This document shows positions 1 to 64,000 of a stretch of 64,000 bases of DNA, in pieces (the stretch's first letter is position 1; the number at the start of each line of letters is the position of its first letter). Position numbers and translations under genes: made by a program. The notes beneath the pieces are model-generated. The model made no database searches, had not been told where the DNA came from, and saw nothing but the letters and a program-made list of their open reading frames with translations. The DNA comes from Bdellovibrionota bacterium (GTDB taxonomy: Bacteria; Bdellovibrionota_C; UBA2361; JAFLCA01): assembly GCA_030584005.1 (NCBI GenBank), contig CP129486.1, positions 2,219,971 through 2,283,970 of the forward strand, in the 5' to 3' direction.

Positions 1-358
1 TACACCATGGCCATATAACCAATTATCGCCGGCGTCCTGCAAAAGTTCCTGTGTCTGTTCGGGGGTGAGCGGTTGTTTGACCATCTGGTGGACATCCGAC
101 TCGGGAGGAGCCTCCTTAAGTGACGAGCACCCCCATAGACAGGCGGCCGTCAATACGCCTAGTGCGCCGGTCATTACCCGCCTTCTCATCACTTCACCCT
201 AACATGTTCGCTCTTTTCAACATGTTGCCTGACGTCGCAGAGGCTGGAAAGCCCATATGATCTACCCTTCCGATATTCCCCTTTGCTGCATCTCACTTGC
301 TGTGGCACCTTTAAGCGGTACAGGTGTATCCGGCACCAATTACTTGGAAGGGTTTGAT

Positions 359-1156
359 ATGACCAAGGTTTTGCTCGTTCTTAGCATCGTCGTTGCCTCC
401 TCCGCCCTAGCCCAGGACAGCAGCTCCAGCAGCAGCTCTTCATCGGTGCTCCAACCGACCGATAGCGCCAACACCTTAGTAGCCCAGGGGGTACTCGGTG
501 ATACGGACTCCAAACATCGCTCTCCAGAGCTCCGGGTTCGCCCCGAGGTGCTCGAGGATCGAGTGCGACTCCTCGCCGATGCCTATGTGCCACATGGGGA
601 ATTGGAGGATCATCCAATCCAGTTTGATTTTTTCATCAACCGGAAGCTCTTTGCCTCGCAGGTGAAGTCCACCACTTTGCCCGGAGCCGTCGGCGTCGAC
701 ATCGGACCTGATGTTGCGGTCCCGCCCTTCAATTACACGGTGGTGGCCAAAGTGATTCATCCTAACAGAACGTTCACTACCATGATCGAAGGTGCTGTAC
801 GCAGCGCGGAGCCTAGCTCCCAGATCTTCGAGAGCTGCACTGCCACCCTCGTTACGGAAGTCGGCGAAGATGAAGATATCGAAATGTTTGTGGATAATGC
901 GGTGCCGGTGGGCGAGAGCAACGCTGAAATAGTCGATTTTAGCTTCACCGCACGCAAGTCGGACAACAGTGAAGAGGCCACCTTCGCTCTTACTGGGACG
1001 ATTGAAGGAACACAGGCAAGCGTAACTGCCACCGTTACTCGTGATGATACCCCAACCGTGTACAACCTTACCGGTACTGCCGCGGTCGCCGAGGGGCGTG
1101 TAGAGGAACTCGATCTTTCCTCTGAAGATGGAGATCTAGATATTAGCTGCTCGTGA
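359..1156 (+). CDS. secreted hypothetical protein with poly-Ser linker
   Basis: ORF 257..1156. An internal Met begins MTKVLLVLSIVVASSALAQ, a typical signal peptide, followed by an SSSSSSSSS run. No recognisable catalytic motif. Confidence 0.45.
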   Translation: MTKVLLVLSIVVASSALAQDSSSSSSSSSVLQPTDSANTLVAQGVLGDTDSKHRSPELRVRPEVLEDRVRLLADAYVPHGELEDHPIQFDFFINRKLFASQVKSTTLPGAVGVDIGPDVAVPPFNYTVVAKVIHPNRTFTTMIEGAVRSAEPSSQIFESCTATLVTEVGEDEDIEMFVDNAVPVGESNAEIVDFSFTARKSDNSEEATFALTGTIEGTQASVTATVTRDDTPTVYNLTGTAAVAEGRVEELDLSSEDGDLDISCS

Positions 1157-1159
1157 CGT

Positions 1160-1897
1160 ATGGGAGTGGGCGTCGCATTCGATCTCGAAGGAGCCAGCGT
1201 CGACCTTGAAGACCAGCGTCATGAAGCGCACCTCAGGGCAGCCGCATCATTTGACATAGCCATCGATCGTGAATTCGCGATTGCTTACCTTCCCCACTTT
1301 ATAGGCGGACCTGATGAGTTGGTGGCTGAGGAGATCTTTGCGCTTGCTCGCGCCTCGCTGCCAATGGACAGAACCAGCTTCGTAGACGAATTTCTGTCCC
1401 GCGATCGATCTGCTTTCGATCTGCTGCTGCGCGATTGCCCTATTGCGCCACGCGACGGATATCTTGAATTCGTGGATTGGCTTCACTCAATGCGCGTTCC
1501 CACCTCAATCGGCTCTTTGACATCAACAGATCAAGCCACGGTGATTCTCGAGCGTTCCGGGTTGGCTCGACTATTTGGACGCTGCATCGTTCTGCGCGAA
1601 GATGTGAAGGAAGTAAAGCCAGCCCCCGACGTTTTCCTCGCCACTGCACGATTGATGGAGATCTCGCCTACCCTCCAGATAGTGTATGAGGATTCGCCAA
1701 GAGGCGTCATGGCGAGCTACCGGGCAGGGTCCCATCCAATCGGCATGCCCGTGATCGACCATCCTGCGGCGCTAAGGGCGCTCGAAGCGGCAAACCCTCT
1801 CGCCATCTTTTCGGATTGGCGGGATGCAAACCTTCGAAGCTTCACGCTCCGCATGATCGCAATGTTGCTCGAATCCGGCCAGGATGCGCGCCTATAG
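1160..1897 (+). CDS. HAD-superfamily hydrolase (beta-phosphoglucomutase-like)
   Basis: 245 aa. HAD-like motifs: a KPAPDVFL block and an acidic block near the C-terminus. ATG lies 4 nt after the upstream stop. Confidence 0.55.
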   Translation: MGVGVAFDLEGASVDLEDQRHEAHLRAAASFDIAIDREFAIAYLPHFIGGPDELVAEEIFALARASLPMDRTSFVDEFLSRDRSAFDLLLRDCPIAPRDGYLEFVDWLHSMRVPTSIGSLTSTDQATVILERSGLARLFGRCIVLREDVKEVKPAPDVFLATARLMEISPTLQIVYEDSPRGVMASYRAGSHPIGMPVIDHPAALRALEAANPLAIFSDWRDANLRSFTLRMIAMLLESGQDARL

Positions 1898-2415
1898 CAG
1901 TGCCTCAAGCTGGGCAATGATATCAGGCGAATCCCACTCTCTAGGTCCGGTGAAACGCACTGTGGGAATGCCGCCGTCCGGGTCGGACAACAGCATGAGT
2001 TTACCGGCTCGATCAAGAAAGAAGGTCTCGGGCACACCCCCCAACTTGAATCTCTGCTTCGTTTCTCCGTTTGTATCCAATAGAATTGGGAATGTAAGGC
2101 CGAACCGTTCCTTGAACTGCAGAAGCTCTTCGGCTGAATCGTCAATTCCAACCCCTACTACGATAAATCCTCGGCTCTTGAAGCGGTTGTAGAGCCGCTC
2201 AAGCGCGGGCAGCTCGGCGATACAGGGCTCGCACCAGGAGGCCCAGAAATGAATCAACACGAATTTGCCCTGGATCTCGCTGAGCTGAAACCCTTGCGGG
2301 GAGAGCGTCTGCGCCTCTAAGGCTGGCGCACGATCCCCTGGGTGCAACCCCACCTCCGCATTTCGAGTGCAGGCCACAAGCACCCCACACAGCATCAGCG
2401 CCGCTAAGAACACCA
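1892..2415 (-). CDS. TlpA/ResA-like periplasmic thiol-disulfide oxidoreductase (thioredoxin fold)
   Basis: WASWCEPC active site in a thioredoxin-like context. Longest ORF runs to 2548 and overlaps rpmE. A GTG start near 2413 gives a lipoprotein-like N-terminus FLAALMLCGVLVAC, so the start is uncertain. Confidence 0.65.
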
Positions 2416-2480
2416 GCTTGATAATGGGCTGTCTGGTATGGGGCGAACCGGATCGCACACCGAGCGCCGCTGCAATAAAA

Positions 2481-2714
2481 TTACTTCGTGGCTGCTGCCG
2501 GCTGCGCAGATTGGAACTTGGCGTACTTCTTCTTGAAGCGATCAACACGTCCTTCTGTGTCTACCATCACCTGCTTGCCGGTGTAGAACGGGTGGCACTG
2601 CGAACAGACCATGATCCGGATCTCTTGCAGCGTCGAACCAGTCTCGAAGGTATTGCCGCAACCACTACAGATCACTTTTGAGCGAAAATACTTGGGATGA
2701 ATCTTGTCTTTCAT
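2481..2714 (-). CDS. rpmE: 50S ribosomal protein L31
   Basis: 77 aa starting MKDKIHPKY. CxxC ... CxxC zinc-ribbon pattern typical of L31 type A. Confidence 0.85.
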
Positions 2715-2782
2715 GACTACTCCTCGGGGCTTGCCTTTAGCGCCTTCACTATGCGGCGTGGGAGGATAACTGCCTAGAACGA

Positions 2783-3211
2783 TTAAGTCAAATCACCTCC
2801 CTGCCAGCTCCTCACACACTCCAGGAAGCGCTCGGGGATCGGCGCCCCACGGCGAGTACTCTGCGCCATGAAGCACAGTTCGACATCCGCCGAGACCGCT
2901 AATTTGCCGCGATGATTGAATATTTGTTGATGCAGCCGCAACAGCTTCCCTTTCACTCTAGGATTCCCGCAGGTAACCACAAGTGACCCCGCAGTTATCT
3001 CGCGCTGATACTCTACCTCCAATCGGGTCAATACAATCAGATAGCCCGCATCGAGGGCTCCCTGGAAGGGGTACCCTATCTCATCCAGAAACCCATACCT
3101 ACCCTCTTCAAGGATGCAGATGGCCTTGGCATGGTGCACATGCTGATAGGTAGATTGCAGCTCCTCTGCCGTAATCTCTCTGGTCAGCTGGAAGGTTCTT
3201 GGCGTATCCAT
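2783..3211 (-). CDS. acyl-CoA thioesterase (hotdog fold, YbgC/4HBT-like)
   Basis: About 140 aa with a hotdog-fold thioesterase-like sequence. Start taken at internal Met MDTPRTF. Divergent from pepP. Confidence 0.5.
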
Positions 3212-3240
3212 AGATGTCTCGTTCACAAAATTACCATCGC

Positions 3241-4491
3241 ATGCCAAACATTTTTCGCCAACGAATCGTCCGTTCCCAACAGCTCCTGGCCAGCACCGAA
3301 ACTGCGACGGCGCTCATCCTCTCAAGCGCTACAGTCAAAGTGAGGAGTCACGATTCTCATTACCCTTATCGGGCCGATAACTATCTCTACTACCTCACCG
3401 GCTCTCAGGAGCAAGATCTGCTGCTCGTACTTCTCCCCGGCAAAAGCACTCCCGTGCTCATGGCGCCCCCGCACGATGCTGCTCGCGCCGTCTGGGACGA
3501 TACGGCACCCAAGCCAAGACAGCTCGCTTCGGCGTTGGGCGCAAGGTTGATTACTACTTCCCAGCCCATTAAGGAACTACTGCCACTGCTTCGTAATATA
3601 GATCGGGTATTGCATCAGGCTGCACCTCAATCCCTGGCCAGACAACTCGTAGATCAGCTGCGAGAGAAAAGCCTGGCCGGCGCACGCGGCCTCCCGAGGC
3701 TATTCGGAGATGCGGGACTACTGCTGGATAGGCTTCGTCTTTTCAAATCCAAGGATGAGGTCGCATTGATTGAGCGAGCGGCCCAAATAACTCAAGACTC
3801 ATTACAGCGCACCCTGCCCCTGATGCGCCCGGGCGCATCGGAGGCCACGATCGCCAAGACCCTGGAATACTTCTTCCGGCTGCAAGGAGCAGAACCGGCC
3901 TTCAACAGCATCGTTGCTGCGGGCCCCTCGGCAGCCACACTACACTACACCTCGCTGCGTAGGAGCATTCAGCGCGGCTCGTTACTGCTGATTGACTGCG
4001 GCGCCGAGTACCAGCTGTATGCAGCCGATATGACCCGTACGATACCGATCGGTGCGCCGCGAAACCCGCTGCTTCGCAAGGTCTACGAGGGAGTGCTGCA
4101 CGCGCAACAGGAGCTATTGCGGGCCGTGCGGCCTGGTGTAGCGCTGGCCACCCTGCAACAGATCGCCATACGATCGCTCACCGCCACGCTGCGCGACCTT
4201 AAGGTTCTGCGCGGTTCCCTTGCCTCGTTGATCAAGCAGCAGGCATACAAACCATATTATCCGCACTCATTTGGCCACAGCCTCGGGCTCGATGTGCATG
4301 ACGTGGGATCATCAAAAAGAGGCGCACAAACGGTGCTTGAGAAGGGTATGGTGTTTACGATTGAGCCAGGTTTGTATTTTCGCCGCCCCAACGGAAAGAT
4401 TCCCGTCGGCGGTGGTGCGCATAGAGGACGACGTCCTCGTTACCTCTCGCGGCTGTCAGCTACTTACGTCGGCATTCCCCAAAGACTTTGA
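3241..4491 (+). CDS. pepP: Xaa-Pro aminopeptidase (M24B)
   Basis: N-terminal domain with YPYRADNYLYYLTG. M24 metal-binding region HSFGHSLGLDVHD and the C-terminal EPG motif. Start taken at MPNIF. Confidence 0.8.
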   Translation: MPNIFRQRIVRSQQLLASTETATALILSSATVKVRSHDSHYPYRADNYLYYLTGSQEQDLLLVLLPGKSTPVLMAPPHDAARAVWDDTAPKPRQLASALGARLITTSQPIKELLPLLRNIDRVLHQAAPQSLARQLVDQLREKSLAGARGLPRLFGDAGLLLDRLRLFKSKDEVALIERAAQITQDSLQRTLPLMRPGASEATIAKTLEYFFRLQGAEPAFNSIVAAGPSAATLHYTSLRRSIQRGSLLLIDCGAEYQLYAADMTRTIPIGAPRNPLLRKVYEGVLHAQQELLRAVRPGVALATLQQIAIRSLTATLRDLKVLRGSLASLIKQQAYKPYYPHSFGHSLGLDVHDVGSSKRGAQTVLEKGMVFTIEPGLYFRRPNGKIPVGGGAHRGRRPRYLSRLSATYVGIPQRL

Positions 4492-4653
4492 TACGCTGAT
4501 CGAGCTTTGGGAGAGCTGCCAGTGAGCCATTTCACTCTGTCGTTCAGTCTGTCGATTTTGACCCAACATGGAATTTCCGCACTCTACACCGTTCCCGCCG
4601 CTTCAAGCGGGAAGCTCTGACCGGGCGCGTTCTTGCGGACCATCGATGGCGCA

Positions 4654-5855
4654 CTATTGCAGTGCGCGCACGCTCTCGGCGATCCTTTCCAGGGCCCCCA
4701 GCACCGTGGCCTCGGCTGCGGCAACGCTTACCCTGAATGCGTGCTCATCGCCGAAGGCCTCACCAGGAACCACTGCCACTCCCGCATGTTCAAGCAAGTA
4801 GGCAGCGAACGCCGCGGGCGTATCAATCGTCACCGCGCCGGCTTTGGGTCTCCGCGCAGCAGCTGCTCGCAACGAATAAAGAGGTAAAAGGCCCCCTGCG
4901 GTTTGCACGCCAGTGACAACCCGTCAATCTCGGAGATAATTCCCATGGCGCGCTCAATCCGGGCATTATAGCTCTGCACCAGCTCTTTCAAGAAATCATG
5001 CGGACCCCGCAATGCCGCAAGAGCTGCGTATTGTGCGATCGAATTAATGTTGGATGTAATCTGACTCTGATGCCGGATCATCGCCGAAATGATATCGGTC
5101 GGCCCGGTCGCGCAGCCAACTCGCCATCCCGTCATAGCATAGGTCTTGGAGAACGAGTCGATGGTGATAATGCGGTCATGCATCTCAGGCGCCACCGCAG
5201 CCAAAGATTTGAACTGAAAGCCATCAAAGGTAATTTTCCCGTACACTTCATCGGCGATGATGGCGATGTTGCGCCCGGTCACTACATCGGCGAGCGCGCG
5301 CACCTCATTGGCGGAGTAACCCACACCGGTCGGATTCGAGGGGCTATTGAATATCAGGCAGCGTGTCTTGGGAGTAATGACCCGCTCCAGATCCTGAGGC
5401 TGTAGCTTGTAGCCGTGTGCCGGGTTCGTCTGTGCGATCACGGGGCTACCGCCGGAAAGCTGCACCATGGCCGGAAACGACACCCAATACGGTGCCGGGA
5501 TGACAACCTCATCTCCGGGCTCCAGCATTACATCCAGTGCCGCGTGGATCGCTTGCTTGCCCCCGTTGGTCACTACAATAGTGCCAGGGGCTGCATTGAC
5601 CCCGCGTGACTGGAACTGCTGGGCGAGCGCCTCGCGCAGATCTCCTATGCCCGCTACCGGAGTGTATTTGGTTTTGCCCTGCGCCAGCGCTTCGCGTGCA
5701 GCCTGCTTGATGTGCTCAGGCGTATCGATTTCCGGCTCTCCAGTGCTCAGATCAAATATCTGCTTGCCCTGCGCCTTCAATTGCCCTGCTTTGGCCATGA
5801 TGGCAAGGGTTGCGCTCTCTTTGACCGAAGCCACGCGTCGATTTAAGAATGACAT
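4654..5855 (-). CDS. aspartate/aromatic aminotransferase (class I/II), apparent frameshift near 4875-4880
   Basis: ORF 4830..5855 encodes the N-terminal 341 aa of a class-I aminotransferase, ending ...GAFYLF then junk. Overlapping ORF 4654..4908 in another frame encodes the conserved C-terminus AAYLLEHAGVAVVPGEAFG. Together about 400 aa. Confidence 0.65.
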
Positions 5856-5931
5856 AAGACACCACGTTGTGAATGCAGCGCAATTGAATCACAGCTTGGA
5901 ACGGGAATAAAGCAGCCGGCTAGGCGCGCCG

Positions 5932-6420
5932 CTACTTTTTCGCGGGAAACTTCTTGGCGAGCTCCTCCACGATGCGGGCTGGCACCAGCCGTCGCACATC
6001 GCCGCCAAATCGAGCCACCTGTCTGACAATAGAGCTGCTCACGTAGGAGTTCGCCTCCGACGCCATAAGGAACACGGTTTCAATGTTCGGATCTAGACTT
6101 CTATTCATCAAGGCCATCTGCGCTTCATAATCAAAATCACTGATTGCGCGTAAGCCCCGCAGTATAATCGACGCGTTTTGCGATCGGGCGAAATCGACGA
6201 GCAGTCCGCTGAAGCTCTTGGCGAGCACGCGTTGACCCTCGGCAGCAAACACATCCTGAATCAGAGCCACACGTTCGCTGAGAGTAAACATCGACTTTTT
6301 CTCTGGATTATTGAGCACAGCAACGATTACGGAATCGAACATCGAGAGTGCCCGCACCACCACGTCGACATGGCCATTAGTTATGGGATCAAATGAACCG
6401 GGGAATATAGCGGTGCGCAT
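5932..6420 (-). CDS. coaD: phosphopantetheine adenylyltransferase
   Basis: 162 aa starting MRTAIFPGSFDPITNGHVDVV, a nucleotidyltransferase H/T-x-G-H motif. Confidence 0.85.
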   Translation of the reverse strand: MRTAIFPGSFDPITNGHVDVVVRALSMFDSVIVAVLNNPEKKSMFTLSERVALIQDVFAAEGQRVLAKSFSGLLVDFARSQNASIILRGLRAISDFDYEAQMALMNRSLDPNIETVFLMASEANSYVSSSIVRQVARFGGDVRRLVPARIVEELAKKFPAKK

Positions 6421-6561
6421 ACACTCAATCTGATGGTTGCAGCTGGCAGCTAGAGTGCTGGAATACCACGGTTACCGGTGGAAGGACACCCTCGACGATT
6501 GCCCGCATCCAGGGCTATACTTTGCCTCCGTCGGTTGGCCGCTATTTGAGCATGTAGACCT

Positions 6562-6819
6562 ATGAACAAATCCCTTTTGTCCCGCAAACAGAAGCGACTT
6601 CAGAGCTGGACCCGTTTCTTGAGTTCTATAGAGGCTCCCGATGTGCGGCAGCGCATGGAGCGCACCCTGCGCGAGTTTCACAACGTGTTAGTACGAGCCT
6701 GGGAGAGTGAGGATGCCACTGACCGCTATGATGCTGAAATACTTGATCTTGAACGGCAGCTTGAATCCCTGGACGAGGAAGCCCGTCTAAGGGTCGTTGG
6801 GCGGAATCGCGCGGCATAG
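6562..6819 (+). CDS. hypothetical small protein
   Basis: 85-aa ORF, charged and helical-looking. No motif recognised. Confidence 0.3.
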   Translation: MNKSLLSRKQKRLQSWTRFLSSIEAPDVRQRMERTLREFHNVLVRAWESEDATDRYDAEILDLERQLESLDEEARLRVVGRNRAA

Positions 6820-6884
6820 ATACGCTCGCTATAGCGCCCCCAACTGCCGTTTCGCCGCTTTGCGACAGCGCACCTGCATCGACC

Positions 6885-8120
6885 ATGGAATCAGCACTTA
6901 CCGCTACCGCACTTATGGGGGCCTTTGCCGCAGGAATCGGCACCTCTCTGACCCCTTGTGTGTACCCTTTAATTCCCGTGACCCTTGCCATCTTCGGCGC
7001 CGGTACTCACTGCCATTCAAAATTGCGGGCAGTCGGATTGGGTGCAGCCTACGTTTTCGGTATAGCGCTCACCTTTACCCTCCTCGGTGTGGTGTCAGCG
7101 CAGACCGGGGCTGTGTTCGGCAGCTTTCTTGGACATCCAATAGTCGTGTTCGCCCTATGCGCCTTTTTAGTGCTAATGGCGCTGTTCACCTTGGAGATTA
7201 TCCATCTTCCCTTTGTATCCCGGGTACAACAGTCCGCCTGCAAGATCGGAGGGGGCGGCTATTGGGGTTCCTTCCTTATGGGTACGGCCAGCGGCCCGGT
7301 AGCAGCTCCTTGTGTGGGACCGGTGCTGGTGACCTATCTTACCTTGGCAGCCGAATCACAAAACGTCACGTGGGGCGCACTCCTTCTGTTCTCTTATTCG
7401 CTGGGCTTCGGGCTTCTGTTCTTTGTATTGGCGCTCTTTCCTTCGCTGACCAAGCGGCTTCCTAAGCCCGGACACTGGATGAACTATGTCAAATTCACTA
7501 TTGCGGCCGCGTTGCTGCTCGTAGCGCTGTTCCTGGCGCAACCGTTTTTGCGAGAGATCTTTCACTGGCTCCATGGCGACCCTGCCTGGCCCTTCTCAAT
7601 GGCAGTGCTCCTTGTGACGGCCATTATCACTGCCCGCTTGGGATACGGCTCTCACTATCGCCCCCTGCGACTTGTGGGAGCGCTCTGCTTCGCACTCGCC
7701 GTAAGCAGCGCCTTTGTGAAGGTCCCGGATGCGACGGAAGGAGGTGCCGTACCGCTGAATGCAATCGAGTGGATAGATGACTTCGATTCGGCTCTGGCGC
7801 GTGCAGCAGCTGAGGGTAAGCCAGTGATGGTGGACCTGTTCGCTGAATGGTGCGCGGCCTGCAAGGAGCTCGACGCGAAAACATTTCCCGACCCGCGGGT
7901 ACGCGCAAAGCTCAAAGCCCTCGTTACCGCTCGTCTCGATTTTACCCTGATGGATGAGAAGGCGGATGCGATTTCATCGCGCTACAAGGTGATTGGATTA
8001 CCAACAATTCTCTTCCTCAATCCAGATGGATCCGAGATCCCGCAGACACGAGTAACCGGGTTCCTAGAACCGCAGGATTTCTCGATCCATCTTGATCGGG
8101 TGTTGAAGACGCCGCGCTGA
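6885..8120 (+). CDS. DsbD/CcdA-family thiol:disulfide interchange protein (membrane domain plus C-terminal thioredoxin)
   Basis: N-terminal CcdA-like motif SLTPCVYPLIP with multiple TM helices. C-terminal thioredoxin domain has WCAACK. Confidence 0.75.
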   Translation: MESALTATALMGAFAAGIGTSLTPCVYPLIPVTLAIFGAGTHCHSKLRAVGLGAAYVFGIALTFTLLGVVSAQTGAVFGSFLGHPIVVFALCAFLVLMALFTLEIIHLPFVSRVQQSACKIGGGGYWGSFLMGTASGPVAAPCVGPVLVTYLTLAAESQNVTWGALLLFSYSLGFGLLFFVLALFPSLTKRLPKPGHWMNYVKFTIAAALLLVALFLAQPFLREIFHWLHGDPAWPFSMAVLLVTAIITARLGYGSHYRPLRLVGALCFALAVSSAFVKVPDATEGGAVPLNAIEWIDDFDSALARAAAEGKPVMVDLFAEWCAACKELDAKTFPDPRVRAKLKALVTARLDFTLMDEKADAISSRYKVIGLPTILFLNPDGSEIPQTRVTGFLEPQDFSIHLDRVLKTPR

Positions 8121-8125
8121 CTGAA

Positions 8126-8749
8126 CTATTGCAGCAATTCATCGAGGAGTTCATCCCGGGTGCGCACTCGGGTGTCAGTCGGAGCTTCCACGGTCGGTGC
8201 ATCTATCGCGGCTGCGGCAGGGGCAGCTTGATCGGCGGCCGGGGCTACCACCTCAGGGGTAGTAGCTTCGTTGTTCAGCGCGTTGGCTGCTTCGGTCATC
8301 GTCTCATCCGATGTCGCACCGACTACCGCAGGTCCCTCTTCCGTTTTCTCTATAGCTGTGCCAGTTGAGCTGCCATCAACACCCTGGGACGAGGAGGGCT
8401 TTCCTTTAGCAGTCCGGGTGACACTGCCGGCTCGCGGGATGTTCTTTTGCGGCAACGGCTCCGTACGCTTCACCAATGTCATCGGAATTTGCAGCACGGT
8501 ACCGATCTTCATCCGTGCAGGATTGACCTTGGGGTTCGCGTTGGCGATGGCCTTCCAGTTCTCGGAGTCTCCCGTGTACCACTTAGCGATAATGGCCAGA
8601 GTCTCCCCGCTGTAGGTTACGGTGTGGGCATGGTACTGCGGGGCAGGCTGCGGAGGTGGGCCCCCTTTCTTGGCGCAACCTGCGAATGCAAACGTCACTG
8701 CCATCAATGCCACAAGGAATATTGATCTGAATTGCATGTTCATGTGCAC
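8126..8749 (-). CDS. LysM-domain lipoprotein
   Basis: Signal peptide with lipobox FAGC. LysM-like segment YTVKSGDTL-type (HTVTYSGETLAIIAKWYTGDSENWKAIANANP). Low-complexity Ala/Pro/Thr tail. Confidence 0.6.
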   Translation of the reverse strand: MHMNMQFRSIFLVALMAVTFAFAGCAKKGGPPPQPAPQYHAHTVTYSGETLAIIAKWYTGDSENWKAIANANPKVNPARMKIGTVLQIPMTLVKRTEPLPQKNIPRAGSVTRTAKGKPSSSQGVDGSSTGTAIEKTEEGPAVVGATSDETMTEAANALNNEATTPEVVAPAADQAAPAAAAIDAPTVEAPTDTRVRTRDELLDELLQ

Positions 8750-8835
8750 TCTTCACCTTACACGTTCTTCATTCGACGCATCGCGCTGTGCCTCCTTCAG
8801 GCCGCCCTAGAAGATGCCACAGCTCTCCCCTTCAC

Positions 8836-10641
8836 TCAATGTTGAACGGGCACCCCTGTAATCTTTTCGATGGAATCCCGAATCGCTCCCTGGACCTGGG
8901 CATCCTGTTCCTTGACCAAACGGGCCGAGAGATACCCGGCAACCCGTCTGTCACCTAGCCTTGAGAGTGACCGCGCCGCTTGAGACCGGACCGCCGGATC
9001 GTAGTCGTCAAGACGCAGGATAACGTTCGGCACTATTCTCTTATCAGCAAAGGTGGTCAACGCTTTGAGCGTCTCGACTCGAACAATGTATGAATCATGG
9101 TCGAGCAGCGCCGGGCTCAGGTCCACAAACTCTCTTACGTTGCGGCTCACCGCTTGCTGCACACCCGCTATCAGCACCCCTTCAGGCATATCGAGCTGTT
9201 TGAGGAGTCCAAGCAGCTGTTTGTCCGTCAGGTGCTGCACCTCCTTCCCCGGCGGCACTGGATCGGTCGGTGGATCTATCAATGCTCCGTATTCGCCTAC
9301 ACCCTGCTCTGGGTTTGCGAATGCGAGCAGCTTCTCAACATTATTTGTTTCCGCCACCGGCTCCGGCCGCCCCTGCGTAACGAGATATATCAAGTATCCG
9401 CCGACCACTACGCTGCACACGGCTATCACTGCCGTCAGCATTCGTAGCTGCGGTGATGATGTGCGCACCACAAGGGGGGATTCCGCCGCCATGCTGGATA
9501 CTGGCCTAGTGTTGTGCGCGAACATCTCCCCGGAAGATGCGCGCTTGGCCTGATACCCCGCGCTGCGGGTTCCCCCCTCCTCGGTTGGCCAAAGACCGGG
9601 ACCGCCGCTACTCCCCAAAAGGAAGGGATCGTCTGTCAGGGGCGGAGGCGGCGGCATCTCCGGAATTGAGCCGCTCGTCGCTGGACCGATTCTGCCAGAA
9701 TTCAGGCTGGCCTCTCTAATGAGGTAGCGACCGCTGTGCCCAAAGGGCAGGCCTATTGAAATCTCAAGCCCCAACGCCTGCGCACAGGCTTCTATAAACT
9801 CTTGCGCCGAATTGTAGCGATCCTTTCTCGATTTTGAGAGCGCCTGCTCCAGCACCGCTTCAAGGGCTAAAGGGAGATGGGGGCAAAGTATAGTGACCGC
9901 TTGCACCTTGCCCTTCAACGTTGCGGCGATGAGCCCCTGTTGATCTTCGCCCTGGAAAGGCCGTTTCCCTGTGAAGCATTCGTAGGCCACTACCGCCAGC
10001 GAAAACAGATCGCTGCGGTGATCGATCTCCTCATTCTGAATCTGTTCCGGAGACATGTAGCCTGGAGTGCCCACCACGGGCGCCTTAGTGAGCGGCGTCT
10101 CCCAGTCGGAGTAACTTCGGCTGATGCTGGCCACGCCGAAATCAAGCACGTACACCATGTCGTTGCCATCGACGATCAAATTGCTAGGCTTGATATCGCG
10201 GTGATACACCCTGCGCTTGTGCGCATAGTCAAGAGCGGAGGCAATCTGCGAAAGGTAATTGATCGCCTGCACCGGCGGAAAGGCACCTTGTCTTGCGATC
10301 ATACTGGAGAGACTCTCTCCCTCCACGAAGTCCATGACGATGTAAGGAATGTCTCCATCGATCGAGGCATCGAACACAGTGATAATATTGGGGTGCCGCA
10401 GATTCCCCGCCGAACGGGCCTCGTTGCGAAAACGCTCTAACGCTGCATCCGTTCCACTAATCGGGAGATTTTTCTCAGCAACTCTGCGCAGTGTCTTAAT
10501 CGCAACAGTGCGGCCAATCTCCGGATCGAGTCCGCGGTACACCACCCCCATAGAACCTCGTCCGAGGATCCCGACAATGCGGTACTTGCCGATTTGTGAA
10601 GGAGTCTGGTTTGCTTCAGGCATGCGAGGGTGATAGTTCAC
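8836..10641 (-). CDS. Ser/Thr protein kinase with transmembrane segment and C-terminal HEAT-like repeats
   Basis: Hanks kinase motifs: GxGxxG, VAIK, HRDIKPSNL, DFG, and a PE-containing activation segment. Hydrophobic segment LTAVIAVCSVVVGGYLIYLV. C-terminal DPAVRSQAARSLSRLGD-type repeat. Confidence 0.8.
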   Translation of the reverse strand: MNYHPRMPEANQTPSQIGKYRIVGILGRGSMGVVYRGLDPEIGRTVAIKTLRRVAEKNLPISGTDAALERFRNEARSAGNLRHPNIITVFDASIDGDIPYIVMDFVEGESLSSMIARQGAFPPVQAINYLSQIASALDYAHKRRVYHRDIKPSNLIVDGNDMVYVLDFGVASISRSYSDWETPLTKAPVVGTPGYMSPEQIQNEEIDHRSDLFSLAVVAYECFTGKRPFQGEDQQGLIAATLKGKVQAVTILCPHLPLALEAVLEQALSKSRKDRYNSAQEFIEACAQALGLEISIGLPFGHSGRYLIREASLNSGRIGPATSGSIPEMPPPPPLTDDPFLLGSSGGPGLWPTEEGGTRSAGYQAKRASSGEMFAHNTRPVSSMAAESPLVVRTSSPQLRMLTAVIAVCSVVVGGYLIYLVTQGRPEPVAETNNVEKLLAFANPEQGVGEYGALIDPPTDPVPPGKEVQHLTDKQLLGLLKQLDMPEGVLIAGVQQAVSRNVREFVDLSPALLDHDSYIVRVETLKALTTFADKRIVPNVILRLDDYDPAVRSQAARSLSRLGDRRVAGYLSARLVKEQDAQVQGAIRDSIEKITGVPVQH

Positions 10642-10790
10642 AAGCTACACTAGTCTGGTCGAGACCAAGCCGCTTGCGCTCTTCCAGATTTTATAATTCT
10701 ATCAACTAGTTAAGATTCGGCAATGCATCCTTTCGGACTCTGACCAATTAATCGGTCAGTCCGGATCAGGACTCAATCAGAATTAAGGCC

Positions 10791-11135
10791 ATGAACAACC
10801 TTAAGCCACGGGAGATACGGAGGAATTCTGCAGACGGCATCGCCATTACCTGGGACGATGGCGTGCTCTCGCACATCAGTGCCCGCACTTTGCGCACCAA
10901 TTGCCCTTGCGCGAGCTGCCGGGAAGCCCGCGGTGATCAGTCACACCAACGGCCTCTGGGCGGCAAGCGGAGCGCCCTGCGTATCGTTGAAAGCTCAATT
11001 GATGCGGAGCTTTCGTTGCAAGAGATCAAGCCCGTTGGCAACTACGCCATTACGCTACGCTGGGCCGATGGGCATCACACTGGCATATATGACTGGGCTC
11101 TACTGAGACAACTTGGCGAACATTCCGGGAGCTGA
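10791..11135 (+). CDS. DUF971-family protein (gamma-butyrobetaine hydroxylase-like N-terminal domain)
   Basis: 114 aa. CPCASC motif and overall DUF971 pattern. Confidence 0.55.
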   Translation: MNNLKPREIRRNSADGIAITWDDGVLSHISARTLRTNCPCASCREARGDQSHQRPLGGKRSALRIVESSIDAELSLQEIKPVGNYAITLRWADGHHTGIYDWALLRQLGEHSGS

Positions 11136-11283
11136 ATAGCGCTGCGAGGATGCGCCGTATATGCTCAGTGTATCGGTATGAGTGGCTTCAAGAATGCCAT
11201 CGTTGGCCCTTGTTCAGGCGCTCCAAGCTACGCCCGCGCGTGGCACAACTTGAAGCGCTTGCTCAACGGGCAGAAGCTGATTT

Positions 11284-13074
11284 CTAGTCACTTACACATT
11301 GCCCCGGTGCGAGCACTTGCAGCAGCGCCTCAGTTTTTTTGATGGCACCCTTGACGTTCCTTCTCATGGAAGCGATCGCCTTTTTCCGTTTTAACTTCTT
11401 GGCAGTGCGATTTATCTTTGACCAGTACGCCGTGAATTCGTTGAGGATCTTGGTAAGAGCCTGGTGCGAAGATACGGAGTTGACGCCAGGACATCCCTGA
11501 CCGGCTGCACAAATGAGCCTGTATGCCGGGATGAACCCCGCTGCATTCGCCGCTGTACTGGACAGCCCTTCCGCTTGCGCCTCCAGCGTTGCGAACAGCT
11601 TCTTTGGAAAGGGCTTGCGTTGTGAGAGAGCAAATACCGCGGCAAGGCTCTCCTCTTGGATTTTCGCCAAATGCTCTGTGAGCTGCTCCCGCATCGCGAA
11701 GAGGCTCTCAAATATGCATCCATTTGCCGGCAGACAGTCGCCTCCGCTCAGGATATTCGGCGGCTCGCAGGTGGCAGCGAATTCGATATGAGTATCTCCG
11801 AGGACCTCCCCGCTCACTACGGGGGGATTAAAGGTGAAGGCCCCCTTACGTGGCAGCGCATTATACGGCACTCCGTAGGGAACTTCGGCAATAACGGTTT
11901 GGCCAGCGCCATCTGATACGGCACTCCCAAATGGTGCAACCTCCAGAGATACTCCAGCCAGCGGACGCCCATCAAACTTAAAGGTTGCAGAAAATACATA
12001 GCTATCCGCCAACGACGCATCGAAGTTCATATTCTTCTCAGGCCCGGTAACAGTAAACGTGCTGCTGGGCGGAGTAAAAGCAAGACCTGACTGCTTGGGG
12101 GTAAGGACTGCTTTTGTGCCATAGGCTGCGCTTGGAAAGTTGAAGTTGCCATCTATATCGGAGAAGACCACGCCAAGCTCACCACCATCAATAGCAATGC
12201 CGCTAAGCGGCGCTCCCAACATTGTTATCTTTCCAGATACTGGAAAGGTCCGTCGCTCCATATTGACGACCACGCCGCTCACATTTGACGTGATCAGCGG
12301 AAGTGCCTGGCTGCCCTTAAATCTCATATCAGTGACCTCGATGCTTGTGGGCGGAGTCATATGGCTCACCATAAAAGTAAACTTTCCGTCTAGTTTGGAC
12401 TGCATCTTAAGTTGCCCAAATTTTAGAAACACAGAAGATGCGGGTTTCCCCTCGAACATTGTGGTACCGGACACCGCGTGCATTGCCTTATAGCTATGCA
12501 CTAAGCTCCCAACGGAATCTTTAACAAAGGCAAAGTCCGGATGAGTGAGGCTAAACGAGGGCGTCGAGTTATAATACGAGTTCACTACAAGGAGGCCATT
12601 CGCATTAGTTACTCCCACTGCGGTCCCGTCCATTGAAACACTGACGCCGGCAAAGTTCTGCAGATTACCGCCAAATGGCTTGATTAGAGACAGAATGCGG
12701 TGAGTGACCTGTGCAACTGCGCTCTTCTTTGCTTCTACAAGTGGAAGGGTCAGGTTCATTGACGGAGTCACGATCGAGATAATTGGATCTGAGAATGTGT
12801 ATAAGGAATGGGAGGGAGAAATATCGAGGGGCACTCCTGCCAGCGATTGCTCAACGGAAATCTGAAATGCACCGTTAGGCCCTTGAGACTTCGTCGCGAA
12901 GAACCCGTCTTGGGCGCCAATGCGATAGTAGATGTCAACATCAGGGACCCCGATTCCCTCGCTTCTGACTTCACCGCTAATCAGGACGCAGTCCGAGACG
13001 CATGCGATGGCAATCACTGGCCCCGAAACAAGAGCAAGGGCAATAACCAAAGCTCCCCAGAATACAGTCCGCAT
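11284..13074 (-). CDS. large secreted hypothetical protein
   Basis: ORF 11284..13194. An internal Met gives the signal peptide MRTVFWGALVIALALVSG. About 600 aa, beta-rich, Cys-containing C-terminus. No catalytic motif recognised. Confidence 0.5.
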   Translation of the reverse strand: MRTVFWGALVIALALVSGPVIAIACVSDCVLISGEVRSEGIGVPDVDIYYRIGAQDGFFATKSQGPNGAFQISVEQSLAGVPLDISPSHSLYTFSDPIISIVTPSMNLTLPLVEAKKSAVAQVTHRILSLIKPFGGNLQNFAGVSVSMDGTAVGVTNANGLLVVNSYYNSTPSFSLTHPDFAFVKDSVGSLVHSYKAMHAVSGTTMFEGKPASSVFLKFGQLKMQSKLDGKFTFMVSHMTPPTSIEVTDMRFKGSQALPLITSNVSGVVVNMERRTFPVSGKITMLGAPLSGIAIDGGELGVVFSDIDGNFNFPSAAYGTKAVLTPKQSGLAFTPPSSTFTVTGPEKNMNFDASLADSYVFSATFKFDGRPLAGVSLEVAPFGSAVSDGAGQTVIAEVPYGVPYNALPRKGAFTFNPPVVSGEVLGDTHIEFAATCEPPNILSGGDCLPANGCIFESLFAMREQLTEHLAKIQEESLAAVFALSQRKPFPKKLFATLEAQAEGLSSTAANAAGFIPAYRLICAAGQGCPGVNSVSSHQALTKILNEFTAYWSKINRTAKKLKRKKAIASMRRNVKGAIKKTEALLQVLAPGQCVSD

Positions 13075-13703
13075 ACAAATATCTCCTATAAGCGCTTTCA
13101 AAAAAGTATTTTTGAAGCCACTCCTAACCTTACGGATCTCCTCAGCCGCATTTCGTTCATCCAATTGTCCATAAGAGGGGCATTTGTGCTCCATATTATC
13201 TGTAAATATTTTACAGTTTACTTGTCAGCGCTTTCAAAACGCACCCATGAAACCGCTTCTAGCACCCCTGCATCATTGGCAATTTCGCTGATTCTAAATG
13301 TGACCGCTCCGGGTCGCTTGGGCGAACTACACCCCTGCCATCGGTAGCAGAGGAGCGGCAATTGCTTAGCGGGTACACGAGTGCGTGTTTGCGACCCCCC
13401 AGAATGATGGGGATGCGCTCTCATCTCTCGAAACGAGAGCTGGGTATTGGGTGCCTGTGTCGCACCGCAACAGACGCCTTAACTTAGAGAGTTTCTTGGG
13501 TAGGACCCTATCGCGGATGCCGAGGGCCGTTTGGCCTTTATTTGCTGACCAAAGATGCTATTCGTGTTCGGTCATGCTGCCATGACATAAGTTCGTGTTG
13601 AAAGCTGCCTGGACTATTTGCGAGAAGCGTTAAGGGCGGACAATAGGTCAAGTGTATTTTCTACATATTGCGGTCATAACTACAGGCAACCCGAGTGCTG
13701 CTC

Positions 13704-14219
13704 CTAACTTGGCTCAGTTGGGCAGTTTGGTGTGTAAGGTTCAAACACTCCGTCCCCGTCAGGATCAATTTCACATCGGATTCGCGTATAGCCAAAATCT
13801 CGCAGCTGTTGGACTGCCTGACACATGTTTTGATCAAGCTTCCAGGGCGGGGTATCATTTCCATCACTATCGCCGATGATGCGGTCTCGCCAACCGTCAC
13901 CGATACATCTCCATACTATTCCCGCACACGCACTAGCATCGCTACAATCGTATCCCTCATCATCCATCTCCTGACCCGAGTTTGGATCGGTGTCCGGCAC
14001 GAATTCGGTGTATACACTTAGGTCTCCAATGCTCAAAACCTCAAGGGCAGTCACGGCGTCCACTTTCTCCGCATCTTCCGCAGTCTCAAGTGCGTTGGCC
14101 AACGATGCCGTCGCATTCACTCCTATAGCCAACATGAGGCCCAGTATACAGCGCCACCGGCTCTGAGAACTATTGGAGGATGAGACAGCGGCAATATAGG
14201 TTGTCATATTGGGGCGCAC
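13704..14219 (-). CDS. secreted hypothetical protein with Asp-rich calcium-binding-like motifs
   Basis: Signal-peptide-like N-terminus. DxDxDG-type motifs (EIDPDGDGVFE, GDSDGND) reminiscent of TSP type-3 or EF-like Ca-binding loops. Several Cys. Confidence 0.4.
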   Translation of the reverse strand: MRPNMTTYIAAVSSSNSSQSRWRCILGLMLAIGVNATASLANALETAEDAEKVDAVTALEVLSIGDLSVYTEFVPDTDPNSGQEMDDEGYDCSDASACAGIVWRCIGDGWRDRIIGDSDGNDTPPWKLDQNMCQAVQQLRDFGYTRIRCEIDPDGDGVFEPYTPNCPTEPS

Positions 14220-14489
14220 CTAATTTGTAGAAAGTGCAATTCAGGGTCAGGCAGGAGATGAGCAATTAACATGCCAGCAACAAACTGGAGAAACAGAGGG
14301 TGAGGTACTTACTGTGCAACTGAATTACCGCCTCAATTCCGATCACCATTTAGCAATTTCACCTAGAGCACAGCCAGAAATACCAGCAGTAGCTCGCGTA
14401 CATGTCAGGAGGGATCCGAACCTGGATTGCTCTCTCAACCTCATATGCAGTTCAGCGCGACACGCCCCGCCGACCGGTCAGAGCCTTCG

Positions 14490-14975
14490 TCAATCCCCAC
14501 GCCACTTATTCTGCTGCCGTTCAATCCATTGCCAATAGTCATCCCAAACCTTCGCCTGCTCGTCGGCAGATCTTAACTTGGCAGACGATATGGCAGCTTG
14601 CACCCGAACTGCTTGATCCCGTTGAGCTTCAACAGCCGTCCTATAACGCTGTCGAATCTTTTGAACGGTGCCATGATCAATCCAAAATCCTTCGCACCGG
14701 AAACACTGATGCACTGTTAGTGTATCGTCGCCATGATAGCCTCGTCGAAAGAGTTCGGGCTCTTCACACGCAGGGCACATCGAAACCGTTAGACTCGCCA
14801 CTGGCGCCGTACTCGCAAGTTCGTCAGGCAAGCGATGCTCAGAGGTGTCGTACATTCTGAGAGCGGCCTTAGAGAACCAGCCCCCGCAGCCATTCTTGAT
14901 ACATGAAAATAGGCCGGGGTGATTAGGAAACCCTTCCAACGGCGAACTGCATATTGGGCATTTCATAGGAGACAT
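14490..14975 (-). CDS. zinc-ribbon domain protein
   Basis: CPIC...C..C and CPAC...C..C pairs: two zinc-ribbon-like modules. Confidence 0.45.
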   Translation of the reverse strand: MSPMKCPICSSPLEGFPNHPGLFSCIKNGCGGWFSKAALRMYDTSEHRLPDELASTAPVASLTVSMCPACEEPELFRRGYHGDDTLTVHQCFRCEGFWIDHGTVQKIRQRYRTAVEAQRDQAVRVQAAISSAKLRSADEQAKVWDDYWQWIERQQNKWRGD

Positions 14976-15015
14976 AATGGGGTCCTCAATCTCCGAAATG
15001 ATATCAATACGTTTG

Positions 15016-15417
15016 TTATAGACACAACACGAGCACGACTATAAACACGATTGCGGCCGCCCATAGAAACTTACTATTCGGCGGTTGCGGTGCACCAACT
15101 TTAGCTTCATATGGGCAACTAGGAGCAGTCATTAAGATCGGCAACCACAGTACCCACGTCAAAGGGACGCACCAAGAAAGGGCCCAGAGGGGATTAATAG
15201 CCATATCCAACAATCTGAGGTAACTGAGCAGGAGAGAGATACCGAACACGATGAATAGCATGACAAACCACAATGGGTTTTTCATCGAATCGGGATCCAG
15301 CAACTCAGCCGCACGCATGGCGAGCACCAGCATTGCATAGAGAATGAGCTGCAGGCCGATGAACCTAGTGCGGTCAAGACGCCTGAATTTTCTTAAATAA
15401 TTTGACATTACTGTCAC
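15016..15417 (-). CDS. small integral membrane protein (DUF805-like)
   Basis: 133 aa with 3-4 hydrophobic helices. RLD/RLLD motifs resemble DUF805. Confidence 0.4.
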   Translation of the reverse strand: MTVMSNYLRKFRRLDRTRFIGLQLILYAMLVLAMRAAELLDPDSMKNPLWFVMLFIVFGISLLLSYLRLLDMAINPLWALSWCVPLTWVLWLPILMTAPSCPYEAKVGAPQPPNSKFLWAAAIVFIVVLVLCL

Positions 15418-15704
15418 CTGGTCGGCATGGCCGCGCCCAATTTCAATCGCACCACAGCGTTCACGCTATCACCGCATGGCCTGCCTTGCCCATCGAAAGA
15501 TTCGACGGAAGTCTACAAGTCGTTTCAAAAATGCCATCCTCGGCATTCTTCAAATTGCTCCACGTTTTGATGGGGTCCCCACGCGCGCCATCAAAACGTC
15601 GCTTCCACGGCCTGGCCGAAGATTCGGCCGTGGTGGCTGCCATCCGTGGCTGCCCTCGTGAACATGTCGGGAACAGGCATGCCGTTCTCATTATCCTGCC
15701 CGCT

Positions 15705-16211
15705 CTACGGGCCTTTGCTCAGAGCTTCAAGGCTCTTCCGAGCAGCATCGTTTTCCGGATCGAGTTTGATCGCTCGCTCAAGCATGGAAATTGCTCTGTC
15801 AGTTCTGCCCGCCTGGGATAAGGTAGCGGCCGCATTGGTGAGTGTCGTCGAATCATCTGGTGCAAGCGATGCAGCAGCTTCATGTTTCTCCAGCGCTTCG
15901 TTGATACGACCGAGAATTCTGAGGGCCACCCCCCAATTGCTCAGCAGCACGGCATTGGGGGTCAGGTACGCAGCCGCCTTACTATATTGCTCCACAGCGG
16001 ACTCGAATTTCTGATTTGCAAACAATGCGTTGCCGTAGCCAACAAGATACTGCCCCGACTGCGGCTGTAGCATCGCCGCCGATCGGAGGTAAAATTCAGC
16101 AGCATCCAGGCGGCCCTTGGAGAGGCTGTGCAAGCCACGCTCATAGCTCTGTTGCGCTCTCCGTTCTGGAGGTCCAAAGAGGATGTTCGCTATTTTTTCG
16201 CGAAAGCTCAT
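15705..16211 (-). CDS. TPR-repeat protein
   Basis: Repeated 34-aa units with the W/L-G-Y-A-F-P pattern (AxxxYxxAL.L.P). Confidence 0.6.
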   Translation of the reverse strand: MSFREKIANILFGPPERRAQQSYERGLHSLSKGRLDAAEFYLRSAAMLQPQSGQYLVGYGNALFANQKFESAVEQYSKAAAYLTPNAVLLSNWGVALRILGRINEALEKHEAAASLAPDDSTTLTNAAATLSQAGRTDRAISMLERAIKLDPENDAARKSLEALSKGP

Positions 16212-16303
16212 TCAAGATAGACCAACACAGGCCGCTCGACCCCCGCATCGCGAGGGCGCTCTGGAAAACGTATGGGGCTGCCCCTGGGTCTGAACGGGGT
16301 AGC

Positions 16304-16564
16304 CTACTTCTGGCCTTCCGGATTTTGACCGCTGGAGCCGGGTCTCTCTACAACACGTCGAACAATGCGCCCCTTCGTCAGATCGTAGGGTGAAATCTCT
16401 ACCGTTACGCGGTCACCTGGCAGCACGCGGATGTAGAACCGCCTCATTTTACCTGCGAGATAGGCCAGCAGCTCATGTCCGTTGTCACACACCACCCGAA
16501 AAGTCGTATTGGGGAAGCACTCCTTGACGACCCCATTCATTTCAATTGCGTCTTTCGCTGCCAT
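16304..16564 (-). CDS. infA: translation initiation factor IF-1
   Basis: Internal Met [24 protein letters not shown]...[16 protein letters not shown] matches the IF-1 S1-like fold with a short C-terminal tail. The longer ORF to 16708 overlaps accA. Confidence 0.8.
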
Positions 16565-16601
16565 ACACCACGTAATCCTTTGGCCCGAGGATACTCTCCT
16601 C

Positions 16602-17585
16602 TCACTCTTGGGTAAACACCCCGAGACCACGAAACTTCTTGTAACGCAGCTCGACCAGCTCTTCGACCTTGAGCTTGCCCAGCTCCTCGAGCTGCCGCGC
16701 CAACACATCGCGCAGGATCTCGGCTGACTCCTTATGGTTCCGATGCGCCCCTCCGGCGGGCTCCGGAACTACTTCATCGATCACCTGCAATTTCTTGAGG
16801 TCCTGAGCAGTTAGCCGCAACATCTCGGCGGCCAATGCCGCCTGGTTGGCTGGAGCCTCCTCGCGGTTGCTGCTATGCCAAAGAATAGAGGCGCACCCCT
16901 CCGGGGTAATCACCGAATAGCATGCATTCTCAAGCATCAAAATGCGATCGGCCACGCCCAGTGCGAGGGCCCCGCCACTACCCCCCTCGCCAATGACGAC
17001 GGATACCACCGGCACCGTCAGTTCGGCTAATTCCATGAGATTGCGCGCTATCGCTTCGGCTTGGCCGTGCTCTTCGGCTTCCAGCCCAGGATAGGCCCCC
17101 TGGGTATCAATCAGGGTGATCACCGGGAGACCGAATTTCTCAGCCAGCCGGAATAGGCGCAGCGCCTTACGATAGCCCTCGGGGTTGGGCATGCCAAAGT
17201 TGCGCTTCAACCGCTCCTGCGTGCTCCGGCCCCTCTGATGACCCACGATCATAATTGGCATCTGCCCCAATCGGGCAGTGCCCCCCACAATCGCGGGATC
17301 GTCGCGATACAATCGGTCGCCATGCAGTTCCACAAAATCAGTCAGCATGTGCGCAATAAAATCCAAGGTGAACGGCCGATCGAAATGTCGCGAGAGCTGC
17401 ACCCGCTGATAAGGGGTGAGCCTGCCGTACACCTCCGCCCTCATCTTGAGCACACGCGCTTCAAGTTTGGCGTATTCATCACGGCGCGATTCATCGCCGC
17501 CGGCTATCTGGTCCTTGAGCGCCTCAAGCTGATGCTCGAGCTCGACCAAATCGCGCTCGAAATCCAATGGGTGGGAAAGGCTCAT
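16602..17585 (-). CDS. accA: acetyl-CoA carboxylase carboxyltransferase subunit alpha
   Basis: 327 aa with typical AccA blocks: the [10 protein letters not shown]-containing region and the [11 protein letters not shown]-containing region. Confidence 0.85.
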
Positions 17586-17663
17586 GTAGGTATCCCTGTG
17601 GCATTCATAAGTAAGTGCGCGATTATAGCCGAATTCCCAGCTGGCTCAATGTGCCCACTCCAG

Positions 17664-18716
17664 TCAATTCCGGGATAGGCGCTGGGACTCGATATAGTAG
17701 AGTTCAGGAGTACTTGGGGGCGACTGCCGGTGCAGCTCCACCATTTCTAAACACTGATTCGCATCAATCGACAGCACCGGCATCGGACCCGAATACTGCA
17801 CCCTGAGCGGCACCACATTGGATTCTGTTAACGCTGCAGGCTGTACCAACCATCCCCGCTTTTTGGGCTCATTGAGCAGGTAGGTGATCTGCCGTTTGGC
17901 TAGCCGCCGTGTCGATTGGCATATCGCCGCGAACAACTCGCCATGCGGCAGGTTGCCCTTGAGGTGCTGAACGCACTCCCGATAGCCGATGCTCTGGAGC
18001 GGCCAACAGTCAGCGTAGCGCTCATAGAGTCTCGTAGCCTCCGCCAGTAATCCAGCCGCAAGCATCGCTTCAACGCGCCCGGCTATGCGTGCATACAGAT
18101 CCTTTCTGTCTCGCATCAGCACAAATATGAGTGGCCGGATCAGCATGTGACGGTGAGCGTGCTGGGCCTGCAGCTCACTTAACGGCCCACAGCTCCTCAG
18201 TACTTCCAGCGCCCGCACAATGCGGACGCGGTCATTGGGGTGCAGCGTTTCCGCTCGAGCAGGATCCTTGAGTTGAAGCTCGGCATATAATGTTTCCGTG
18301 GCCAGGCCCGCGGAGTGCTGACGAAACCCCTCATCCGCTCCCGGCGCATCGGCCAGCCCATGGAGCAGGGCCGTGAGGTACATGCCTGATGACGCTACAA
18401 TTATAGGCAGCTTCCCGCGACTTGAGACCGACTCTACCAGCTCGCGGGCGCGCTTCGTACACACACCCACATCAAAGCGTTGATCCGGTTCGAGGATATC
18501 TATGAGATGGTGCGGGACCTCCTCGCGCTCGGCTAGGGTGGGCTTGGCTGAACCAATGTCACAGCCTCTGTAGACCTGTACTGAATCAAGACTGATCACC
18601 TCCCCGCCCAGCGTGCGCGCAAGGGCGATCGCCTCAGCGCTCTTGCCGACCGCCGTAGGGCCGGCCAAGATCAAGGCAAAAGGCGCAGCACCGCTTAACG
18701 GTCCCTTCCGAACCAT
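17664..18716 (-). CDS. miaA: tRNA dimethylallyltransferase
   Basis: P-loop GPTAVGKS followed by ISLDSVQVYRGCDIGSAKPT, the MiaA signature. Confidence 0.85.
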   Translation of the reverse strand: MVRKGPLSGAAPFALILAGPTAVGKSAEAIALARTLGGEVISLDSVQVYRGCDIGSAKPTLAEREEVPHHLIDILEPDQRFDVGVCTKRARELVESVSSRGKLPIIVASSGMYLTALLHGLADAPGADEGFRQHSAGLATETLYAELQLKDPARAETLHPNDRVRIVRALEVLRSCGPLSELQAQHAHRHMLIRPLIFVLMRDRKDLYARIAGRVEAMLAAGLLAEATRLYERYADCWPLQSIGYRECVQHLKGNLPHGELFAAICQSTRRLAKRQITYLLNEPKKRGWLVQPAALTESNVVPLRVQYSGPMPVLSIDANQCLEMVELHRQSPPSTPELYYIESQRLSRN

Positions 18717-20422
18717 CGCTCCACCTGCTCTCGGGAAAAGAGGCTCATTACAGGTCTTCCGTGGGGACAGGCTTGCGCGGTATCAGCTGCAAAATACCGG
18801 TCGAGGAGCGCATACGCTTCGGGAGCGGACAGTCTTTGACCCGAACGGATACTGGCGTGGCAGGCGATACGCGCAGCGACCCTTTGGCGCCAGTCGGAGC
18901 TGCCCCCGCTTCCCCGGTCCTCCATGGCTCCCCGCGCGATCTCATGAACAAGCTTCTCGACCTCTCCGTGCGCCACGAGTGGTGGCAGTCCGCGCACTAC
19001 TACCGCGCTCTCTCCGAATGGTTCAATCAAAAAACCGCTCAGCTGCAGTTCTTGCGCGATGGGGGCCAGCGCTTCTTGCTCTTCCGCCGACAGCTCGACC
19101 ACGAGCGGAACAAGCAGCTGCTGACAATCGCCCTCTCGCTGCTGCATCCTCCCGAGAATCGCGTTGTAGTTGATGCGCTCATGTGCGGCATGCATATCCA
19201 TGACATATATCTGCTCGCCCGCATCAAAGAGCAGGTAGCAGTCGAGGAACTGCCCGATGAAACGAGCCCGCGCCGCGGCATGTACCGCCGGGGGGGACAT
19301 TTCAGGAACTGCCGCTGCTGCCGGCCCCAGGCGGGGTTGAAAATCGATCATCTCATTGGCCGGTCGGGGCATCGCTACCTCCTCCTGGCGCGATCGATCT
19401 GCCCAACGCGCACTCGCCGCGCTCAGCTGCGTGCTGCCTGCTCCCGATGGACCGCGAAGTGCTCTCACGCCCTGCTGCACCGCCGTGCGAACCGCTGCAA
19501 ACACATGGGACGAGTTGCGAAAGCGCACCTCGGATTTCTGCGGGTGCACATTCACATCGACTGCCTGCGGAGCGAGCTGAATAGACACTACGCCCAATGG
19601 GAACTCTCGCTCACGCAGCATTCCTTCGTACCCATCCCTGACCGCGCGCACAATCATGCGGTCCGTCACCACCCGGCCATTGACCAGAATCACTAACCCT
19701 TCGGGGGTAGGCTGCGGAATGCCCGGATGGGACAGGAATGCTTCGACCCCGACCGGTCCGCTCAGCTGAGCGCTCACCGCGAGATCGGGGAATAGATCCT
19801 TGGCGCGTTCATACAGCGCCCTTCTGGGTGGATAATGCAGCAGCTCCTTATTGTCTGCCGAGAGCCGAAAGCGCACCTCGGGACAGGCCAGGCTGAACTG
19901 AGAGACGCATTTTCGGATCTTGATGGTCTCGCCTCGCGGTGTCTTCAAAAACTTTCTCCGCGCCGGAGTATTAAAGAACAGCTGCTCCACGACGACTTCA
20001 GTGCCGCGGGGACGACCCACATTGCGCGGTGTGTGCAGCTGGCCCCCGTCTACACGAATCTCCACCCCTAGCGGAGCTTCATCGCGGGTGCTCAAGGTGA
20101 CCTTGGCTACGGCGGCAATCGACGCTAAGGCTTCGCCGCGAAATCCGCGGGTAGAGATAGCATCGAGGTCCTCTGTGGTTCGAATTTTCGAGGTGGCATG
20201 GCGTCCGAAGGCCAGCGGGACATCCTCCGCAGCAATGCCTGATCCATCATCGCTGACTCGAATCAGGGATTGCCCGCCCTCTCGGATCTCAATCTCGATA
20301 TTCTTGGCCCCAGCATCAATCGCGTTGTCAAGCAACTCACGCACTACGGCGGCCGGCCGTTCCACGACCTCGCCTGCAGCGATTAAATTAGCGACATGAT
20401 CGGGAAGGGTGCGGATGTTCAT
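18695..20422 (-). CDS. mutL: DNA mismatch repair protein MutL
   Basis: GHKL ATPase N-terminus IAAGEVVERPAAVVRELLDNAIDAGA. C-terminal dimerisation domain. Overlaps miaA by about 20 nt. Confidence 0.85.
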   Translation of the reverse strand: MNIRTLPDHVANLIAAGEVVERPAAVVRELLDNAIDAGAKNIEIEIREGGQSLIRVSDDGSGIAAEDVPLAFGRHATSKIRTTEDLDAISTRGFRGEALASIAAVAKVTLSTRDEAPLGVEIRVDGGQLHTPRNVGRPRGTEVVVEQLFFNTPARRKFLKTPRGETIKIRKCVSQFSLACPEVRFRLSADNKELLHYPPRRALYERAKDLFPDLAVSAQLSGPVGVEAFLSHPGIPQPTPEGLVILVNGRVVTDRMIVRAVRDGYEGMLREREFPLGVVSIQLAPQAVDVNVHPQKSEVRFRNSSHVFAAVRTAVQQGVRALRGPSGAGSTQLSAASARWADRSRQEEVAMPRPANEMIDFQPRLGPAAAAVPEMSPPAVHAAARARFIGQFLDCYLLFDAGEQIYVMDMHAAHERINYNAILGRMQQREGDCQQLLVPLVVELSAEEQEALAPIAQELQLSGFLIEPFGESAVVVRGLPPLVAHGEVEKLVHEIARGAMEDRGSGGSSDWRQRVAARIACHASIRSGQRLSAPEAYALLDRYFAADTAQACPHGRPVMSLFSREQVERWFGRDR

Positions 20423-20428
20423 GCCCGC

Positions 20429-21526
20429 TCACCCCAACCTTGGCTGCACTGTGACCTCACGCTCAGCTCCTTGGATACCGCCCCGTCGCAGGGTGAGCCT
20501 CAGCGTGCCACGCCCTTTCGTTCGTTGCACCAGCTCTTCTACCTCTTCGCGGCTCTGCACCCTTCGCCCATTCACCTTGAATATCAAATCAGCACGTTCG
20601 GGATCAGAGACGTAGCCCCGCATGAACACGTTTTCCACCATGCGCTCGAGTGGTTGCAAACCTGCTTCATCCGCCGGCCCTCCCGGGGCTACCCGTCGCA
20701 CCATCGGCCCCTGATCGGTGTCGACCAGGATCCAGCCCATCTTCGGACGCAGTACCTTGCCCGTAGCCACGAGCTCAGGCAGCACCCGCTTAATCTGGTT
20801 AATCGGCACTGCAAAGCCGATCCCGGCGGAGTCTCCCGATTGGCTCAATATGGCCGTGTTGATGCCGATTACATTCCCATCGCCATCCAGCAGCGGCCCG
20901 CCGGAATTGCCCGGATTAATGGACGCATCGGTCTGCACCAGCCCCCGCAGCACCACGCCATTCGGCCCGCGCACCGTTCGATCAAGGCTAGAAATGATTC
21001 CGCGAGTAAGGGTGCGATTCAGGCCGAACGGATTACCTATCGCGAACACGCGTTGCCCAACCTCCAAAGAGGCCGAATCACCAAGCGGGAGCGCCCGGAG
21101 TGTCGCCGGTGGGTCGACCAGCTGCAGTACGGCGATATCGAACTCCTTGTCAAAGCCAAGCAAGCGCGCCTCATAGGGCTGCCCGCTTGCCAGAAAGATC
21201 TGAATGCGCTGTGCCTCCTGAAGCACATGCAGATTCGTGAGAATGATGCCCTTCTTAGCGTCGATGATGAAGCCGGAGCCGGTGCCCTCTCTGGGCTGTA
21301 CTTCGAAGAAGAGATCGAAAGGATCGACCGCCAAGACAATGGTCGAAATGAACACCACTGCTTCATTGGTGCGTTTATACATCTCGATGGTTCTCTGTTC
21401 TTCCTCGGTGCGCCAGACGGTCGCAGGCGCGGCGGAAACTGACCGCACGACTGGACGGGGGGAAAGGTGAGATCCCAACACCGCACCGATGGCCAATGCT
21501 ACAAGGACAAGGAAGAACCTTTTCAT
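20429..21526 (-). CDS. HtrA/DegP-family serine protease with PDZ domain
   Basis: Signal peptide, trypsin-like catalytic Ser motif GNSGGPLLD, and a PDZ-like C-terminus. Confidence 0.8.
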   Translation of the reverse strand: MKRFFLVLVALAIGAVLGSHLSPRPVVRSVSAAPATVWRTEEEQRTIEMYKRTNEAVVFISTIVLAVDPFDLFFEVQPREGTGSGFIIDAKKGIILTNLHVLQEAQRIQIFLASGQPYEARLLGFDKEFDIAVLQLVDPPATLRALPLGDSASLEVGQRVFAIGNPFGLNRTLTRGIISSLDRTVRGPNGVVLRGLVQTDASINPGNSGGPLLDGDGNVIGINTAILSQSGDSAGIGFAVPINQIKRVLPELVATGKVLRPKMGWILVDTDQGPMVRRVAPGGPADEAGLQPLERMVENVFMRGYVSDPERADLIFKVNGRRVQSREEVEELVQRTKGRGTLRLTLRRGGIQGAEREVTVQPRLG

Positions 21527-23733
21527 CTCCTACGCGCCTCCTTGGCGCCGAGTCGAGTGGTTGAGGACGCTGACTCCTCCTCGCCGGGCTGTGCCCGCGC
21601 GCGCTCAACCTTAATTACCCCGGCCACCATCTCGATGGCCCGTTTTATCCGCTCGAGCTGACTGGCATCGGCAATCGTTATCTCAAAAGCGTTGACGGCC
21701 TTGCCGAGGCCGGTGGTTCGGCATTGAGCGCTATTGATGTTGGCACCATTGGTGGTAATGGCGTGACTCACATTTGCCAGCAATCCCATCTGGTCATGTG
21801 AATGCACCACCAGCCGGATTCTTCTCTGGGCACGCACGTCATTGTCCCACACCACCTCAACTTGCCGCTGCGGGTCGCTGTTCAGCACATGCGAGCAGTC
21901 CGCCGCATGTACCGTTACCCCGCGCCCACGGGTAATGAACCCGACGATACGATCTCCCGGCAGCGGTTCGCAGCATCGGGCAAAGCGCACCAGGATGTCA
22001 TCAAATCCATTCACCGAAACTCCCACCTTCTGTCGTGATGCCTTGGCAGCACGTTGAAAAATGCGCTCAAGCGGGGTTTCAACTTTGGCAGCCGGCTCTT
22101 CAACACTCTCCCCTTCCGGCAAGAGTTTGGCGACGACTCGGGTGACCGGCAATTTCCCGTATCCGATGTCGGCGAACAGATCGCCCTCGGTCTTGTACCC
22201 CATTTCCTCGGCCACGGTGAGCAACTTGCCGCTGGATTCAAGCTTCTTGAGGCTTTGCTTGACCTTGCGCAGATCCTTGGACAGCAGCTCGCTCCCCACC
22301 ACCACCGATCGAGCCCGTTCTTCCGATTTCAAGAAGGCCCGAATTCGCTGCTTGGCTTTGGAGGTCTTGACGAACTTGAGCCAATCTTTGCTCGGCACAT
22401 GAGACTTCGATGTAATGATCTCGACCGTATCCCCATTTCGAAGCCGATGGTCGAGCGGGACCATGGCCCCGTTGACCTTCGCACCGGTGGTGCGATGGCC
22501 CACATCCGTGTGCACCGCATAGGCGAAATCAACGGGGGTAGATGCGTACACAAGCCGCAGCAGATCACCCTTGGGGGTAAATACAAACACCTCCTCGGGG
22601 AACAGCTCGCCCTTAACCGATTGGATAAATTCATCCGGATTGCGCAGGTACTGTTGTGTTTCGACGAGATCGCGCACCCACTGCAGGTCAAACGCCGGCG
22701 CTCCCCCTTCTTTGTAACGCCAGTGTGCGGCGATACCCTCTTCGGCGATACGATGCATCTCAGGGGTACGAATTTGAATTTCGATGCGGTGTCCCCCGGG
22801 TCCAATCACCGTCGTGTGCAGCGATTGGTACATGTTGGGCTTGGGCATGGCGATGTAGTCTTTGAAGCGCCCGGGTACCGGCTTGAAACTGGAGTGAATG
22901 ATACCGAGCGACTCGTAACAAGCTCGTAATGTGGACACGACGATGCGGAACCCCAGCACATCGTATACTTCCTCAAAGCTGAGATTGTCGCGCTCCATCT
23001 TGGCCCAGATCGATGCCACGTGTTTGGCCCGCCCTGAGACCGAGCCTGACACCCCCGCCTCCTCCAGAAGCCTCGATATTTCACGGGTCGTTTGTTCGAT
23101 GTACTCGTCACGCTCCTTCTGGGTAACTTCGAGACGCTCTCGGAGCATGCGGTATATTTCCGGTCGCAGATAGAGCAGGCAGAGATCTTCGAGTTCCGAC
23201 TTCACCCAATGCAAACCGAGGCGATTGGCGAGCGGCGCATAAATATCTTTGGTTTCTTGTGCTTTTCGCCGTCGCTTCTCCTCGCGCACATACTGCAAGG
23301 TTCGCATGTTGTGCAGACGGTCGCACAACTTCACAAGCACCACGCGGATATCCTGCGCCATGGCGATCAGCATCTTGCGAAAGTTCTCGGCTTGCCTCTC
23401 CTCCGTCGAATCAAACTCAATACGGGTCAGTTTGGTGACCCCCTCCACGATATCAGCAACCTCATCGCCAAAGAGCTTGGCTAATTTTTCCCTCTCGACC
23501 GTGCAGTCTTCGATTGTGTCGTGGAGCAACGCAGCGGCTACAGAGGCCACATCGAGCTTCAGTTCACAGGCCAAGAGGGCGGTTTCTACGAGATGAGTTA
23601 AATAGGGCTCGCCCGATGCTCGTACCTGCGATCGGTGGTGTTCAGAAGCAAAGTCGTAGGCACGGCGCAATAAGTCGAGGTCCGGATTCGGATGGTATCT
23701 CTGGACGGCGGACGCAATCTTCTCAAAATCCAT
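21523..23733 (-). CDS. rel: bifunctional (p)ppGpp synthetase/hydrolase Rel/SpoT
   Basis: 736 aa. HD domain (LLHDTIEDC), RelA/SpoT synthetase domain, and TGS and ACT C-terminal domains. Start overlaps the htrA stop (ATGA-type). Confidence 0.85.
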   Translation of the reverse strand: MDFEKIASAVQRYHPNPDLDLLRRAYDFASEHHRSQVRASGEPYLTHLVETALLACELKLDVASVAAALLHDTIEDCTVEREKLAKLFGDEVADIVEGVTKLTRIEFDSTEERQAENFRKMLIAMAQDIRVVLVKLCDRLHNMRTLQYVREEKRRRKAQETKDIYAPLANRLGLHWVKSELEDLCLLYLRPEIYRMLRERLEVTQKERDEYIEQTTREISRLLEEAGVSGSVSGRAKHVASIWAKMERDNLSFEEVYDVLGFRIVVSTLRACYESLGIIHSSFKPVPGRFKDYIAMPKPNMYQSLHTTVIGPGGHRIEIQIRTPEMHRIAEEGIAAHWRYKEGGAPAFDLQWVRDLVETQQYLRNPDEFIQSVKGELFPEEVFVFTPKGDLLRLVYASTPVDFAYAVHTDVGHRTTGAKVNGAMVPLDHRLRNGDTVEIITSKSHVPSKDWLKFVKTSKAKQRIRAFLKSEERARSVVVGSELLSKDLRKVKQSLKKLESSGKLLTVAEEMGYKTEGDLFADIGYGKLPVTRVVAKLLPEGESVEEPAAKVETPLERIFQRAAKASRQKVGVSVNGFDDILVRFARCCEPLPGDRIVGFITRGRGVTVHAADCSHVLNSDPQRQVEVVWDNDVRAQRRIRLVVHSHDQMGLLANVSHAITTNGANINSAQCRTTGLGKAVNAFEITIADASQLERIKRAIEMVAGVIKVERARAQPGEEESASSTTRLGAKEARRR

Positions 23734-23827
23734 AACGCCACTAATCGACGCTGGGACCCCGCAAGGTATGCGTCAGAGGCTGCACACTACTCCCGACAAC
23801 ACGAAGCTTCCGTCGCCGACCGGGGCG

Positions 23828-24193
23828 CTACGACGCGCTGTGTCCGTTTTGAGTCGTTCCTTCAGCCTCAATTTCCGTTGACTCAGCGCTCGGTTGTGGA
23901 CGTTCCGTGAAAAGTTCGTCGCCGGCATTACGTGGGGTGCCAAGCAGTTCACGCTCGGCGCGCTCCTGTGCCAGTCGCGCTTCAAGCTCCGCCTTCTCCT
24001 CGGCCGTCATGAAGCGAACTTCACCCGCTGCAATTTCACGGAGCGCCGTTACCACAGCCTTGTTGCCCTTGGTGTCTCGGATCTTTACCGCCGAGCCGCG
24101 CAGGATTTGCTTGCTGCGTTTGGCAGCCAACAGCACGAGAGAGAAGCGGTTATTTTCATGCTCAAGGCAATCTTCAACGGTTATGCGAGCCAT
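23828..24193 (-). CDS. rpoZ: DNA-directed RNA polymerase subunit omega
   Basis: Starts [30 protein letters not shown], the RpoZ signature. Confidence 0.8.
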
Positions 24194-24376
24194 ACTATTT
24201 TTCTTCCTGTAATGAGATTTTTATGAACCGCTGTGGGCCAGTGACAAGCCGAGCCTCTACAAGCGGAGCGGGAGCTATTCCTTAACGCGACCAAAGACCT
24301 GAAGCAATCTCAGGCTACCTACGGGCAGCTGAGGCCCAAGTGATAAGCCAAAACAACATACTACAACCTATTGATT

Positions 24377-25558
24377 TTACGAGCAAGCGGTCCGACCGAG
24401 GCCCTGGCGATGCCCCCATTGCAGCCCTGATCCCACAGGATGGCTCAGAATACGTCCCCCGCCTAAGACTTCGGTATTGCTCTTATCGTAAAAAACGCAG
24501 GCCTGTCCCGGGGTCACCGGGGTCCACTCATTGAGGAAGCGCACCTCTGCTGAACCATCCGCGCAGGTTCGTACCGTGGCCCGTACCCCCGGATTGCGGT
24601 AGCGAAGCTGTGCAACTACCTCGATCGGCTCCTGGGGACCCCCTGCGGTGGCTAGGGCGGGAGATACCCAATTCAGTTCCTGGACCGAAAATGACTCCCG
24701 CTCCAATTCACTGCGTACGCCGACTGTGACCTTATTCGACGTGCGATCGATAGCCAGCACGTACAGAGGCTCCGCCGTCCCGCTCACCCCAAGGCCGCGG
24801 CGTTGGCCGACAGTGAAATTCTGGATACCCTCATGACTGCCGAGGATCTCGCCTTGGGAGTTGACTATGGCGCCGCCTTGCGACTTTCGCCCCCCGATGC
24901 GGGTAACGAACTCACCCACCGAGCCTGAGACAAAACAAACATCCTGACTTTCGGGCTTCTCTGCCGTCTTGAGCCCGAACTCACGAGCCAACTCCCGCAC
25001 CTGAGCTTTGGTCATCCCGCCAACGGGAAACAACGTGTGCGGCAGCTCCTCCTGTCTAAGTCCATACAGGAAGTAGCTCTGGTCCTTCTCTCCATCCTGT
25101 CCACGCTTCAGGTGCCAGCCCGCTTCGCTCCGTTCAATTTGGGCGTAGTGTCCCGTGGCAACTGAATAGAATCCCATGCGTCGTGCGCGCTCTCGAAGCG
25201 CCAGGAACTTAACTCTGTTGTTGCAATCGACACAGGGATTGGGGGTAACACCCGCATGGTAGCTTTCGACAAATCTATCGATGACCTCATGCCGGAAGAG
25301 CTCCTCAAAGTCGAAGACGTAGTACGGCACACCCACCCGAGCCGCCACCTGCCGCGCATCCATGAAATCGGAGGGAGCGCAGCAGGTGGCACGGCTGTCG
25401 CACCCTCCATGCTGCCGGTAATCCCACACCTGCATCGACACGCCGATAATCTCGTAGCCCTGCTCATGAAGCAGCAGCGCCGCCACTGAGGAATCGACAC
25501 CGCCCGACATGGCAACGACGACCTTCGCCCCATTTGATGCGTCCTGTGCCGGGCTCAT
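24377..25558 (-). CDS. mnmA: tRNA-specific 2-thiouridylase MnmA
   Basis: PP-loop VVVAMSGGVDSSVAA and overall MnmA architecture. Start taken at MSPAQ so that it overlaps the upstream stop by 4 nt. Confidence 0.85.
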   Translation of the reverse strand: MSPAQDASNGAKVVVAMSGGVDSSVAALLLHEQGYEIIGVSMQVWDYRQHGGCDSRATCCAPSDFMDARQVAARVGVPYYVFDFEELFRHEVIDRFVESYHAGVTPNPCVDCNNRVKFLALRERARRMGFYSVATGHYAQIERSEAGWHLKRGQDGEKDQSYFLYGLRQEELPHTLFPVGGMTKAQVRELAREFGLKTAEKPESQDVCFVSGSVGEFVTRIGGRKSQGGAIVNSQGEILGSHEGIQNFTVGQRRGLGVSGTAEPLYVLAIDRTSNKVTVGVRSELERESFSVQELNWVSPALATAGGPQEPIEVVAQLRYRNPGVRATVRTCADGSAEVRFLNEWTPVTPGQACVFYDKSNTEVLGGGRILSHPVGSGLQWGHRQGLGRTACS

Positions 25559-26697
25559 TGCGCACCTCTCATCGTTGCGACGCACTCGGCCAGAATCTCC
25601 ATGCCTCGCTCCACAACGCTATCGTCCATGAATAACTCAAGGCTGATTCGAATGGTCTCAGACGCATGCGTATCATCAAAGCCCATGCCGCGCAGGACAT
25701 GTGATGACTCGGGTTTCCCGGATGCACACGCGGCACCCGAGGAGATGTGCAGTCCACGGGTATCAGCTGCCACCACCAAGTCGTCGGCGGGGCAGCCAGT
25801 GACCCTGACGCTTATCGTCGAGTCGATGGCCCCATTAGCTGCATGATGCACGATGGTATCAGGCAGCAGTTCCTCGAGCATCTGCAGCACCATGCGCCGT
25901 TGACGAGACAGCCGCTTCATTATCTCGTCCTGCCGCTCATGAATCTCCTTGGCAGCGACACCGAGGCTCGCGATACCGAGCACATTTTCCGTGCCCGCAC
26001 GCCAACGCAGTTCTTGCGGTCCTCCACGCAGCAAGGAGCGGCACTGCACCCGTGTCGTATCCACTATCAGCGCTCCCACACCAGTGAGCGCCCCAACCTT
26101 ATGGCCAGAGATGGTGGCCATGTCGAGCCTTAGCTCGGCGGGCGCGATAGCCATCTTTCCAAGGGCAGCCACGACATCGCTATGCAGTACACAATGCGGC
26201 GCCTTAGAACGAATCGCCCGGGCAAGCGCCTCCACGGGAAAGCAGTGTCCGGTTTCATTATTGGCGAGCATCAACGAGGCAAATCTCAACTCTGAGCCGA
26301 TATCTTGGGGCAACGGTGTGAGCGTCCCGTTACGCTGCACCGTCAAGCTCCTGATCTGGAATCCATGTCCTGCCGCATGATCAGCCGAAGCCAGCACACA
26401 TGGATGTTCTACCGCGGTAGTCAGTATAGTGCCTGCAGCGTGACCGCAGGTGGCTAAGTAGAAGGCCAAGTTGTTAGCCTCGGTGGCACCCGAAGTAAAT
26501 ACAACCCGGTACGATGGAGGCAGCCTAAGGAGCGTTGAAACCCGATCCCTGGCCTCTTCGATCAGCACCCGCGCCGCCTGGCCGCCTCGGTGCACGGAGC
26601 TCGGATTACGGGCAGCGCCGTCAAAATCAGCCAGGAAGCTCCTGACTGAGGACAGCAGGGTGTGGCCGGCATTGGCATCAAAGTTAATGTAATCCAC
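25555..26697 (-). CDS. cysteine desulfurase (class V aminotransferase, NifS/IscS-like)
   Basis: 380 aa. PLP-lysine motif SGHKV and a C-terminal conserved Cys-containing loop GAACASG. Confidence 0.75.
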   Translation of the reverse strand: MDYINFDANAGHTLLSSVRSFLADFDGAARNPSSVHRGGQAARVLIEEARDRVSTLLRLPPSYRVVFTSGATEANNLAFYLATCGHAAGTILTTAVEHPCVLASADHAAGHGFQIRSLTVQRNGTLTPLPQDIGSELRFASLMLANNETGHCFPVEALARAIRSKAPHCVLHSDVVAALGKMAIAPAELRLDMATISGHKVGALTGVGALIVDTTRVQCRSLLRGGPQELRWRAGTENVLGIASLGVAAKEIHERQDEIMKRLSRQRRMVLQMLEELLPDTIVHHAANGAIDSTISVRVTGCPADDLVVAADTRGLHISSGAACASGKPESSHVLRGMGFDDTHASETIRISLELFMDDSVVERGMEILAECVATMRGAQ

Positions 26698-26803
26698 TGC
26701 TTATGCCCAAAAGAAAAGCGCCTCAGAATATAAAGAGTGCCCCAAGGATCTCCGATGTACCAAGTGAATGGGTCCAGTCTATAAGGGACCGCGGGATTTT
26801 ACG

Positions 26804-27115
26804 ATGGCCTCACCAATTACGCAAAACGTAGCAATCGGCGCAGCCAGTGCGGTGCAGTCGACACAGCTTGCCAACGTCTCGCGTGAGGGCGGCTTCTCAC
26901 GATCGGCCACTCAGGCCATCCAAAAGACCCAACAGATAGCCGACAAGGCAACAGTAAGTGCCGAGGCCAAGTCCAAATTGAAAACCACATCGCCCAAGAA
27001 GGAGCGCTTAGATGGTGCCTTTGAGTCAACATCCTCCAAAGCAACCAGCTCCAAGACGAAGGCCCGCGACGATGGCGAAGTGGCGATCCAGCCGACCGTC
27101 GATGTCATTGCGTAG
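26804..27115 (+). CDS. hypothetical Lys/Ser-rich protein
   Basis: ORF 26768..27115. Low-complexity K/S/T/A-rich sequence. Start uncertain. Confidence 0.3.
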   Translation: MASPITQNVAIGAASAVQSTQLANVSREGGFSRSATQAIQKTQQIADKATVSAEAKSKLKTTSPKKERLDGAFESTSSKATSSKTKARDDGEVAIQPTVDVIA

Positions 27116-27430
27116 CACGAAGTCATGGCGCTGCCTCGGTTACATCCCTTTTCAAATCCCCCCCTACGAAGGATACGCTAAAGGTACTCAGCGTATCCCT
27201 AACGCAGCGAGCACCAATCTCCTACCATAGTCGATGTCCCTTCGATTTGGCTCAATCGGTGTGACCAACCGGAAACTCCGCGCCCAACGATCCGATAACT
27301 TTTGTGCTGTTCGCTGTAAACCGAACCCGAACATTGCGTGGAGCCGAATCGATAGCCTCAACATGAAATGGTTGGCACAATTTCTCTCAAGACAAAGGCG
27401 CTCTTTCAGGGACGAGAGGTAACACAGCTC

Positions 27431-27907
27431 ATGCAATGCTCATTACCAGGGGTACTTCTGATCATTTTGCTAGCCTTTGCCCGCTACCTGGTCCAAGAAT
27501 CTCAACTACTCAGGTCGCCTCCTCCGCCCGATATCGAGCATCTGTGCAGGGCTAACGCTGAGGCCATGCTCGCCTGCGGATTGAAACTACCGCTAGCCGA
27601 AGCAAGTTTGTATGAGCTTGAGCTTATTCCCGGCCTCGGGGCAACGCTGGCCGAGCGGATCTATCTCAGTCGAGCACGCATCATTGCCACAGCATCGAGC
27701 TACCCACAAAAGGACCACCATCACGCACTCGAAATAGTGCATGGAATCGGACCAAAGTCAGCACAGGCCCTCCAAGAGTATTTGGATCTCTCAGCCCCTG
27801 CCGCTCCGCTCGAAAAAACGCGGGCGGGCTCTCCGTCATCTAAAACAGTCGCACAAGAGCATCCATGCAACACTCTCCGGGAAGCCCGCATAACGATAGA
27901 TAGCTGA
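27431..27907 (+). CDS. ComEA-like helix-hairpin-helix DNA-binding protein
   Basis: Signal or anchor N-terminus LPGVLLIILLAFA. Two HhH motifs, LIPGLGATLAERI and IVHGIGPKSAQAL. Confidence 0.5.
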   Translation: MQCSLPGVLLIILLAFARYLVQESQLLRSPPPPDIEHLCRANAEAMLACGLKLPLAEASLYELELIPGLGATLAERIYLSRARIIATASSYPQKDHHHALEIVHGIGPKSAQALQEYLDLSAPAAPLEKTRAGSPSSKTVAQEHPCNTLREARITIDS

Positions 27908-28018
27908 TTTGCGGCAAGGGGGAGCGGCAAACAGCGAGAAGGTTATCACGCTGCCCCTGGTTCTAGCGCTCACGATCGCAGCTAGCGCTTTATTAGTTCT
28001 GTTGCTGGGGGTTTTATC

Positions 28019-29269
28019 ATGGCGTCCGCCTGGGTCTGTCTGCCCGTTTCTGTTCGCATTGCATCAACTTCACTCTCATTCGCGATTGCGCTCCTTGTGT
28101 CCGTGGGGACACCGATCGATGCATCCGCCGGGGATGCACTCGCTAAGAAGGTGTCGCGTCAAGGGCGCGTGATAAAGAAGGTAGATAAGCGGCTTCGCAC
28201 TGTAGAAATAGATGTGGCGGCGCAAGGGAGCGCAATAAATACCCTGACACAACTGAGCCAGGAGACAAGTGATCAGGTGTTAAATATCTACAATCAAATT
28301 ACGACCGGTGGCGCGGGGTCCCCGGGGGCAAAGGGAGCCGATGGTTTTGATTGCTTCGATCTGAATCAAAATCGGATCAAAGACCTGGCTGAAGATCTCA
28401 ACGATGACGGCGTCGTGAATGTGCTCGATTGCCGAGGAGAAGAAGGAGCAGTGGGAGCACAGGGTGAAGCCGGGCCGCAGGGTATTCAGGGTGAAGCAGG
28501 GCCGCAGGGCCCTCAGGGTGAAGCCGGGCCCCAGGGCCCAGCCGGCCCGCAGGGGGATCAGGGTCCAACTGGGCCACAAGGTCCCGCAGGTCCTGCCGGC
28601 GATAGGGGACCACAGGGATTCACCGGCTCACAAGGACCAGCGGGCCCACAAGGACCAACCGGTGCCACAGGAGCAACCGGTGCTCAGGGACCGCAGGGTC
28701 TCCCGGGAGATCGAGGACCGGCAGGTCCTCCAGGCCCAACCGGTCCGGCAGGACCGCCGGGACCGAATCTCAATCTGGTATGGGGGAAGGACTACCTCGA
28801 CTGGTGGGATGCTGACCTCGGATCTGATCCTTACGATGCCTTTGATGTGTCTAATGCGGGGCTCTGCAGCAACGGGGCCTTCCCCGGAGCGGGCGGAGGA
28901 ATTTCTCTGGGCACTCTATCCCAGCAGATCTCGGGACAGAAGCTTGCGCCGGGCGGCACTTATCACCTCACCGTATGGGGAGAGTTGGGGAACTTCGGCA
29001 ATGAAAGCGCCTTCGACTCCTGGATTGCGGTTCGACATTGGCTCGGCGGATCAAGCTATCTTTGGAAACGGGGTGGCGGTCGTGGCGCTAACTATCCGGA
29101 TGGCAATGCCCCCTATTCGACCAGCTTCTTTGTAACAGCGGATGCGAATGGCGATGTGCTGTTCCGTGCCCCCTGCAACAACGGGCGTTTTCCACGGATT
29201 GAGTTACTTTCGTATAAGGTAACTCGCTGCAGTATCGGCTATCTCTCGGACCTCAGTATCCTCGACTAG
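28019..29269 (+). CDS. collagen-like triple-helix repeat protein
   Basis: About 38 uninterrupted Gly-X-Y triplets ([19 protein letters not shown]...GPAGPPGP). N-terminal hydrophobic anchor, a coiled-coil-like segment, and a C-terminal globular domain of about 160 aa. Alternate-frame ORFs over the repeat are artefacts. Confidence 0.7.
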
Positions 29270-29541
29270 CCCTAAAATTGCGCGATCCAGTCTACGATGT
29301 GGGAAAAAGTGCTCGAAATCACTGGCTCATTCTTTGCTTGCAACGGCTCTGCACAATAATGGAAATCAGCAGTATTGTCGGTGCTGCCGCAAGCAAGAAT
29401 TCGCCGTCAATTCCTCACACTTTTTCCTGCCATGGGTTCGGCTTCATGCAACAATGCGGCTAGGAGTGTTTCTTCACTCCTCACAATAGCCATCTATTGT
29501 GGCAGGGGCCGGCCTCCTACCAGCGGCAAGGTCCCCGCCCC

Positions 29542-30810
29542 TTACACAGCCGGCACCGACACGCTCTCCACAGGAATCTCGCCTGGCGTTTCAGAGAGAT
29601 CAATGAGTCCATCATGCAGCACCCGCACTGCGACTTCGCAGTACTTACGCGGCACTACCACCGAGATGCGGATGTCAGAGGTCGATATCATTCGTACATC
29701 GATCCCCTCACCTGCCAGGAGCGAGAACACCCGCGCGGCGACATCAGCGTGATATCGGATTCCTGCGCCGACCACCGAGACGCGGGCCAAATCACGCTCC
29801 AATGATGCGCCACGGGCACCCAGTTCGGGCACAAGCTGCTGTACTATGTGGAGCGCTCTTTCACTCTTTTCATCAGGCACATTGAAGCTGATGTCGGTAT
29901 GACCATTTGAGTAGCCTGTCTGCGTGATCATATCGAGGCCTATCTGCTCTTTTGCCAGCGCAGAAAAAATGAGCTTGAGCGGCTGGCTCGTAGAAGAGAG
30001 TCGCTCTACCGTAAGCTTGGCTTCATCCAAGCGGTATGCAATGCCGACTATCGAGGGCTTTTCCATAATTCGATCCTCACTCACTATCCACGTTCCCCCG
30101 CCGTGGCTAAACGATGAGAGCACCACAAGGGGGACCTTGTAGCGCATGGCAAAAAAGACACTCCTTGGGTGAAGGACCTTGGCGCCAAGAGAGGCAAGCT
30201 CAAGCATCTCCTCATGACTCACCTTGCCCATGCGCCGAGGCTGCTTCACGATTCGTGGATCCGCCGAGTACACTCCATCCACGTCCGTATATATGTAGCA
30301 AGCCTCGGCACGAAGAGCCGCGGCAAGCGCCACCGCAGAAATGTCAGAACCTCCCCGCCCCAGAGTGGTGAGATCTCCTCCCGCGGTGATCCCTTGAAAG
30401 CCGGTCACCACGACCGTTTTCCCCTGCGCTAGCTCGTTCTGAACCCGCTCACTACTGATCCGCTCGATATGAGCGGATTGATGTTGTTGATCAGTGAGAA
30501 TCGGCAGCTGGAAGGCATTCAAACTTATCGCCGGGACCCCTGCATCCTCGAGCGCCATGGCGAGGAGCGCGCAGGAGACCTGCTCTCCCGTTGCGGCAAC
30601 CGCATCGAGCTCGCGTGGATATGTGTTCTGGGTAAGGTTTCGCGCAAGGCTTAGCAGCCGATCGGTTTCGCCACTCATTGCTGAGGCTACGACGACGATT
30701 TGAGCATCCGGGTGCTTGGACCTGAATGTGGCTACCCGCGTGGCTGCAGCGTGGATTCGTTGGAGGGATCCCACGGAGGTGCCGCCGAATTTCTTCACTA
30801 TAATGGTCAT
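29542..30810 (-). CDS. lysC: aspartate kinase
   Basis: Starts MTIIVKKFGGTSVGS, the amino-acid kinase fold. Two C-terminal ACT domains. Confidence 0.85.
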   Translation of the reverse strand: MTIIVKKFGGTSVGSLQRIHAAATRVATFRSKHPDAQIVVVASAMSGETDRLLSLARNLTQNTYPRELDAVAATGEQVSCALLAMALEDAGVPAISLNAFQLPILTDQQHQSAHIERISSERVQNELAQGKTVVVTGFQGITAGGDLTTLGRGGSDISAVALAAALRAEACYIYTDVDGVYSADPRIVKQPRRMGKVSHEEMLELASLGAKVLHPRSVFFAMRYKVPLVVLSSFSHGGGTWIVSEDRIMEKPSIVGIAYRLDEAKLTVERLSSTSQPLKLIFSALAKEQIGLDMITQTGYSNGHTDISFNVPDEKSERALHIVQQLVPELGARGASLERDLARVSVVGAGIRYHADVAARVFSLLAGEGIDVRMISTSDIRISVVVPRKYCEVAVRVLHDGLIDLSETPGEIPVESVSVPAV

Positions 30811-30949
30811 TATTTGCGCAAACTCAGTGATTCTAGGCAGTTACGATTTAGATAAATTATCTCCAATTCTCATGAAACACTTTATTAATTCCCCCAGATA
30901 ACTATTATCGAGGGCCGAAGTAATTCGGGGGGCAATAAGGGTAGTTGTT

Positions 30950-31504
30950 ATGTGTACCAAATCTAAATCCCATTGCCACGGTGCAGCGCTCGTCGAGTTC
31001 GCCATCGTACTCCCGCTCCTTATACTTTTCATTCAGATATTAATGCACATCGGCTGGGCCTTTACCCAGCTCACCTGGGTTAGCCAGACCACGTATCACG
31101 TAGCGATGGTAGGGTCGGAGAACCCCGTCAATGGCGGACAGGGCCCGATGCTCGGTAGAAAGGACTTCCTCGAACAGATCCAGAACCGCTGGATGCACGG
31201 ACCTCTGGGGGACGCCATCGAGTACGATGAAGAGAACTCCACCGTGGCGGTGACCCTGAACGGCCAGGTCCCCGCAATCCTATGGGCATTCACCCAGGGA
31301 ATGGGTGTACGCGTTACCGCCCCGGTTTTAGTCGCAGGCGACGGCGAGGTGGGTGACCTCAATCGGTTTGTGAACCCAGACCCGTTCTACGACTGCGAGG
31401 GAAATGAGTGCGAGGGGTCAGGACCCTGTGAGCCCACCCAGTGCACTCTAATCCCAAAGCCAAACTTCTCAGAACTTGAGGAGTATGGCTGTGACGAGTG
31501 TTAA
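30950..31504 (+). CDS. TadE-like pseudopilin-family protein with Cys-rich C-terminus
   Basis: N-terminal TadE motif GAALVEFAIVLPLLILF. C-terminal CEGNECEGSGPCEPTQC...CDEC. Confidence 0.55.
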   Translation: MCTKSKSHCHGAALVEFAIVLPLLILFIQILMHIGWAFTQLTWVSQTTYHVAMVGSENPVNGGQGPMLGRKDFLEQIQNRWMHGPLGDAIEYDEENSTVAVTLNGQVPAILWAFTQGMGVRVTAPVLVAGDGEVGDLNRFVNPDPFYDCEGNECEGSGPCEPTQCTLIPKPNFSELEEYGCDEC

Positions 31505-31611
31505 AGCCCGGGTGAAAACTGTCCTCTTGCGGTATGCGGTCCGTGATGGCTTGATCACAACTTCCTCGCCGGAAGTGCTAGGATCGAGCTAACTAAGGAG
31601 GGTTTTGCTGC

Positions 31612-32934
31612 GTGGCTCCAAAGGTTCTGATACGCAAGTTATGGCACCTCTTGGGTGCATCGCTAGTTGAGGCCGCACTTTCCATCCTCTTATTTGTATT
31701 CCTTCTTCTCGCCGTCGTTGATCTTGCACGCTACATTTACATCTATGCCGTATTAAATTACGCGGCCTACGATGCGGTGGACTTCGCCAGTAAGCGCGAA
31801 GTTGAAATTGCCACTGCGATTGGAGACTGCACACCCAGTGACCCCTGTGATGAATACCGAGAGCTGGTCGCGGAAATCCTAGCCCGCGCGGAGGAACTCG
31901 CAGATCTCGCTACCACTCGACCGAATGTTGCCAGTTCCGCACAACGTGTTGCATTTAAGCACTACGACATTGCGACTTACACAAATGGACCAGTTCACGA
32001 GTGTGACTATGATATCTGGACAGGGTTCGGCGATATCTCTACCGGGGCAGGCTTTCTAAGGCCCGGAGAGCTTGCATTACGGATCTCCCCTCATGATCCG
32101 CTCTTCAATGGGGTAATCGAACACCGCACCCGAACTCCTTCGGGCGGGGGCTGCTGGCCCCAAACAGGTGAGGTTTGGGGAACGATTGTCGAGCAGCACC
32201 CGTTGGAAGTGCGAATCGAGGCCATATTCAACGCAGTCACCCCTCTTATTCCGAACCTGACCGTTGTGGCTCGACAGTATGGATTTCGACGGACCCGCGC
32301 CTTCGGCACAGGCGGCTCAGGGACGCCATGGACCGCCGTCCCCTCGGATACGCCCACCGAGGCTCCCACAGCTACTTGGACCACAGGACCGACGGAAACT
32401 CCGACCGAGACCCCCACTGAGACTCAAACGGCCACTCATACCGGAACGGCGACTCACACCGGGACAGCCACAAATACAGGCACGGCCACTCACACGGGCA
32501 CAGTCACCCACACCGCCACACATACCGGCACCGCCACTCACACCGGAACGGTTACCAATACTGCCACCAATACCGGAACCGCAACCGCTACTGGCACCGC
32601 CACCCACACCGGCACGGTAACACATACGGGAACAGCGACGGGAACAGCGACACATACCGGTACGGCCACCCATACGGGCACGGTTACCAACACTGCAACC
32701 CAAACGGGAACCGCTACTCATACCGGTACTGCAACAAACACGGCAACGATTACATCAACGGCGACAAATACGGCGACCGCTACTTTTACCCACACAGCCA
32801 CCCACACCGAGACGCCAGCGCCGACGCCCACATTCAATTGTCCCGCATGTTTTCAGGCCTTTCCGCAATGCTCTCCCGATGGGTGCTGTGACAGCTGCCC
32901 ACAGTGCGGCGGAATTGAGCCCTGCGAAGAATAG
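31612..32934 (+). CDS. TadE-like N-terminus fused to Thr-rich tandem repeat (TGTATH)n and Cys-rich C-terminus
   Basis: N-terminus [39 protein letters not shown] linker. About 25 hexapeptide [12 protein letters not shown] repeats. C-terminus [31 protein letters not shown]. Confidence 0.55.
32431..32810 (+). repeat. 18-bp (and 12-bp) coding tandem repeat array, about 20 units, consensus ACNCAYACCGGNACNGCC
   Basis: Directly visible: acggcgactcacaccgggacagcc / acaaatacaggcacggcc / actcacacgggcacagtc and onward. Lies inside CDS 31612..32934. Confidence 0.75.
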
Positions 32935-32949
32935 CGAGGCGAGATTGTT

Positions 32950-35256
32950 ATGGCGACACGCAATGTAAGTTCTAATCACAATCAGAGGGGTGTGTATCTA
33001 TCGTTGATGGCGCTGGCAACGGTTGCGCTGCTCGCCGTTTTGATCTTGGCGATCGGAACAGGGTTTGTACTTACCGGGAGAGCACGCCTTAAGAATGTAG
33101 CGAATGTAACTGCACTTGCCGCCCTCGAACGGTTCACAAGCACCGATGAAAGCACATTCGATGCCCGCGCCAACGCCGCCCTCGCCAGGGCGAACTATAT
33201 CCTCGGTGAAAATTCAATTCCTGGATTTGCCTCAATGGCTGAAACCCTCTCGCACGCGTCTCCAGGGGTGCCAGGTGAAGCAAACAGGCTTACCTTAGGA
33301 ATGTATTACGCAAGACCGCCGGGTGGCGATGCACAACCATGCGGAGAGGACGAATCGGACTATCCCTGCTTTGTTCCGCGCTACTTCGGCACGACAGCGC
33401 CGCCCGTCGCAAATGCCGCGCGGGTGGACATCAGCGTGCCGATTACCTTTGGGCTTGGCCGATTCCTTGGTCAAGAAACATTTCTGGTAGCCGCAAGCAG
33501 TGTTGCCACCATGCGGCCACAGTCCACCGCATATCTACTCGACGTGTCCCTGTCAACAACGAGAGAGACACACAGATTAGCCGATAGTTTCGGCGTGCAC
33601 CCTTGCTTGGTCGTCGAAGGAATTGGGGGTTGCAGCGGCCCCTCGCATGCGGCCTGTCAATCCCTGCTCGACACACCGGGCTTTTACAATGTATGTCGCG
33701 CCTGCAAGATCCAAGCGAATCAATGCTATCCTGCCTGGGCCATCAAGACACAGGAGTTGTTAAACCATGAAGGTGAGCCGATCTGGGGTAACGATGAAGG
33801 GGAGATTCCCCCAGTTTCGGAGCCGTTCTTTGTAGGTCTCCCATTTCTCCGTGAGGAAGCAACAAAAGATAGCCAAGAATACCTTTGCCGGGATCCTGAT
33901 CTAATATTTGAGCCTGGCTTTCCAGAACGTCGCTATTGGTGCAATACACCTAGTCCGACTGGGGGGGGGTATCCTGCCCCGCCCTTGATGGGCGAGCCCG
34001 TCCAACATTTGCGTCCCCACTACCAAACACGCAATACACCATTTGGACTGGTGCGCTATGATTCGCTATTCCTTCCGGGCCAATACGAGGGGCCACAGCC
34101 ATTTATCCGGTTCTTCAAAGCGTTCAACGTTGGCTTACGTGAGGTACGCGCACGTGCCACGGAAGGAGACAGAGCGATGTTCTCTGCCTTCGTCGGCAAG
34201 ATCCGTGATACCTATCCCGACCCTGATGAGGATGGCGAGAGCTTGACCGAGAATTTAGGGTTTTTGGTGCAGCTCACGAATGCCGAGAACCGCGGGCTGG
34301 TGGAGTGGGACGGAGATAGCATCCCCGGAACCCGTATACATCCTAACTTTATTGATCGCGGGTGGTTTCCCATTATGGATGCGGATCCGCTCAATAATCG
34401 CACTAATCTCGTGGTGGCCATCTATCGCGCAGCAGAACGCCTGATGGAGTTCTCCGCGGTAGGCGCTCGGAAGACCATAGTCCTTGCCTCCGATGGCCTG
34501 GGAATATGCACATTTAACCCCGCCCTAGCCAACCCTGAGGATCCTGCCTCGGGGATTACCTGCCCGACTAATCGGTGGAACGGGCACGTTGGCTCGAATA
34601 ACCAGTTGATTCAGGGGGGGCTATCCGAGTTGTACCCCTCAATTAAAGACATGCTCTCTGTAGGAGAAATTTCGCTCACCGTTCTTCTAGACAGCGATCG
34701 TTTGAACCTAGCGCTCTATAACCGAGTAAACGTAGACGCGGGATGCGGCAATTGGTTCGAACACAATCGCTTCATCCCTGATAATCCCGCTTGCTATATC
34801 AACCAGGAAAACGCGCGCGCCTTTGGATTCGTCCAGGCAGCGCCAGGAGGAGAACCACAATCTGACTGGTTTCTTGATTCGCGCTCAATCGATGAGGAAG
34901 GGGTGCCAACCATAGACCACGAGACAGTTTTTAGCCAAAGTGACGGCAGGTTAGGACTCGCCGTGGGGGTACTTGCAAACCTAGCGATCGGAAGTGGCGG
35001 ATTAATATGTCCACTTTTAGAACCAGGCGCTCCCACTCAGTACCATGACTTCTCAGATCCTGAGCGCGACTGCGCGGCCCCCTGCCCAGAGTGCCCCCCA
35101 TGCACATTGAAGAGTGAGTTTCGCCAACCCAATGAGCTTTTAACTATTTCGCCGCTCTATTTGACCAAGACGGAACAAGCTGCGTTCTGCGTGGCACGAG
35201 CAGTGAATGCTGTTCCCTTTATCCTGACTGCCAACGCGCGGTTCGAGGATGAGTAG
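32950..35256 (+). CDS. TadG-like protein with vWA (MIDAS) domain and Cys-rich C-terminus
   Basis: N-terminal Tad-like segment RGVYLSLMALATVALLAVLILAIGTGFVL. DxSxS MIDAS motif LLDVSLS and downstream LASDG. C-terminal CAAPCPECPPC. Confidence 0.55.
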   Translation: MATRNVSSNHNQRGVYLSLMALATVALLAVLILAIGTGFVLTGRARLKNVANVTALAALERFTSTDESTFDARANAALARANYILGENSIPGFASMAETLSHASPGVPGEANRLTLGMYYARPPGGDAQPCGEDESDYPCFVPRYFGTTAPPVANAARVDISVPITFGLGRFLGQETFLVAASSVATMRPQSTAYLLDVSLSTTRETHRLADSFGVHPCLVVEGIGGCSGPSHAACQSLLDTPGFYNVCRACKIQANQCYPAWAIKTQELLNHEGEPIWGNDEGEIPPVSEPFFVGLPFLREEATKDSQEYLCRDPDLIFEPGFPERRYWCNTPSPTGGGYPAPPLMGEPVQHLRPHYQTRNTPFGLVRYDSLFLPGQYEGPQPFIRFFKAFNVGLREVRARATEGDRAMFSAFVGKIRDTYPDPDEDGESLTENLGFLVQLTNAENRGLVEWDGDSIPGTRIHPNFIDRGWFPIMDADPLNNRTNLVVAIYRAAERLMEFSAVGARKTIVLASDGLGICTFNPALANPEDPASGITCPTNRWNGHVGSNNQLIQGGLSELYPSIKDMLSVGEISLTVLLDSDRLNLALYNRVNVDAGCGNWFEHNRFIPDNPACYINQENARAFGFVQAAPGGEPQSDWFLDSRSIDEEGVPTIDHETVFSQSDGRLGLAVGVLANLAIGSGGLICPLLEPGAPTQYHDFSDPERDCAAPCPECPPCTLKSEFRQPNELLTISPLYLTKTEQAAFCVARAVNAVPFILTANARFEDE

Positions 35257-35446
35257 TCGTTGATTCGATCAGCTGCGAATGGCCTGCGCTGTCCGAAAGA
35301 GCCCCTGAAGAGTGCCTTCATCAGATCGGTCCTTGGCCGTGCACCTGCCATGGGGTCGAAATCGTGCAATAGTCCTAATGGTCGCAGCCTACGCAATCCC
35401 AACTTACTCTCACGCAGAGCATATGTATTGATATAGACGAAGAAAC

Positions 35447-35529
35447 TGCCCAGGAGAGGACTTGAACCTCCACGGCCTTTCGGCCACCAGCCCCTCAAAC
35501 TGGCGTGTCTACCGTTCCACCACCTGGGC
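35447..35529 (-). tRNA. tRNA-Leu (anticodon GAG), type II with long variable arm
   Basis: Manual fold: acceptor GCCCAGG/CCTGGGC plus discriminator A; 3-bp D-stem; anticodon stem CCAGT/GCTGG with loop TTGAGGG (U33, anticodon GAG, G37); variable hairpin GGCCGAAAGGCC; T-arm GGAGG-TTCAAGT-CCTCT. 83 nt, no encoded CCA. Confidence 0.85.
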
Positions 35530-35553
35530 ACAAAAGAGATATGTAGGGTCGCT

Positions 35554-35985
35554 TCACTCCGTTTTGGCCGCTGCATCTGCGGGCGCTGCTTCAACAGGCG
35601 CCGCTAATCCTTCTGCCGGTACCGCATTTGGTGCGGCCGGTTCTGTACTGCTCGCAGCGGATTCGGCTTCAGCTCCGATCTTCTGCATGACGGAACCCTC
35701 CAGCGGATCTACCACTACACTGGGAGCGTTAAGTCTCGTCTGGTATAACTTCACGAGCAGCACCGAAGTCACCATGAAGAGAATGGCGATCGTAGTGGTC
35801 ATCTTAATGAGCAGTCCACTTGCTCCTGCCGCGCCAAAAATCGACTGACTGCTGCCACCTAATGCAGCGCCCAAATCGGCACCCTTGCCCTGCTGCAGTA
35901 ACACCAGGCCAATCAACGAAAGGCAGAGCACGGCATGACAGCTGAGCACAACGTAAAACACTTGCGACCTCAAGGAGTTAGTCAA
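35554..35985 (-). CDS. secG: preprotein translocase subunit SecG
   Basis: LLQQGKGADLGAALGGSSQSIFGA is the SecG signature. Two TM helices. Extended Ala/Pro-rich C-terminus. Confidence 0.75.
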   Translation of the reverse strand: MTNSLRSQVFYVVLSCHAVLCLSLIGLVLLQQGKGADLGAALGGSSQSIFGAAGASGLLIKMTTTIAILFMVTSVLLVKLYQTRLNAPSVVVDPLEGSVMQKIGAEAESAASSTEPAAPNAVPAEGLAAPVEAAPADAAAKTE

Positions 35986-35988
35986 CGA

Positions 35989-36774
35989 CTAATTAACGAT
36001 TCGAACCTCTGAATCCGTTTGGGAGCTTGTATCAAGAATACTCTTTAATTTCAACGCCAGCTCCCGATACACTTTGCCGACGTTGCTATTCCCATCAAGC
36101 ACCACCGGCATACCATTATCCCCACCCTCACGGACTGAGATGTCGATAGGGATCTGCGCTAAAAGGGGCACTCCGAGCTTTTCAGCCAAATGCTTCCCCC
36201 CATCCTTTCCGAAAATCGGAATCTGCTGACCATCAGGTTGAATATACGCAGACATATTCTCCACAATCCCCAGCACCGGTACCTTCACCCGATCGAGCAT
36301 GCTTATGGCTTTGCGCACATCGGCCAGGGCTACCTCCTGCGGAGTAGTTACGACCACCGCGCCGCTTAAGCGAAGCATCTGGGTAAGGGATATCTGCGCG
36401 TCTCCCGTGCCTGGCGGCATATCGACGATGCAGTAGTCGATCTCGCCCCAATTCACATCCTGAAACAGCTGCTGCAATGCCTTATTAAACATGGGCCCGC
36501 GCCAAATGACGGCATCATCGGGGTTGCGCAGGAAAAATCCGAGGGAAACGTACTTAATGCCGTGCTTTAGCGGCGGCACAAGCTGCCCTTCATGATCAGC
36601 GATGACCTCCCCACCGCCCATGAGCGTGGGGATGCTGGGACCGTAAAAATCACTGTCTACCAGCGCCACCCGTGCGCCGGTGAGCCCGAGCCCAACCGCC
36701 AAGTTGACCGCTAGTGTTGATTTGCCTACACCACCCTTTCCCGATACCACCGGGACTATGTGTCTCATCGCCAT
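35989..36774 (-). CDS. Mrp/ApbC-family Fe-S cluster carrier ATPase
   Basis: Deviant Walker A VSGKGGVGKSTLAVNLA, CxxC and the ParA/MinD fold. Confidence 0.85.
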   Translation of the reverse strand: MAMRHIVPVVSGKGGVGKSTLAVNLAVGLGLTGARVALVDSDFYGPSIPTLMGGGEVIADHEGQLVPPLKHGIKYVSLGFFLRNPDDAVIWRGPMFNKALQQLFQDVNWGEIDYCIVDMPPGTGDAQISLTQMLRLSGAVVVTTPQEVALADVRKAISMLDRVKVPVLGIVENMSAYIQPDGQQIPIFGKDGGKHLAEKLGVPLLAQIPIDISVREGGDNGMPVVLDGNSNVGKVYRELALKLKSILDTSSQTDSEVRIVN

Positions 36775-36795
36775 ACTGCACTCACTGTTTTCATT

Positions 36796-38676
36796 TCATC
36801 CGGTCAGCGCCCGCTCAATTAACGCCTCGTCTGGCAGCGCATCATCCTCACGCTCCAGGCCGTGCGCTCGCAGAGCTTCCCGCTTCAACAAACTTTTCTC
36901 CACTCGCGGGTCCACTATATCCCAGGGGAGCAGCTCATCAAACCCCGGCCTCCGATTCACATAGAAGGCCGCCGGCGGGACATCGGGTAGGATGCGTTCT
37001 TCGGCAAGGCGCACAATCCACTTCCAATCCTGCCCGCCTTCCTCTGCTTTCACAAGAATCCTGGCCACCCGCCGATCTCCCCTGGAAAGCAGGGCCTGAA
37101 AGTAGCTCTCCTTGGGCGGTTCAAAACGCAGCTCAAGGTTGGGCACCCCTTTGATCAATTCGCGCACCCTGATCACCCGACGCTCTACCTCTTTGAGCTT
37201 CATCATCGGCTCCCACTGGAAAGGGGTCACCGCCTTGGGGATAAACGGATTCAGTGAAATAGAAACCCACCCCACTGTGCCTGATCCCTTTGATGAGTCT
37301 ACGACCACATCACGAATCGCGTGGGAGAATGCAGCAATGGCATCGACATCTTCGGCACTCTCCGTCGGCAACCCGACGATGAAGTAGAGCTTGAACCCTT
37401 TGACGCCTGAAGAGGCGAGTTTGCGAGCTGCTTCAATATAGGTCTGATTGGGCACCCTCTTGCCGACGGCCCGACGAAGCCGTTCAGAGCCCGCTTCAGG
37501 CGCGAGTGCGACCGTCTTATACTCACTCTCCGAGATGCTTCCGGCAAGGGTGTCGGAAACCTTTTGCGCCATGAGCGAACTTAATGAGGCTCGTTTGCCT
37601 GCCCGAGCAACCTGTGAGGCCAAGCGACCGATAGCCTTATGCGATGAAACGGCCGCGCCGACGAATCCTATGGATTCACTGACCTGCATCCCCAACTCAA
37701 CGGTGCGGGCGATGCTTTCTTCGCTGCGCTTTCGCACCGGTCGATAAATGTATCCAGCGACGCAGAACCGGCAGCCCATCTCACATCCCCGCCCGGTCTC
37801 CGTCATGAACATGGACTTGAATTCCGTAGCCGGTGAAAGAATGCGGGTGTGCGTTGGAAACTCCGAGAGGTTCTTCACGTAGCGGCGCTGCGGCTGCGCA
37901 AGCGGCCCCGCCTCGACAGACTCGAAGGCAGCCACCGTATCATCGGCGTGGTAGCGCACGCGATAGAGCGAAGGCACATAGATGCCCTGAATGCGCGAAA
38001 GGTTTCGTAGCAGCTCACGGCGAGATACCCCCGCACTCTTTCCCGCGATAAGTGCTCGAGTGAGCTCCGCGAGCAACTCCTCGGCCTCCCCCAGCACAAC
38101 GATATCCACCAGGTCAGCAATCGGTTCCGGATTCAGTGTTGCCGCGGTGCCACCAACGATCAGCAGCGGCCTGCCAAAACGAGCACTATCCGCTCTGGCT
38201 GCGCGCTCCTCGGCATCAAGGCTCAACAGCCCTTGATGCATGAGCATGCGTACCATATGTGGATAATCAGTTTCGAAGGAGAGCGAGAAGGCCAGGCAGT
38301 CACAATCGGCCAGCAGTCGATCCTGCTCGACCGTGCGCATACCCGTCGCTGACACCCCCTCCCCTCTTAACTCGTCCTCAGGGAGAAAGGCCCGGTCGAC
38401 ATCCACTCCCGGTGTGGTCGCAAAGAGGCTGTACACGGCTTGGAAGCCAAGGTTTGACATCCCGACCCAATACTGGTTTGGGTAGACGAGGTGCACCCTG
38501 TAGTTACCGCCGGACTGGGCCTTCGTGACTAAACTTGTCTCCTGCTTGAGTAGCTCTCGATACTGCGTTGCTGCGCCTTTTTGAACGGCGCATCTTTGTT
38601 TCGAAGGTTTTCTGTCTTGGCGCAGCTCTGGCTTTGCCCCGCGCTCTTTTTTACTGCCAGAACTGCGCACCGCCAT
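36796..38676 (-). CDS. B12-binding-domain radical SAM protein (TIGR03960-like)
   Basis: 626 aa. Radical SAM CxxxCxxC (RGCEMGCRFCVAGY). N-terminal YPNQYWVGMSNLGFQ block typical of this uncharacterised family. Confidence 0.7.
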   Translation of the reverse strand: MAVRSSGSKKERGAKPELRQDRKPSKQRCAVQKGAATQYRELLKQETSLVTKAQSGGNYRVHLVYPNQYWVGMSNLGFQAVYSLFATTPGVDVDRAFLPEDELRGEGVSATGMRTVEQDRLLADCDCLAFSLSFETDYPHMVRMLMHQGLLSLDAEERAARADSARFGRPLLIVGGTAATLNPEPIADLVDIVVLGEAEELLAELTRALIAGKSAGVSRRELLRNLSRIQGIYVPSLYRVRYHADDTVAAFESVEAGPLAQPQRRYVKNLSEFPTHTRILSPATEFKSMFMTETGRGCEMGCRFCVAGYIYRPVRKRSEESIARTVELGMQVSESIGFVGAAVSSHKAIGRLASQVARAGKRASLSSLMAQKVSDTLAGSISESEYKTVALAPEAGSERLRRAVGKRVPNQTYIEAARKLASSGVKGFKLYFIVGLPTESAEDVDAIAAFSHAIRDVVVDSSKGSGTVGWVSISLNPFIPKAVTPFQWEPMMKLKEVERRVIRVRELIKGVPNLELRFEPPKESYFQALLSRGDRRVARILVKAEEGGQDWKWIVRLAEERILPDVPPAAFYVNRRPGFDELLPWDIVDPRVEKSLLKREALRAHGLEREDDALPDEALIERALTG

Positions 38677-38681
38677 ACCGA

Positions 38682-39209
38682 TTACTCACCTGCCTCGGTA
38701 TTATCTGCATTCTCCTGAGCACCTTCGGCCCCTTCTGCCTTGGGAGCATCCTTGGGAGCCGCCTCTTCTTTCTTTGGTGCCAGGTTCTTCCAGTTCCTCA
38801 GTTTGAGCCGCATATCCTTAACCTGTGGAGTGGCAGAGATTGGCTGCTCGGCATTCGCACCACCTTTCAACGTGTAAGAATAATAGTCTGACCGCGCACG
38901 GGTGCCATTAGCGGTGAGCTGCTCCACCTCTAGATTCACCGTATAGGGGTCTTCCGAGTTATTGAAGACCTTCATAATCCAATTGTTGCCCTTACCCCGT
39001 GAGATAGAACCGGATATGGGAGCCGCATCATCGCCCCCCAATCCCACATCCCCCCAAGGATTGGCGACCTCCGCACGGGTACCCGCCGTCGCCGATTCGG
39101 AAAGTACGCCACTTTGCGGGAGCTCCTTTGCCTTGGGCTTGGACACTTCAGCCAGTAGAAAACTCGGCACACACAACGCACAGAGAAACAGCACCAGAAT
39201 CTTGCACAT
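38682..39209 (-). CDS. secreted hypothetical protein
   Basis: Signal peptide MCKILVLFLCALCVPSFLLA. Lys/Ala/Glu-rich C-terminus. Confidence 0.4.
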   Translation of the reverse strand: MCKILVLFLCALCVPSFLLAEVSKPKAKELPQSGVLSESATAGTRAEVANPWGDVGLGGDDAAPISGSISRGKGNNWIMKVFNNSEDPYTVNLEVEQLTANGTRARSDYYSYTLKGGANAEQPISATPQVKDMRLKLRNWKNLAPKKEEAAPKDAPKAEGAEGAQENADNTEAGE

Positions 39210-39428
39210 AAATCATCGCCTTCGAATTAATCTCACCACCGCTGATTGCATAGCCGCAAAACTACGCTCCCCTTTTTACCACAACTGAGGGTACATTGAC
39301 CCATCGCGCTAGGGCGATCTCAGAAAAAATGTCCACCATGAACCGGTTCCATCATCAGGACATATGCTCTTTGAAGCGCTCTAGGCGACTGCGGTTTGCA
39401 ATATTATCAGATACTTAAGGGATAGGCC

Positions 39429-39758
39429 ATGACCCTCTCTATCGCCCTCACCTCGCTGCCTGATCAGGAGTCTGCAAAGACGCTTAGTCAAAGTCTCCTG
39501 GAATCCCGCCTAGCGGCCTGTGTGTCGATGATCCCCGGGGTGCAATCAACCTACTGGTGGGAGGGGCGTCTAGAGCAGTCGGCTGAGGTTTTGCTCCTGA
39601 TCAAGTTTCCCCAGGCACTGCTCAGCCAATTGGAGTCACACCTCCTCAGGGTTCATCCCTACGATGTTCCGGAATTTGTCGTGCTCCCCTCAACCTACGC
39701 CAGCGCGGCGTATGAGGGTTGGGCTCATTCCGTGTGTACGGGAACACTCCAAAAGTAG
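39429..39758 (+). CDS. cutA: divalent-cation tolerance protein CutA
   Basis: 109 aa. CutA1 motifs SxYxWxG (QSTYWWEG) and C-terminal HPYDVPEF. Confidence 0.75.
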   Translation: MTLSIALTSLPDQESAKTLSQSLLESRLAACVSMIPGVQSTYWWEGRLEQSAEVLLLIKFPQALLSQLESHLLRVHPYDVPEFVVLPSTYASAAYEGWAHSVCTGTLQK

Positions 39759-40069
39759 TTCAAGCCTTTTCCTGTCATGGGTCTGGGGTTGCGCACTATC
39801 ACGGCTAAGCCCCTATACCGTTGGTCGTGAGAAAATCCGGCGTGGACTTTTGCGCTCCCGTCGATTCCAGCGAACCAGCTGGAATCTTTGGTCGCGGCGA
39901 GCGCCTCCAGGCATTCGACGCTCGTGAGCCCCATGCATGGCGCGCTAGCTCTTCATGAACATTGGCAAGGAATCGGAGCGTGGCATCCCGATTCCTTGCC
40001 AATCAGAATAGCTGGTTCCACGATGTTGTATCAGCCATTCTGTAGGCGTAGACCCTAAATCACGGAGAA

Positions 40070-41539
40070 CTACACCATCATCCAAGCCGGGGTATTCGAA
40101 GCATACTCAATCAGAGGCAGCGCCAACACGTGTGACCCTCCGGAGGTTTCGCTCTTTGATCCATCAACATTGACTTCAATTACGTACGGCTCGTCGTTAT
40201 CAGGCCCGCGTGAGACCATCCACTTGCTCTCTACCTGGACTTGTCGCCCATCACGTCGGGTATGCAGCAGTGTGCCCTCCCAGGCATCGCCAGCCATGAT
40301 GCGCGCATTGATCTCATCAAGGGGAGAGCTGAACTCCGTTCTCAGCAATTCATGGGAAATCTGCCCCACGGCCTCTGAGTCACGAAAACCGTAGTAGCGC
40401 TCAGCGCCGCTATTCCAAAAAAAGATGTTTCCGTCGAGGCTGCGCACCATTATTTGCCGTGCCGGTGTAGCGTAATCAACCGGCGCTACAGGCACATGCT
40501 TTGTCGATGAGAGGCGCTCGCCCTTCGCGGCAACGGAGAGATATCCATTCGCGACGTACCATTGCAGGATATCTTGTACCTCGTCGGCCCAGATTCGCTG
40601 AGGGGCAAAACCGAGCATGTCACGGGCCTTGGAAGCATCGAACCAACGATTCTTGGTGAAGAAATCAACGCGCCGTCGAAAGATCGGTGGCTCTATGTTA
40701 AAGGGAACACACAGCGTCTCGCAAATAGTGCCCAACAACTGCATAGGCTTGACGGGCAGGTGCAGCCAAGGCTTGTGCACTTCGAGGCTGGTCGATATCA
40801 GATCGACAAGCTCATGCAGCCGTACCGCACGTTCCCCGGCGATGATGAATACTTCGTTGTGGATCTGGGTGGCGTCGAGCCCCTGTACAAAAGCCCGCGC
40901 AAGATCTCGCACGTCGATAAAGTGAACGTAAGAGTCCCCTTTCCCCACATACATGAAGCGCTGCTGCGCAATCATGGAGAATAGTTTAAGCGTGCGCAGA
41001 TCGCCGGGGCCATAGATCATGGCTGGACGAATCACGATCCCTCGCATGTCTCCATTGGAGAAAAATCCGCGAGCTATCTCTTCGCCTTCAAGCTTGGTTC
41101 GCTGGTAGGCATCGCCCGGATTTAGTGGCGACGTCTCCACACCCGGGGGCTGCGCCACATCACCGTGCACACCAACCGTGGAGCAGTGCACGATGCGCTG
41201 TACTCCCGCATCTCGTGCCTCTTCGAACACAATTCGGGTACCCCCGGCGTTGATATCTCTGAATGTAGACTCCGGATGTCCGGCGGAACGAAACAACGCA
41301 GCGATATGAATAACCGATGATGCCCCTTTCAGGCACTCGCGTACCGCGGCTCGGTCACGGATATCGGCTACCACTGTCGGGATGCCTAGTGCTCTTAGCG
41401 CATGTGCATGGGAGTGAGAACGCACCATCGCCCGGACAGGGCGGCCCTGATCGCGTAGCAGTTTGACCACGTAGCCGCCGACAAATCCCGCAGCCCCGGT
41501 GACGACGATAGGTTTTGTTTCGGTACTATTTGATCCCAT
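40070..41539 (-). CDS. NAD-dependent epimerase/dehydratase fused to C-terminal PAS-like domain
   Basis: Rossmann GAAGFVGGYVV at the N-terminus with an SDR-extended pattern. C-terminal about 120 aa resemble a PAS fold (DGNIFFWNSGAERYYGF...). Confidence 0.65.
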   Translation of the reverse strand: MGSNSTETKPIVVTGAAGFVGGYVVKLLRDQGRPVRAMVRSHSHAHALRALGIPTVVADIRDRAAVRECLKGASSVIHIAALFRSAGHPESTFRDINAGGTRIVFEEARDAGVQRIVHCSTVGVHGDVAQPPGVETSPLNPGDAYQRTKLEGEEIARGFFSNGDMRGIVIRPAMIYGPGDLRTLKLFSMIAQQRFMYVGKGDSYVHFIDVRDLARAFVQGLDATQIHNEVFIIAGERAVRLHELVDLISTSLEVHKPWLHLPVKPMQLLGTICETLCVPFNIEPPIFRRRVDFFTKNRWFDASKARDMLGFAPQRIWADEVQDILQWYVANGYLSVAAKGERLSSTKHVPVAPVDYATPARQIMVRSLDGNIFFWNSGAERYYGFRDSEAVGQISHELLRTEFSSPLDEINARIMAGDAWEGTLLHTRRDGRQVQVESKWMVSRGPDNDEPYVIEVNVDGSKSETSGGSHVLALPLIEYASNTPAWMMV

Positions 41540-41629
41540 GCGAACGAAGCTAGAAAGTAGACGCAGAGCCTCGACCCCGTAATCCCTCTGGTCTCCGATG
41601 CCCACACGACATTGTAACTATAACTTTTC

Positions 41630-41944
41630 TCACCGATCGCGCCTATCCACAATCACCCCCAACGCATCAAGAGAGGGCGTGGGTGACTGTCCCTGCTGCG
41701 GCGCAGCGGGCGGCTGGGGCGCTGGCTCTGTTGATACTGAACCAGAGGAGCTCCATACCCGCATTTTCTTCCCCCCGCGCTCTACCACCTGCCCCGGGAG
41801 CACGGGTGGGAGTCTTCTATCGTTGGCTGCTTCAGCCTCTGCCTCGTCCGGTGCGGGAGCTGGATCAGTGTCCGCTCCAGATCCGTCGGCCCAAGCTGCT
41901 AACGGACAGAGCAAAAAGAGGAGATATAAGGCTCGCATTCGCAT
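41630..41944 (-). CDS. small secreted Pro/Ala-rich hypothetical protein
   Basis: Convincing signal peptide MRMRALYLLFLLCPLAAWA. Occupies the region that would otherwise be a 5' extension of purN. Confidence 0.4.
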   Translation of the reverse strand: MRMRALYLLFLLCPLAAWADGSGADTDPAPAPDEAEAEAANDRRLPPVLPGQVVERGGKKMRVWSSSGSVSTEPAPQPPAAPQQGQSPTPSLDALGVIVDRRDR

Positions 41945-42065
41945 AGGGACTCCCTTGAACTCATATTTGTCATGCTACCACGAACACTTATCCCTGTCCC
42001 AGGGAGCCCTGCAATCAGCCGCAGGTTCGATAGATAAACACATCGATTTTCTGTACGATGTCGCC

Positions 42066-42725
42066 ATGTTGCACGTCGTCATACTGATCTCCGGGCGTGG
42101 CTCGAATATGCGGAGCCTCGTGGAGCGCGCGCGGCACTATCGTGTCGTTGCCGTTGTATCGAACAAGGCCGAAGCGCCGGGGCTGGTCTTTGCGCGAGAA
42201 CGTGGCATTGAAACGGTTGTAGTACCTCGCGAACACTACGCAAGCCTCACCGCGCAGAAAGAAGCCCTGCTCTCAGCCGTGAAGACTTTTCATCCCTCCC
42301 TAGTAGCGCTCGCCGGGTACATGCAGATCATCGCTCCTAATTTCATTGCCGCCTTCTCTCAACGCATAGTAAATATTCACCCCTCTCTGCTGCCAAAGTA
42401 TCCGGGACTCGATACTCACGCCCGCGCAATTGCCGGAGGCGAGTCCGAGCATGGGTGTACTGTGCACCTGGTGGATGAGGGTGTGGATACGGGAATAATG
42501 CTTGCGCAGGCACCCTGTGCATGTTCGAGCCGTGATACCGTGCCCGAGTTATCGGATCGCGTGCTTGAGCGAGAGCATGTGTTGTACCCGTGGGTGCTCA
42601 ATAATATCGCCAGTGGTGATATCACGATTGGAACAGGTATCGTCCGCTACTCGGAGTCAGCCCAGCGGGAGGCAGCAGCCAAGGGGTTTCGCCTCAACAT
42701 GTCGAAAGATGGAGAAGCATTATGA
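42066..42725 (+). CDS. purN: phosphoribosylglycinamide formyltransferase
   Basis: HVVILISGRGSNMRSL start and formyl-transferase motifs (N...H...D). Internal Met chosen over the long ORF 41598. Confidence 0.8.
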   Translation: MLHVVILISGRGSNMRSLVERARHYRVVAVVSNKAEAPGLVFARERGIETVVVPREHYASLTAQKEALLSAVKTFHPSLVALAGYMQIIAPNFIAAFSQRIVNIHPSLLPKYPGLDTHARAIAGGESEHGCTVHLVDEGVDTGIMLAQAPCACSSRDTVPELSDRVLEREHVLYPWVLNNIASGDITIGTGIVRYSESAQREAAAKGFRLNMSKDGEAL

Positions 42726-43426
42726 CAATCCAAACTGTTCGCTACCTAGGTCACTCTGCTGTATTTCTGGAGGGGTCAAGTGGGGTTATCGCAATCGATC
42801 CGTGGCTCTCCTCCAACCCCTCCTGTCCCGCCGAGTATCGGTCTCCCAAACGCATTGATCTGATTGTGCTCTCGCATGGGCACTCCGATCACGCCTCTGA
42901 CGCCGCGCAGCTCGCCAAACAAACCGGCGCCAAGATAGCAGCCACCTTCGAACTGGCCTGCCTTCTGCAGTCAGAGGGAGTTCCAAGCGGGCAGCTCGTG
43001 ATGATGAACAAGGGCGGCACAGTGAATATGGGCAAGTTAAGTGTCTCGCTTACCCAAGCCTTCCATTCAAGCTCTTACGATACCTCGGACGGGCCGCGCT
43101 ATGCGGGGGAGCCGTGCGGGGTGGTGGTGCGTGATGGTCGTCATTCCTTTTATCACTCCGGAGATACAGCGCTTTTTAGTGATATGACGCTCATCGGGAC
43201 TCGCTATAAGCCCTCCATAGCTTTCGTTTGCATCGGAGATGTGTTTACTATGGGCCCTTCCGAAGCGGCTCAAGCGGTCCATATGCTAGGGGCGAAGGTG
43301 GCGGTTCCTATCCACTACGGGACCTTCCCTGCACTCACCGGGACCGCGGAAGAGTTTGCCCTCGAATGTGAACAGTACGGTATCCATGCGCGTGTAATGA
43401 ATCCCGGCGATAGCTGGGCGCTGTAA
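42722..43426 (+). CDS. MBL-fold metal-dependent hydrolase (UPF0173-like)
   Basis: HxHxDH motif LSHGHSDHASD. ATGA overlap with the purN stop. Confidence 0.7.
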   Translation: MTIQTVRYLGHSAVFLEGSSGVIAIDPWLSSNPSCPAEYRSPKRIDLIVLSHGHSDHASDAAQLAKQTGAKIAATFELACLLQSEGVPSGQLVMMNKGGTVNMGKLSVSLTQAFHSSSYDTSDGPRYAGEPCGVVVRDGRHSFYHSGDTALFSDMTLIGTRYKPSIAFVCIGDVFTMGPSEAAQAVHMLGAKVAVPIHYGTFPALTGTAEEFALECEQYGIHARVMNPGDSWAL

Positions 43427-43467
43427 TGGTGTAGCTCGGTAATCAGGATAGGTAAGGAGTAATCACA

Positions 43468-44709
43468 GTGAAAGGATCGCATCCCGTAATAACTATTCTC
43501 GGTTCAAACTCAGGCAATAATCTTGGCGATGCTGCGATTCTTTCGAGCATGCTTGAGAGCCTCTCCAGGGAGATCCCGGGGGCCGAGTTTCTCGTCCCTA
43601 CGACCAAGCCGTCTTTTATCGAGACCCACTATGCCCACCGTTACAACGTCAAGGCCATTAACATCATGCCGTGGACCGGCAGCATTCGTTTTCTGGGTAT
43701 CCCGACTTTTTGGGCTCTCATGCGGAGCGACTGCGCCCTGATCTGCGATGGAATTATTTTCGGCAAGAAGCTGCTCAACCCGGCCTTTAACTTTTTGATC
43801 GTCCTGGCCTTCGTGGTGCCCTTCGCCCGTCTCGTGGGCTGCATGCCCGTGTGCTACAGCTGCGGCATAGGTCCCTTCCATAGCTGGTTGAGCCGGGTGT
43901 TGGCTCGTTGGACCATTCAGCTTTGCGATCTGATCATGATGCGGGAGAACGACAGCAAACGACTGTGTGAGACGCTGGGGGTCACCAAACCGGTCTACCT
44001 CACCGGTGATGCTGCTTTTGTGAATCCCGTATCCGACGATGCGCGCGCCCGTGAGATCCTAGCCAAAGAGGGCATTGATCCCCAGATCCCCATTCTCGGC
44101 ATCAACGTGACAAGTTACCTTGATGGTTGGCTCGCTTCGAATGAGCGCGTGTCAGACCGCACGAACTTTATAACGACGGTGGCTGAGGGGGTGCGCGAAG
44201 CCACACGTGCGATGCAGGGTCCCTGTCAGGTGGTAGCATTCTCCACCCATCCCATGGACCTAGAAGCAGTCGAGCACTTGGCCTCGCTCACTAATGGCAA
44301 AGTGATTCACAACCGTGATTACCTGAGCCATGACATTCAGGCGGTGATGCGTCATTGCCAGCTCTTCGTGGGAATGCGTTTCCACTCCCTGATTCTTGCT
44401 TCGGCCGTTGGTGCTCCGATCGTGGCACTTGTGTATGCCCCTAAGGTCAAAGGTTTCATGCGGCTCTTGCAGTGCGAGGATCTCTCGATGGAGCTTAACA
44501 AGATTGATGTGGCTTCGCTGGCACAAACAATCGCCGATGCCTGGAGCCGCAGGGCCGAAATTAAATCCCGCCAACAGGCCGTCATTGATGGAATTAAGGC
44601 GGGAGCCCGCAAGGCCAACCGCATGATCATCGAGCGTTACTACCCGCACCTTCTAAAATCGCAAGAGGTCGAAGCTCCTTCGATGACAGCGACACGGATG
44701 GCATCGTAA
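43468..44709 (+). CDS. polysaccharide pyruvyl transferase family protein
   Basis: 413 aa. N-terminal GxNxGNxGD-type motif (ILGSNSGNNLGDAAI) typical of PF04230. Confidence 0.55.
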   Translation: MKGSHPVITILGSNSGNNLGDAAILSSMLESLSREIPGAEFLVPTTKPSFIETHYAHRYNVKAINIMPWTGSIRFLGIPTFWALMRSDCALICDGIIFGKKLLNPAFNFLIVLAFVVPFARLVGCMPVCYSCGIGPFHSWLSRVLARWTIQLCDLIMMRENDSKRLCETLGVTKPVYLTGDAAFVNPVSDDARAREILAKEGIDPQIPILGINVTSYLDGWLASNERVSDRTNFITTVAEGVREATRAMQGPCQVVAFSTHPMDLEAVEHLASLTNGKVIHNRDYLSHDIQAVMRHCQLFVGMRFHSLILASAVGAPIVALVYAPKVKGFMRLLQCEDLSMELNKIDVASLAQTIADAWSRRAEIKSRQQAVIDGIKAGARKANRMIIERYYPHLLKSQEVEAPSMTATRMAS

Positions 44710-44750
44710 TTTCGTTCCCCGACGTTCATCGGGGCCTTCCCTGAGCGTCC

Positions 44751-45134
44751 CTACCGCAATGACGCCATGGAGAACATCAGACACCATCCAATCGACCTGA
44801 GCGCAAACGCAGCGAGAGCGATCCGTATATGCCAGAGGCGCAGCACCGGATGCGCCGGCCCTAGAAAGAGCCGCCAACCGATTACACTTACCGGGATATA
44901 CATCAGCAGCGCCGCGAAGGAAGCAGCGATGTGTAGCTGCTGCCAGACAGTGAGCGGCTCCGTCCAGGCCGTCTGCACTGCCGACTTAGTCAGCTGCAGA
45001 TAAAGAACAAGGGTAAAGTCAGCCAGCATTCCCATGGACATGCAGGTCACATGCAGGGAACGACGATGCCTCACGACCACTCCGATTACGAGGAGCAGCC
45101 AGGAGGCCGTTGCGACACACATAGGGACTGACAT
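44751..45134 (-). CDS. hypothetical integral membrane protein
   Basis: 127 aa with 3-4 predicted TM helices. Confidence 0.35.
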   Translation of the reverse strand: MSVPMCVATASWLLLVIGVVVRHRRSLHVTCMSMGMLADFTLVLYLQLTKSAVQTAWTEPLTVWQQLHIAASFAALLMYIPVSVIGWRLFLGPAHPVLRLWHIRIALAAFALRSIGWCLMFSMASLR

Positions 45135-45221
45135 TACGATTTACGATCCGAACACCCAGCATGTTACCACCCGTCCTATCGGAGGACTGTGGACAGACCA
45201 AGGCTGTCCACAGGGTCGGGG

Positions 45222-45656
45222 TTATTGTACCTTCAATAATTCCACTTCAAAGATCAGATTGCTATTAGGCGGAATTACGGCTCCAGCACCCTGCGTACCG
45301 TAGCCAAGAGCTGCGGGAATATACAGAACTCGCTTCTCACCCTCTTTCATCCCCGTGACTCCCTGATCCCAGCCACGGATGACCTGCCCCGCGCCGAGGG
45401 GAAACGCAAATGGGGAGCCGCGGTCCAGCGAGCTGTCGAACTTCTTCCCTTTATTCCATCCATTCTCAGCCAGCCACCCTGTGTAATGCACCTCGACCTT
45501 CGAGCCCTTCGTGGCTTGTTTGCCCGATCCGGCCTTAAGCTCTTCAATGATGAGGCCCTCCGCAAGCTCCTTCTTCGAAGCCGCAACAGCCTCCTCAGAA
45601 TTGACCATAAGGTTTCCTAGCAACACTATAAGAACTGCAAACCGACGTAGTATCAT
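45222..45656 (-). CDS. FKBP-type peptidyl-prolyl cis-trans isomerase
   Basis: Signal peptide plus the FKBP domain (VHYTGWL..G..FDSS.DRG.PF.F.LGAGQVIRGWDQG...G). Confidence 0.75.
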   Translation of the reverse strand: MILRRFAVLIVLLGNLMVNSEEAVAASKKELAEGLIIEELKAGSGKQATKGSKVEVHYTGWLAENGWNKGKKFDSSLDRGSPFAFPLGAGQVIRGWDQGVTGMKEGEKRVLYIPAALGYGTQGAGAVIPPNSNLIFEVELLKVQ

Positions 45657-45824
45657 GTGTAGATTCCTCTAAGACATACAGACACCGAAGACCCACAAAC
45701 GATGCCCACATTTACTACGCCTGGAAGGGCTCGAAAAGAGCTCACGTAAGCTTCAAATCACTCTGCAACGCGTCCTCTGTACGTCACCTTCGCCATTGGT
45801 GCCACGATCTTACGTACAAGCGAG

Positions 45825-46331
45825 CTACGTTTTCACGATTAGCGCCACACACGTGGCGAGGATTCCCTCCTCCCTTCCGATACACCCCAACCGCTCGGCG
45901 GTAGTAGCCTTGATGCCCACACGCTCCACTGGCACCTTGAGAAGTGCAGATAACGATTCCTTCATGTGATCAATGCGCGGGGCTATGCGGGGAATCTCCG
46001 CCAGAAGCGTACAGTCAACATTCCACACGCTCCAATCGTCCGAGTGCAGCATCGTGACAACCTGCGCCAACATCCCCCGGCTATCGGCATTCTTCCAGCG
46101 TGCCGAGTCCGCGCCGGAGCTGGGAAACAGGTGTCCGATGTCAGCCTTGCCACATGCGCCCAGCAGCGCATCCATTACCGCGTGCAGAAGCACGTCGCCA
46201 TCCGAATGGCCCGCCGGCCCGTGACTAGCCTCGGGGAACTCCACCCCTCCCAAGACGCAGCGCCTTCCTTTAGCCAACGGATGGATATCGAGCCCCTGTC
46301 CAATTCTCAGATCCCTGAAGGGAAGCGACAT
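45825..46331 (-). CDS. ispF: 2-C-methyl-D-erythritol 2,4-cyclodiphosphate synthase
   Basis: RIGQGLDIHPL...GHSDGDVLLHAVMDALLGA, the IspF signature. Confidence 0.85.
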   Translation of the reverse strand: MSLPFRDLRIGQGLDIHPLAKGRRCVLGGVEFPEASHGPAGHSDGDVLLHAVMDALLGACGKADIGHLFPSSGADSARWKNADSRGMLAQVVTMLHSDDWSVWNVDCTLLAEIPRIAPRIDHMKESLSALLKVPVERVGIKATTAERLGCIGREEGILATCVALIVKT

Positions 46332-47091
46332 GAAAGTCCTCCATCGAAAGATTACGCACTACTTCAAAAGGCGGGGTCTCGTGCTCCTTGCTGAGCGCCT
46401 CGGCACGTCTCACGATAAGACATGCGGCGATGAACCGCGGCACATAACGCGCCGTCTGATCGCGCAGCGTTCTTTGGCGAGCAAGGGTCCAGAAATTATT
46501 GCTCTTCACCTTGCGCATGGCTCGCTCGACCGCCGAAGGACCTGCATTATATGCAGCCAGAACCAAATTCCAATCACGAAACTGCGCATACAGGTCCCGG
46601 AGATGCCTTGCAGCCGCTAAGGTCGAAAGCACGAGGTCCTGGCGCTGGTCTATCCCCCGCTCCACTCGTAGACCATACATACGCGCCGTTTGACTCATAA
46701 ACTGCCAAGGACCGGATGCACCGGCACTGCTTTTTGCGGTGAGCTTAAATCCACTCTCTATAAGGGCAACATTGAGCAGGTCCGGATGCAGCCCCTGATC
46801 ACGGAATATCTCATACAGCACAGGCTCAAACTGCATACGCCGCTCAAGTGCTTGCTGGACGAAGCTGGCCCGGCCTTTCAGTAGGAAGGCCAATTCACGC
46901 CGTACCTCGGTGTTCATTTCAAGCTGCGGTCCCGGCAACACCGCAAGCGGAGCGTGTGGAGACCTCTGCATCAAACGAGACCACAGCGATTGCTGCGGTG
47001 ATGGCGACTCATCCCCAAATGGGGAGTAGATATGGGACCGACCAATCGAGCTGCAACCCAGCTGGGTGGTACACCACAGCACAAGCAACAT
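46270..47091 (-). CDS. lytic transglycosylase (SLT domain) lipoprotein
   Basis: SLT catalytic region ESGFKLTAKSSAGASGPWQFM. Lipoprotein-like N-terminus LLVLWCTTQLGCSS. 3' end overlaps the ispF start. Confidence 0.65.
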   Translation of the reverse strand: MLLVLWCTTQLGCSSIGRSHIYSPFGDESPSPQQSLWSRLMQRSPHAPLAVLPGPQLEMNTEVRRELAFLLKGRASFVQQALERRMQFEPVLYEIFRDQGLHPDLLNVALIESGFKLTAKSSAGASGPWQFMSQTARMYGLRVERGIDQRQDLVLSTLAAARHLRDLYAQFRDWNLVLAAYNAGPSAVERAMRKVKSNNFWTLARQRTLRDQTARYVPRFIAACLIVRRAEALSKEHETPPFEVVRNLSMEDFHVASLQGSENWTGARYPSVG

Positions 47092-47601
47092 CCGCAGCGG
47101 GATCCAGAGGCATCGACTCCATTCCATAGGAACACATCACTTGGGGAAGAATTGAGAACACATCGGAACCTTACAGCTCCGAATGCCCTTCAACAGAATG
47201 GGAGCAGGCTAACAAGAAGCTCGCTCCTACTCAATTAAGCTTACTTCACGGGGCCTCAGGCAATTCAGCGGCTAACGCACTTTCCGCAAAGTGCCGCACA
47301 ACATCATCGGCGATTTCTGACCCTTGCACCCGCAATTCCCGCACCGCGCTAGATTCCCAACAGTCCTTGCGTCTCAGGGGTCCGATAACCCCATGCGGGG
47401 CCGGCCCTCGTACGTGCTATGCCGTCCGTGTCGATTTCGACTTCCAATCCAAGCCGATCCGAACTCAATATGCCCTCGCTGATCGTTTGCTCCCGCATGG
47501 AGTGCCTCGGCGCCCGCTCTGGGGGCCTGTGCAATAGAAGCTGAATAGTGCCGAACAAAAAGCAATACCTCTGAAGGCACTGCCGGGATGAAGCATTTAT
47601 A

Positions 47602-48819
47602 TTATTTGTGTCCAAAGACCAGCATCAATAGCTGTTTCATCCGAACAAGGATGCTCCTTTCGTGCTCTGCCCGTGGTGCCTGGGCCATTGCAGCGCTTTG
47701 AGTATCAACAGGTTGGTCATCAACCTTGGCAGTAGTAAGTACCCTCTGACGGGATTGCACTGCTAAGTCTGCTAAGTCGGACAGCGTCGACGTCCCGAGA
47801 TCTGTTGCAACGGCATCAAGAGGGCTTTTGGTCCCGACTCCTTTTTCTATCGTGACATGGGTATAAATCATAGTGGTTTTAAGATCGTTGTGACCAAGTA
47901 ACACCTGTACCGTTCGTACATCGGTCCCCGAATCGAGAAGGTGAGTTGCAAACGAGTGGCGACAGGTGTGGCAGGTCACTTTCTTTTGAATACCGGCTTT
48001 TTTGACCGCACAAGCCAAAGCATCTTGCATAATAGTTGGGTAGAGATGCCAGCGTCCTTCTTTTCCTGTACGTGGGTCCATTGAGCGCTTAAGCCAGGGG
48101 AAGACATACTGCCATTTCCATTCGGCGTCGGCGTTTGGATACTTTCTTTGAAGCGCATACGGAAGAATCGTGCGACCGAAGCCCTCCTTTATGTCTTGCC
48201 CGTGAACAACGTTCGCTTTCTCAAGTTGCTTTCGTAGTGGTCCTCTCAGGAACTTGGGGAGTGGGACGGTTCTATCTTTCTCGCCTTTGGCATCCCGAAC
48301 GATTATGAGATTCCGCTCGAAGTCTATATCTTTGACCCGGAGTTTTAACACCTCGATGAGCCGCATGCCGGTGCCATAGAGCAGGCATCCAATCAACCAC
48401 TGTACGCCAGACAGATTTTTTATGACTGCTATCATCTCATCAACACTTAATACAACAGGGATGTGCCTTGGCCTCTTGGCCCAGACGATTCCTTCAAACA
48501 TTCCAGGATCCATCTGAAGAACGTGTTTGTAGAGGTACACGATTCCGTTGAGCGCTTAATTCTGAGTCGCAGCGGACACGTTCTTGTAAGCTGCGAGGTA
48601 GCTCAGGAACTGAGTAATCTCCTCGGCTCCCATCTCTCTTGGGTGCTTGCCTCTGTGAAACGCAACAAACCGCTTGGCCCAATGGGTATATGTTTTCTCG
48701 GTAAATTGGCTCATATGCGCGAGGCGCATCTTCTCTCGCATTACCTGGAAGAGTCCCTTAGGCTTGCTCGCGGCGGGAGGGCCGAGGCTGATCCTTTCTC
48801 TGGGGTTGCATGGGTCCAT
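47602..48819 (-). pseudogene. intI: integron integrase IntI, interrupted by in-frame TAA (stop at 48556..48558)
   Basis: ORFs 48556..48819 and 47602..48540 are in the same frame. Together they align end-to-end with IntI: N-terminus YTHWAKRFVAFH; LLYGTGMRLIEVLKLRVKDIDF; KGEKDRTVPLP; the IntI-specific extra segment ALQRKYPNADAEWKWQYVFPW; the catalytic HTCRHSFATHLL..LLGHNDLKTTMIYTHV. TAA sits where IntI1 has Gln (..STHRQALAAL..). Confidence 0.85.
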
Positions 48820-49088
48820 ACTTCATATATTCGCAATCCCTAGGTAAAAGTTTCTGCTCCCTCATGAGCACACTGGGTTACTCACGAGTTCCAGTGATCT
48901 CGTGAGTCCGCTCTTGTGAGACCCTCCGATAATTCCAAGGGCCGATATATTCCATCGGAACTACTAGCAATTTGGAGGCTGGGTGGGACGCATTCCCAAG
49001 AGACTCTCGTAGACTCACAGGGTCGGTAGAGTCAGCTCACGAGACTTGACAGGATTACTCACGAGAATACGTCAGTAGTATGTTCTCC
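48820..49088 (+). other. attI-like region: intI-to-first-cassette spacer with ctcacgag repeats and GTTCTCC core at 49082
   Basis: Repeats ttactcacgag (48878), inverted ctcgtgag (48899), agctcacgag (49034), attactcacgag (49054). Core GTTCTCC at 49082..49088 is identical to the R' core of attC1. Confidence 0.5.
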
Positions 49089-49511
49089 CGCAAAATGAGT
49101 TTTATGAAAAGAACGCCGTTCAAACGAATTATATCGGAAGTTCCGCAGCAAGAGGCGCACGATGGTGTGGGATTGCGCCGAGTACTTTTGTCTTCCGATC
49201 TACCGATTGCAAAGAATCTGCAAGCTATGACCCATGGAATTATGAAGCCCAGAACTTCCTTGGGGTGGCATCTCCATGACGATAAGGATGAAGTAATTCT
49301 TCTCATCCGGGGAAATGGCGTGGTGCATATTGATGGTGGCGAAAGTTTGCCTTGCGCTGCTGGCGATGTTCTATACATACCTGCGGGTAACCGACATCGA
49401 ATTGAGAATTTAAGTGATTCTGAGCTTGAAGAGTTTTTCTTCCGCGTCTTTGCTGAAGCGGGAGAACAATCAAGCGCAGCCGACCGCCCTGACGGGCGGC
49501 GGCTGGCTTAA
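49080..49511 (+). CDS. cupin-domain protein (integron cassette 1)
   Basis: Two-His cupin motif HLHDDKDEVILLIRGNG...G..LYIPAGNRHRIEN. 3' end runs into attC1. Confidence 0.65.
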   Translation: MFSRKMSFMKRTPFKRIISEVPQQEAHDGVGLRRVLLSSDLPIAKNLQAMTHGIMKPRTSLGWHLHDDKDEVILLIRGNGVVHIDGGESLPCAAGDVLYIPAGNRHRIENLSDSELEEFFFRVFAEAGEQSSAADRPDGRRLA

Positions 49512-49521
49512 ACCGTTCTCC
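49461..49521 (+). other. attC site 1
   Basis: R'' GGAGAAC (49461) ... inverted core R' GTTCTCC (49515). Internal imperfect palindrome CAGCCGACCGCCC / GGGCGGCGGCTGG. Paralogous to the attC at 50591. Confidence 0.65.
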
Positions 49522-49523
49522 CG

Positions 49524-49820
49524 TTAAGCAGCCCTTTTCTTAACAGCACGTTCCAATAGCTCATGCATCAAACTTTGATAGGGCTTGCCTTGAATACCAG
49601 CGAGCTTTTTCAATTGAGCGAGCAATTCCGGTGCGATTCTAACAGCAATCAATTGTTTAGCCTTGCCCGTTGAGGGGCGTCCAACTCGACGCGCCTTTCG
49701 AAGCTGCTCATCGGTGAGCTCGGGAATATCGGTAAAATCGATATCAGCGTCTTTGGTATGCCGCGCGCTCTTTCCGTGATGCCTTCCTTGCGCTGATGAT
49801 TCGGATCGTTTCCTTCCCAT
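49524..49820 (-). CDS. brnA: BrnA-like antitoxin (RHH)
   Basis: 98 aa, basic N-terminus. C-terminal ribbon-helix-helix-like LIAVRIAPELLAQLKKLA..YQSLMHELLE. Lies downstream of and overlaps brnT. Start uncertain. Confidence 0.65.
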   Translation of the reverse strand: MGRKRSESSAQGRHHGKSARHTKDADIDFTDIPELTDEQLRKARRVGRPSTGKAKQLIAVRIAPELLAQLKKLAGIQGKPYQSLMHELLERAVKKRAA

Positions 49821-50028
49821 CGCTTGTTCTCCTAACCGTATAAATTATAGTGAGTACTTTGCCTTCTGCCGACCTTGCCACCCTAAAATGGCGCGGCTCA
49901 AGCTGGGAGTGTTTTTGATCGACGCCATCAAGCCCGTCGGTATCAGCGAACGCGGTCGCAGCTTCTTCGAATGAAATTGCATGCTTTTCGAAGTTGGCCA
50001 ACGCCTTCTTCACGTCCCATGTGAACAT
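49744..50028 (-). CDS. brnT: BrnT-family ribonuclease toxin (DUF497)
   Basis: MFTWDVKKALANFEKHAISFEEAATAF...RIISARKASRKERAAY is a typical BrnT sequence. Confidence 0.8.
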   Translation of the reverse strand: MFTWDVKKALANFEKHAISFEEAATAFADTDGLDGVDQKHSQLEPRHFRVARSAEGKVLTIIYTVRRTSDGKETIRIISARKASRKERAAYQRR

Positions 50029-50096
50029 ATTATCGTATATACGCTAATTATGCGAGTGTTTTATAGAGTTATCGCCAAAACGCTGCTAAAGTTGCG

Positions 50097-50153
50097 GGAG
50101 AACAATCGGATCGAGCCGAGGCGAGCGCGCCCGGCTCATCCTGGCCGTTATGG
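50097..50153 (+). other. attC site 2 (BrnTA cassette end)
   Basis: GGAGAAC (50097) ... palindrome GAGCCGAGGCGAGCGCGCCCGGCTC ... GTTATGG (50147). The next ORF's ATG sits in the R' core. Confidence 0.55.
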
Positions 50154-50596
50154 CGTTAATGATGCGAAGAAGCTTTATTTCATGGTTAGTTGGATCTGCG
50201 ATTGGATTGCTTTTAGGGATCATCGTCTACTCCACCATTCCAGGGGTAAAGGTATTACCAGCGATTCGAGGATCCGTCGGCGAGCTCTTTATAAGAGCAC
50301 TTGTCCTTCCGGCGGTGGAGCTCTTTTTCGGAATAGGTGCATTTCTGTTGGCTTTGGGACCAATCACCACTGGTCGTTGGGGATCACGCCCTATAGCATT
50401 TTTCTTAATATCGTTTGCGCTCTCGTTAGGCTTGTATGCAATTTTGTTTATTGCAGGGTGTCTAGCTATTGGTGGGTATTTTCAGGAAGCAGGATTGGCT
50501 TTCTTGCCCGTATTTCTTTTAGCTTGGCCTGTGATTGCGATTTACTCGCTTCCCGTTGTGTTGGGAGTTATAGCCTTAGGTCGGAGGACGCCATAA
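50150..50596 (+). CDS. hypothetical integral membrane protein (cassette)
   Basis: 148 aa with 4 hydrophobic helices. Stop codon lies within attC. Confidence 0.5.
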   Translation: MALMMRRSFISWLVGSAIGLLLGIIVYSTIPGVKVLPAIRGSVGELFIRALVLPAVELFFGIGAFLLALGPITTGRWGSRPIAFFLISFALSLGLYAILFIAGCLAIGGYFQEAGLAFLPVFLLAWPVIAIYSLPVVLGVIALGRRTP

Positions 50597-50651
50597 CAAT
50601 CAAGCCCAGCCGACCGCCCTGGCGGGCGACGGCTGGCTTTAACCGTTATGC
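50591..50651 (+). other. attC site 3
   Basis: CCATAAC (50591) ... CAGCCGACCGCCCTGGCGGGCGACGGCTGG ... GTTATGC (50645). Near-identical to attC1. Confidence 0.65.
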
Positions 50652-50896
50652 GCCTCAATGTACCTGGCTGCCCGGATCGATGCATAATAGTAATTATAGA
50701 TCCAAGACATTCTCCTTCTCCTATCGCGTATGAAGGTCTGCCTGTGCAGACCACGGATTTCTCTCGTTCTAGCTTTGACTTTCCGGAAGGCGGTCGTTTC
50801 AAGGTTATGTTGCGAATGTCTCACCGGAGGACCTACGGACTGGACGTTACACCTTGGATCAATGGCTTGCGTCACCAATAGCGACTAAGTACGCAT

Positions 50897-51280
50897 ATGA
50901 AGCATATGTTGTTACAAACTTCGCAGATGGTTCTTGCGTCGAAAGTATCGCTCGCCAATATAGTTCTCCCCGGCGCGGGCTATGAGACACGGGAACGGGA
51001 TAAGCACGATTGTTATCGTATAATGTTTTCGGGTCCCGGCGTAGCAGACACTCTTACAATGCGGGTTCTTAGCAAGACTCAGCCGCTAGAAGAAAAAGAA
51101 CTTGAAACGATGACCGCCATGAGTGCAATCATCCGAACAACTGATCATTCTCTAATCGAAGTAATGCATGATGCGCTTGTTCAAGATATTGTCTCTGGTC
51201 TTGATCTTCAAAGTTCCTTCCAACGTCTCGCAGATTTAGCTACAGTTCGGGGCGTGAGTGTAATGTTAACCGCGGGTTGA
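50897..51280 (+). CDS. hypothetical protein (cassette)
   Basis: 127-aa ORF. No motif recognised. 245 bp of unassigned sequence lies upstream inside the cassette, including the palindrome GGTCTGCCTGTGCAGACC. Confidence 0.4.
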   Translation: MKHMLLQTSQMVLASKVSLANIVLPGAGYETRERDKHDCYRIMFSGPGVADTLTMRVLSKTQPLEEKELETMTAMSAIIRTTDHSLIEVMHDALVQDIVSGLDLQSSFQRLADLATVRGVSVMLTAG

Positions 51281-51312
51281 ACCCGGGGTATAGAATGCGA
51301 TCTGATGAAGGC

Positions 51313-51407
51313 GCATAACAACGAAATCCACCAGATTGTCGCGCGCGACTTGCGAGGCAATTCGTGCTACAGTATGGCGCAACGACTGGTGATTTTATCC
51401 GTTATCC
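51313..51407 (+). other. attC site 4
   Basis: GCATAAC (51313) ... GTCGCGCGCGAC palindrome ... GTTATCC (51401). Confidence 0.6.
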
Positions 51408-51419
51408 TTTAAGTAAAGT

Positions 51420-51743
51420 ATGTTCGCGTCTTCTTTCTATATTATCATCGTAGTTTTGATTGCAATCTTGGGCATGCTCTCAAAATCTGCATTGGTGGTT
51501 CGAGAGGATCAGCGAGTATTGCTTTTTCGCCTGGGTCGATTCTCTACCGTAATGCACCCTGGCTTTCATCTTACGTTGCCATTTATAGACACCTTTAAGC
51601 TTGTTTCACTTGATTCGGCCCTCCCGGGGTGGAAGGGATTATCCTCTACGGAGATCCTCGATCGAGTGGTGGAAACTCAATTGGGAAAGGAGGTTCTTAA
51701 CGATTGGATTGCGAGGGGTCGAAAACCATTAAGGGAGATGTAG
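51420..51743 (+). CDS. SPFH/band-7-like N-terminal fragment protein (cassette)
   Basis: TM anchor then VVREDQRVLLFRLGRF...PGFHLTLPFID, which resembles the start of stomatin/HflC-family domains. Only 107 aa. Confidence 0.4.
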   Translation: MFASSFYIIIVVLIAILGMLSKSALVVREDQRVLLFRLGRFSTVMHPGFHLTLPFIDTFKLVSLDSALPGWKGLSSTEILDRVVETQLGKEVLNDWIARGRKPLREM

Positions 51744-51758
51744 GAGAGGTATTTTAAG

Positions 51759-51855
51759 GGATAACAAACGCCTCGACGGGAGGTGCGACCCGCGAGCGAC
51801 CGTAGAGATTTTAACGCCTGAGTGGGTCGCACCCCCGTCAGGCAGCCCGTTCTCT
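51759..51855 (+). other. attC site 5
   Basis: GGATAAC (51759) ... GGTGCGACCCGCGAGCGACC ... GGGTCGCACC ... GTTCTCT (51849). Paralogous to the attC at 59221. Confidence 0.6.
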
Positions 51856-51871
51856 CGCTAGGAGCAGCTGA

Positions 51872-52284
51872 ATGATTGAACAAGCCAAGACACGTGTGGA
51901 AACCCTGACTCCACCGAACACGCCTCGCCCTATTGGACCTTACAACCATATCGCAAAAGTTGGTGACTTTATCACTATTGGCGGGACGGCTGGAGTAGAC
52001 CCTTCGACTGGCAAACTTGCGGGGACGATGTTTATTCGCAGACCAAACAAATACTTTTGTCTTTCCAAGTAATGCTTGAAGCTATCGGCTCAGATCTTCG
52101 GCACGTCACCCACATTAATGTCTTCCTCGCCCGAATGAGCGACTTTGACAGAATGAACGAGGCATATGTTGAAATGATGGGTGATCACCGCCCAGCCCGC
52201 ACCGTTATTGGAGTAAATGAGTTGCCAAAGCCGGGAGTACTATTGACCATGAATTTAACGGCGGTGACTAAGAATGTTGGTTGA
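51872..52284 (+). pseudogene. RidA/YjgF-family (endoribonuclease L-PSP) cassette gene, frameshifted near 52060
   Basis: ORF 51872..52072 carries the RidA N-terminus (PIGPYNHIAKVGDFITIGGTAGVDPSTGKLAG). ORF 52057..52284 in another frame carries the C-terminus (HVTHINVFLARMSDFDRMNEAYVEMMGDHRPARTVIGVNELP). Confidence 0.7.
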
Positions 52285-52292
52285 GGTTGGCG

Positions 52293-52388
52293 AGAGAACA
52301 AATGGAGCGAGCGGAGGAAAGGTCGCAAACGTTTGTGAAGAATGGTAGAGTTGGAATGGCCTCTCCCCGCTCCTCCTCACCGTTATCC
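52293..52388 (+). other. attC site 6
   Basis: AGAGAAC (52293) ... GTTATCC (52382). Confidence 0.6.
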
Positions 52389-52396
52389 CGAACAGT

Positions 52397-52756
52397 ATGA
52401 GCCTTAGTCGTTATGCTGCTTACACCGTCTTCTTTCTCGCCATCTTATTTTTGGGCATCTGCGGATTACGGATGCAGTGCCGTTATGATTCCCAATGTGC
52501 CGATGCTTACAAGGACGAGGGTAAGCCGATAGTTCAGACGATTGCATCTTATCGCGGACTCAAGGGCAGATGTCCTGAAACACTATCCGAAATCGGATTC
52601 TCAGCGCCGTTCACAAGGTTTGGATGGTGGAAGTACTACCGAGCTCCCGATGGGCTGCAGTGCGGTCTCTCTCTCGGAGGAGATGGTATCTTCTTCATTG
52701 GATGGGATTCGTCGGGCCCTGGAGATAATGGCGATGGATGGATCCTTGGCGATTAG
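52397..52756 (+). CDS. hypothetical membrane-anchored protein (cassette)
   Basis: N-terminal TM segment YAAYTVFFLAILFLGICGL. Cys- and Trp-containing soluble part. Confidence 0.4.
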   Translation: MSLSRYAAYTVFFLAILFLGICGLRMQCRYDSQCADAYKDEGKPIVQTIASYRGLKGRCPETLSEIGFSAPFTRFGWWKYYRAPDGLQCGLSLGGDGIFFIGWDSSGPGDNGDGWILGD

Positions 52757-52785
52757 CGCGGGATAACAGCTATAAGGCCCCACCG

Positions 52786-54340
52786 AGTCAAGAAATAAAA
52801 AGAGAGTTCTGACCGAACCCTGGAGGCCTTTCTAATTCTTGAGAACCGCGCGTATTGCGAGGGTAGATTTCTAAGAACGGTTTGTAGGTGCCGCGAAGGC
52901 GTCTACACCAAACAGCTATTGGGGGTCGTTGAGCCACCAGAAACCCATCTGACACCTGCACGTAAGCTATGCAAGGAGATCGGGATAAGCGCAGAGGCTT
53001 TCACCAGTTGTTACGAGCCGAACGGAGGAGGCAGACGCGTAAGATCAGTTCCAAGCTATATGTAAAAGTGGGACGTGCGAGAGTTCTAGACAAACGTGGT
53101 GCGAGCTTTTTGGCGATGCAGCATGCGTGACGGACAAGCTTGAAGAGCTTACGAGTGTCGACGCGAATGGATTTGAATCGCCTATAAGTAGCTCAGTTAT
53201 ACCGCGAGACTCATCCCGCACTCCCGAAAAATCAGTTAAGCTGCGTTGGCATAAAATTTCTCAGCCTCCCACGGAGTTCGGCGTAAAAGGATAAAGTACA
53301 CAATTCTGGCGATTTTATGAGCGAGAACTGCGAGTGCTTTTGGCTTAGGATGCTTGCGGCAGAGAGCTTCGTACATTCTTTTTCCCTCTGCTGTGCGCAA
53401 AGAGAGCACAGCCGCTTCGGCGAATGCCCAGCGCAGGTGATGATTTCCGATTTTGGCACTCCCCCGGACACTGCCGCCTTTGGATTTCCGGCAGAGGTCT
53501 TCTGTGGCTTTATCAGCCGACAGTAAGATACAAAGTCCTGTACCGAGGGAAAGCGTGTGATGTCGTGAATCTCATAGAAGATAGTGGCAGAAAGGACAGG
53601 TCCGATGCCAGGAACGCTTCGGAGTAGTGCGATATTGAATCCAATCTCACCCTTGAGCTTTACTTGTGAAGTGACAAAGCTTTCGAGGTTATGGATCTGC
53701 GTAGTGAGATGTCCAATGGTGGCCAGGTCAGTCTCAACCATTCGGACAACAGCCTCGTCGCTGAATGGAATATCGAGTTCATTACGGCTCTTGTGATGAA
53801 CAAGATCAGTGGTAGGCGGTGGCAGGTTGTATTGCTGAAAGGTCATCTGAACATGGGCCAAGAGCTCTGACCGTCGATGAACGAAGAACAGCCTGCGTCG
53901 CATAAGGTCACGTGCTCCCCGCTGCTGTGCCGGGTAGACGAAGGCTTTTGGCAACATGCCACTCTTCAGAAGCATCGCAATTTTTTCAGAGTCGATTCGG
54001 TCATTGGCAGCTTTGCCACCGTGGATAGCTTTCATATACAGCGCATGCCCAAGGACAAACGTGATCCCCTCAGCCGCGCACACGTCAGCCAGCCAATACC
54101 AGCAGAACATGCACTCAACCGCTATGGCAAGGTTCTCGCGATACGGCGCAATGACCCTTAGCAACGCCTCCTTATTGGGCACATTCTTATGACACAGGAC
54201 TTTCCCTACCTTATCGACAATGCACACGTACATCGTCTTTGCATGCAGATCGATACCGCAGTAATATTCATGCTGTTCGTTATAGAACTTCATAAAAGCC
54301 TCCGTTTTGAGTTTCGCTCATGACCAATGAGCTTGCTCCC
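52786..54340 (-). mobile_element. IS110-family insertion sequence inserted within an attC site (boundaries approximate)
   Basis: Transposase ORF 53232..54293 lies between two halves of a single attC. The left half is GGATAACAGCTATAAGGCCCC at 52761. The right half is GGGGGCCTTTATGAGTG..GTCAATCC at about 54371, complementary to the left half. Total about 1.55 kb. Confidence 0.5.
53232..54293 (-). CDS. IS110-family transposase (DEDD/RuvC-like N-terminus)
   Basis: N-terminus CGIDLHAKTMYVCIV (the DEDD_Tnp_IS110 start). C-terminal block LRSVPGIGPVLSATIFYEIHDITRF...GNPKAAVSGG typical of IS110/IS1111 transposases. Confidence 0.85.
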   Translation of the reverse strand: MKFYNEQHEYYCGIDLHAKTMYVCIVDKVGKVLCHKNVPNKEALLRVIAPYRENLAIAVECMFCWYWLADVCAAEGITFVLGHALYMKAIHGGKAANDRIDSEKIAMLLKSGMLPKAFVYPAQQRGARDLMRRRLFFVHRRSELLAHVQMTFQQYNLPPPTTDLVHHKSRNELDIPFSDEAVVRMVETDLATIGHLTTQIHNLESFVTSQVKLKGEIGFNIALLRSVPGIGPVLSATIFYEIHDITRFPSVQDFVSYCRLIKPQKTSAGNPKAAVSGGVPKSEIITCAGHSPKRLCSLCAQQREKECTKLSAASILSQKHSQFSLIKSPELCTLSFYAELRGRLRNFMPTQLN

Positions 54341-54496
54341 ACTGTGGAACAACTCTTTCGATGCTCCAAGCGGGGGCCTTTATGAGTGTCAATCCGCTCC
54401 ACCAGATCTGCGCCCAGTGGATTAGATGGCAGCTCGAGAGTAAGATTTTGGGAGCAAACTGGTGAGCGTTTGCCTTGGTCCCTATCGGAAATATCC

Positions 54497-55447
54497 ATGT
54501 CACCGCAAAGACTATTATCGATTATTCGTCCTCACGGACTATTCTTATTACGCCATAAGCTAGCTTTCATATCGCAAACTGCCCCAGTGAAAGGCCTTCT
54601 CGGCCAGCGTAGTGTTGGGCTTTTTAAACTACTGTCCTGGCAACCCGGTGAACAAGCCTCAATTACCGAATTTGAAGACGTCCCGGTCGAGCGAATCTCT
54701 TGGGTGAGCTCAGTGGTCTCTGGCGAGAAGACCTATTTTCTGATTCATAACGGTCAAAGACATGGAGTCTTTGAGTTTACCAAATCGAAGCTTCGGCACG
54801 TTTGCTACCTGAGTGCAACCTCGAGATCTGTATGCATTTGGGATGACCAACTTTGCTCCCTTTCCTATGATATTGGGGGGCAGCTATTGCTTGAATACAT
54901 TGATCCGACGACTGGGAACATATTGTCACGAGCCTTGGCTGGACGAGGAGCAATAAAAAGGTCTGACCTATTGTCGACCATTCCTTCGGGCATCGTAGTC
55001 AGTACCGGGGAGCGGCTCCTCCTTTGTCGGCCAGAATCAGAAAGCATGGAAGAGATAATTGCCGGCGAGATCTCTCATGGCTGTTTGGCCATAGGGGATG
55101 ACTTATACTTCGTCAAGGAATGGAGAAAGGTATTCCACATGAATCTTGCAACACGAAAGATTGAGCTGGTTTCGGAAGAACCGAATCGCGTTCATTTCAT
55201 TGGAGCGAGTGGCGCCGGGCCGTTCTGGTGGTGTGGAGATGATCAGCAAGCAGAGGTGCGCCGCGCATCTGGTACGCATGTTGAAACAGTCCACACCATT
55301 CCTGGTTCGTTTCATCCGCCAATCCTTGTAGACGATTCACTGTACTGGATGTCATATCCAAAGAATGAAGGTCAAATTGGAATATTGATGGGTTTAAAAG
55401 TTGCGATGTCGGGGCAACATAGGGATCAACGCGAGAATTTTGCATAA
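54497..55447 (+). CDS. hypothetical protein (cassette, upstream partner of the deaminase)
   Basis: ORF track gives 54386..55447 starting at GTG inside the attC remnant. First ATG Met is MSPQRLL at 54497. About 316 aa, beta-rich. No motif recognised. Confidence 0.45.
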   Translation: MSPQRLLSIIRPHGLFLLRHKLAFISQTAPVKGLLGQRSVGLFKLLSWQPGEQASITEFEDVPVERISWVSSVVSGEKTYFLIHNGQRHGVFEFTKSKLRHVCYLSATSRSVCIWDDQLCSLSYDIGGQLLLEYIDPTTGNILSRALAGRGAIKRSDLLSTIPSGIVVSTGERLLLCRPESESMEEIIAGEISHGCLAIGDDLYFVKEWRKVFHMNLATRKIELVSEEPNRVHFIGASGAGPFWWCGDDQQAEVRRASGTHVETVHTIPGSFHPPILVDDSLYWMSYPKNEGQIGILMGLKVAMSGQHRDQRENFA

Positions 55448-55494
55448 GGCGAAATTCCGGACTATCTTGTGCCATTATATGCCTAAGAGTTCCC

Positions 55495-55956
55495 ATGGAT
55501 CATCTTCCCCACATAAGGCGCGCGATTGAATTGGCTGCGCTAGCTCGTGAGCGCGGCGACGAGCCCTTTGGTGCGCTATTGGTATTGGACAACAGAGAAA
55601 TTCTCTGCGCGGAGAACTCTGTACGCCTTGCTAGAGATCCAACGAACCACGCCGAGATGAATCTCGTGCGCAAAGCCTGGCAAGAACTGTCACCATCAGT
55701 GATTGCAGATTCGATTCTTTATACATCGACCGAGCCTTGTCCTATGTGCACTGGAGCTATTTTTTGGTCGGGGATCCGTCGAGTGGTTTTCTCGTTCTCG
55801 GCAGAAGATCTGGGAAAGATGGCAAATGACAAATTTTGCGGTCCATGTAGCGTTCTGTTCAATCGTGCAGAGCAGAAGACCGAAGTCATTGGCCCGATAT
55901 TAGCGGAAGAGGGTCGCAGAGTGCACGAGGGATTTTGGAGTAGCGTCAACAGATAA
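55495..55956 (+). CDS. CMP/dCMP-type zinc deaminase (guanine deaminase / TadA-like)
   Basis: HAE...PCxxC zinc-binding signature (NHAEMNLVRKA ... EPCPMCTGAIFWSGI). 153 aa. Starts 47 nt after the upstream ORF with no attC between them. Confidence 0.75.
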   Translation: MDHLPHIRRAIELAALARERGDEPFGALLVLDNREILCAENSVRLARDPTNHAEMNLVRKAWQELSPSVIADSILYTSTEPCPMCTGAIFWSGIRRVVFSFSAEDLGKMANDKFCGPCSVLFNRAEQKTEVIGPILAEEGRRVHEGFWSSVNR

Positions 55957-56048
55957 CAACTGGCGCCACACGGAGGCGAAGCCGCGTGAGCTCTGTGCTG
56001 GTGTGTAGCCACGTAATGGCTTCGCCCCGATGCGCGAAACCGTTCTAA
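55951..56048 (+). other. attC site
   Basis: AGATAAC (55951, overlapping the stop) ... GGAGGCGAAGCCGCGTG / CACGTAATGGCTTCGCC ... GTTCTAA (56042). Confidence 0.6.
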
Positions 56049-56066
56049 GTATAGGAGGGGCATTTT

Positions 56067-56759
56067 GTGAACATTACTCTCATCGGGATGTCCAATTTAG
56101 GAAAGACGCACTGGGCGACCAGATTGGAAACTGAATGTGGCTTTCGTCGCATCGATTGCGATGCGCTTGTAGAAGCCGCTCTTAGCCCCTATCTCCAAAC
56201 AAAGGGATACTCGGGGGTGCAGGACGTGGCGAAATGGATGGGGCAACCGTTTGACGAGCAATATCCTGCGACGAGCCAAGAGTTCGTTCGATGTGAGCGT
56301 GAGGTAATGCTCCAAATTGTTAACGTACTTCGACAGGCGCAAATCAAAGATGGGCCACCTCTAGTTGTAGATACTTGCGGAAGCGTTATCTACGCCGGTG
56401 ATGACATCAGAAAATCACTGTGCGAGTTGACCCATGTTGTCTATCTAGAGGCGTCCGACGCGCATAGAGCTCAACTCTTCGAGCGTTATATGGCTGAACC
56501 AAAGCCTGTCATTTGGGGTTCGGTTTTCAGTCAAGGACGTGGCGAGACTCCTCATGAGGCTCTTGCGCGTTGTTATCCGCAGCTCTTATCCTCCCGCGCG
56601 CGCCTCTATGAAGAGTGGTCGCACGTCAAGATACCGTTTGAGACGCATAGAGCAGTGGGTATCTCTCCAGCATCGGTTTTTTCGGAGCTGCAGCTGGGCT
56701 CCGGCAAACCAACTCAAGCAGAACGGCCCGGCGCTCAGCATGGAATTCAAGGAAGATAA
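56067..56759 (+). CDS. P-loop NTPase, shikimate-kinase-like / small-molecule kinase family (cassette)
   Basis: Walker A IGMSNLGKTH near the N-terminus. Fold resembles shikimate, gluconate or antibiotic kinases of the NMP-kinase superfamily. Confidence 0.5.
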   Translation: MNITLIGMSNLGKTHWATRLETECGFRRIDCDALVEAALSPYLQTKGYSGVQDVAKWMGQPFDEQYPATSQEFVRCEREVMLQIVNVLRQAQIKDGPPLVVDTCGSVIYAGDDIRKSLCELTHVVYLEASDAHRAQLFERYMAEPKPVIWGSVFSQGRGETPHEALARCYPQLLSSRARLYEEWSHVKIPFETHRAVGISPASVFSELQLGSGKPTQAERPGAQHGIQGR

Positions 56760-56851
56760 CACATTTTCACCCAGATTTGGCGCCCACGTTGAGATAGAGG
56801 CAATTCGAGACTACAATGAGGACGCCAAACTGGTGAAAATAGCCGTTATCC
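56754..56851 (+). other. attC site
   Basis: AGATAAC (56754) ... CAGATTTGGCGCC / GACGCCAAACTGG ... GTTATCC (56845). Paralogous to the attC at 58145. Confidence 0.7.
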
Positions 56852-56934
56852 GCCCTGACCTGCGACAATAATGTTTCGCCGACTGGTGAATTGCCCATAA
56901 CTAGGCATGGCGTATTACGTATCTGAGAGTTTTC

Positions 56935-57378
56935 ATGGTTAGTCGAGACAACAGAAACGCTGTGGGAATCGCAGTTGCAGCAGTCGCGTTGACCGTTGGA
57001 GGAAGCGCTTCGCAATCGCCTAATCTTGACTCGCGCGAAGCGCACACGCAACTTTCGAGCGTGAACCTTCCAGATTCTGTGAATAAGGCCACCTTTGTTC
57101 CGACACGAATGGATCCACATGCGTATTTTGTTTTGAATGGAAAGTTTCCTGCGCCGGATCCAGAGCGCCCATTTACCACCTTCTACTTGAATAGATTCGA
57201 AATGGCAGCATTGCTCCCTGACCGTGCCGAAACATTGCCAACGATGCCTGAAGGTGGCTCGGTTGAGGTTCCCTCGGCCGATCCGAATCGACCCCTTCAT
57301 ACAGAATTCCTGTCCAAGTCGCAGTTACAAGGACTCCCAGTATTCGAGGGATCGCAGGAATCTAATAAGAAAGAGTAA
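56935..57378 (+). CDS. hypothetical protein (cassette)
   Basis: 147 aa with hydrophobic N-terminus IAVAAVALTVGG. No motif. Followed by about 320 bp with no convincing ORF. Confidence 0.4.
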   Translation: MVSRDNRNAVGIAVAAVALTVGGSASQSPNLDSREAHTQLSSVNLPDSVNKATFVPTRMDPHAYFVLNGKFPAPDPERPFTTFYLNRFEMAALLPDRAETLPTMPEGGSVEVPSADPNRPLHTEFLSKSQLQGLPVFEGSQESNKKE

Positions 57379-57702
57379 ACGGATAAAGAAACAACTCGTG
57401 CCGACACCGCTGGCGCTGTGCGGCGCAGCCAAGCCATTATCCAGTCAGCCATGTTGAATTTAAAATCAACCCGAATCGAGCCGAAAGTCGAGAAATTGCT
57501 CTACGAAGTGCGGGATTTGCTGACTGGGCTAACCATGCTCTCTGCAACCTTGAAGTCACCTGTATCGGAGTCGTCGACGTAGATGGTTCCGAACTAACAG
57601 TATGCAGTACGGCAGAGTATTCCGCGGTGGTTAGAGCTCGACTGACGCCGCTGCTGCGTGAGTCTGGGTTCTCAGTCGAACCAATTAAAAACTGAGAACA
57701 GA

Positions 57703-57768
57703 ACATAACCCTCGAGCCGGTCTCGGCCCGCACAGTGGGGCCGAGGCGACTCAGGGTAGCCGTTATGT
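57703..57768 (+). other. attC site
   Basis: ACATAAC (57703) ... CGAGCCGGTCTCGGCCC / GGGCCGAGGCGACTC ... GTTATGT (57762). R'' and R' are perfectly complementary. Confidence 0.7.
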
Positions 57769-57829
57769 GTGCTACAGAAACGTCGAAGTTACCCATAACA
57801 GTCAAGAAGTCAGTTTCAATGAAGGTAGT

Positions 57830-58150
57830 ATGGCCGCCTTAGATTTGTCTCAAAATGCAATCGCAGGATGTATTCGTTTTTCCCAACAAAAACACTCCGC
57901 GGGAGGTGTAACATATTTTGAACCTCCACAATGTGGCGGCACAATCTTTGATGGATTACCACTTTGGCAGAGAGTTTCAGCCGCGCTGCAGGCGCCTGTG
58001 GCAAAAGATTATGGAGACGGCTATTTCTTTGTAGTAACTCCTTTGACAACCGAAGAAGCATTGAGGCAACAGTATTTTTCAATGACTGGTACGGCAGGCT
58101 TCGAACGAGCGATAACTGCAGCCCAAGAACAATTTCCGACGCCAACATAA
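57830..58150 (+). CDS. hypothetical protein (cassette)
   Basis: ORF 57767..58150 begins at GTG inside the attC. First ATG gives MAALDLSQ... of about 106 aa. No motif. Confidence 0.4.
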   Translation: MAALDLSQNAIAGCIRFSQQKHSAGGVTYFEPPQCGGTIFDGLPLWQRVSAALQAPVAKDYGDGYFFVVTPLTTEEALRQQYFSMTGTAGFERAITAAQEQFPTPT

Positions 58151-58239
58151 CACATTTTTCCAACAGATTTGGCGCCGCGACCGGGGGCGTTTGATCAAGA
58201 ATTGAGTTGGCGCCCAACTGGTAAAAGTAGCCGTTGTCC
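58145..58239 (+). other. attC site
   Basis: ACATAAC (58145) ... CAGATTTGGCGCC / GGCGCCCAACTGG ... GTTGTCC (58233). Confidence 0.7.
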
Positions 58240-58254
58240 TTGTAAGCGAACTGT

Positions 58255-59211
58255 TTGGCGAAAGAAATGACGATGACAACATTCCCAACGACGGAGAGGC
58301 GCGACACCAAATCCGCAACGGTCGGAGAAATTGTCAAACAAGCCCTTGGTGAGCCTGCCAGTTCGATTTTCCAAGTTCCAGAACAGGGAAATGTAAACAC
58401 CTCTTACTTCGTGGATACCCGAAGCGGGAGTTTCGTCGTTCGGGTCCGATTTGACCGTGACGAAATGCGACAATTTGAGGTGGAGAAGCGTTGCGCCGAA
58501 TTAATTCGCGTCGAGCATGATTGGACACCCGCCATCGTAGCAATTGGACGTTACGGCCCGCATTGCTACTCCATACAGGAGAGAGTGCGCGGGATAGTAG
58601 CGTCAGATTATCAGGGGAATCTTCTGGATATCTGGGAGCAGGTAGGGCGTTATTCCCGACACTTCCACCGCATAAGGACAGCGGGATATCTCTCCGATCT
58701 CTTTACCGCACCTCGTGACCCGTCTCGCCCATGGTGCCAGCATTACTTTGATGGATTGGGACGGCCCGAAGACGCGAAGCTCGTCAAGCTGGGAAGGATG
58801 ACCCCAGGCGATTTCGAGCGAGGATTGATAGCTTTGGAGCCTCTAAAACAGCTCACATTTGAACCAACTTTAGCCCATGGAAATCTCACCCTCAAAAACA
58901 TCGTAGTCGAGGCATCCGGTAAGGCGCACATTATTGATTGGGGGACGTGCCAAGGCCATCTGGCGACAGAGCTGGATATATCCGAACTACTTGTATTTCA
59001 GACTCCTCGGGAGTCCTTGATGGCTTACTTACGTGGTCATGGATTGCCGGTAGATTACATTGAGCAGAATTCCGAATTGCTTGACAGACTGCGATTGGCT
59101 CGGCTTTTCACGACGGCGAATTGGCTATGTGAAATCGATAGTCCCAGAGGGGAGGATTTGTCCAACTACTTGGCTGGAACCAGCGCTGCTCTAAAACGAT
59201 TCAACGTTTGA
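58255..59211 (+). CDS. aminoglycoside phosphotransferase (APH)-family protein kinase-like enzyme (cassette)
   Basis: 318 aa. Catalytic loop LAHGNLTLKNIVV (HGDxxxxN type) and metal-binding IDWG (the D-F/W-G equivalent). Brenner-type N-lobe. Confidence 0.7.
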   Translation: MAKEMTMTTFPTTERRDTKSATVGEIVKQALGEPASSIFQVPEQGNVNTSYFVDTRSGSFVVRVRFDRDEMRQFEVEKRCAELIRVEHDWTPAIVAIGRYGPHCYSIQERVRGIVASDYQGNLLDIWEQVGRYSRHFHRIRTAGYLSDLFTAPRDPSRPWCQHYFDGLGRPEDAKLVKLGRMTPGDFERGLIALEPLKQLTFEPTLAHGNLTLKNIVVEASGKAHIIDWGTCQGHLATELDISELLVFQTPRESLMAYLRGHGLPVDYIEQNSELLDRLRLARLFTTANWLCEIDSPRGEDLSNYLAGTSAALKRFNV

Positions 59212-59220
59212 CTATTATAA

Positions 59221-59317
59221 GGATAACAATTACGTCGAGTTGACGAGGACCCGCGAGCGACTATGGATTTTGGATCTGTTGTAGTGGGCCCGCGCAAATC
59301 ACGCTAACCGTTTTGTT
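59221..59317 (+). other. attC site (R' core degenerate)
   Basis: GGATAAC (59221) ... GACCCGCGAGCGAC ... GTTTTGT/GTTCCTG (59310-59321). Homologous along its length to attC site 5. Confidence 0.5.
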
Positions 59318-59327
59318 CCTGGACTAG

Positions 59328-59972
59328 GTGTTGGATATAGAAGCTGAGATCCTCAAATATTTGGTCGCGAAGTGGTCGCCCCAGGTTGTCCTTCTTGGTG
59401 GCTCACGTGCTAGCGGCGACACCACTGCTTTCAGTGATTGGGATCTCTATCTGATTGGCAACTATCCAACTAAAGACTGCTTCCCTGAACAGTTTGGGGG
59501 CCAGCACCTAGACATAGAGGTCCGGTCACGCTCCGATGTGCCTCATGATGTCTTTCAACTCTACTACGGGCCGGTTCAAGCATTGAAGGTTTTACTAGAC
59601 AGTAGCGATCAGCTCGGCCGTCGCATAGTTGAGCAAACTCGCCTCGTATATGAGCGAGGACCTTTGCCGAAATCTCAGGGAACCCTCGCCGCAGATAGAA
59701 ATGAACTGGCGCGTCTTGTGACAAAAATATTGTCACATTCCTCAGATCCTGAAGCCTGCTTCACAAACCTAGGACTTTTTCACCGCATGGCGATTCAGCT
59801 TTGGTTTGAGCAGCGAGGTCGCTGGTCACTCCCTCCACACAAAGGACTACCCATTATAAGGTCAGAGGATGGGCATTTTGCTGAGCTTCTTCGGGAACTT
59901 GCGGAAGACAATCCAATCGAGAGCAAGTTAGAAGCCTGTGCTAGAATTCAATGGGAAATTTGGAGAACATAA
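59328..59972 (+). CDS. nucleotidyltransferase-domain protein (Pol-beta superfamily, ANT/Lnu-like; cassette)
   Basis: GS...D.D motif LLGGSRASGDTTAFSDWDLYLI near the N-terminus. 214 aa. Confidence 0.65.
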   Translation: MLDIEAEILKYLVAKWSPQVVLLGGSRASGDTTAFSDWDLYLIGNYPTKDCFPEQFGGQHLDIEVRSRSDVPHDVFQLYYGPVQALKVLLDSSDQLGRRIVEQTRLVYERGPLPKSQGTLAADRNELARLVTKILSHSSDPEACFTNLGLFHRMAIQLWFEQRGRWSLPPHKGLPIIRSEDGHFAELLRELAEDNPIESKLEACARIQWEIWRT

Positions 59973-60021
59973 CAACCAAATCGAACGGACGGTGTAACGC
60001 CGCTCATTCCAGCAGTTCTGC
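59967..60021 (+). other. attC site (short)
   Basis: ACATAAC (59967, overlapping the stop) ... GTTCTGC (60015). Confidence 0.55.
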
Positions 60022-60026
60022 GCCAT

Positions 60027-60560
60027 ATGAATTGTCATCACTACTTCAAATCCTTTCTTTTGCTGTTCTTACAAATAGTGCTGCTCGGGATGCCATGCTT
60101 TGCGCAGACGGTCACATTCGACCGAGTGTACACAAAAGTTGAATCCTCGACTGGAGAGCATTGTTCGGGATGGACTATCGAGTTGTGGAAGACCGGAACT
60201 GGTTTTGTTGGGACCGCCGATCACCATCGAGGGCTTTGTGGGGACCCGCCAACAGGATTACTGGAAAACGTCCGTTATGATATTCATAGCGGATCCCTTT
60301 CATTTTCTATAAAACTTTCTGATAGTTCAGACGGATACGGCAAGTATTCATGTGATTCATTGACCTTTATAGGATATCTCACTGCCGATAAACTAGTTGG
60401 GATTATGAATTGGGAAAGCGCGGGGATTAAACGCCCGAGCGAATCCTTGGACCTTGATCGAGCTAATGCAGCTCCCTATGGGAATCGCGTTTACGATAGC
60501 GTGGCAGATTGGGTAAGAAGCCGTGGTGACATACTTGAATTTCGTGGACCGCGGTGTTGA
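60027..60560 (+). CDS. secreted hypothetical protein (cassette)
   Basis: Signal peptide MNCHHYFKSFLLLFLQIVLLGMPCFAQ. 177 aa. Confidence 0.45.
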   Translation: MNCHHYFKSFLLLFLQIVLLGMPCFAQTVTFDRVYTKVESSTGEHCSGWTIELWKTGTGFVGTADHHRGLCGDPPTGLLENVRYDIHSGSLSFSIKLSDSSDGYGKYSCDSLTFIGYLTADKLVGIMNWESAGIKRPSESLDLDRANAAPYGNRVYDSVADWVRSRGDILEFRGPRC

Positions 60561-60571
60561 GATTTGGCGCA

Positions 60572-60667
60572 GGACAAACCGCTTCACGAGATTTGCGCCC
60601 CAGTGGAATAAGTGACGGGTCGGGAGTAAAATCGGGAAGGTAGTCCGGCGAGCGTTTGCCGTTAATT
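60572..60667 (+). other. possible attC site (weak cores)
   Basis: GGACAAAC (60572) ... AGATTTGGCGC / GATTTGCGCC ... GTTAATT (60661). Tentative. Confidence 0.35.
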
Positions 60668-60684
60668 CGTGATGAAAACGTTTA

Positions 60685-61155
60685 ATGATGCGACCCCGTC
60701 CTGTAGCAATCGTTTTTGGTTTAGTTGCCGCTGCTACTGCATATATAATTACCGTCAACGCTATCGGCGAGGGCTGGAAGTACTTATTTATTCCATCTGG
60801 AGTGGCTGCGTTTGGGTGGATGCAACTTTGTTGGGATAAGCTTAAGTGTGCCGAGCGAAGGTCATTCTGGAAAGGCGGAATCTGCGGTGTAATGGCAGTG
60901 TTATTAAGCTATCCAACTATGTGGTGGCTGGCCATACTCGGTAATTGGCTTTTTGGAGTTAAGAGCTCCTTAGGTGATGAGGCGGTATCCCCATTCTCGA
61001 TGGCTGGGATCCAAGCTGTCTGGATTTTTAGTTTAGTGGGAGTTGTTTTGACTGGAGCTTTAACTTTGCCGGTAGGATTTTTTCTTGGTGGCTTCTTCGG
61101 ACGAGGCCGGGCCAATGCACAATTGGATCTTGCGAACACACAAGTGCACCGCTAA
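60685..61155 (+). CDS. hypothetical integral membrane protein (cassette)
   Basis: 156 aa, 4 TM helices. Confidence 0.45.
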   Translation: MMRPRPVAIVFGLVAAATAYIITVNAIGEGWKYLFIPSGVAAFGWMQLCWDKLKCAERRSFWKGGICGVMAVLLSYPTMWWLAILGNWLFGVKSSLGDEAVSPFSMAGIQAVWIFSLVGVVLTGALTLPVGFFLGGFFGRGRANAQLDLANTQVHR

Positions 61156-61192
61156 TTCGAAAGTTATCGCCTTAAGCCTTTAGGGGGGACTG

Positions 61193-61513
61193 TTGGTAGC
61201 GAAGTTACTTGTAGCGGTCCTCGTTGTGCTGTCTAGTTGGTTAGCCCTGCGGTGGATGGACGCTGAAACCAGAATTGAAGCTGGCGTACTCAATGAGATG
61301 ACTCTCGCGAGCGATCGAGAGTTTCTTATTCGCTTGCCATCATTAATGAGAGAGGCGCGAGATAGAGACACTCTGCTCTCGCAACTGAAAAAGATATATC
61401 CTGACATTCTAGTTGAAGACCTGGGCCGGGACCTGTGTTGGGGTGTTCTTCGATTGGAATTCGCATCCCATACAGAATTAACTGGTGTTAGTGAAGGATG
61501 TGCCAAGCGATAA
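61193..61513 (+). CDS. hypothetical membrane-anchored protein (same cassette as 60685)
   Basis: 106 aa, N-terminal TM segment. Only 37 bp from the previous ORF and no attC between them. Confidence 0.4.
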   Translation: MVAKLLVAVLVVLSSWLALRWMDAETRIEAGVLNEMTLASDREFLIRLPSLMREARDRDTLLSQLKKIYPDILVEDLGRDLCWGVLRLEFASHTELTGVSEGCAKR

Positions 61514-61600
61514 CAAACGGTGGAACTCGGATTCGAGGACGTGTGCTTAAGTCGTGATTTGCATTGCGGCTTTGGCCCCGAGCCATTTCGCCTTTAAAGG
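61508..61600 (+). other. possible attC site (R' unclear)
   Basis: CGATAAC (61508, overlapping the stop) then GATAACAAACG as in attC 5. Palindrome CTCGGATTCGAG. No clean GTTRRRY. Confidence 0.3.
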
Positions 61601-61625
61601 TAGCGCGCATGAGAAAGTACAGCCT

Positions 61626-62051
61626 ATGAGAAGGTTAACAATATTGCTGCTTGCTGCGTTCCTGGCATGCCCGCCATACGCTCTTGCATGCAAGATGCTG
61701 TCGCAGTTTCCCGAGCATCTTCCTCCCCAAAACGTGAAGCAGTACGCACATTACTTCGTAGTTAAGATCGATGGGATAAGGGGCGAAACTTATCGCGGGA
61801 CACTTCAAGACGCACTTGGTCCCGATCAAGCCGTAGGACAACAGGTAGTCATTCATTTTATGGCGAGTGAAAAAGCACATGCGGTGTGTCCGCTCATTCT
61901 ACGCGAAGGTAAAACGTACTTATTGCGCTCTCAGAGCCCAAACCCTCCTCTCTTGATCTCAAGATTCGACGGTTACAACATCGCAATGGGACATGAAAAG
62001 TTCTCCGTATATGTGAATGATTTAAAGGATGCACGGCGCGCTAATAACTAG
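61626..62051 (+). CDS. secreted hypothetical protein (cassette)
   Basis: Internal Met MRRLTILLLAAFLACPPYALA signal peptide. About 141 aa. Confidence 0.4.
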   Translation: MRRLTILLLAAFLACPPYALACKMLSQFPEHLPPQNVKQYAHYFVVKIDGIRGETYRGTLQDALGPDQAVGQQVVIHFMASEKAHAVCPLILREGKTYLLRSQSPNPPLLISRFDGYNIAMGHEKFSVYVNDLKDARRANN

Positions 62052-62101
62052 CGCCAGCGGACGGATTACCGCCGGTACGCTAAGCCGTTGGGTCGTTAGA
62101 C
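62042..62101 (+). other. attC site
   Basis: TAATAAC (62042) ... GCGCCAGCGG / CCGCCGGTACGC ... GTTAGAC (62095). Confidence 0.6.
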
Positions 62102-62104
62102 AAC

Positions 62105-62554
62105 ATGGGATATCTGGTTCCCTTCGCAATTCAGGTGATTTCCGCGTATCTGCTCATCTTCGGTGATATCGGATTCGATCACCCCGGGAGGTCTGGGCTC
62201 GATTTCGAAGATGCCCTAGTTCTCTTTGGAATTTATACTGTCAGTCTTGTTGTAGGGCTTAGTCTGGCAGTTAAATCCAAACAATTTAAGTTTGGGGCGC
62301 TTCAATTAAGCATTCCGTTAGCCTATCTAGTCTATGTCTACCTACCTCCTCCGCACTACAATTCGCTCGAATATCAGTTTCTTGTTGGCAAGAATCGAGA
62401 GGAAGTGGAACGAATAATTGGGAATCCTAAAGGTCGAACAACAGGATGGGAGGGTCGCAATGGCGTTAAGATCCATAATATCACCCTACACGGTATGACC
62501 ATTTATCTTTCAGATAATGGGGTAGTCACTGAAGCTGCTTCAAACTCGAGGTAG
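62105..62554 (+). CDS. hypothetical integral membrane protein (cassette)
   Basis: 149 aa, 3 TM helices then a soluble tail. Confidence 0.45.
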   Translation: MGYLVPFAIQVISAYLLIFGDIGFDHPGRSGLDFEDALVLFGIYTVSLVVGLSLAVKSKQFKFGALQLSIPLAYLVYVYLPPPHYNSLEYQFLVGKNREEVERIIGNPKGRTTGWEGRNGVKIHNITLHGMTIYLSDNGVVTEAASNSR

Positions 62555-62558
62555 CACA

Positions 62559-62652
62559 CAATAACTGCGGCCACCCGACGCAATGTCGTGAGTGGCACTG
62601 GCGATTTGATATCTGCGGTGGCCACGCCGAGGTGAAACCAAGAGCGTTCTGT
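62559..62652 (+). other. attC site
   Basis: CAATAAC (62559) ... CTGCGGCCACCC / CTGCGGTGGCCACGC ... GTTCTGT (62646). Confidence 0.65.
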
Positions 62653-62718
62653 GTTAACTTGTAATTGCCTACTGGTTTCGCCCCGGTGCACATAGCCATT
62701 ATATACCCTTGAGGGCTC

Positions 62719-63210
62719 ATGAAGATGAACACAGGCACTCAGCCCGGTTCAACAAGGAATCCGAACATTGCAGTTGATGAGATGTTATCAGCAGACCTGG
62801 CCGAAGTCATTGCGTTGGGTGAGAGTATCCCCGAATTCCGTACTGAAACTGAGGCGGCCCAATTTTATAGCCGTGAAACCTTGGAACGATGGCTCACCGA
62901 GCCGACTGGCGTTGCTTTAGTTTCACGTGACGGCGGCGTTGTTGTTGCGTTTGTGCTTGCCCAATATATGCCTGCTTCCCGCGATGGCTATCTCAATGTA
63001 ATCACCGTTGCCGAGTCGCTTCGAGGCAAGGGGGGTCTTGCGGAAGGTCTTCTGGAGCGAGCCTTCCAGATCTTAGAACGTAAAGGTTGTGATCACGTGT
63101 TCGGTTCGGTTCAAGACTCAAATGAGAGGGCTTTAAGATTCTTCGAGAAGCGTGGATTGCAGCGTGGAGATACATTTCGATATGTCGAAGCAATGCTTCA
63201 ACGTGAATAG
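62719..63210 (+). CDS. GNAT-family N-acetyltransferase (cassette)
   Basis: 163 aa. Acetyl-CoA binding motif A region VAESLRGKGGLAEGLLERA (the R/Q-x-x-G-x-G/A type). Confidence 0.75.
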   Translation: MKMNTGTQPGSTRNPNIAVDEMLSADLAEVIALGESIPEFRTETEAAQFYSRETLERWLTEPTGVALVSRDGGVVVAFVLAQYMPASRDGYLNVITVAESLRGKGGLAEGLLERAFQILERKGCDHVFGSVQDSNERALRFFEKRGLQRGDTFRYVEAMLQRE

Positions 63211-63281
63211 AACCTAGCAACGGTGCATAGCAACCAAATCCAGCAGAGCAGTAGACTGCCTGCTGGGCTTCGCGGTTACAC
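63207..63281 (+). other. possible attC site
   Basis: ATAGAAC (63207) ... CAGCAGAGCAGTAGACTGCCTGCTGG palindrome ... GTTACAC (63275). Confidence 0.45.
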
Positions 63282-63313
63282 CGCTTTATGTGAGACTGAC
63301 TGCTGAACAGGAG

Positions 63314-64000
63314 ATGATAATAATGGGGCCAGTCACTTCTATTGCTAGGAGCAAGCGTTCCAGCTCTCCCATTCTCAATAAGCTCACATGCATATTGACC
63401 ATAATGTTTCTTCCGATTGTTCCATCTCTTGCTTACGCAGAACGTTCCTGCGACGTAATTGTAAAAGAGATCAGCGCGGTCTTTGACGTGCCTCTCGGCT
63501 GTATGCGAGACAATTGTCCTGGATTTTCAATCCTTGATTCTGGAACTCCAAATGCCGAACGCTGTGCCGGCAAATGTAATCTTGCATGGACCAGACCTCC
63601 TCCAACTGGTTCAGTCGACGATCTTAAGCGCTGTGAGCACTTTATTCCAAAGATTAAGGGAGTCCCGCCGGATTACTACGGGCTCGCTTTTTGCTTAGCC
63701 GCATCGGAATCGGACCTAAGTCGTTGTGGGAGCATGTTTCGTACTTCCGATGAAATGGACTATCTTAAGCTGGCACGTTGCCTCAGGGCTTCCGAAGCCA
63801 CCGCCGTAGTGATAGAGCCGTTGCAAGCATGCATGAATCGTGGCGAGTGCCTCAAAAGCAGTCGCAACTGGCAGTACGATCCCTGCTTTAAGCAGTGCCA
63901 TCAAGATGCGGAACAGCTCATTGAGCTTGCGACTACGACAGTTGAAAGATGTGATGGAATAGAGCAATCAAGGACGTCTCTTTGCTCTATGTTACGTAGC
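63314..64000 (+). CDS. Cys-rich secreted hypothetical protein, 3' partial (runs off window end)
   Basis: Not in the ORF track because it has no stop in the window. Hand translation from ATG 63314 is open to 64000 (about 229 codons): MIIMGPVTS...ILTIMFLPIVPSLAYAERSCDVIV... with over 15 Cys. Confidence 0.45.
   Translation, partial: MIIMGPVTSIARSKRSSSPILNKLTCILTIMFLPIVPSLAYAERSCDVIVKEISAVFDVPLGCMRDNCPGFSILDSGTPNAERCAGKCNLAWTRPPPTGSVDDLKRCEHFIPKIKGVPPDYYGLAFCLAASESDLSRCGSMFRTSDEMDYLKLARCLRASEATAVVIEPLQACMNRGECLKSSRNWQYDPCFKQCHQDAEQLIELATTTVERCDGIEQSRTSLCSMLRS

Follow-up and report, generated by a model that had tools for sequence, protein, structure and literature searches.

A three-gene cassette of TadE-, TadF- and TadG-like proteins in Bdellovibrionota, a probable tip complex of a Tad pilus

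In Myxococcus xanthus, the dispersed and disulfide-rich kilLMN Tip clusters encode predicted heterotrimeric pilus tips (Herrou 2025, PMC12075869). They are three-gene clusters of TadE/F/G homologues, coding for one short, one C-terminally extended and one large pilin; three of the four clusters are located away from the kil machinery, and several paralogous sets occur per genome (PMC12075869). The tip1-4 HMMs were restricted to the Myxococcota, and no PDB homologue was reported for the distal domain of KilN (PMC12075869). In Bdellovibrio bacteriovorus, Tip-like complexes have been predicted from Bd0114, Bd0115 and Bd0148 (PMC12075869). The tad genes of this species are dispersed, with tadG located alone, Flp1 is processed by PilD, and a knock-down of tadG impairs prey invasion (Tesseur 2026, 10.64898/2026.07.08.737194).

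Here we describe three adjacent, co-oriented genes, P1, P2 and P3, on the plus strand of an uncultured Bdellovibrionota genome, of which a stretch of 64 kb (the window) was analyzed. We consider it likely that the trio is a self-contained cassette for the complex of minor pilins at the "tip" of a Tad (type IVc, Flp) pilus, with P1 and P2 most likely being minor pilins of the TadE/TadF type and P3 a TadG-type modular pilin with a vWA adhesion domain as its head. The ORFs were recovered at exactly the coordinates given in the initial annotation (30950-35256), and the Tad-type N-termini that it quoted were found in the three translations. The downstream neighbors were also as described, secG coming after a minus-strand tRNA-Leu(gag) gene (35446-35530). 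The start codon of P2 is GTG, preceded by a strong RBS, AAGGAGG. The features are as follows (a slash marks the predicted cleavage site).

30950-31504, plus strand: P1, ORF of 184 aa, small TadE-like minor pilin
30950-30982, plus strand: P1 leader M1-G11, predicted cleavage G11/AALVEF, Glu at +5
31394-31501, plus strand: P1 C-terminal Cys cluster, C149, C154, C160, C165, C181 and C184
31612-32934, plus strand: P2, ORF of 440 aa, TadE/TadF-like minor pilin with C-terminal extension
31612-31656, plus strand: P2 leader M1-G15, predicted cleavage G15/ASLVEA
31657-32316, plus strand: P2 conserved globular (pilin-like) domain, residues 16-235, a conserved block in alignment A7
32317-32838, plus strand: P2 Thr-rich linker, residues about 236-409 (roughly 170), TGTATHTG-type repeats
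32839-32931, plus strand: P2 C-terminal Cys knot, residues 410-440, 8 Cys at residues 410-438
32950-35256, plus strand: P3, ORF of 768 aa, TadG-like large modular pilin/adhesin
32950-33519, plus strand: P3 N-terminal pilin-like module, residues 1-190, alpha-1 helix and four-stranded sheet
32950-32991, plus strand: P3 leader M1-G14
33520-35229, plus strand: P3 vWA domain with large insertions, residues about 191-760
33541-33555, 34276-34278 and 34492-34494, plus strand: P3 MIDAS, D198-x-S200-x-S202, T443 and D515, respectively
33574-33885, plus strand: P3 hypervariable Cys-rich insertion, residues 209-312, with C219, C228, C236, C249, C252 and C259
35071-35103, plus strand: P3 C-terminal Cys cluster C708-x3-C712-x2-C715-x2-C718 (CAAPCPECPPC)

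These are real genes rather than chance ORFs, since the same trio is present in synteny in a relative, with 57-69% identity, and since the family of P3, for which 332 relatives were found, comprises 124 cluster representatives at E<=1e-30. The neighboring housekeeping genes are 54-87% identical in the same comparison, and because the trio is not evolving faster than they are, the comparison of close relatives gives no sign of diversification by an arms race.

Both of the smaller proteins proved to be TadE-family pseudopilins, as proposed in the initial annotation. They scored 28.7 bits (P1) and 38.4 bits (P2) against the Pfam TadE family (PF07811), for which the gathering cut-off is 22.9 bits, and the G/xxxxE motif is invariant. 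The class III signals are G11/AALVE16F in P1 and G15/ASLVE20A in P2, each with a short basic leader ahead of the Gly at -1 and a hydrophobic helix after the Glu at +5; G11 and E16 of P1 and G15, E20, C73 and C79 of P2 are invariant in 13 homologues of each protein, and C149 of P1 is conserved in 13 homologues. The globular domain of P2 (residues 16-235) has a mean column identity of 45% in alignment A7. The AlphaFold model of P2 is poor (pLDDT 41.5), with moderate confidence only in the N-terminal helix 4-61, and it is the N-terminal HMM match and motif that suggest a pilin fold for this protein.

P2 consists of 22% Thr, and the DNA encoding its linker contains imperfect tandem repeats with periods of 18/36/48/66 nt at positions 32428-32726. 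Among the P2 homologues, the linkers are of the TPT type and vary widely in length. The linker is probably an extended tether, possibly O-glycosylated; genes for GT2, PMT_2 and DUF2298 proteins adjoin the cassette at related loci L004-L007. In the terminal Cys knot, C410, C426 and C432 are invariant among the 13 homologues, and C420 and C429 are nearly so. To our knowledge, a mucin-like tether combined with a Cys knot has not been described for any type IV filament tip.

The family assignments fared differently by HMM search: P1 and P2 exceeded the TadE threshold, but P3 fell below every Pfam threshold, with 16.0 bits against PF13400 (Tad), 13.8 bits against Tad_C and no match to the VWA HMMs of Pfam. 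Taken by itself, the HMM search would have seemed negative for P3. The trio proteins had no match in NCBIfam, and P3 carries the NCBI name "Tad domain-containing protein." At the family level, PF13400 was matched by 28 of the 60 full-length members (best 5.4e-8), Tad_C by seven and VWA_2 by four, and the weak matches of P3 itself to PF13400 and Tad_C map to its N-terminal module.

The AlphaFold model of P3 (pLDDT 88.3, pTM 0.88) contains a 52-residue hydrophobic alpha-1 helix (residues 13-64) and the strands E113-120, E140-144, E156-166 and E177-188 in the N-terminal module, and it predicts a vWA fold with an intact MIDAS. Across 74 sequences, D198 is conserved in 73, S200 in 69, S202 in 64 (with Thr in another 7), T443 in 69 and D515 in 71. 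The model and the family data together uphold both the TadG-like nature of P3 and the earlier reading of DVSLS...LASDG as a genuine MIDAS. Directly after the MIDAS DxSxS loop sits the hypervariable insertion, which ranges in length from 24 to 131 aa in the 74 homologues and includes a segment of low pLDDT in the model (residues 210-290). Within the family alignment, information content is lowest and the fraction of gaps highest in this insertion. The top structural match to P3 is a true pilin with a vWA domain, which ranked above isolated vWA domains. Streptococcus sanguinis PilB, a modular type IV minor pilin (PDB 7b7p), shares 10% sequence identity, but belongs to a Gram-positive T4aP system, is 420 aa long as compared to 768 aa, and lacks large Cys-rich insertions.

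The Gly at the predicted cleavage site of P3, G14, was kept in 71 of 71 ungapped sequences. P3 has no Glu at +5, a position that is hydrophobic throughout the family, as is expected of the tip-most subunit since there would be no subunit above it for pairing. The missing Glu5 and the sub-threshold match to PF13400 would also suit a membrane-anchored adhesin or sensor complex that forms no filament and acts independently of a pilus, the hydrophobic helices being uncleaved signal anchors. In such a complex, the inner membrane would hold two accessory proteins together with a vWA protein located in the periplasm or at the surface. Aggregatibacter TadG is described as an inner-membrane protein and not as a processed pilin, which favors this explanation, as does the finding that none of 10 loci has the cassette directly beside a pilus machine. 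However, the invariant G/xxxxE of P1 and P2 would be purposeless in a plain signal anchor, the best structural match to P3 is a vWA-bearing true pilin, and the 20 conserved disulfide-type Cys and the mucin-like linker suggest an exposed, extracellular site. Moreover, the Tip clusters in the literature are just as scattered, and these nevertheless have a genetic link to the Kil pilus. We regard a pilus-independent complex as unlikely.

The dense Cys clusters noted in the initial annotation are real: P1 has 6 Cys within residues 149-184, P2 has 8 and P3 has C708, C712, C715 and C718. The mature proteins contain 6, 12 and 20 Cys, respectively, with 16 others in P3 in addition to its C-terminal cluster. 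This cluster is conserved in the closest orthologue, and since Cys occurs at those columns in only 20-34 of the 74 members, it represents a lineage-specific elaboration. In the P3 family, Cys pairs were lost only jointly (192/502 in 3/3 cases, 313/331 in 5/5, 520/538 in 1/1 and 687/747 in 3/3). Because the loss is strictly pairwise, the conserved Cys of P3 are disulfides and not metal sites. Most family members have an even number of Cys, as do 12 of the 13 members of the P2 family. The CxxC/CxxxC spacings (CDEC in P1, CPAC and CPQC in P2, CPECPPC in P3) resemble those expected if the C-terminal clusters were metal-binding modules of the zinc-ribbon or Fe-S-like kind instead of disulfide knots. 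This is extremely improbable in view of the pairwise loss, shown for the conserved Cys of P3, and the mostly even counts. Also, the export-type N-termini imply folding in the oxidizing periplasm or outside the cell, and the clusters have no conserved His and a spacing that is poorly kept among homologues.

In agreement with the initial annotation, Pfam, HMM and motif scans of the window revealed neither tad machinery nor a gene for a prepilin peptidase or Flp. Neither T2SSE/CpaF, TadB/C (T2SSF), a secretin, TadZ nor an A24 peptidase was identified by Pfam among the 44 ORFs of at least 150 aa in the 64-kb window, and motif and HMM scans of all its 753 ORFs of at least 30 aa yielded no further class III signal or Flp-like ORF. 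The P1-P2-P3 cassette was present in 14 copies at 10 loci in Bdellovibrionota/Oligoflexia MAGs, always in the same order and with up to three cassettes in tandem, as arrays of old paralogues. Tad machinery was located directly beside the cassette at 0 of the 10 related loci, and for this cassette family an "orphan" location is the norm. Membership in a tad locus is usual for TadE/TadF but not obligatory, as seen for the Myxococcus tip1-3 clusters and the tadG gene of B. bacteriovorus. The orphan site and the dense Cys, which had been singled out as oddities, are both present, but both are documented for the Tad/Kil Tip clusters of minor pilins in predatory bacteria; the published three-gene clusters are scattered and have "numerous predicted intramolecular disulfide bonds" (PMC12075869).

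At one related locus, L008, a PilD-type prepilin peptidase (A24_N_bact and Peptidase_A24) is located 7 kb from the cassette, and the nearest filament-related genes also include a sigma-54 response regulator of the PilR type and a fragment of a T2SSE ATPase. The peptidase counts in favor of the Tad tip complex. The set of neighbors could also point to minor pilins of a type IV filament other than a Tad pilus, namely a type IVa pilus or a pseudopilus of the T2SS kind, and PilD of B. bacteriovorus serves T4aP and Tad pilins alike (10.64898/2026.07.08.737194). We nevertheless find this very unlikely: the filament-related genes at L008 are 7-8 kb away with unrelated genes between, the HMM matches fall within Tad-specific families (TadE, Tad and Tad_C) and not within N_methyl/T4aP pilin families, and the Phe/Met(+1) context in which T4a pilins are N-methylated is missing from the mature N-termini. 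Furthermore, the short/medium/large trio with a vWA domain mirrors tadE-tadF-tadG.

Indeed, the trio shares with canonical tad loci two small pseudopilins with the class III signal G/xxxxE (PF07811), a large protein that like TadG combines a hydrophobic Tad-like N-terminus (PF13400/Tad_C, matched at the family level) with a vWA domain, and the gene order small, medium, large on one strand. It differs in lying apart, at least in the 64-kb window, from tadA/B/C, rcpA, tadZ, tadV and flp, and in being far richer in Cys. The variant features are the Thr-rich linker of roughly 170 residues and the terminal Cys knot that P2 adds to TadF, and the hypervariable Cys-rich insertion beside the MIDAS that splits the vWA domain of P3, which is too diverged from TadG for the HMM thresholds.

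With the Kil Tip clusters, the trio has in common the short/extended/large organization (here 184, 440 and 768 aa), a location that may be away from the machinery, the occurrence of several paralogous sets, many disulfides (here predicted, from 6, 12 and 20 mature Cys) and a predatory lineage. By this description it may work like a Kil Tip, to which it is likened without being filed as a member. The distal domain of P3, unlike that of KilN, is a clear vWA/MIDAS domain, no Thr-rich tether with a Cys knot has been described for KilL, and the cassettes here can form tandem arrays. B. bacteriovorus belongs to the same phylum and likewise has dispersed tad genes with tadG away from the machinery; its tad loci contain no TadV, and PilD does the processing. 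In strain HD100, however, tadG alone is isolated, the two small pilins being part of tad locus 1, whereas here all three genes form one compact cassette that is often multi-copy. The vWA tip adhesins of sortase and type V pili (GBS104, RrgA, PitA, SpaC and Mfa5) have no class III signal peptide and an unrelated assembly chemistry (sortase or strand exchange), and their resemblance to P3 is one of functional analogy only.

As the tip complex of a Tad pilus, which we assume to be encoded elsewhere in the genome, the three proteins would enter the inner membrane via their N-terminal hydrophobic helices and be cleaved after the conserved Gly by a prepilin peptidase of the PilD or TadV type, likewise encoded elsewhere. 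On the Tad platform, the three alpha-1 helices would next form a bundle that acts as a priming complex, and Flp subunits would polymerize underneath it. The distal end of the filament would thereby be formed by the vWA/MIDAS face of P3 with the hypervariable, disulfide-rich insertion, and P3 could there bind a surface or prey ligand via a metal ion. The Cys would serve as structural disulfides that stabilize the extracellular parts, and the Thr-rich tether of P2 would carry a small disulfide knot.

A more speculative reading, which we hold only tentatively, is that Bdellovibrionota other than Bdellovibrio possess a repertoire of Tad-pilus tip cassettes that are ancient and interchangeable and in which a MIDAS adhesin and a tethered TadF-like subunit set prey range or attachment. 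Such a repertoire may comprise at least two conserved subfamilies, up to three tandem cassettes and further copies elsewhere in the genome. The hypervariable disulfide-rich insertion of P3 may set ligand or prey specificity, and the tether of the TadF-like subunit may be long, mucin-like and glycosylated, with a Cys knot at its end. If the trio is a Tad tip complex as proposed, the "adaptable tip" idea would reach beyond Myxococcus to a second predatory phylum, where separately encoded, multi-copy minor-pilin complexes would also arm Tad pili, and the conserved MIDAS with its hypervariable insertion would be a candidate prey- or surface-recognition head in lineages known only from metagenomes. 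Nothing is overturned by these findings, as the mechanism and the dispersed organization were already published in 2025-2026. Since P3-type proteins fall below the Pfam and NCBIfam thresholds and P2-type genes are at times mis-called because of their Thr-rich repeats, such cassettes are under-counted.

The three consecutive + strand genes proposed in the initial annotation were recovered as ORFs with exactly the coordinates assigned to them there:

30950-31504, + strand: P1, TadE-like, ORF of 184 aa
31612-32934, + strand: P2, TadE/TadF-like, ORF of 440 aa; start codon GTG, with AAGGAGG before it
32950-35256, + strand: P3, TadG-like, ORF of 768 aa

The genes are separated by 107 nt (P1/P2) and 15 nt (P2/P3) in a region of even GC content, and proteins identical to their products are named "pilus assembly protein" or "Tad domain-containing protein" at NCBI. 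The trio is bordered on the 5' side by an aspartate kinase gene and on the 3' side by the previously noted tRNA-Leu(gag) and secG genes, followed by genes for an Mrp/ApbC-type ATPase and a radical-SAM protein, all on the opposite strand. Promoter and terminator sites were no more numerous than in shuffled sequence. Another ORF is located 1.7 kb 5' of the trio, with the aspartate kinase gene in between:

28019-29269, + strand: collagen-like ORF of 416 aa

Its product starts with a sequence resembling a signal peptide, continues with collagen GXY repeats over about 130 residues and ends in a domain of about 170 aa; it matched Pfam Collagen at 2.9e-18 and, partially and far below the cut-off, models of Lcl/Scl collagen-like adhesins. 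In L003, a syntenic relative, two small unrelated ORFs are found at this position instead.

The TadE model (PF07811) was matched by P1 with 28.7 bits and by P2 with 38.4 bits, both above the gathering score of 22.9. The expected HMM support was thus obtained for these two proteins but not for P3, which scored below all thresholds (PF13400, Tad, 16.0 bits; PF09977, Tad_C, 13.8 bits) and matched no VWA model in Pfam, so that searches with single sequences alone leave it unsupported. The link is clear at the family level, where 28 of 60 full-length relatives of P3 matched PF13400 (best E-value 5.4e-8), seven matched Tad_C and four matched VWA_2. Neither NCBIfam, with zero matches for all three proteins, nor sequence searches of the PDB with profiles of the three families gave a significant match.

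At the N-termini, G11 and E16 of P1 and G15 and E20 of P2 are invariant among 13 homologs each; this G|xxxxE pattern marks prepilins that are processed by TadV/PilD-type peptidases. Among the ungapped sequences of the P3 family, all 71 have G14, but position +5 is always hydrophobic. In type IV filaments and type II secretion pseudopili, the subunit that lacks Glu5 (e.g., GspK) sits at the very tip, and on this precedent the lack of Glu5 fits P3 as the distal subunit.

The AlphaFold model of P3, which was based on an alignment of 74 sequences, has a pLDDT of 88.3 and a pTM of 0.88, and contains an alpha-1 helix of 52 residues (13-64), a pilin-like module to which another helix and a sheet of four strands contribute, and an alpha/beta domain. 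The vWA/MIDAS motif recognized earlier (DVSLS...LASDG) is indeed the MIDAS and is conserved across the 74 sequences, with D198 in 73, S200 in 69, S202 in 64 (and Thr in another seven), T443 in 69 and D515 in 71. Residues 209-312, which are Cys-rich in P3 and have a low pLDDT, show the lowest conservation in the family and vary in length from 24 to 131 aa among its members. This insertion directly follows the DxSxS loop and adjoins the presumed ligand-binding face.

The best-supported reading is that the trio represents a Tad-type minor-pilin tip cassette. The TadE/TadE/TadG-like assignment is upheld by the TadE HMM matches and prepilin motifs of P1 and P2, and by the family HMM and vWA/MIDAS of P3. 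P1 and P2 would be TadE/TadF-type subunits and P3 a TadG-type modular pilin that would show its vWA/MIDAS adhesin at the distal end of a Flp filament, with the Tad assembly machine and the peptidase encoded elsewhere, the presence of the machine in the genome being an assumption. The invariant prepilin motifs and the modular pilin fold of P3, which resembles that of PilB, a type IV minor pilin of Streptococcus sanguinis (PDB 7b7p), make it unlikely that the three proteins form a membrane-anchored adhesin complex outside any filament. Still less probably, they are minor pilins of a type IV filament other than Tad, against which stands the fact that the HMM matches are Tad-specific.

As stated in the initial annotation, neither Tad machinery, nor a prepilin peptidase, nor an flp gene was found in the window. 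Pfam searches of the 44 ORFs of at least 150 aa identified no T2SSE/CpaF, T2SSF/TadBC, secretin, TadZ or A24 peptidase. All 753 ORFs of at least 30 aa were scanned with the three family HMMs, with a class-III-signal motif, and by phmmer with the PilD and T2SSE proteins of L008, a related locus; P1, P2 and P3 were the sole matches, and none of the 50 small intergenic ORFs inspected was Flp-like. The Mrp/ApbC-type ParA gene at 35989-36774 was considered as a candidate TadZ gene and rejected, with a match to PF10609 at 4.4e-90 and conserved housekeeping synteny.

Word-index searches for homologs with P3, P1 and a profile of the P2 domain recovered only the query itself and one or two relatives, one of which is 54-62% identical and has the same trio at the same site adjoining aspartate kinase. 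An exhaustive HMMER search with two P3 orthologs recovered 332 cluster representatives at E<=1e-3 and 124 at E<=1e-30, nearly all of the latter 650-850 aa long and aligned over their full length. Scanning the contigs of genomes with P3 alone gave no locus; for the design of the scan patterns, alignments A2 and A3 were too diverse, and A4 served. With one genome per species, seven loci were identified, all in MAGs classified as Bdellovibrionota, Oligoflexia (a class of Bdellovibrionota) or "Deltaproteobacteria". In metagenome contigs, a first scan found none and a later one a single short locus. The hypothesis that the trio evolves faster than its neighbors was rejected, as identities were 57-69% for the trio and 54-87% for the flanking housekeeping genes.

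In total, ORF searches with P1, P2 and P3 identified 14 cassettes in 10 loci, and the three genes were always found together in the order P1-P2-P3. Two loci (L008, L009) are second cassette loci within the same MAGs, and three loci contain tandem arrays:

L004, 7859-21982: three cassettes
L005, 7843-17164: two cassettes
L007, 5755-15403: two cassettes

The tandem copies are old paralogs and belong to two subfamilies that are kept across genomes, with identities of 41-63% within and 34-39% between subfamilies. The cassettes are flanked by housekeeping genes (transketolase, gyrase, NadABC, flagellins, PrkA/SpoVR), and in none of the 10 loci does a cassette directly adjoin a Tad machine; the "orphan" location is thus normal for the cassette. 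The nearest filament genes are in L008: on the upstream side of the cassette, at a distance of 7 kb, a PilD-type prepilin peptidase is encoded together with a sigma-54 response regulator, and on the downstream side, at 8 kb, a T2SSE ATPase fragment. In L009, the stretch 3' of the trio (13660-17329) has two overlapping ORFs, a further TadE-like one of 286 aa (PF07811, 1e-5) and one of 945 aa that begins with a TadG-like hydrophobic N-terminus and is without a Pfam match; the pair may be a second, different minor-pilin set.

P1, P2 and P3 contain 8 (6 after removal of the leader), 12 and 20 Cys residues, respectively, and all 20 in P3 are invariant in its ortholog. Even numbers of Cys were counted in the mature proteins of 10 of 13 P1, 12 of 13 P2 and 46 of 74 P3 family members. 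Among the 74 P3 relatives, Cys is conserved in ten alignment columns (131, 140, 192, 313, 331, 502, 520, 538, 687 and 747), and Cys residues in this family are lost jointly with a partner (192/502 in 3 of 3 cases, 313/331 in 5 of 5, 520/538 in 1 of 1 and 687/747 in 3 of 3). Such paired losses are expected of disulfide pairs and not of metal clusters, which makes it very unlikely that the Cys modules bind metal, and we have rejected this function for the clusters. P3 from the window itself lacks both Cys 192 (codon 33523-33525) and Cys 502 (34453-34455), a pair that is Cys in 71 of the 74 relatives and is retained in the closest P3 ortholog, and this natural double substitution supports a 192-502 disulfide. 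The C-terminal Cys cluster is conserved in P2 as a small knot (C410, C426 and C432 invariant; C420 and C429 nearly so), variable in P1 beyond a conserved "YDC", and, as seen in the alignment, lineage-specific in P3, where 20-34 of 74 sequences have Cys at C712 and C718. Two genes for thiol-redox proteins were also observed in the window:

1892-2548, - strand: thioredoxin-fold AhpC/TSA-Redoxin protein
6885-8120, + strand: DsbD-type transmembrane thiol:disulfide reductase fused to a thioredoxin domain

Their products could serve the Cys-rich pilins in periplasmic disulfide isomerization, the genes being located 23-29 kb away.

P2 (22% Thr) begins with a conserved domain (about 235 residues), continues with a Thr-rich region whose length varies greatly, and ends in the Cys knot. 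Its AlphaFold model, from an alignment of three sequences, is unusable (pLDDT 41.5). In the Thr-rich region (32428-32726; pLDDT <35), Thr alternates with small or polar residues in TGTATHTG-type repeats, and not in the Thr-Pro pattern (TPT-type) of the relatives; the region may be disordered, as a linker, or form an ordered beta structure with a Thr face. In L003, a Logan assembly, the P2 ortholog (8617-9936, +) was missed by automated gene calling, and two spurious ORFs on the - strand (8797-9423, 9420-9815) were called over its Thr-rich repeats. Protein databases thus probably contain too few P2-type proteins, a possible reason for the scarcity of word-index matches. In four loci, the divergently transcribed neighbors of the cassette include glycosyltransferase-type genes:

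L004, 3444-7602
L005, 21-7617
L006, 1776-7418
L007, 516-4799

These encode a GT2 glycosyltransferase, an amine-oxidase-like flavoprotein, a PMT_2 (GT-C) mannosyltransferase-family protein and DUF2298 proteins, as identified with Pfam in L004 and L005 and inferred from ORF sizes and N-termini in L006 and L007. This neighborhood hints weakly at O-glycosylation of the P2 linker, since the four loci share one ancestral arrangement and no GT2, PMT_2 or DUF2298-type genes were found in the window.

We also compared the trio to the Tad systems of predatory bacteria. Myxococcus xanthus equips its Tad-like Kil pilus with four complexes of KilL, KilM and KilN, homologs of TadE/F/G, and each of three complexes has a three-gene cluster of its own. 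By prediction, the complexes are heterotrimers that form a "spearhead" at the pilus tip and contain many intramolecular disulfides; the killing of different prey requires them in combinations (Herrou et al., 2025; PMC12075869). Tip-like complexes were also predicted by structure searches in Bradymonas, in Bdellovibrio bacteriovorus (Bd0114/Bd0115/Bd0148) and among the tadEFG sets of pathogens (PMC12075869). In B. bacteriovorus, the tad genes are distributed among several loci, tadG stands alone and TadV is absent; Flp1 is processed by PilD, and knock-down of tadG impairs prey invasion (Tesseur et al., 2026; bioRxiv 10.64898/2026.07.08.737194). The trio corresponds closely to these systems, and the features that had been flagged as atypical, the orphan site and the Cys content, are therefore expected in predatory lineages: the dense C-terminal Cys clusters are present as described, but they are not unusual for TadE/F/G-like proteins of this kind. 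Tandem cassettes of two old subfamilies would provide a repertoire of tips, as Tip1-4 do in Myxococcus. There are also differences. The distal domain of KilN was reported to have no PDB homologs (PMC12075869), whereas the head of P3 is clearly a vWA domain, into which a large segment is inserted; a Thr-rich tether and a Cys knot on the TadF-like subunit, both present in P2, are not described for the Kil tips; and tadG alone is isolated in B. bacteriovorus HD100, whereas here the three genes travel together, often in tandem. We file the trio as TadE/TadF/TadG-like and presumably working like a Tip, and do not assign it to the Kil Tip families.

Outside the trio region, the following features were observed:

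8836-10641, - strand: Ser/Thr protein kinase with C-terminal HEAT repeats
11284-13194, - strand: 636-aa ORF adjoining the kinase, with no Pfam match at 1e-5
47602-48540, - strand: tyrosine integrase
53232-54293, - strand: IS110-family transposase
55495-55956: cytidine/MafB19-like deaminase

From the integrase gene on, at about 48 kb, the GC content is lower (about 0.50, as against about 0.56 before it), and it stays so up to the window's end (47602-64000). This stretch includes the transposase, the deaminase and several ORFs without Pfam matches and probably represents a genomic island or a mobile element that has integrated.

Follow-up and report, generated by a model that had tools for sequence, protein, structure and literature searches.

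A chromosomal integron integrase gene (intI) that is interrupted by one in-frame stop codon raises the question of whether the recombinase has really been lost, and when, or whether the stop reflects a sequencing error or a codon that is bypassed in translation. In the present study, this question was asked of a 64-kb stretch of DNA from an uncultured member of the Bdellovibrionota (hereafter the window; 64,000 nucleotides), for which a first-pass annotation had proposed that intI was inactivated by a TAA in place of a conserved Gln codon and that this fits a long, vertically inherited and frozen cassette array. The evidence presented below makes it very probable that a CAA-to-TAA nonsense mutation has inactivated intI of this chromosomal integron, that the TAA is a genuine, recent and segregating allele, and that no working IntI is produced from the locus.

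Two pieces of one reading frame

The interrupted gene comprises the following features.

47602..48819, minus strand: intI locus (integron integrase pseudogene), 405 codons with the stop read as Gln
48556..48558, minus strand: premature ochre stop TAA at codon 88, in place of CAA (Gln), from the direct sequence and contig alleles
48559..48819, minus strand: upstream piece, 87 codons, with most of the N-terminal SAM-like DNA-binding domain (list of open reading frames, PF13495)
47602..48540, minus strand: downstream piece, an ORF of 312 codons from GTG, with the whole catalytic domain and the IntI-specific extra domain (list of open reading frames, PF00589)

The plus strand reads TTA at 48556..48558, which is TAA on the minus strand. 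The ORF list gives an 87-aa piece starting with ATG at 48556..48819 (minus strand, stop included) and a 312-aa piece at 47602..48540 (minus strand) that begins at GTG, as had been claimed. Translation of the minus strand from 48900 to 47599 yields one continuous frame (...MDPCNPRER...YKNVSAATQN*ALNGIVYLYKHVLQMDPG...GHK*), in which the peptide across the stop is ...KNVSAATQN*ALNGIVYLYKHVL.... From the stop to the GTG at 48540 there are 15 bases, which make five sense codons (ALNGI), and the two pieces are therefore in frame. Thus, the coordinates, frame and quoted peptide of the first-pass annotation are all correct by direct translation, and the pieces share a single frame, with the TAA and five sense codons between them. 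The start ATG is common to the window and to an intact allele of the same gene (contig L002, described below). Neither piece was found in the protein collection by exact look-up or among the NCBI proteins of the metagenome-assembled genome (MAG), whereas the neighbouring cassette proteins are present in the latter set (WKZ57062-WKZ57069, locus tags QY326_100xx); this absence fits an annotation of intI as a pseudogene.

The interrupted gene encodes an integron integrase

Family searches were performed with the 405-residue protein in which Gln was placed at the stop. The NCBIfam model TIGR02249, "integron integrase", was matched with 416.9 bits against a curated cutoff of 265, over model positions 3-314 of 315, and the N-terminal and catalytic domains were located at residues 23-103 (PF13495) and 130-323 (PF00589), respectively. 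The solved structure of VchIntIA from Vibrio cholerae (PDB 2a3v) was matched with an E-value of 5e-76; the alignment runs from residue 27 to residue 335 (residues 27-335) and takes in the integron-specific extra domain, for which an ungapped-style alignment places ALQRKYPNADAEWKWQYVFPWLKRSMDP against ALKEKYPNAPYEFRWHYLFPSFQLSLDP. The catalytic residues R153, K178, H284, R287, H310 and Y319 are all kept, and each lies in an alignment column with a conservation of 99% or more. The gene is in divergent orientation next to an attC array and adjoins a presumed attI. These results bear out the earlier identification of the gene as an integron integrase; the one departure from a regular member of the family is that the frame is interrupted, by the in-frame TAA at codon 88. 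No second intI or paralogue was detected by tblastn within the 64-kb window. Among the GTDB species-representative genomes, from which the window's own species is absent, the nearest IntI is 81% identical and belongs to a Bdellovibrionales MAG, and the nearest ones are all from Bdellovibrionota MAGs, at no more than 81%. At the C-terminus, a tail of about 70 residues (47602..47810, minus strand) without a family match follows the conserved SPLD motif; diverged versions of it occur in close relatives, among them the homologues P0006 and P0123.

The residue lost to the stop was assessed in an alignment of 120 database homologues and IntI1 (A1). Gln occupies this column in all 120 rows that cover it, IntI1 among them, one further row being gapped, and the rest of the T-Q-N-Q-A-L block around it (T, Q, N, A and L) is conserved in 119-120 of 121. 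VchIntIA (2a3v) has Leu at this position. The claim that the stop replaces a conserved Gln codon CAA is therefore upheld with one qualification: judged from these sequences, the Gln is conserved in a large clade and in IntI1, yet it is not universal among integron integrases. The stop precedes PF00589, and so the lesion lies upstream of the catalytic domain and removes the whole of it from the primary product.

The TAA is carried by a second haplotype

Three alleles were found for the species, two with TAA (the window and contig L001) and one with CAA (contig L002). L001, from the Logan assembly of run SRR16693997 (9160 nt), covers window positions 39867..49026 with 98.8% identity and 109 mismatches and carries the identical TAA (...ACTCAGAATTAAGCGCTC...). 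The contig was reached through the homologue search, which returned its 299-aa product P0001, 100% identical to the downstream intI piece. P0123 (375 aa) falls in the same 90% protein cluster as P0001 and starts at a later Met than the shared ATG. The source of P0123 is L002 (SRR10807626, 5071 nt), which is 99.1% identical to window positions 43958..49026, has CAA at codon 88 and can be read without interruption from the shared ATG for about 406 codons. Because L002 is nearly identical and has CAA at codon 88, the stop can be traced to a single C-to-T transition. A scan of JGI metagenomes for both alleles with the pattern ACTCAGAATNAAGCGCTCAACGG gave 0 hits.

Inside intI, the window differs from L001 at four positions, of which three are synonymous and one is a radical replacement found in the window only.

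48094..48096, minus strand: Ser242-to-Trp (TCG to TGG), window only; L001 and L002 keep TCG

The site of residue 242 holds Ser or Ala in 119 of 121 homologues. The replacement, which the comparison of alleles places after the nonsense mutation and in the window lineage alone, is of a type that relaxed constraint would be expected to allow.

These alleles bear directly on the possibility that the stop is a sequencing or assembly error, in which case the true base would be C and the integrase would be intact in the genome of the window. The source of the window, a 2.28-Mb MAG in a single contig, may have been assembled from long reads, and the nearest intact allele is only one base different at codon 88; both points would suit an error. 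However, L001, an independently assembled haplotype from a separate public run that is 1.2% divergent, has the same T yet 109 other differences, four of them inside intI, and the radical S242W change at a conserved site in the window lineage fits relaxed constraint. Run SRR16693997 also yields contig L085, which is 100% identical to part of the array in the window, and the run is thus a mixture of strains. A chimeric de Bruijn path in L001 at the stop base is nevertheless unlikely, given that L001 has the non-window variant at 109 further sites. An error, which had been raised as an alternative, is therefore highly improbable. In other words, the TAA is a genuine allele on two distinguishable haplotypes and is absent from a third.

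Translation beyond the stop

If the stop is genuine, a full-length or truncated integrase might still be produced from it in more than one way. First, the TAA might not be read as a stop. Genome-wide reassignment was considered and rejected: TAA ends 15 of the 48 long ORFs in the window, all three stop codons are used as terminators, and the genetic code is therefore standard.

Second, programmed or tolerated read-through, proposed earlier as another alternative, would allow a low level of UAA suppression to supply a trickle of full-length IntI and so act as a throttle on a costly recombinase. The rest of intI is intact, with all catalytic residues kept, and the class 2 gene intI2 offers a precedent, as it is silenced by an internal stop whose suppression restores activity (PMC2426708) and a throttle role has been proposed for its ochre codon. 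Nevertheless, the stop is not conserved among orthologues, since the 99%-identical sister allele has CAA and Gln stands in 120 of 120 covering homologues. The context is UAA followed by G, and UAA is the tightest stop codon. No significant stimulatory structure was found: a 131-nt RNA around the stop folds with z = -1.9, with 9 of 200 shuffles folding at least as well, and the MFE fold leaves the approximately ten nucleotides 3' of the stop without a paired base. No Rfam match was obtained in 47000..50200. No suppressor tRNA was found within the 64-kb window, the sole tRNA there being Leu-GAG. Because the stop is absent from the nearest allele and the aligned homologues, TAA is an ordinary terminator, UAA-G lacks a significant structure and no suppressor tRNA occurs in the window, programmed read-through is highly unlikely.

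Third, ribosomes might re-initiate at the GTG at 48540 or at the next two ATGs (codons 103 and 107) and produce an N-truncated integrase with residual or altered activity. The 312-codon ORF, which begins five codons after the stop, holds the whole catalytic and IntI-specific domains, and a gene caller predicted the 299-aa product P0001 from the codon-107 ATG. However, sequence inspection revealed no convincing Shine-Dalgarno motif before any of these three candidate starts, and the product would be without most of the N-terminal domain PF13495 (residues 23-103), which supplies one half of the clamp that tyrosine recombinases form on DNA. In the window lineage, S242W also suggests that constraint has gone from the downstream part. 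Re-initiation is thus very unlikely, and the downstream piece is not expected to be translated. Read-through and re-initiation are both unsupported, and the 87-residue product, which is without any of the catalytic domain, leads us to conclude that the locus probably yields no working IntI. The inactivation of intI by the in-frame TAA is accordingly well supported, the stop being real, preceding PF00589 and recurring in a second haplotype.

Age of the lesion

Between the window and L002, 19 codons of intI differ, comprising 1 nonsense, 7 non-synonymous and 11 synonymous changes. Compared by the Nei-Gojobori method, the TAA and CAA alleles give a dN/dS of 0.18 with a dS of 0.041, which suggests that the gene was still functional, and subject to purifying selection, during most of their divergence. 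Besides the TAA, intI has no further stop and no frameshift. Taken together, the lack of a second lesion and the dN/dS of 0.18 against the intact allele point to a recent inactivation, a timing that we infer from these substitution patterns.

Spacer, presumed attI and cassette array

The region to the right of intI holds the presumed recombination site and the cassettes, and GC content falls from approximately 0.56 to approximately 0.50 right of intI, at the array.

48820..49085, strand not assigned: intI-to-cassette spacer with the presumed attI (repeats and a match to the R' consensus)

Five CTCACGAG-type motifs lie in the spacer at 48861..49066. The interval 48880..48907 contains a 12-nt inverted repeat (palindrome) of such motifs, its arms separated by 4 nt, and the copies at 49036 and 49058, which are direct repeats, lie just upstream of the putative attI crossover; the motifs are candidate IntI-binding or operator sites. 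The sequence ATGTTCTCC at 49081..49089 matches the attC R' box (consensus CCGTT[A/C]TCC), and GTT at 49083..49085 is likely to be the attI crossover. A promoter scan of the spacer between intI and the first cassette performed no better than on shuffled sequence.

For the array, a first attC scan, energy-based and motif-based, was too noisy and was replaced by a covariance model. The attC repeat family [A/G]A[T/G]AACA...CCGTT[A/C]T was aligned (A2) and 11 sites were used to build this model (R1), which was searched over the whole 64 kb with filters off; sites at E<=4e-4 and weaker ones are listed separately.

49461..63281, plus strand: cassette array with at least 13 attC (R1)
49461-49521, 50097-50153, 50591-50651, 51313-51407 and 51759-51855, plus strand: attC sites, E<=4e-4 (R1)
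52293-52388, 55951-56048, 56754-56851 and 57698-57768, plus strand: attC sites, E<=4e-4 (R1)
58145-58239, 59221-59316, 59967-60021 and 63225-63281, plus strand: attC sites, E<=4e-4 (R1)
57381-57442 and 62039-62093, plus strand: two weaker attC sites (R1)
54395..54469: degraded attC (14 bits), which adjoins the IS110 ORF
53232..54293, minus strand: IS110-family transposase ORF inside the array (DEDD_Tnp_IS110 and Transposase_20)
49524..50028, minus strand: BrnT toxin and BrnA antitoxin pair in the second cassette, opposite to the orientation of the array
50150..50596, plus strand: 148-aa ORF, a predicted membrane protein, which fills the third cassette

No attC was found in the 64-kb window outside 49461..63281, and none left of 49000. 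The array is approximately 14 kb long and probably continues past the end of the window. Its cassettes include a cupin, the reverse-oriented BrnT/BrnA pair, an APH-family kinase, a GNAT acetyltransferase and a deaminase, and toxin-antitoxin cassettes are typical of sedentary chromosomal integrons. The 148-aa ORF is absent from the NCBI proteins of the MAG, unlike its neighbours, and is therefore probably an unannotated cassette gene. When the cupin protein of the window was looked up by exact match in the contig index, no record was returned. The Transposase_20 domain of the IS110 ORF is cut at position 50 of 87, and the ORF is probably frameshifted.

Cassette turnover and recombination

The comparison with public contigs revealed both conservation and change in the array. 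L084, from the sample that carries the CAA allele, corresponds to window positions 54472..61956 at 99.5% identity, L085 to 54365..61956 at 100%, and L088 to 50122..52425 at 99.8%. L083, from the same run as L001, agrees with the window over 49022..50151; beyond the R' box of the second attC its cassettes are different, and an attC of its own follows further on in this divergent part. Upstream of 54472, L084 has an intact attC and a cassette for a periplasmic-binding protein (Peripla_BP_6), where the window has the IS110 transposase gene and the degraded attC. Since L083 and L084 depart from the window precisely at attC boundaries, cassette content has changed on a timescale of about 1% divergence. 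If L001 and L083 derive from one genome, cassette content has changed among carriers of the TAA, and such change, if true, requires an integrase in trans or homologous recombination.

The backbone is a recombination mosaic. L002 shows 0 differences from the window in 43958..46242 and 39 in 47011..49026, whereas L001 shows 5 differences in 47011..49026 and 84 in 45200..46242. Because of this mosaic, the TAA allele may have moved between backgrounds by homologous recombination.

A structural feature was also observed at the contig ends. L001 and L002, although from different runs, both end at window position 49026, and L083 starts at 49022. The 5-nt overlap of these ends, GTCGG, lies in the intI-attI spacer and not at the predicted attI crossover, and the shared break at 49022..49026 is of the kind that would result from a structural variant, for example a polymorphic insertion flanked by a 5-bp target duplication. 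No repeat that would explain the break was found in the window.

Discussion

Thus, the present study describes a chromosomal integron whose integrase gene appears to have been switched off by one base change. The following sequence of events is proposed. A single C-to-T transition converted Gln codon 88 (CAA) into an ochre stop, TAA. Ribosomes that begin at the normal start would then terminate after 87 residues, and this would be the only product expected from normal initiation. Recombinase activity would be lost, as far as can be judged from the gene sequence, and cassette excision and insertion at this integron would stop unless an integrase were supplied from elsewhere. The array was built while the integrase was active, and the integrase appears to have been lost only recently.

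The view of a frozen and vertically inherited array is partly supported by these results. The array is indeed long, with at least 13 attC over approximately 14 kb, and cassette order is conserved over 54472..61956 (99.5%) and 50122..52425 (99.8%). However, the inactivation is recent (dN/dS of 0.18, no second lesion), L083 and L084 differ at attC junctions, and the backbone is a recombination mosaic; a reading of the array as long frozen is thus too strong.

An adaptive interpretation may also be considered, in which the TAA is a selected, segregating off-state, integrase loss spreads horizontally and cassettes are turned over by way of CAA strains. This interpretation draws on the apparent transfer of a 2-kb segment by homologous recombination, on the presence of at least two haplotypes and on carriers that may have different arrays. 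If true, the locus would represent an on/off polymorphism at the level of the population, with the cost of the integron set against evolvability. Selection of this kind seems unlikely at present, and a recent nonsense inactivation that segregates in the species is the reading that we prefer. Whether integrase loss is selected could be tested by a simple population-genetic comparison of the public contigs with TAA and CAA, and a segregating on/off polymorphism in a recombining natural population is a mildly interesting angle in itself.

Nonsense loss of intI is an ordinary and well-documented route to the shut-off of an integron, and the present case is one more instance of a known phenomenon. 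Nemergut et al. 2008 (PMC2426708) classed nearly a third of intI genes as pseudogenes that bear an internal stop or frameshift, and intI pseudogenes next to arrays have been reported by the authors of IntegronFinder (PMC4889954). Functional and non-functional intI orthologues coexist within Xanthomonas species (PMC2426708), and the account by Gillings et al. 2005 of Xanthomonas chromosomal integrons with an inactivated intI is summarised in PMC12444791. That 2025 paper itself surveyed 706 Xanthomonas genomes and showed repeated, lineage-specific inactivation of intI, early stop codons included, after which arrays were more stable. For the Bdellovibrionota, a full-text literature search that combined the phylum with integron and attC returned only incidental mentions and no paper describing an integron in the phylum. 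The present locus adds one clean, dated-looking example of frequent intI inactivation with active and inactive alleles in one species. It is also of value for annotation: the locus should be recorded as a complete integron with a pseudogenised intI, not as a CALIN and not as two separate genes.

Among known systems, the integrons of Xanthomonas are similar in that they are sedentary and chromosomal, intI is lost there by stop codon, frameshift or deletion, working and broken orthologues are found among close strains, and the array was dynamic before inactivation. They differ in several respects: the locus described herein belongs to the phylum Bdellovibrionota, with an integrase that is at most 81% identical to that of any species-representative genome; strains of Xanthomonas that share a lesion usually have identical arrays, whereas related contigs differ here at attC junctions; and the present lesion sits in a recombination mosaic. 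The class 2 integrase gene intI2 of the Tn7 family is likewise intact except for one in-frame stop, and its activity would in principle be recoverable by suppression or reversion. The stop of intI2 is at codon 179, is fixed in almost all class 2 integrons and is carried on a mobile transposon. In contrast, the stop described herein is at codon 88, in the N-terminal domain, and is polymorphic and chromosomal, and the two events are independent. Finally, the functional integrases VchIntIA (PDB 2a3v) and IntI1 share with the present gene the domain architecture, the IntI-specific extra domain, the RKHRHY set of catalytic residues and the position of a gene facing attI and the attC array, whereas the present gene is interrupted and has an additional C-terminal tail of about 70 residues that is common to its close relatives.

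What the first reader, a model, noticed from the sequence alone, without database searches (positions are those of the whole stretch)
52761..54400. IS110-family element inserted inside an attC site, splitting it
The sequence GGATAACAGCTATAAGGCCCC (52761) is the left half of an attC. Its complementary right half GGGGGCCTTTAT-GAGTG..GTCAATCC appears only at about 54371, after a 1.55-kb segment. That segment carries a 353-aa IS110-type transposase (N-terminal GIDLHAK.., C-terminal SVPGIGPVLSATIFYEIHDITRF). Some IS110/IS1111-family elements are known to target attC sites specifically. This would be such an event captured in a chromosomal array, and it polarly separates downstream cassettes from Pc.
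Basis: partly seen in the sequence, partly recalled or inferred. Interest (0 to 1): 0.55.

Follow-up and report, generated by a model that had tools for sequence, protein, structure and literature searches.

The report
Insertion sequence lodged in integron attC

Summary
The anatomy it proposed is wrong. The two complementary "attC halves" are the element's own subterminal inverted repeats. These repeats recur, with the same 7-bp left and 3-bp right extensions, in a 99% identical copy in a different attC and in about 80 relatives of 48-57% identity.

The element spans 52768-54391 (1,624 bp, minus strand). It lies exactly between the R'' core GGATAAC (52761-52767) and the rest of a 90-nt attC (54392-54474). 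The host is a chromosomal integron of a Bdellovibrionota MAG whose intI carries an in-frame stop.

The 353-aa ORF is a frameshift chimera caused by a 1-nt deletion in a G run, so this copy is probably non-autonomous, or the deletion is a sequencing error.

The transposase is 50% identical to ISGsu4 and gives no BLASTP hit to ISKpn4, so the element is not in the canonical IS1111-attC group. In the one ISKpn4 copy examined, the insertion lies 8 nt further into the attC.

The 3' non-coding region holds motifs that covary with the element's two ends, as expected for a bridge/seekRNA donor-binding module.

Verdict: a known kind of event, in a separate lineage and a different register. Moderate interest.

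The parts
52761..52767 (+). R'' core (GGATAAC) of the interrupted attC. It starts 4 nt after the stop codon of the upstream cassette ORF (52397-52756).
   Evidence: In 76 of 78 relatives the flank beyond the right end starts GTT, which is the reverse complement of ..AAC.
52768..54391 (-). The whole insertion sequence: 1,624 bp, IS1111-type architecture, transposase gene antisense to the cassettes. There is a 1-nt boundary ambiguity because A at 52768 equals A at 54392.
   Evidence: Ends were defined by comparison with L001, L083, L084 and about 80 relatives. It is the only copy in the window.
52768..52770 (-). 3-bp right-end extension (GCT in element orientation).
   Evidence: It matches the IS1111 rule of 3 bp on the right (PMC11187229).
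52771..52781 (-). Right subterminal inverted repeat IRR (GGGGCCTTATA).
   Evidence: The covariation scan recovers IRL-IRR pairs, for example LE+12 with NCR position 461.
52786..52791 (-). Conserved TTGACT, a -35-like hexamer near the right end. It could form a junction promoter when the two ends are joined in a circle (inference only).
   Evidence: CTTGAC is conserved in the NCR alignment. Junction promoters are documented for ISEc11 (PMC11187229).
52793..52821 (-). Terminator-like hairpin (52803-52821) with its T-run (52793-52802). Probable 3' end of the NCR transcript.
52902..52925 (-). Motif 'block 6', CCCCCAAUA-GCU-GUUUGGUGUAGA. [quoted passage not shown] Candidate left-donor guide.
   Evidence: The internal triplet equals the right-end extension in 56 of 78 distinct elements, across 10 triplet types. 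Permutations gave a mean of 17.3 and a maximum of 29.
52934..52951 (-). Motif 'block 5', CAGAUGGGUUUCUGGUGG. It is complementary to left-end positions 5-10 (ACTCAT), with one G-T wobble. Candidate right-donor guide.
   Evidence: Left-end position 8 is paired in 73% of elements against 39% in permutations. Position 9 is paired in 74% against 62%. None of 2,000 permutations reached either value.
53002..53014 (-). Motif 'block 4', the second ..AACUGG copy (GUAACAACUGGUG).
   Evidence: Conserved as CUAACUGG in relatives. No element-specific covariation with the flank.
53192..53205 (-). Motif 'block 1', GCGGUAUAACUGAG. It is 9 of 10 complementary to the flanking R'' strand GTTATCCCGC. Candidate target guide.
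   Evidence: Support is at consensus level only: permutation p about 0.1, and Fisher p = 0.03 for the A/T pair.
52768..53235 (-). 3' non-coding region of 468 nt downstream of the transposase gene. This is where IS1111-type elements encode their seekRNA/bridge RNA.
   Evidence: See also PMC11187229 and PMC11208160. No Rfam family matches the region.
53236..54293 (-). Transposase gene (DEDD/RuvC-like domain plus Tnp domain). It is disrupted by a 1-nt deletion in a G run at 53488-53489. It also lacks one codon (context 54170-54185) compared with L001.
54372..54384 (-). Left subterminal inverted repeat IRL (CATAAAGGCCCCC). In the leader it also pairs with the SD and ATG of the transposase gene.
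   Evidence: (pair I1).
54385..54391 (-). 7-bp left-end extension (TGACACT; TGATACT in most relatives).
   Evidence: It matches the IS1111 rule of 7 bp on the left.
54392..54474 (+). Remainder of the attC: spacer, L'', loop, L' and R' (GTTTGCC at 54468-54474).
   Evidence: The reconstructed 90-nt site folds like the neighbouring attCs and has an unpaired C in the L'' arm.
54497..55447 (+). Downstream cassette ORF with its probable true ATG. The listed GTG start at 54386 overlaps the element's end and the attC.
47602..48819 (-). Integron integrase gene (context). It is interrupted by an in-frame TAA at 48556-48558.

Best explanation
A 1,624-bp insertion sequence of the IS110 family occupies 52768-54391 on the minus strand.

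Shown from sequence:
- It has IS1111-type architecture: subterminal inverted repeats, a 7-bp left and a 3-bp right extension, and a long non-coding region downstream of the transposase gene.
- It lies exactly between the R'' core (GGATAAC|) and the spacer/L'' arm of a 90-nt attC, in a chromosomal integron of a Bdellovibrionota MAG. The transposase gene is antisense to the cassettes.
- The transposase gene has a 1-nt frameshift. This copy is therefore probably non-autonomous, unless the deletion is an assembly error.
- R'' is separated from R' by 1.6 kb.

Inferred by analogy with ISEc11, ISKpn4 and IS621:
- The element excises as a circle joining the right and left ends.
- An RNA made from the 3' non-coding region binds the DEDD/Ser recombinase.
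- Two motifs in that RNA hold the donor junction. [quoted passage not shown] The other is complementary to left-end positions 5-10.
- A conserved ..CUAAC motif pairs with the GTTAG/GTTAT strand of R'', so insertion occurs right next to AAC.
- With R'' 1.6 kb away from R', the folded attC that IntI needs can no longer form. The flanking cassettes are locked together.
For: Ends and target:
- L001 is 99% identical. Its homology to the window runs through the 'right half' and stops at 54392-54394. Beyond that point lies a different attC, TCCACCGG...CCGGTGGCTCAAGCCGTTATGC.
- L083 and L084 (79% and 72% aa identity) end at the same ...GGCCTTATAGCT|GTTAT.
- Relatives of 48-57% aa identity from many phyla share TGAYACT+IRL and IRR+3 bp.
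- The flank beyond the right end starts GTT in 76 of 78 distinct elements.
- A simple detector found an R''/R' partner in most of the 67 reconstructed empty sites, and 37 passed the energy threshold. Many are textbook attCs, such as GCCTAAC...GTTAGGC.
- The copy on a Vibrio campbellii plasmid sits in a VCR-like site.
- The window's reconstructed attC is 90 nt and resembles the neighbouring attCs.

Protein:
- PF01548 and PF02371 match. After frame repair NF033542 matches at 182.9 bits, above the 140 cut-off.
- D15, E61, D99 and S268 are invariant, and D102 nearly so, in 29 homologues.

RNA guides:
- The block 6 triplet equals the right-end extension in 56 of 78 elements, against a permutation maximum of 29.
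- Block 5 covaries with left-end positions 8-9; no permutation of 2,000 reached the observed pairing.
- A terminator-like hairpin lies at the end of the non-coding region.

Literature:
- IS1111 features and the seekRNA (PMC11187229).
- Bridge RNA predicted in the right end for IS1111-type elements, including ISGsu4 (PMC11208160).
Against: - No RNA, circle junction or empty-site allele of this exact locus was observed. The RNA-guided mechanism is an inference from family membership plus covariation.
- No element-specific guide for the left flank was found.
- The CUAAC/R'' complementarity holds only at consensus level.
- Part of the covariation could reflect shared ancestry among related elements.
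- RNAalifold gave no consensus structure on the broad alignments.
- The window copy is frameshifted, so it may never move again.
- The source genome's other copies could not be examined.
Confidence: 0.88

Rival explanations
1. One reading: the element sits in the centre of an attC, and the flanking complementary 12-13-mers are the L''/L' arms of that attC.
For: The two stretches are complementary. The left one follows a genuine R''-like GGATAAC.
Against: - The same repeats travel with the element into different attCs (L001) and are conserved in about 80 relatives.
- The proposed right end GTCAATC is a poor R'.
- A complete L''-loop-L'-R' lies at 54392-54474.
- The 55-nt 'reader attC' folds more weakly in total (-9.4 against -13.0 kcal/mol for the 94-nt construct; the corrected 90-nt site gave -13.1), and the fold leaves GGATAAC unpaired.
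Confidence: 0.03
2. The transposase gene is itself an integron gene cassette, captured by IntI with its own attC, rather than an IS that transposed into an attC.
For: It lies within a cassette array between two cassette ORFs.
Against: - Removing 52768-54391 restores a single attC, with no second attC left over.
- The element carries terminal features typical of IS1111.
- The same element and its relatives always abut AAC| in the same orientation.
- The gene is antisense to the array.
Confidence: 0.03
3. The element reached the attC without RNA guidance. For example, the protein might recognise the attC sequence or hairpin directly, and the conserved non-coding motifs might only be regulatory or structural.
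For: - No left-flank-specific guide was found.
- Target complementarity is seen only at consensus level.
- GUUUGG in block 6 looks paired within a hairpin.
Against: - Two non-coding motifs covary with the element's ends in the strand pattern described for IS621 donor guides.
- The seekRNA was shown to be essential in four IS1111 members, including attC-targeting ISKpn4.
- Durrant et al. list a predicted bridge RNA in the right end of ISGsu4.
Confidence: 0.1

Closest known systems
IS1111-attC group (ISPst6, ISPa21, ISKpn4; Tetu & Holmes 2008; Post & Hall 2009; Siddiquee et al. 2024)
   Same: - IS110-family DEDD transposase.
- Subterminal inverted repeats with 7-bp left and 3-bp right extensions.
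- Long non-coding region downstream of the transposase gene.
- Insertion near the 5' (R'') end of attC, antisense to the cassettes.
- The ISKpn4 non-coding region also contains a ..UAACAAU stretch complementary to its target.
   Different: - BLASTP against TnpKpn4 gives no hit, and ISGsu4 is only 17% identical to ISPst6 in the published matrix.
- The inverted repeats differ: GGACTCTCCCC against CATAAAGGCCCCC.
- In the one copy examined (pHK31_1), ISKpn4 lies 8 nt beyond the AAC (TCTAACAATTCACA|), whereas this clade lies directly at AAC|.
ISGsu4 / ISMahy12 / ISShfr7-ISShwo5 (ISfinder entries of the IS110 family)
   Same: - They are the closest named transposases: 50% identity to ISGsu4 and 48% to ISMahy12 over the full length.
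- Durrant et al. list the predicted bridge RNA of ISGsu4 and ISShwo5 in the right end.
   Different: - Identity is below the roughly 70% used to group IS, so this would be a new IS name.
- I found no published statement that these IS target attC. Their own insertion sites were not examined here.
IS621 bridge recombinase and bridge RNA (Durrant et al. 2024; Hiraizumi et al. 2024)
   Same: - The same protein family.
[quoted passage not shown]
   Different: - The RNA is encoded at the 3' rather than the 5' end.
- The order of the two donor motifs is reversed, with the RDG-like motif 5' of the LDG-like one. Siddiquee et al. report a reversed order in IS1111 for the target-matching segments, not for donor guides.
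- The subterminal repeats are long.
- No shared core dinucleotide is evident at the two junctions.
Group IIC-attC introns
   Same: Mobile elements that home to the 5' end of attC in the antisense orientation (PMC3001079).
   Different: They are ribozyme/reverse-transcriptase retroelements, with no protein or end similarity to this element.

Membership tests
IS110 family (DEDD/RuvC-like plus Tnp-domain RNA-guided transposases) | N-terminal DEDD_Tnp_IS110 domain and C-terminal Transposase_20 domain, with the conserved D-E-D-D and Ser residues. | tested here: met
   PF01548 and PF02371 match. NF033542 matches at 182.9 bits, above 140, once the frame is repaired. D15, E61, D99 and S268 are invariant and D102 nearly invariant. 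The window copy itself is frameshifted just after the Ser motif.
IS1111 type within IS110 | Subterminal inverted repeats of about 11-13 bp, with extensions of 7 bp on the left and 3 bp on the right. | tested here: met
   The left end is TGACACT followed by CATAAAGGCCCCC. The right end is GGGGCCTTATA followed by GCT. These are conserved and covary in relatives. The rule is from PMC11187229.
IS1111 type within IS110 | The long non-coding region lies downstream of the transposase gene and encodes the seekRNA/bridge RNA. | tested here: met
   A 468-nt 3' non-coding region against a 98-nt leader. Motifs in the non-coding region covary with both ends. The RNA itself was not observed.
IS1111 type within IS110 | Transposase related along its full length to that of IS1111. 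| not tested
   IS1111 itself was not compared. ISfinder lists ISGsu4 under 'IS110' and ISShwo5 under 'IS1111', so the clade's subgroup label is unsettled.
IS1111-attC group sensu Tetu & Holmes (ISPst6-related monophyletic clade) | Transposase belongs to the ISPst6/ISPa21/ISKpn4 clade. | tested here: not met
   No BLASTP hit to TnpKpn4, and 25% identity over 76 aa to TnpPa25. ISGsu4 is 17% identical to ISPst6. No phylogenetic tree was built.
IS1111-attC group sensu Tetu & Holmes (ISPst6-related monophyletic clade) | Insertion near the 5' end of attC, antisense to the cassette array. | tested here: met
   The element lies directly after R'' AAC, with the transposase gene on the opposite strand. 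The register differs by 8 nt from the one ISKpn4 copy examined.
Bridge RNA / seekRNA-guided recombination | The non-coding RNA carries segments that base-pair with the donor ends. | tested here: met
   Sequence covariation only: the block 6 triplet matches the right-end extension in 56 of 78 elements, and block 5 covaries with left-end positions 8-9.
Bridge RNA / seekRNA-guided recombination | The non-coding RNA carries segments that base-pair with both strands of the target. | tested here: inconclusive
   CUAAC is complementary to GTTAG only at consensus level. No left-flank guide was found.
Bridge RNA / seekRNA-guided recombination | The RNA is bound by the recombinase and is required for movement; a circular intermediate forms. 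| not testable with these tools
   This needs RNA-seq or RIP, junction PCR and transposition assays.
Integron attC site (the target) | R'' RYYYAAC and R' GTTRRRY flanking imperfect L''/L' arms with extrahelical bases, placed at the 3' end of a cassette. | tested here: met
   The reconstructed 90-nt site runs GGATAAC...GTTTGCC, with 5 of 7 R''/R' pairs and an unpaired C in the L'' arm. It starts 4 nt after the stop codon of ORF 52397-52756 and resembles the other attCs of the array. No attC covariance model was available.

The most novel reading that the evidence does not exclude
The ISGsu4-like clade is a second, independently evolved lineage of RNA-guided IS110-family elements that home to integron attC sites. 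Its transposases are only about 17-25% identical to those of the ISPst6/ISKpn4 group.

It differs from the canonical group in four ways:
- It uses its own register, directly at the R'' AAC.
- The order of its donor-guide motifs is reversed relative to IS621.
- It has an internal motif that copies the right-end terminus.
- Its left inverted repeat doubles as an anti-Shine-Dalgarno element.

It is widespread in environmental phyla, including Acidobacteriota, Desulfobacterota, Gemmatimonadota, Planctomycetota, Nitrospirota, Bdellovibrionota and Vibrio. If so, it would be a general and so far undescribed parasite of chromosomal integrons.
Probability: 0.55. Interest if true: 0.55.

Novelty: new variant of a known kind. 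Interest (0 to 1): 0.4.

Why it matters
The event itself is textbook: IS1111-type elements are known to invade attC sites.

The comparison turned up more than the single insertion. The window's element represents a large clade, with more than 150 loci fetched. That clade targets the R'' boundary of attC, yet it is unrelated at sequence level to the canonical IS1111-attC group, which has been described as monophyletic.

If confirmed, three things would follow:
- attC homing evolved more than once among bridge/seekRNA recombinases.
- There is a natural panel of elements, targets and guides for dissecting how IS1111-type RNAs read donor and target.
- Integron surveys gain a diagnostic signature, TGAYACT-CATnnAGGCC ... 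GGCCTnATA-NNN|GTT, for a common cause of broken attC sites and fused cassettes in environmental arrays.

For annotation, it is a warning that the subterminal repeats of such elements can be mistaken for attC arms.

Tried and rejected
- **Rfam:** the gathering-threshold scan of the window found only a tRNA and no family for the non-coding region.
- **Source genome:** the genome and metagenome scans did not return the source genome or any relative above 57% identity. Closer copies came only from protein look-ups (L001, L083, L084). The P0003 contig had no DNA held.
- **Global covariation:** mutual information between the flanks and a MAFFT alignment of whole non-coding regions recovered only the IRL-IRR pairs. 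The rest was noise.
- **Exact 6-7-mer matches:** matching each non-coding region to its own flanks gave no consistent peak except the right-end copy in block 6.
- **Left-flank guide:** longest-common-substring tests for a left-flank-specific guide were negative in four sub-regions.
- **Block 1/4 against own R'' flank:** not better than permuted pairs.
- **RNAalifold:** broad alignments returned empty structures. Only a three-sequence fold was obtained, and I do not rely on it.
- **Second 9/10 match:** the match between 53213-53222 and the flank (pair I12) is about what chance predicts by my own estimate, and that stretch appears to be paired within the RNA.
- **First right-end detection:** the first automatic method was confounded by the internal block 6 mimic and by 1-nt slippage of fuzzy matches. 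It was replaced by an anchor independent of block 6.
- **Programmed frameshift:** considered and rejected. There is no slippery motif, and the intact relatives carry GGG where the window has GG.
- **Junction promoter:** the -35-like TTGACT would face GACACT/GATACT at a 19-nt spacing. This is plausible but too weak to claim.
Full report
**Observation**

The quoted strings are present. GGATAACAGCTATAAGGCCCC starts at 52761, and GGGGGCCTTTATGAGTGTCAATCC lies at 54372-54395. Between them, a 353-aa ORF on the minus strand (54293 to 53232) matches DEDD_Tnp_IS110 and Transposase_20.

The ORF is not intact. The Transposase_20 match stops at profile position 50 of 87. The NCBIfam IS110 score is 138.5, just under the cut-off of 140. 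A second reading frame carries the expected C-terminus, KIGNHHLRWAF...KALAVLAHKIARIVYF.

A protein search found an intact 353-aa homologue, P0001, at 99% identity. Aligning its contig L001 with the window shows two differences: a 1-nt deletion in a G run (GGG to GG, 53488-53489) and a separate 3-nt deletion. The repaired protein matches NF033542 over 1-342 of 343 positions at 182.9 bits. P0001 covers Transposase_20 positions 2-78 of 87.

**Context**

The window is chromosomal. It encodes RelA/SpoT, MutL and a Ser/Thr kinase. Exact protein look-ups place it in a MAG named Bdellovibrionota bacterium, on a 2.28-Mb contig.

An integron integrase gene lies at 47602-48819 on the minus strand (TIGR02249, 1.6e-99). 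It is split by one in-frame TAA at 48556-48558. The N-terminal piece carries PF13495.

From 49461 onward the + strand carries a series of attC sites, each running from an R'' of the form xxxxAAC to an R' of the form GTTxxxx. Examples are 49461-49521, 50591-50651, 51313-51407, 51759-51855, 52293-52388, 55954-56048 and 56754-56851.

**Where the element really ends**

L001 is a copy in a different place. Identity stops at window position 54392-54394. Beyond that point L001 has a different, very clear attC: ATCAAG-TCCACCGGACACGAACCGC-TGCGC-GCGGTTTCGTGCCGGTGGC-TCAAGCC-GTTATGC.

Two further relatives, L083 and L084 (79% and 72% aa identity), end at the same ...GGCCTTATAGCT|GTTAT. L084 starts at ...|TGATACTCATAAAGGCCCCC.

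Scans of genome and metagenome contigs gave 160 loci of 48-57% aa identity. They come from Acidobacteriota, Desulfobacterota, Gemmatimonadota, Planctomycetota, Nitrospirota, Calditrichia and other groups. These loci share the following ends:
- Left end: TGAYACT (7 bp) followed by an inverted repeat CATnnAGGCC(C/T)CC.
- Right end: the matching repeat GGnGGCCTnATA followed by 3 variable bp.

This is the published signature of IS1111-type elements: subterminal inverted repeats of 11-13 bp, with 7 bp beyond them on the left and 3 bp on the right (PMC11187229).

The element spans 52768-54391, which is 1,624 bp. There is a 1-nt ambiguity because the same base occurs at 52768 and 54392. It is the only copy in the window.

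**The target**

Removing the element joins GGATAAC to ATCCGCTCCACCAGATCTG...CAAACTGGTGAGCGTTTGCC. The result is a 90-nt site with these features:
- R'' is GGATAAC and R' is GTTTGCC (54468-54474).
- The L''/L' arms are GCTCCACCAG and CTGGTGAGC, with one unpaired C.
- The site begins 4 nt after the stop codon of the upstream cassette ORF.
- Its form resembles neighbours such as 51313-51407.

The same holds across the clade. With a definition of the right end that does not use the flank, 76 of 78 distinct elements are followed by GTT. The consensus flanks are ...GTCnGCTGCAnnnnnT| on the left and |GTTAGGC on the right. Read on the attC strand, that is GCCTAAC|A...TGCAGCnGAC.

A simple detector was run on 67 reconstructed empty sites. 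It found an R''/R' partner in most of them, and 37 passed the energy threshold. Many are textbook attCs; for L124 the site is GCCTAACACAGCATGCAGCGGACGGCGCTGCGCGCCGCCGCTGATGCTGAGCGTTAGGC. A copy on a Vibrio campbellii plasmid sits in a VCR-like site.

So the whole clade inserts directly after the AAC of R'', always antisense to the cassette strand.

**Relation to known attC-targeting IS**

The transposase is 50% identical to ISGsu4 and 48% to ISMahy12. These sequences were taken from the ISfinder set in the supplement of PMC11187229. BLASTP gives no hit to TnpKpn4 and only 25% identity over 76 residues to TnpPa25. The published identity matrix puts ISGsu4 at 17% to ISPst6.

The IS1111-attC group has been described as a monophyletic ISPst6-related subset that inserts near the 5' end of attC in antisense (PMC3001079). 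I examined one ISKpn4 copy, in pHK31_1. Applying the 7/3 rule, its flanks read TCTAACAATTCACA|IS|CCTTCAAGCCGAC. That places it 8 nt beyond the AAC, and its inverted repeats are different (GGACTCTCCCC).

The window's element therefore behaves like an IS1111-attC element. It fails the test for membership of that clade, and it uses a different register.

Durrant et al. list ISGsu4 and ISShwo5 with a predicted bridge RNA in the right end. I found no paper stating that this clade targets attC. The literature search covered open-access papers only.

**How it probably works**

IS1111-type elements move through a circle. They need an RNA from the downstream non-coding region that binds the transposase and matches both strands of the target (PMC11187229). 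[quoted passage not shown]

In the 468-nt non-coding region here, conserved blocks stand out.

*Block 6* lies about 150 nt before the right end. Its form is CCUCnAUA-NNN-GUUUGGUGCAG.
- NNN equals the element's own 3-bp right-end extension in 56 of 78 distinct elements.
- Ten different triplets are involved: GGT, AGT, TGT, TAT, CGT, CAT, GCT, GAT, GGC and GGG.
- In 5,000 permutations the mean was 17.3 and the maximum 29.
- In the window the sequence is AAUA-GCU-GUU at 52902-52925, matching the right end ...TATAGCT.

*Block 5* has the form GAUGAGUUUCUAGG (window 52934-51).
- It is complementary to left-end positions 5-10.
- Left-end position 8, which varies among C, G, A and T, is paired in 73% of elements against 39% in permutations.
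- Position 9 is paired in 74% against 62%. None of 2,000 permutations reached either value.

These two blocks have the strand logic of a donor-binding module. Their order is reversed compared with IS621. Siddiquee et al. report a reversed order in IS1111 for the target-matching segments.

*Blocks 1 and 4* are two copies of CG(U/C)CUAACUGG (window 53192-53205 and 53002-53014).
- They are complementary to the R'' strand GTTAG(G/A)CG.
- In the window, GCGGUAUAAC matches GTTATCCCGC at 9 of 10 positions.
- This complementarity holds only at consensus level: permutation p is about 0.1, and Fisher p is 0.03 for the A/T position.
- No guide specific for the left flank was found.

A terminator-like hairpin with a T-run lies at 52793-52821 on the minus strand. 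It precedes a conserved TTGACT. This fits an RNA 3' end followed by the -35 half of a possible junction promoter. The promoter is an inference only.

**Consequences**

R'' is now 1.6 kb from L''-L'-R'. The folded bottom-strand structure that IntI recognises therefore cannot form. The upstream cassette has lost its attC. This is an inference from established attC biology.

intI is itself a pseudogene here, so the array is probably static in any case.

The claimed polarity on downstream cassettes is untested. No intrinsic terminator-like site was found on the + strand within the element.

The element's transposase gene is frameshifted just after the conserved Ser motif (TSAG|). This copy would therefore depend on an intact copy supplied in trans. 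L001 shows that intact copies exist and that the element has moved recently: it differs from the window copy by only a handful of substitutions and two small deletions, yet sits in a different attC.

**Verdict**

This is a known kind of event. The element belongs to a distinct lineage, is new at the level of IS naming, and uses a different insertion register. The clade-level pattern is the more interesting result.

Noticed in passing
window 47602-48819 (-), stop codon at 48556-48558: The integron integrase gene is interrupted by a single in-frame TAA (..AATQN*ALNGI..), where homologues have Gln. The N-terminal piece carries PF13495 and the C-terminal piece matches TIGR02249. The ORF also extends about 69 aa beyond the profile's end.
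   Followed up: partly
window 54291-54303 and 54372-54384 (-); also the left ends of L002-L164: The left inverted repeat pairs with the Shine-Dalgarno sequence and start codon of the transposase gene in the leader (CAUAAAGGCC with GGCUUUUAUG). The minimum-free-energy fold shows the same pairing in 65 of 81 relatives, against 18 of 81 when the repeat is shuffled. This would explain why the repeat consensus AGGCC(T/C)CC is the complement of GGAGG.
   Followed up: partly
L034 (Longimicrobiales MAG), about 300-600 nt after the transposase stop codon: After the normal right end (..CCTGATAAGT) comes GTTTGGTGCAGA, then 143 nt, then a second right end followed by GTTAGATGG. This is a duplicate of the segment from block 6 to the right end. 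It suggests that the internal copy of the right-end terminus can act as a pseudo-end or a target.
   Followed up: no
window 54386-55447 (+): The listed 353-aa ORF starting at GTG 54386 overlaps the element's end and the whole attC. The cassette gene more likely starts at ATG 54497 (316 aa, no Pfam match). No attC was detected between it and the deaminase ORF at 55495-55956, so this may be a two-gene cassette.
   Followed up: partly
window 52793-52821 (-): A terminator-like hairpin (52803-52821) with a T-run (52793-52802) lies inside the element, just before the conserved TTGACT near the right end. No terminator-like site was found on the + strand of the element.
   Followed up: no
L165 (Vibrio campbellii ATCC BAA-1116 plasmid NC_022271): A 47% identical relative with the same ends sits in a VCR-like attC. 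It lies directly downstream of another IS110-family transposase gene and an IS4 transposase gene.
   Followed up: partly
P0005 (509 aa, ENA contig of 30 kb): A relative's predicted transposase contains an internal tandem duplication of about 160 residues of the N-terminal domain.
   Followed up: no
window 49461-49521 and 50591-50651: Two attC sites in the array are 92% identical over 53 nt. 50094-50130 and 52290-52326 also resemble each other, so the array holds sub-families of attC.
   Followed up: no
window 53213-53222 against 52755-52764: A second stretch of the non-coding region (AGUGCGGGAU) is 9 of 10 complementary to the flank just beyond R''. By my estimate this is about what chance predicts, and the stretch looks paired within the RNA.
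   Followed up: partly
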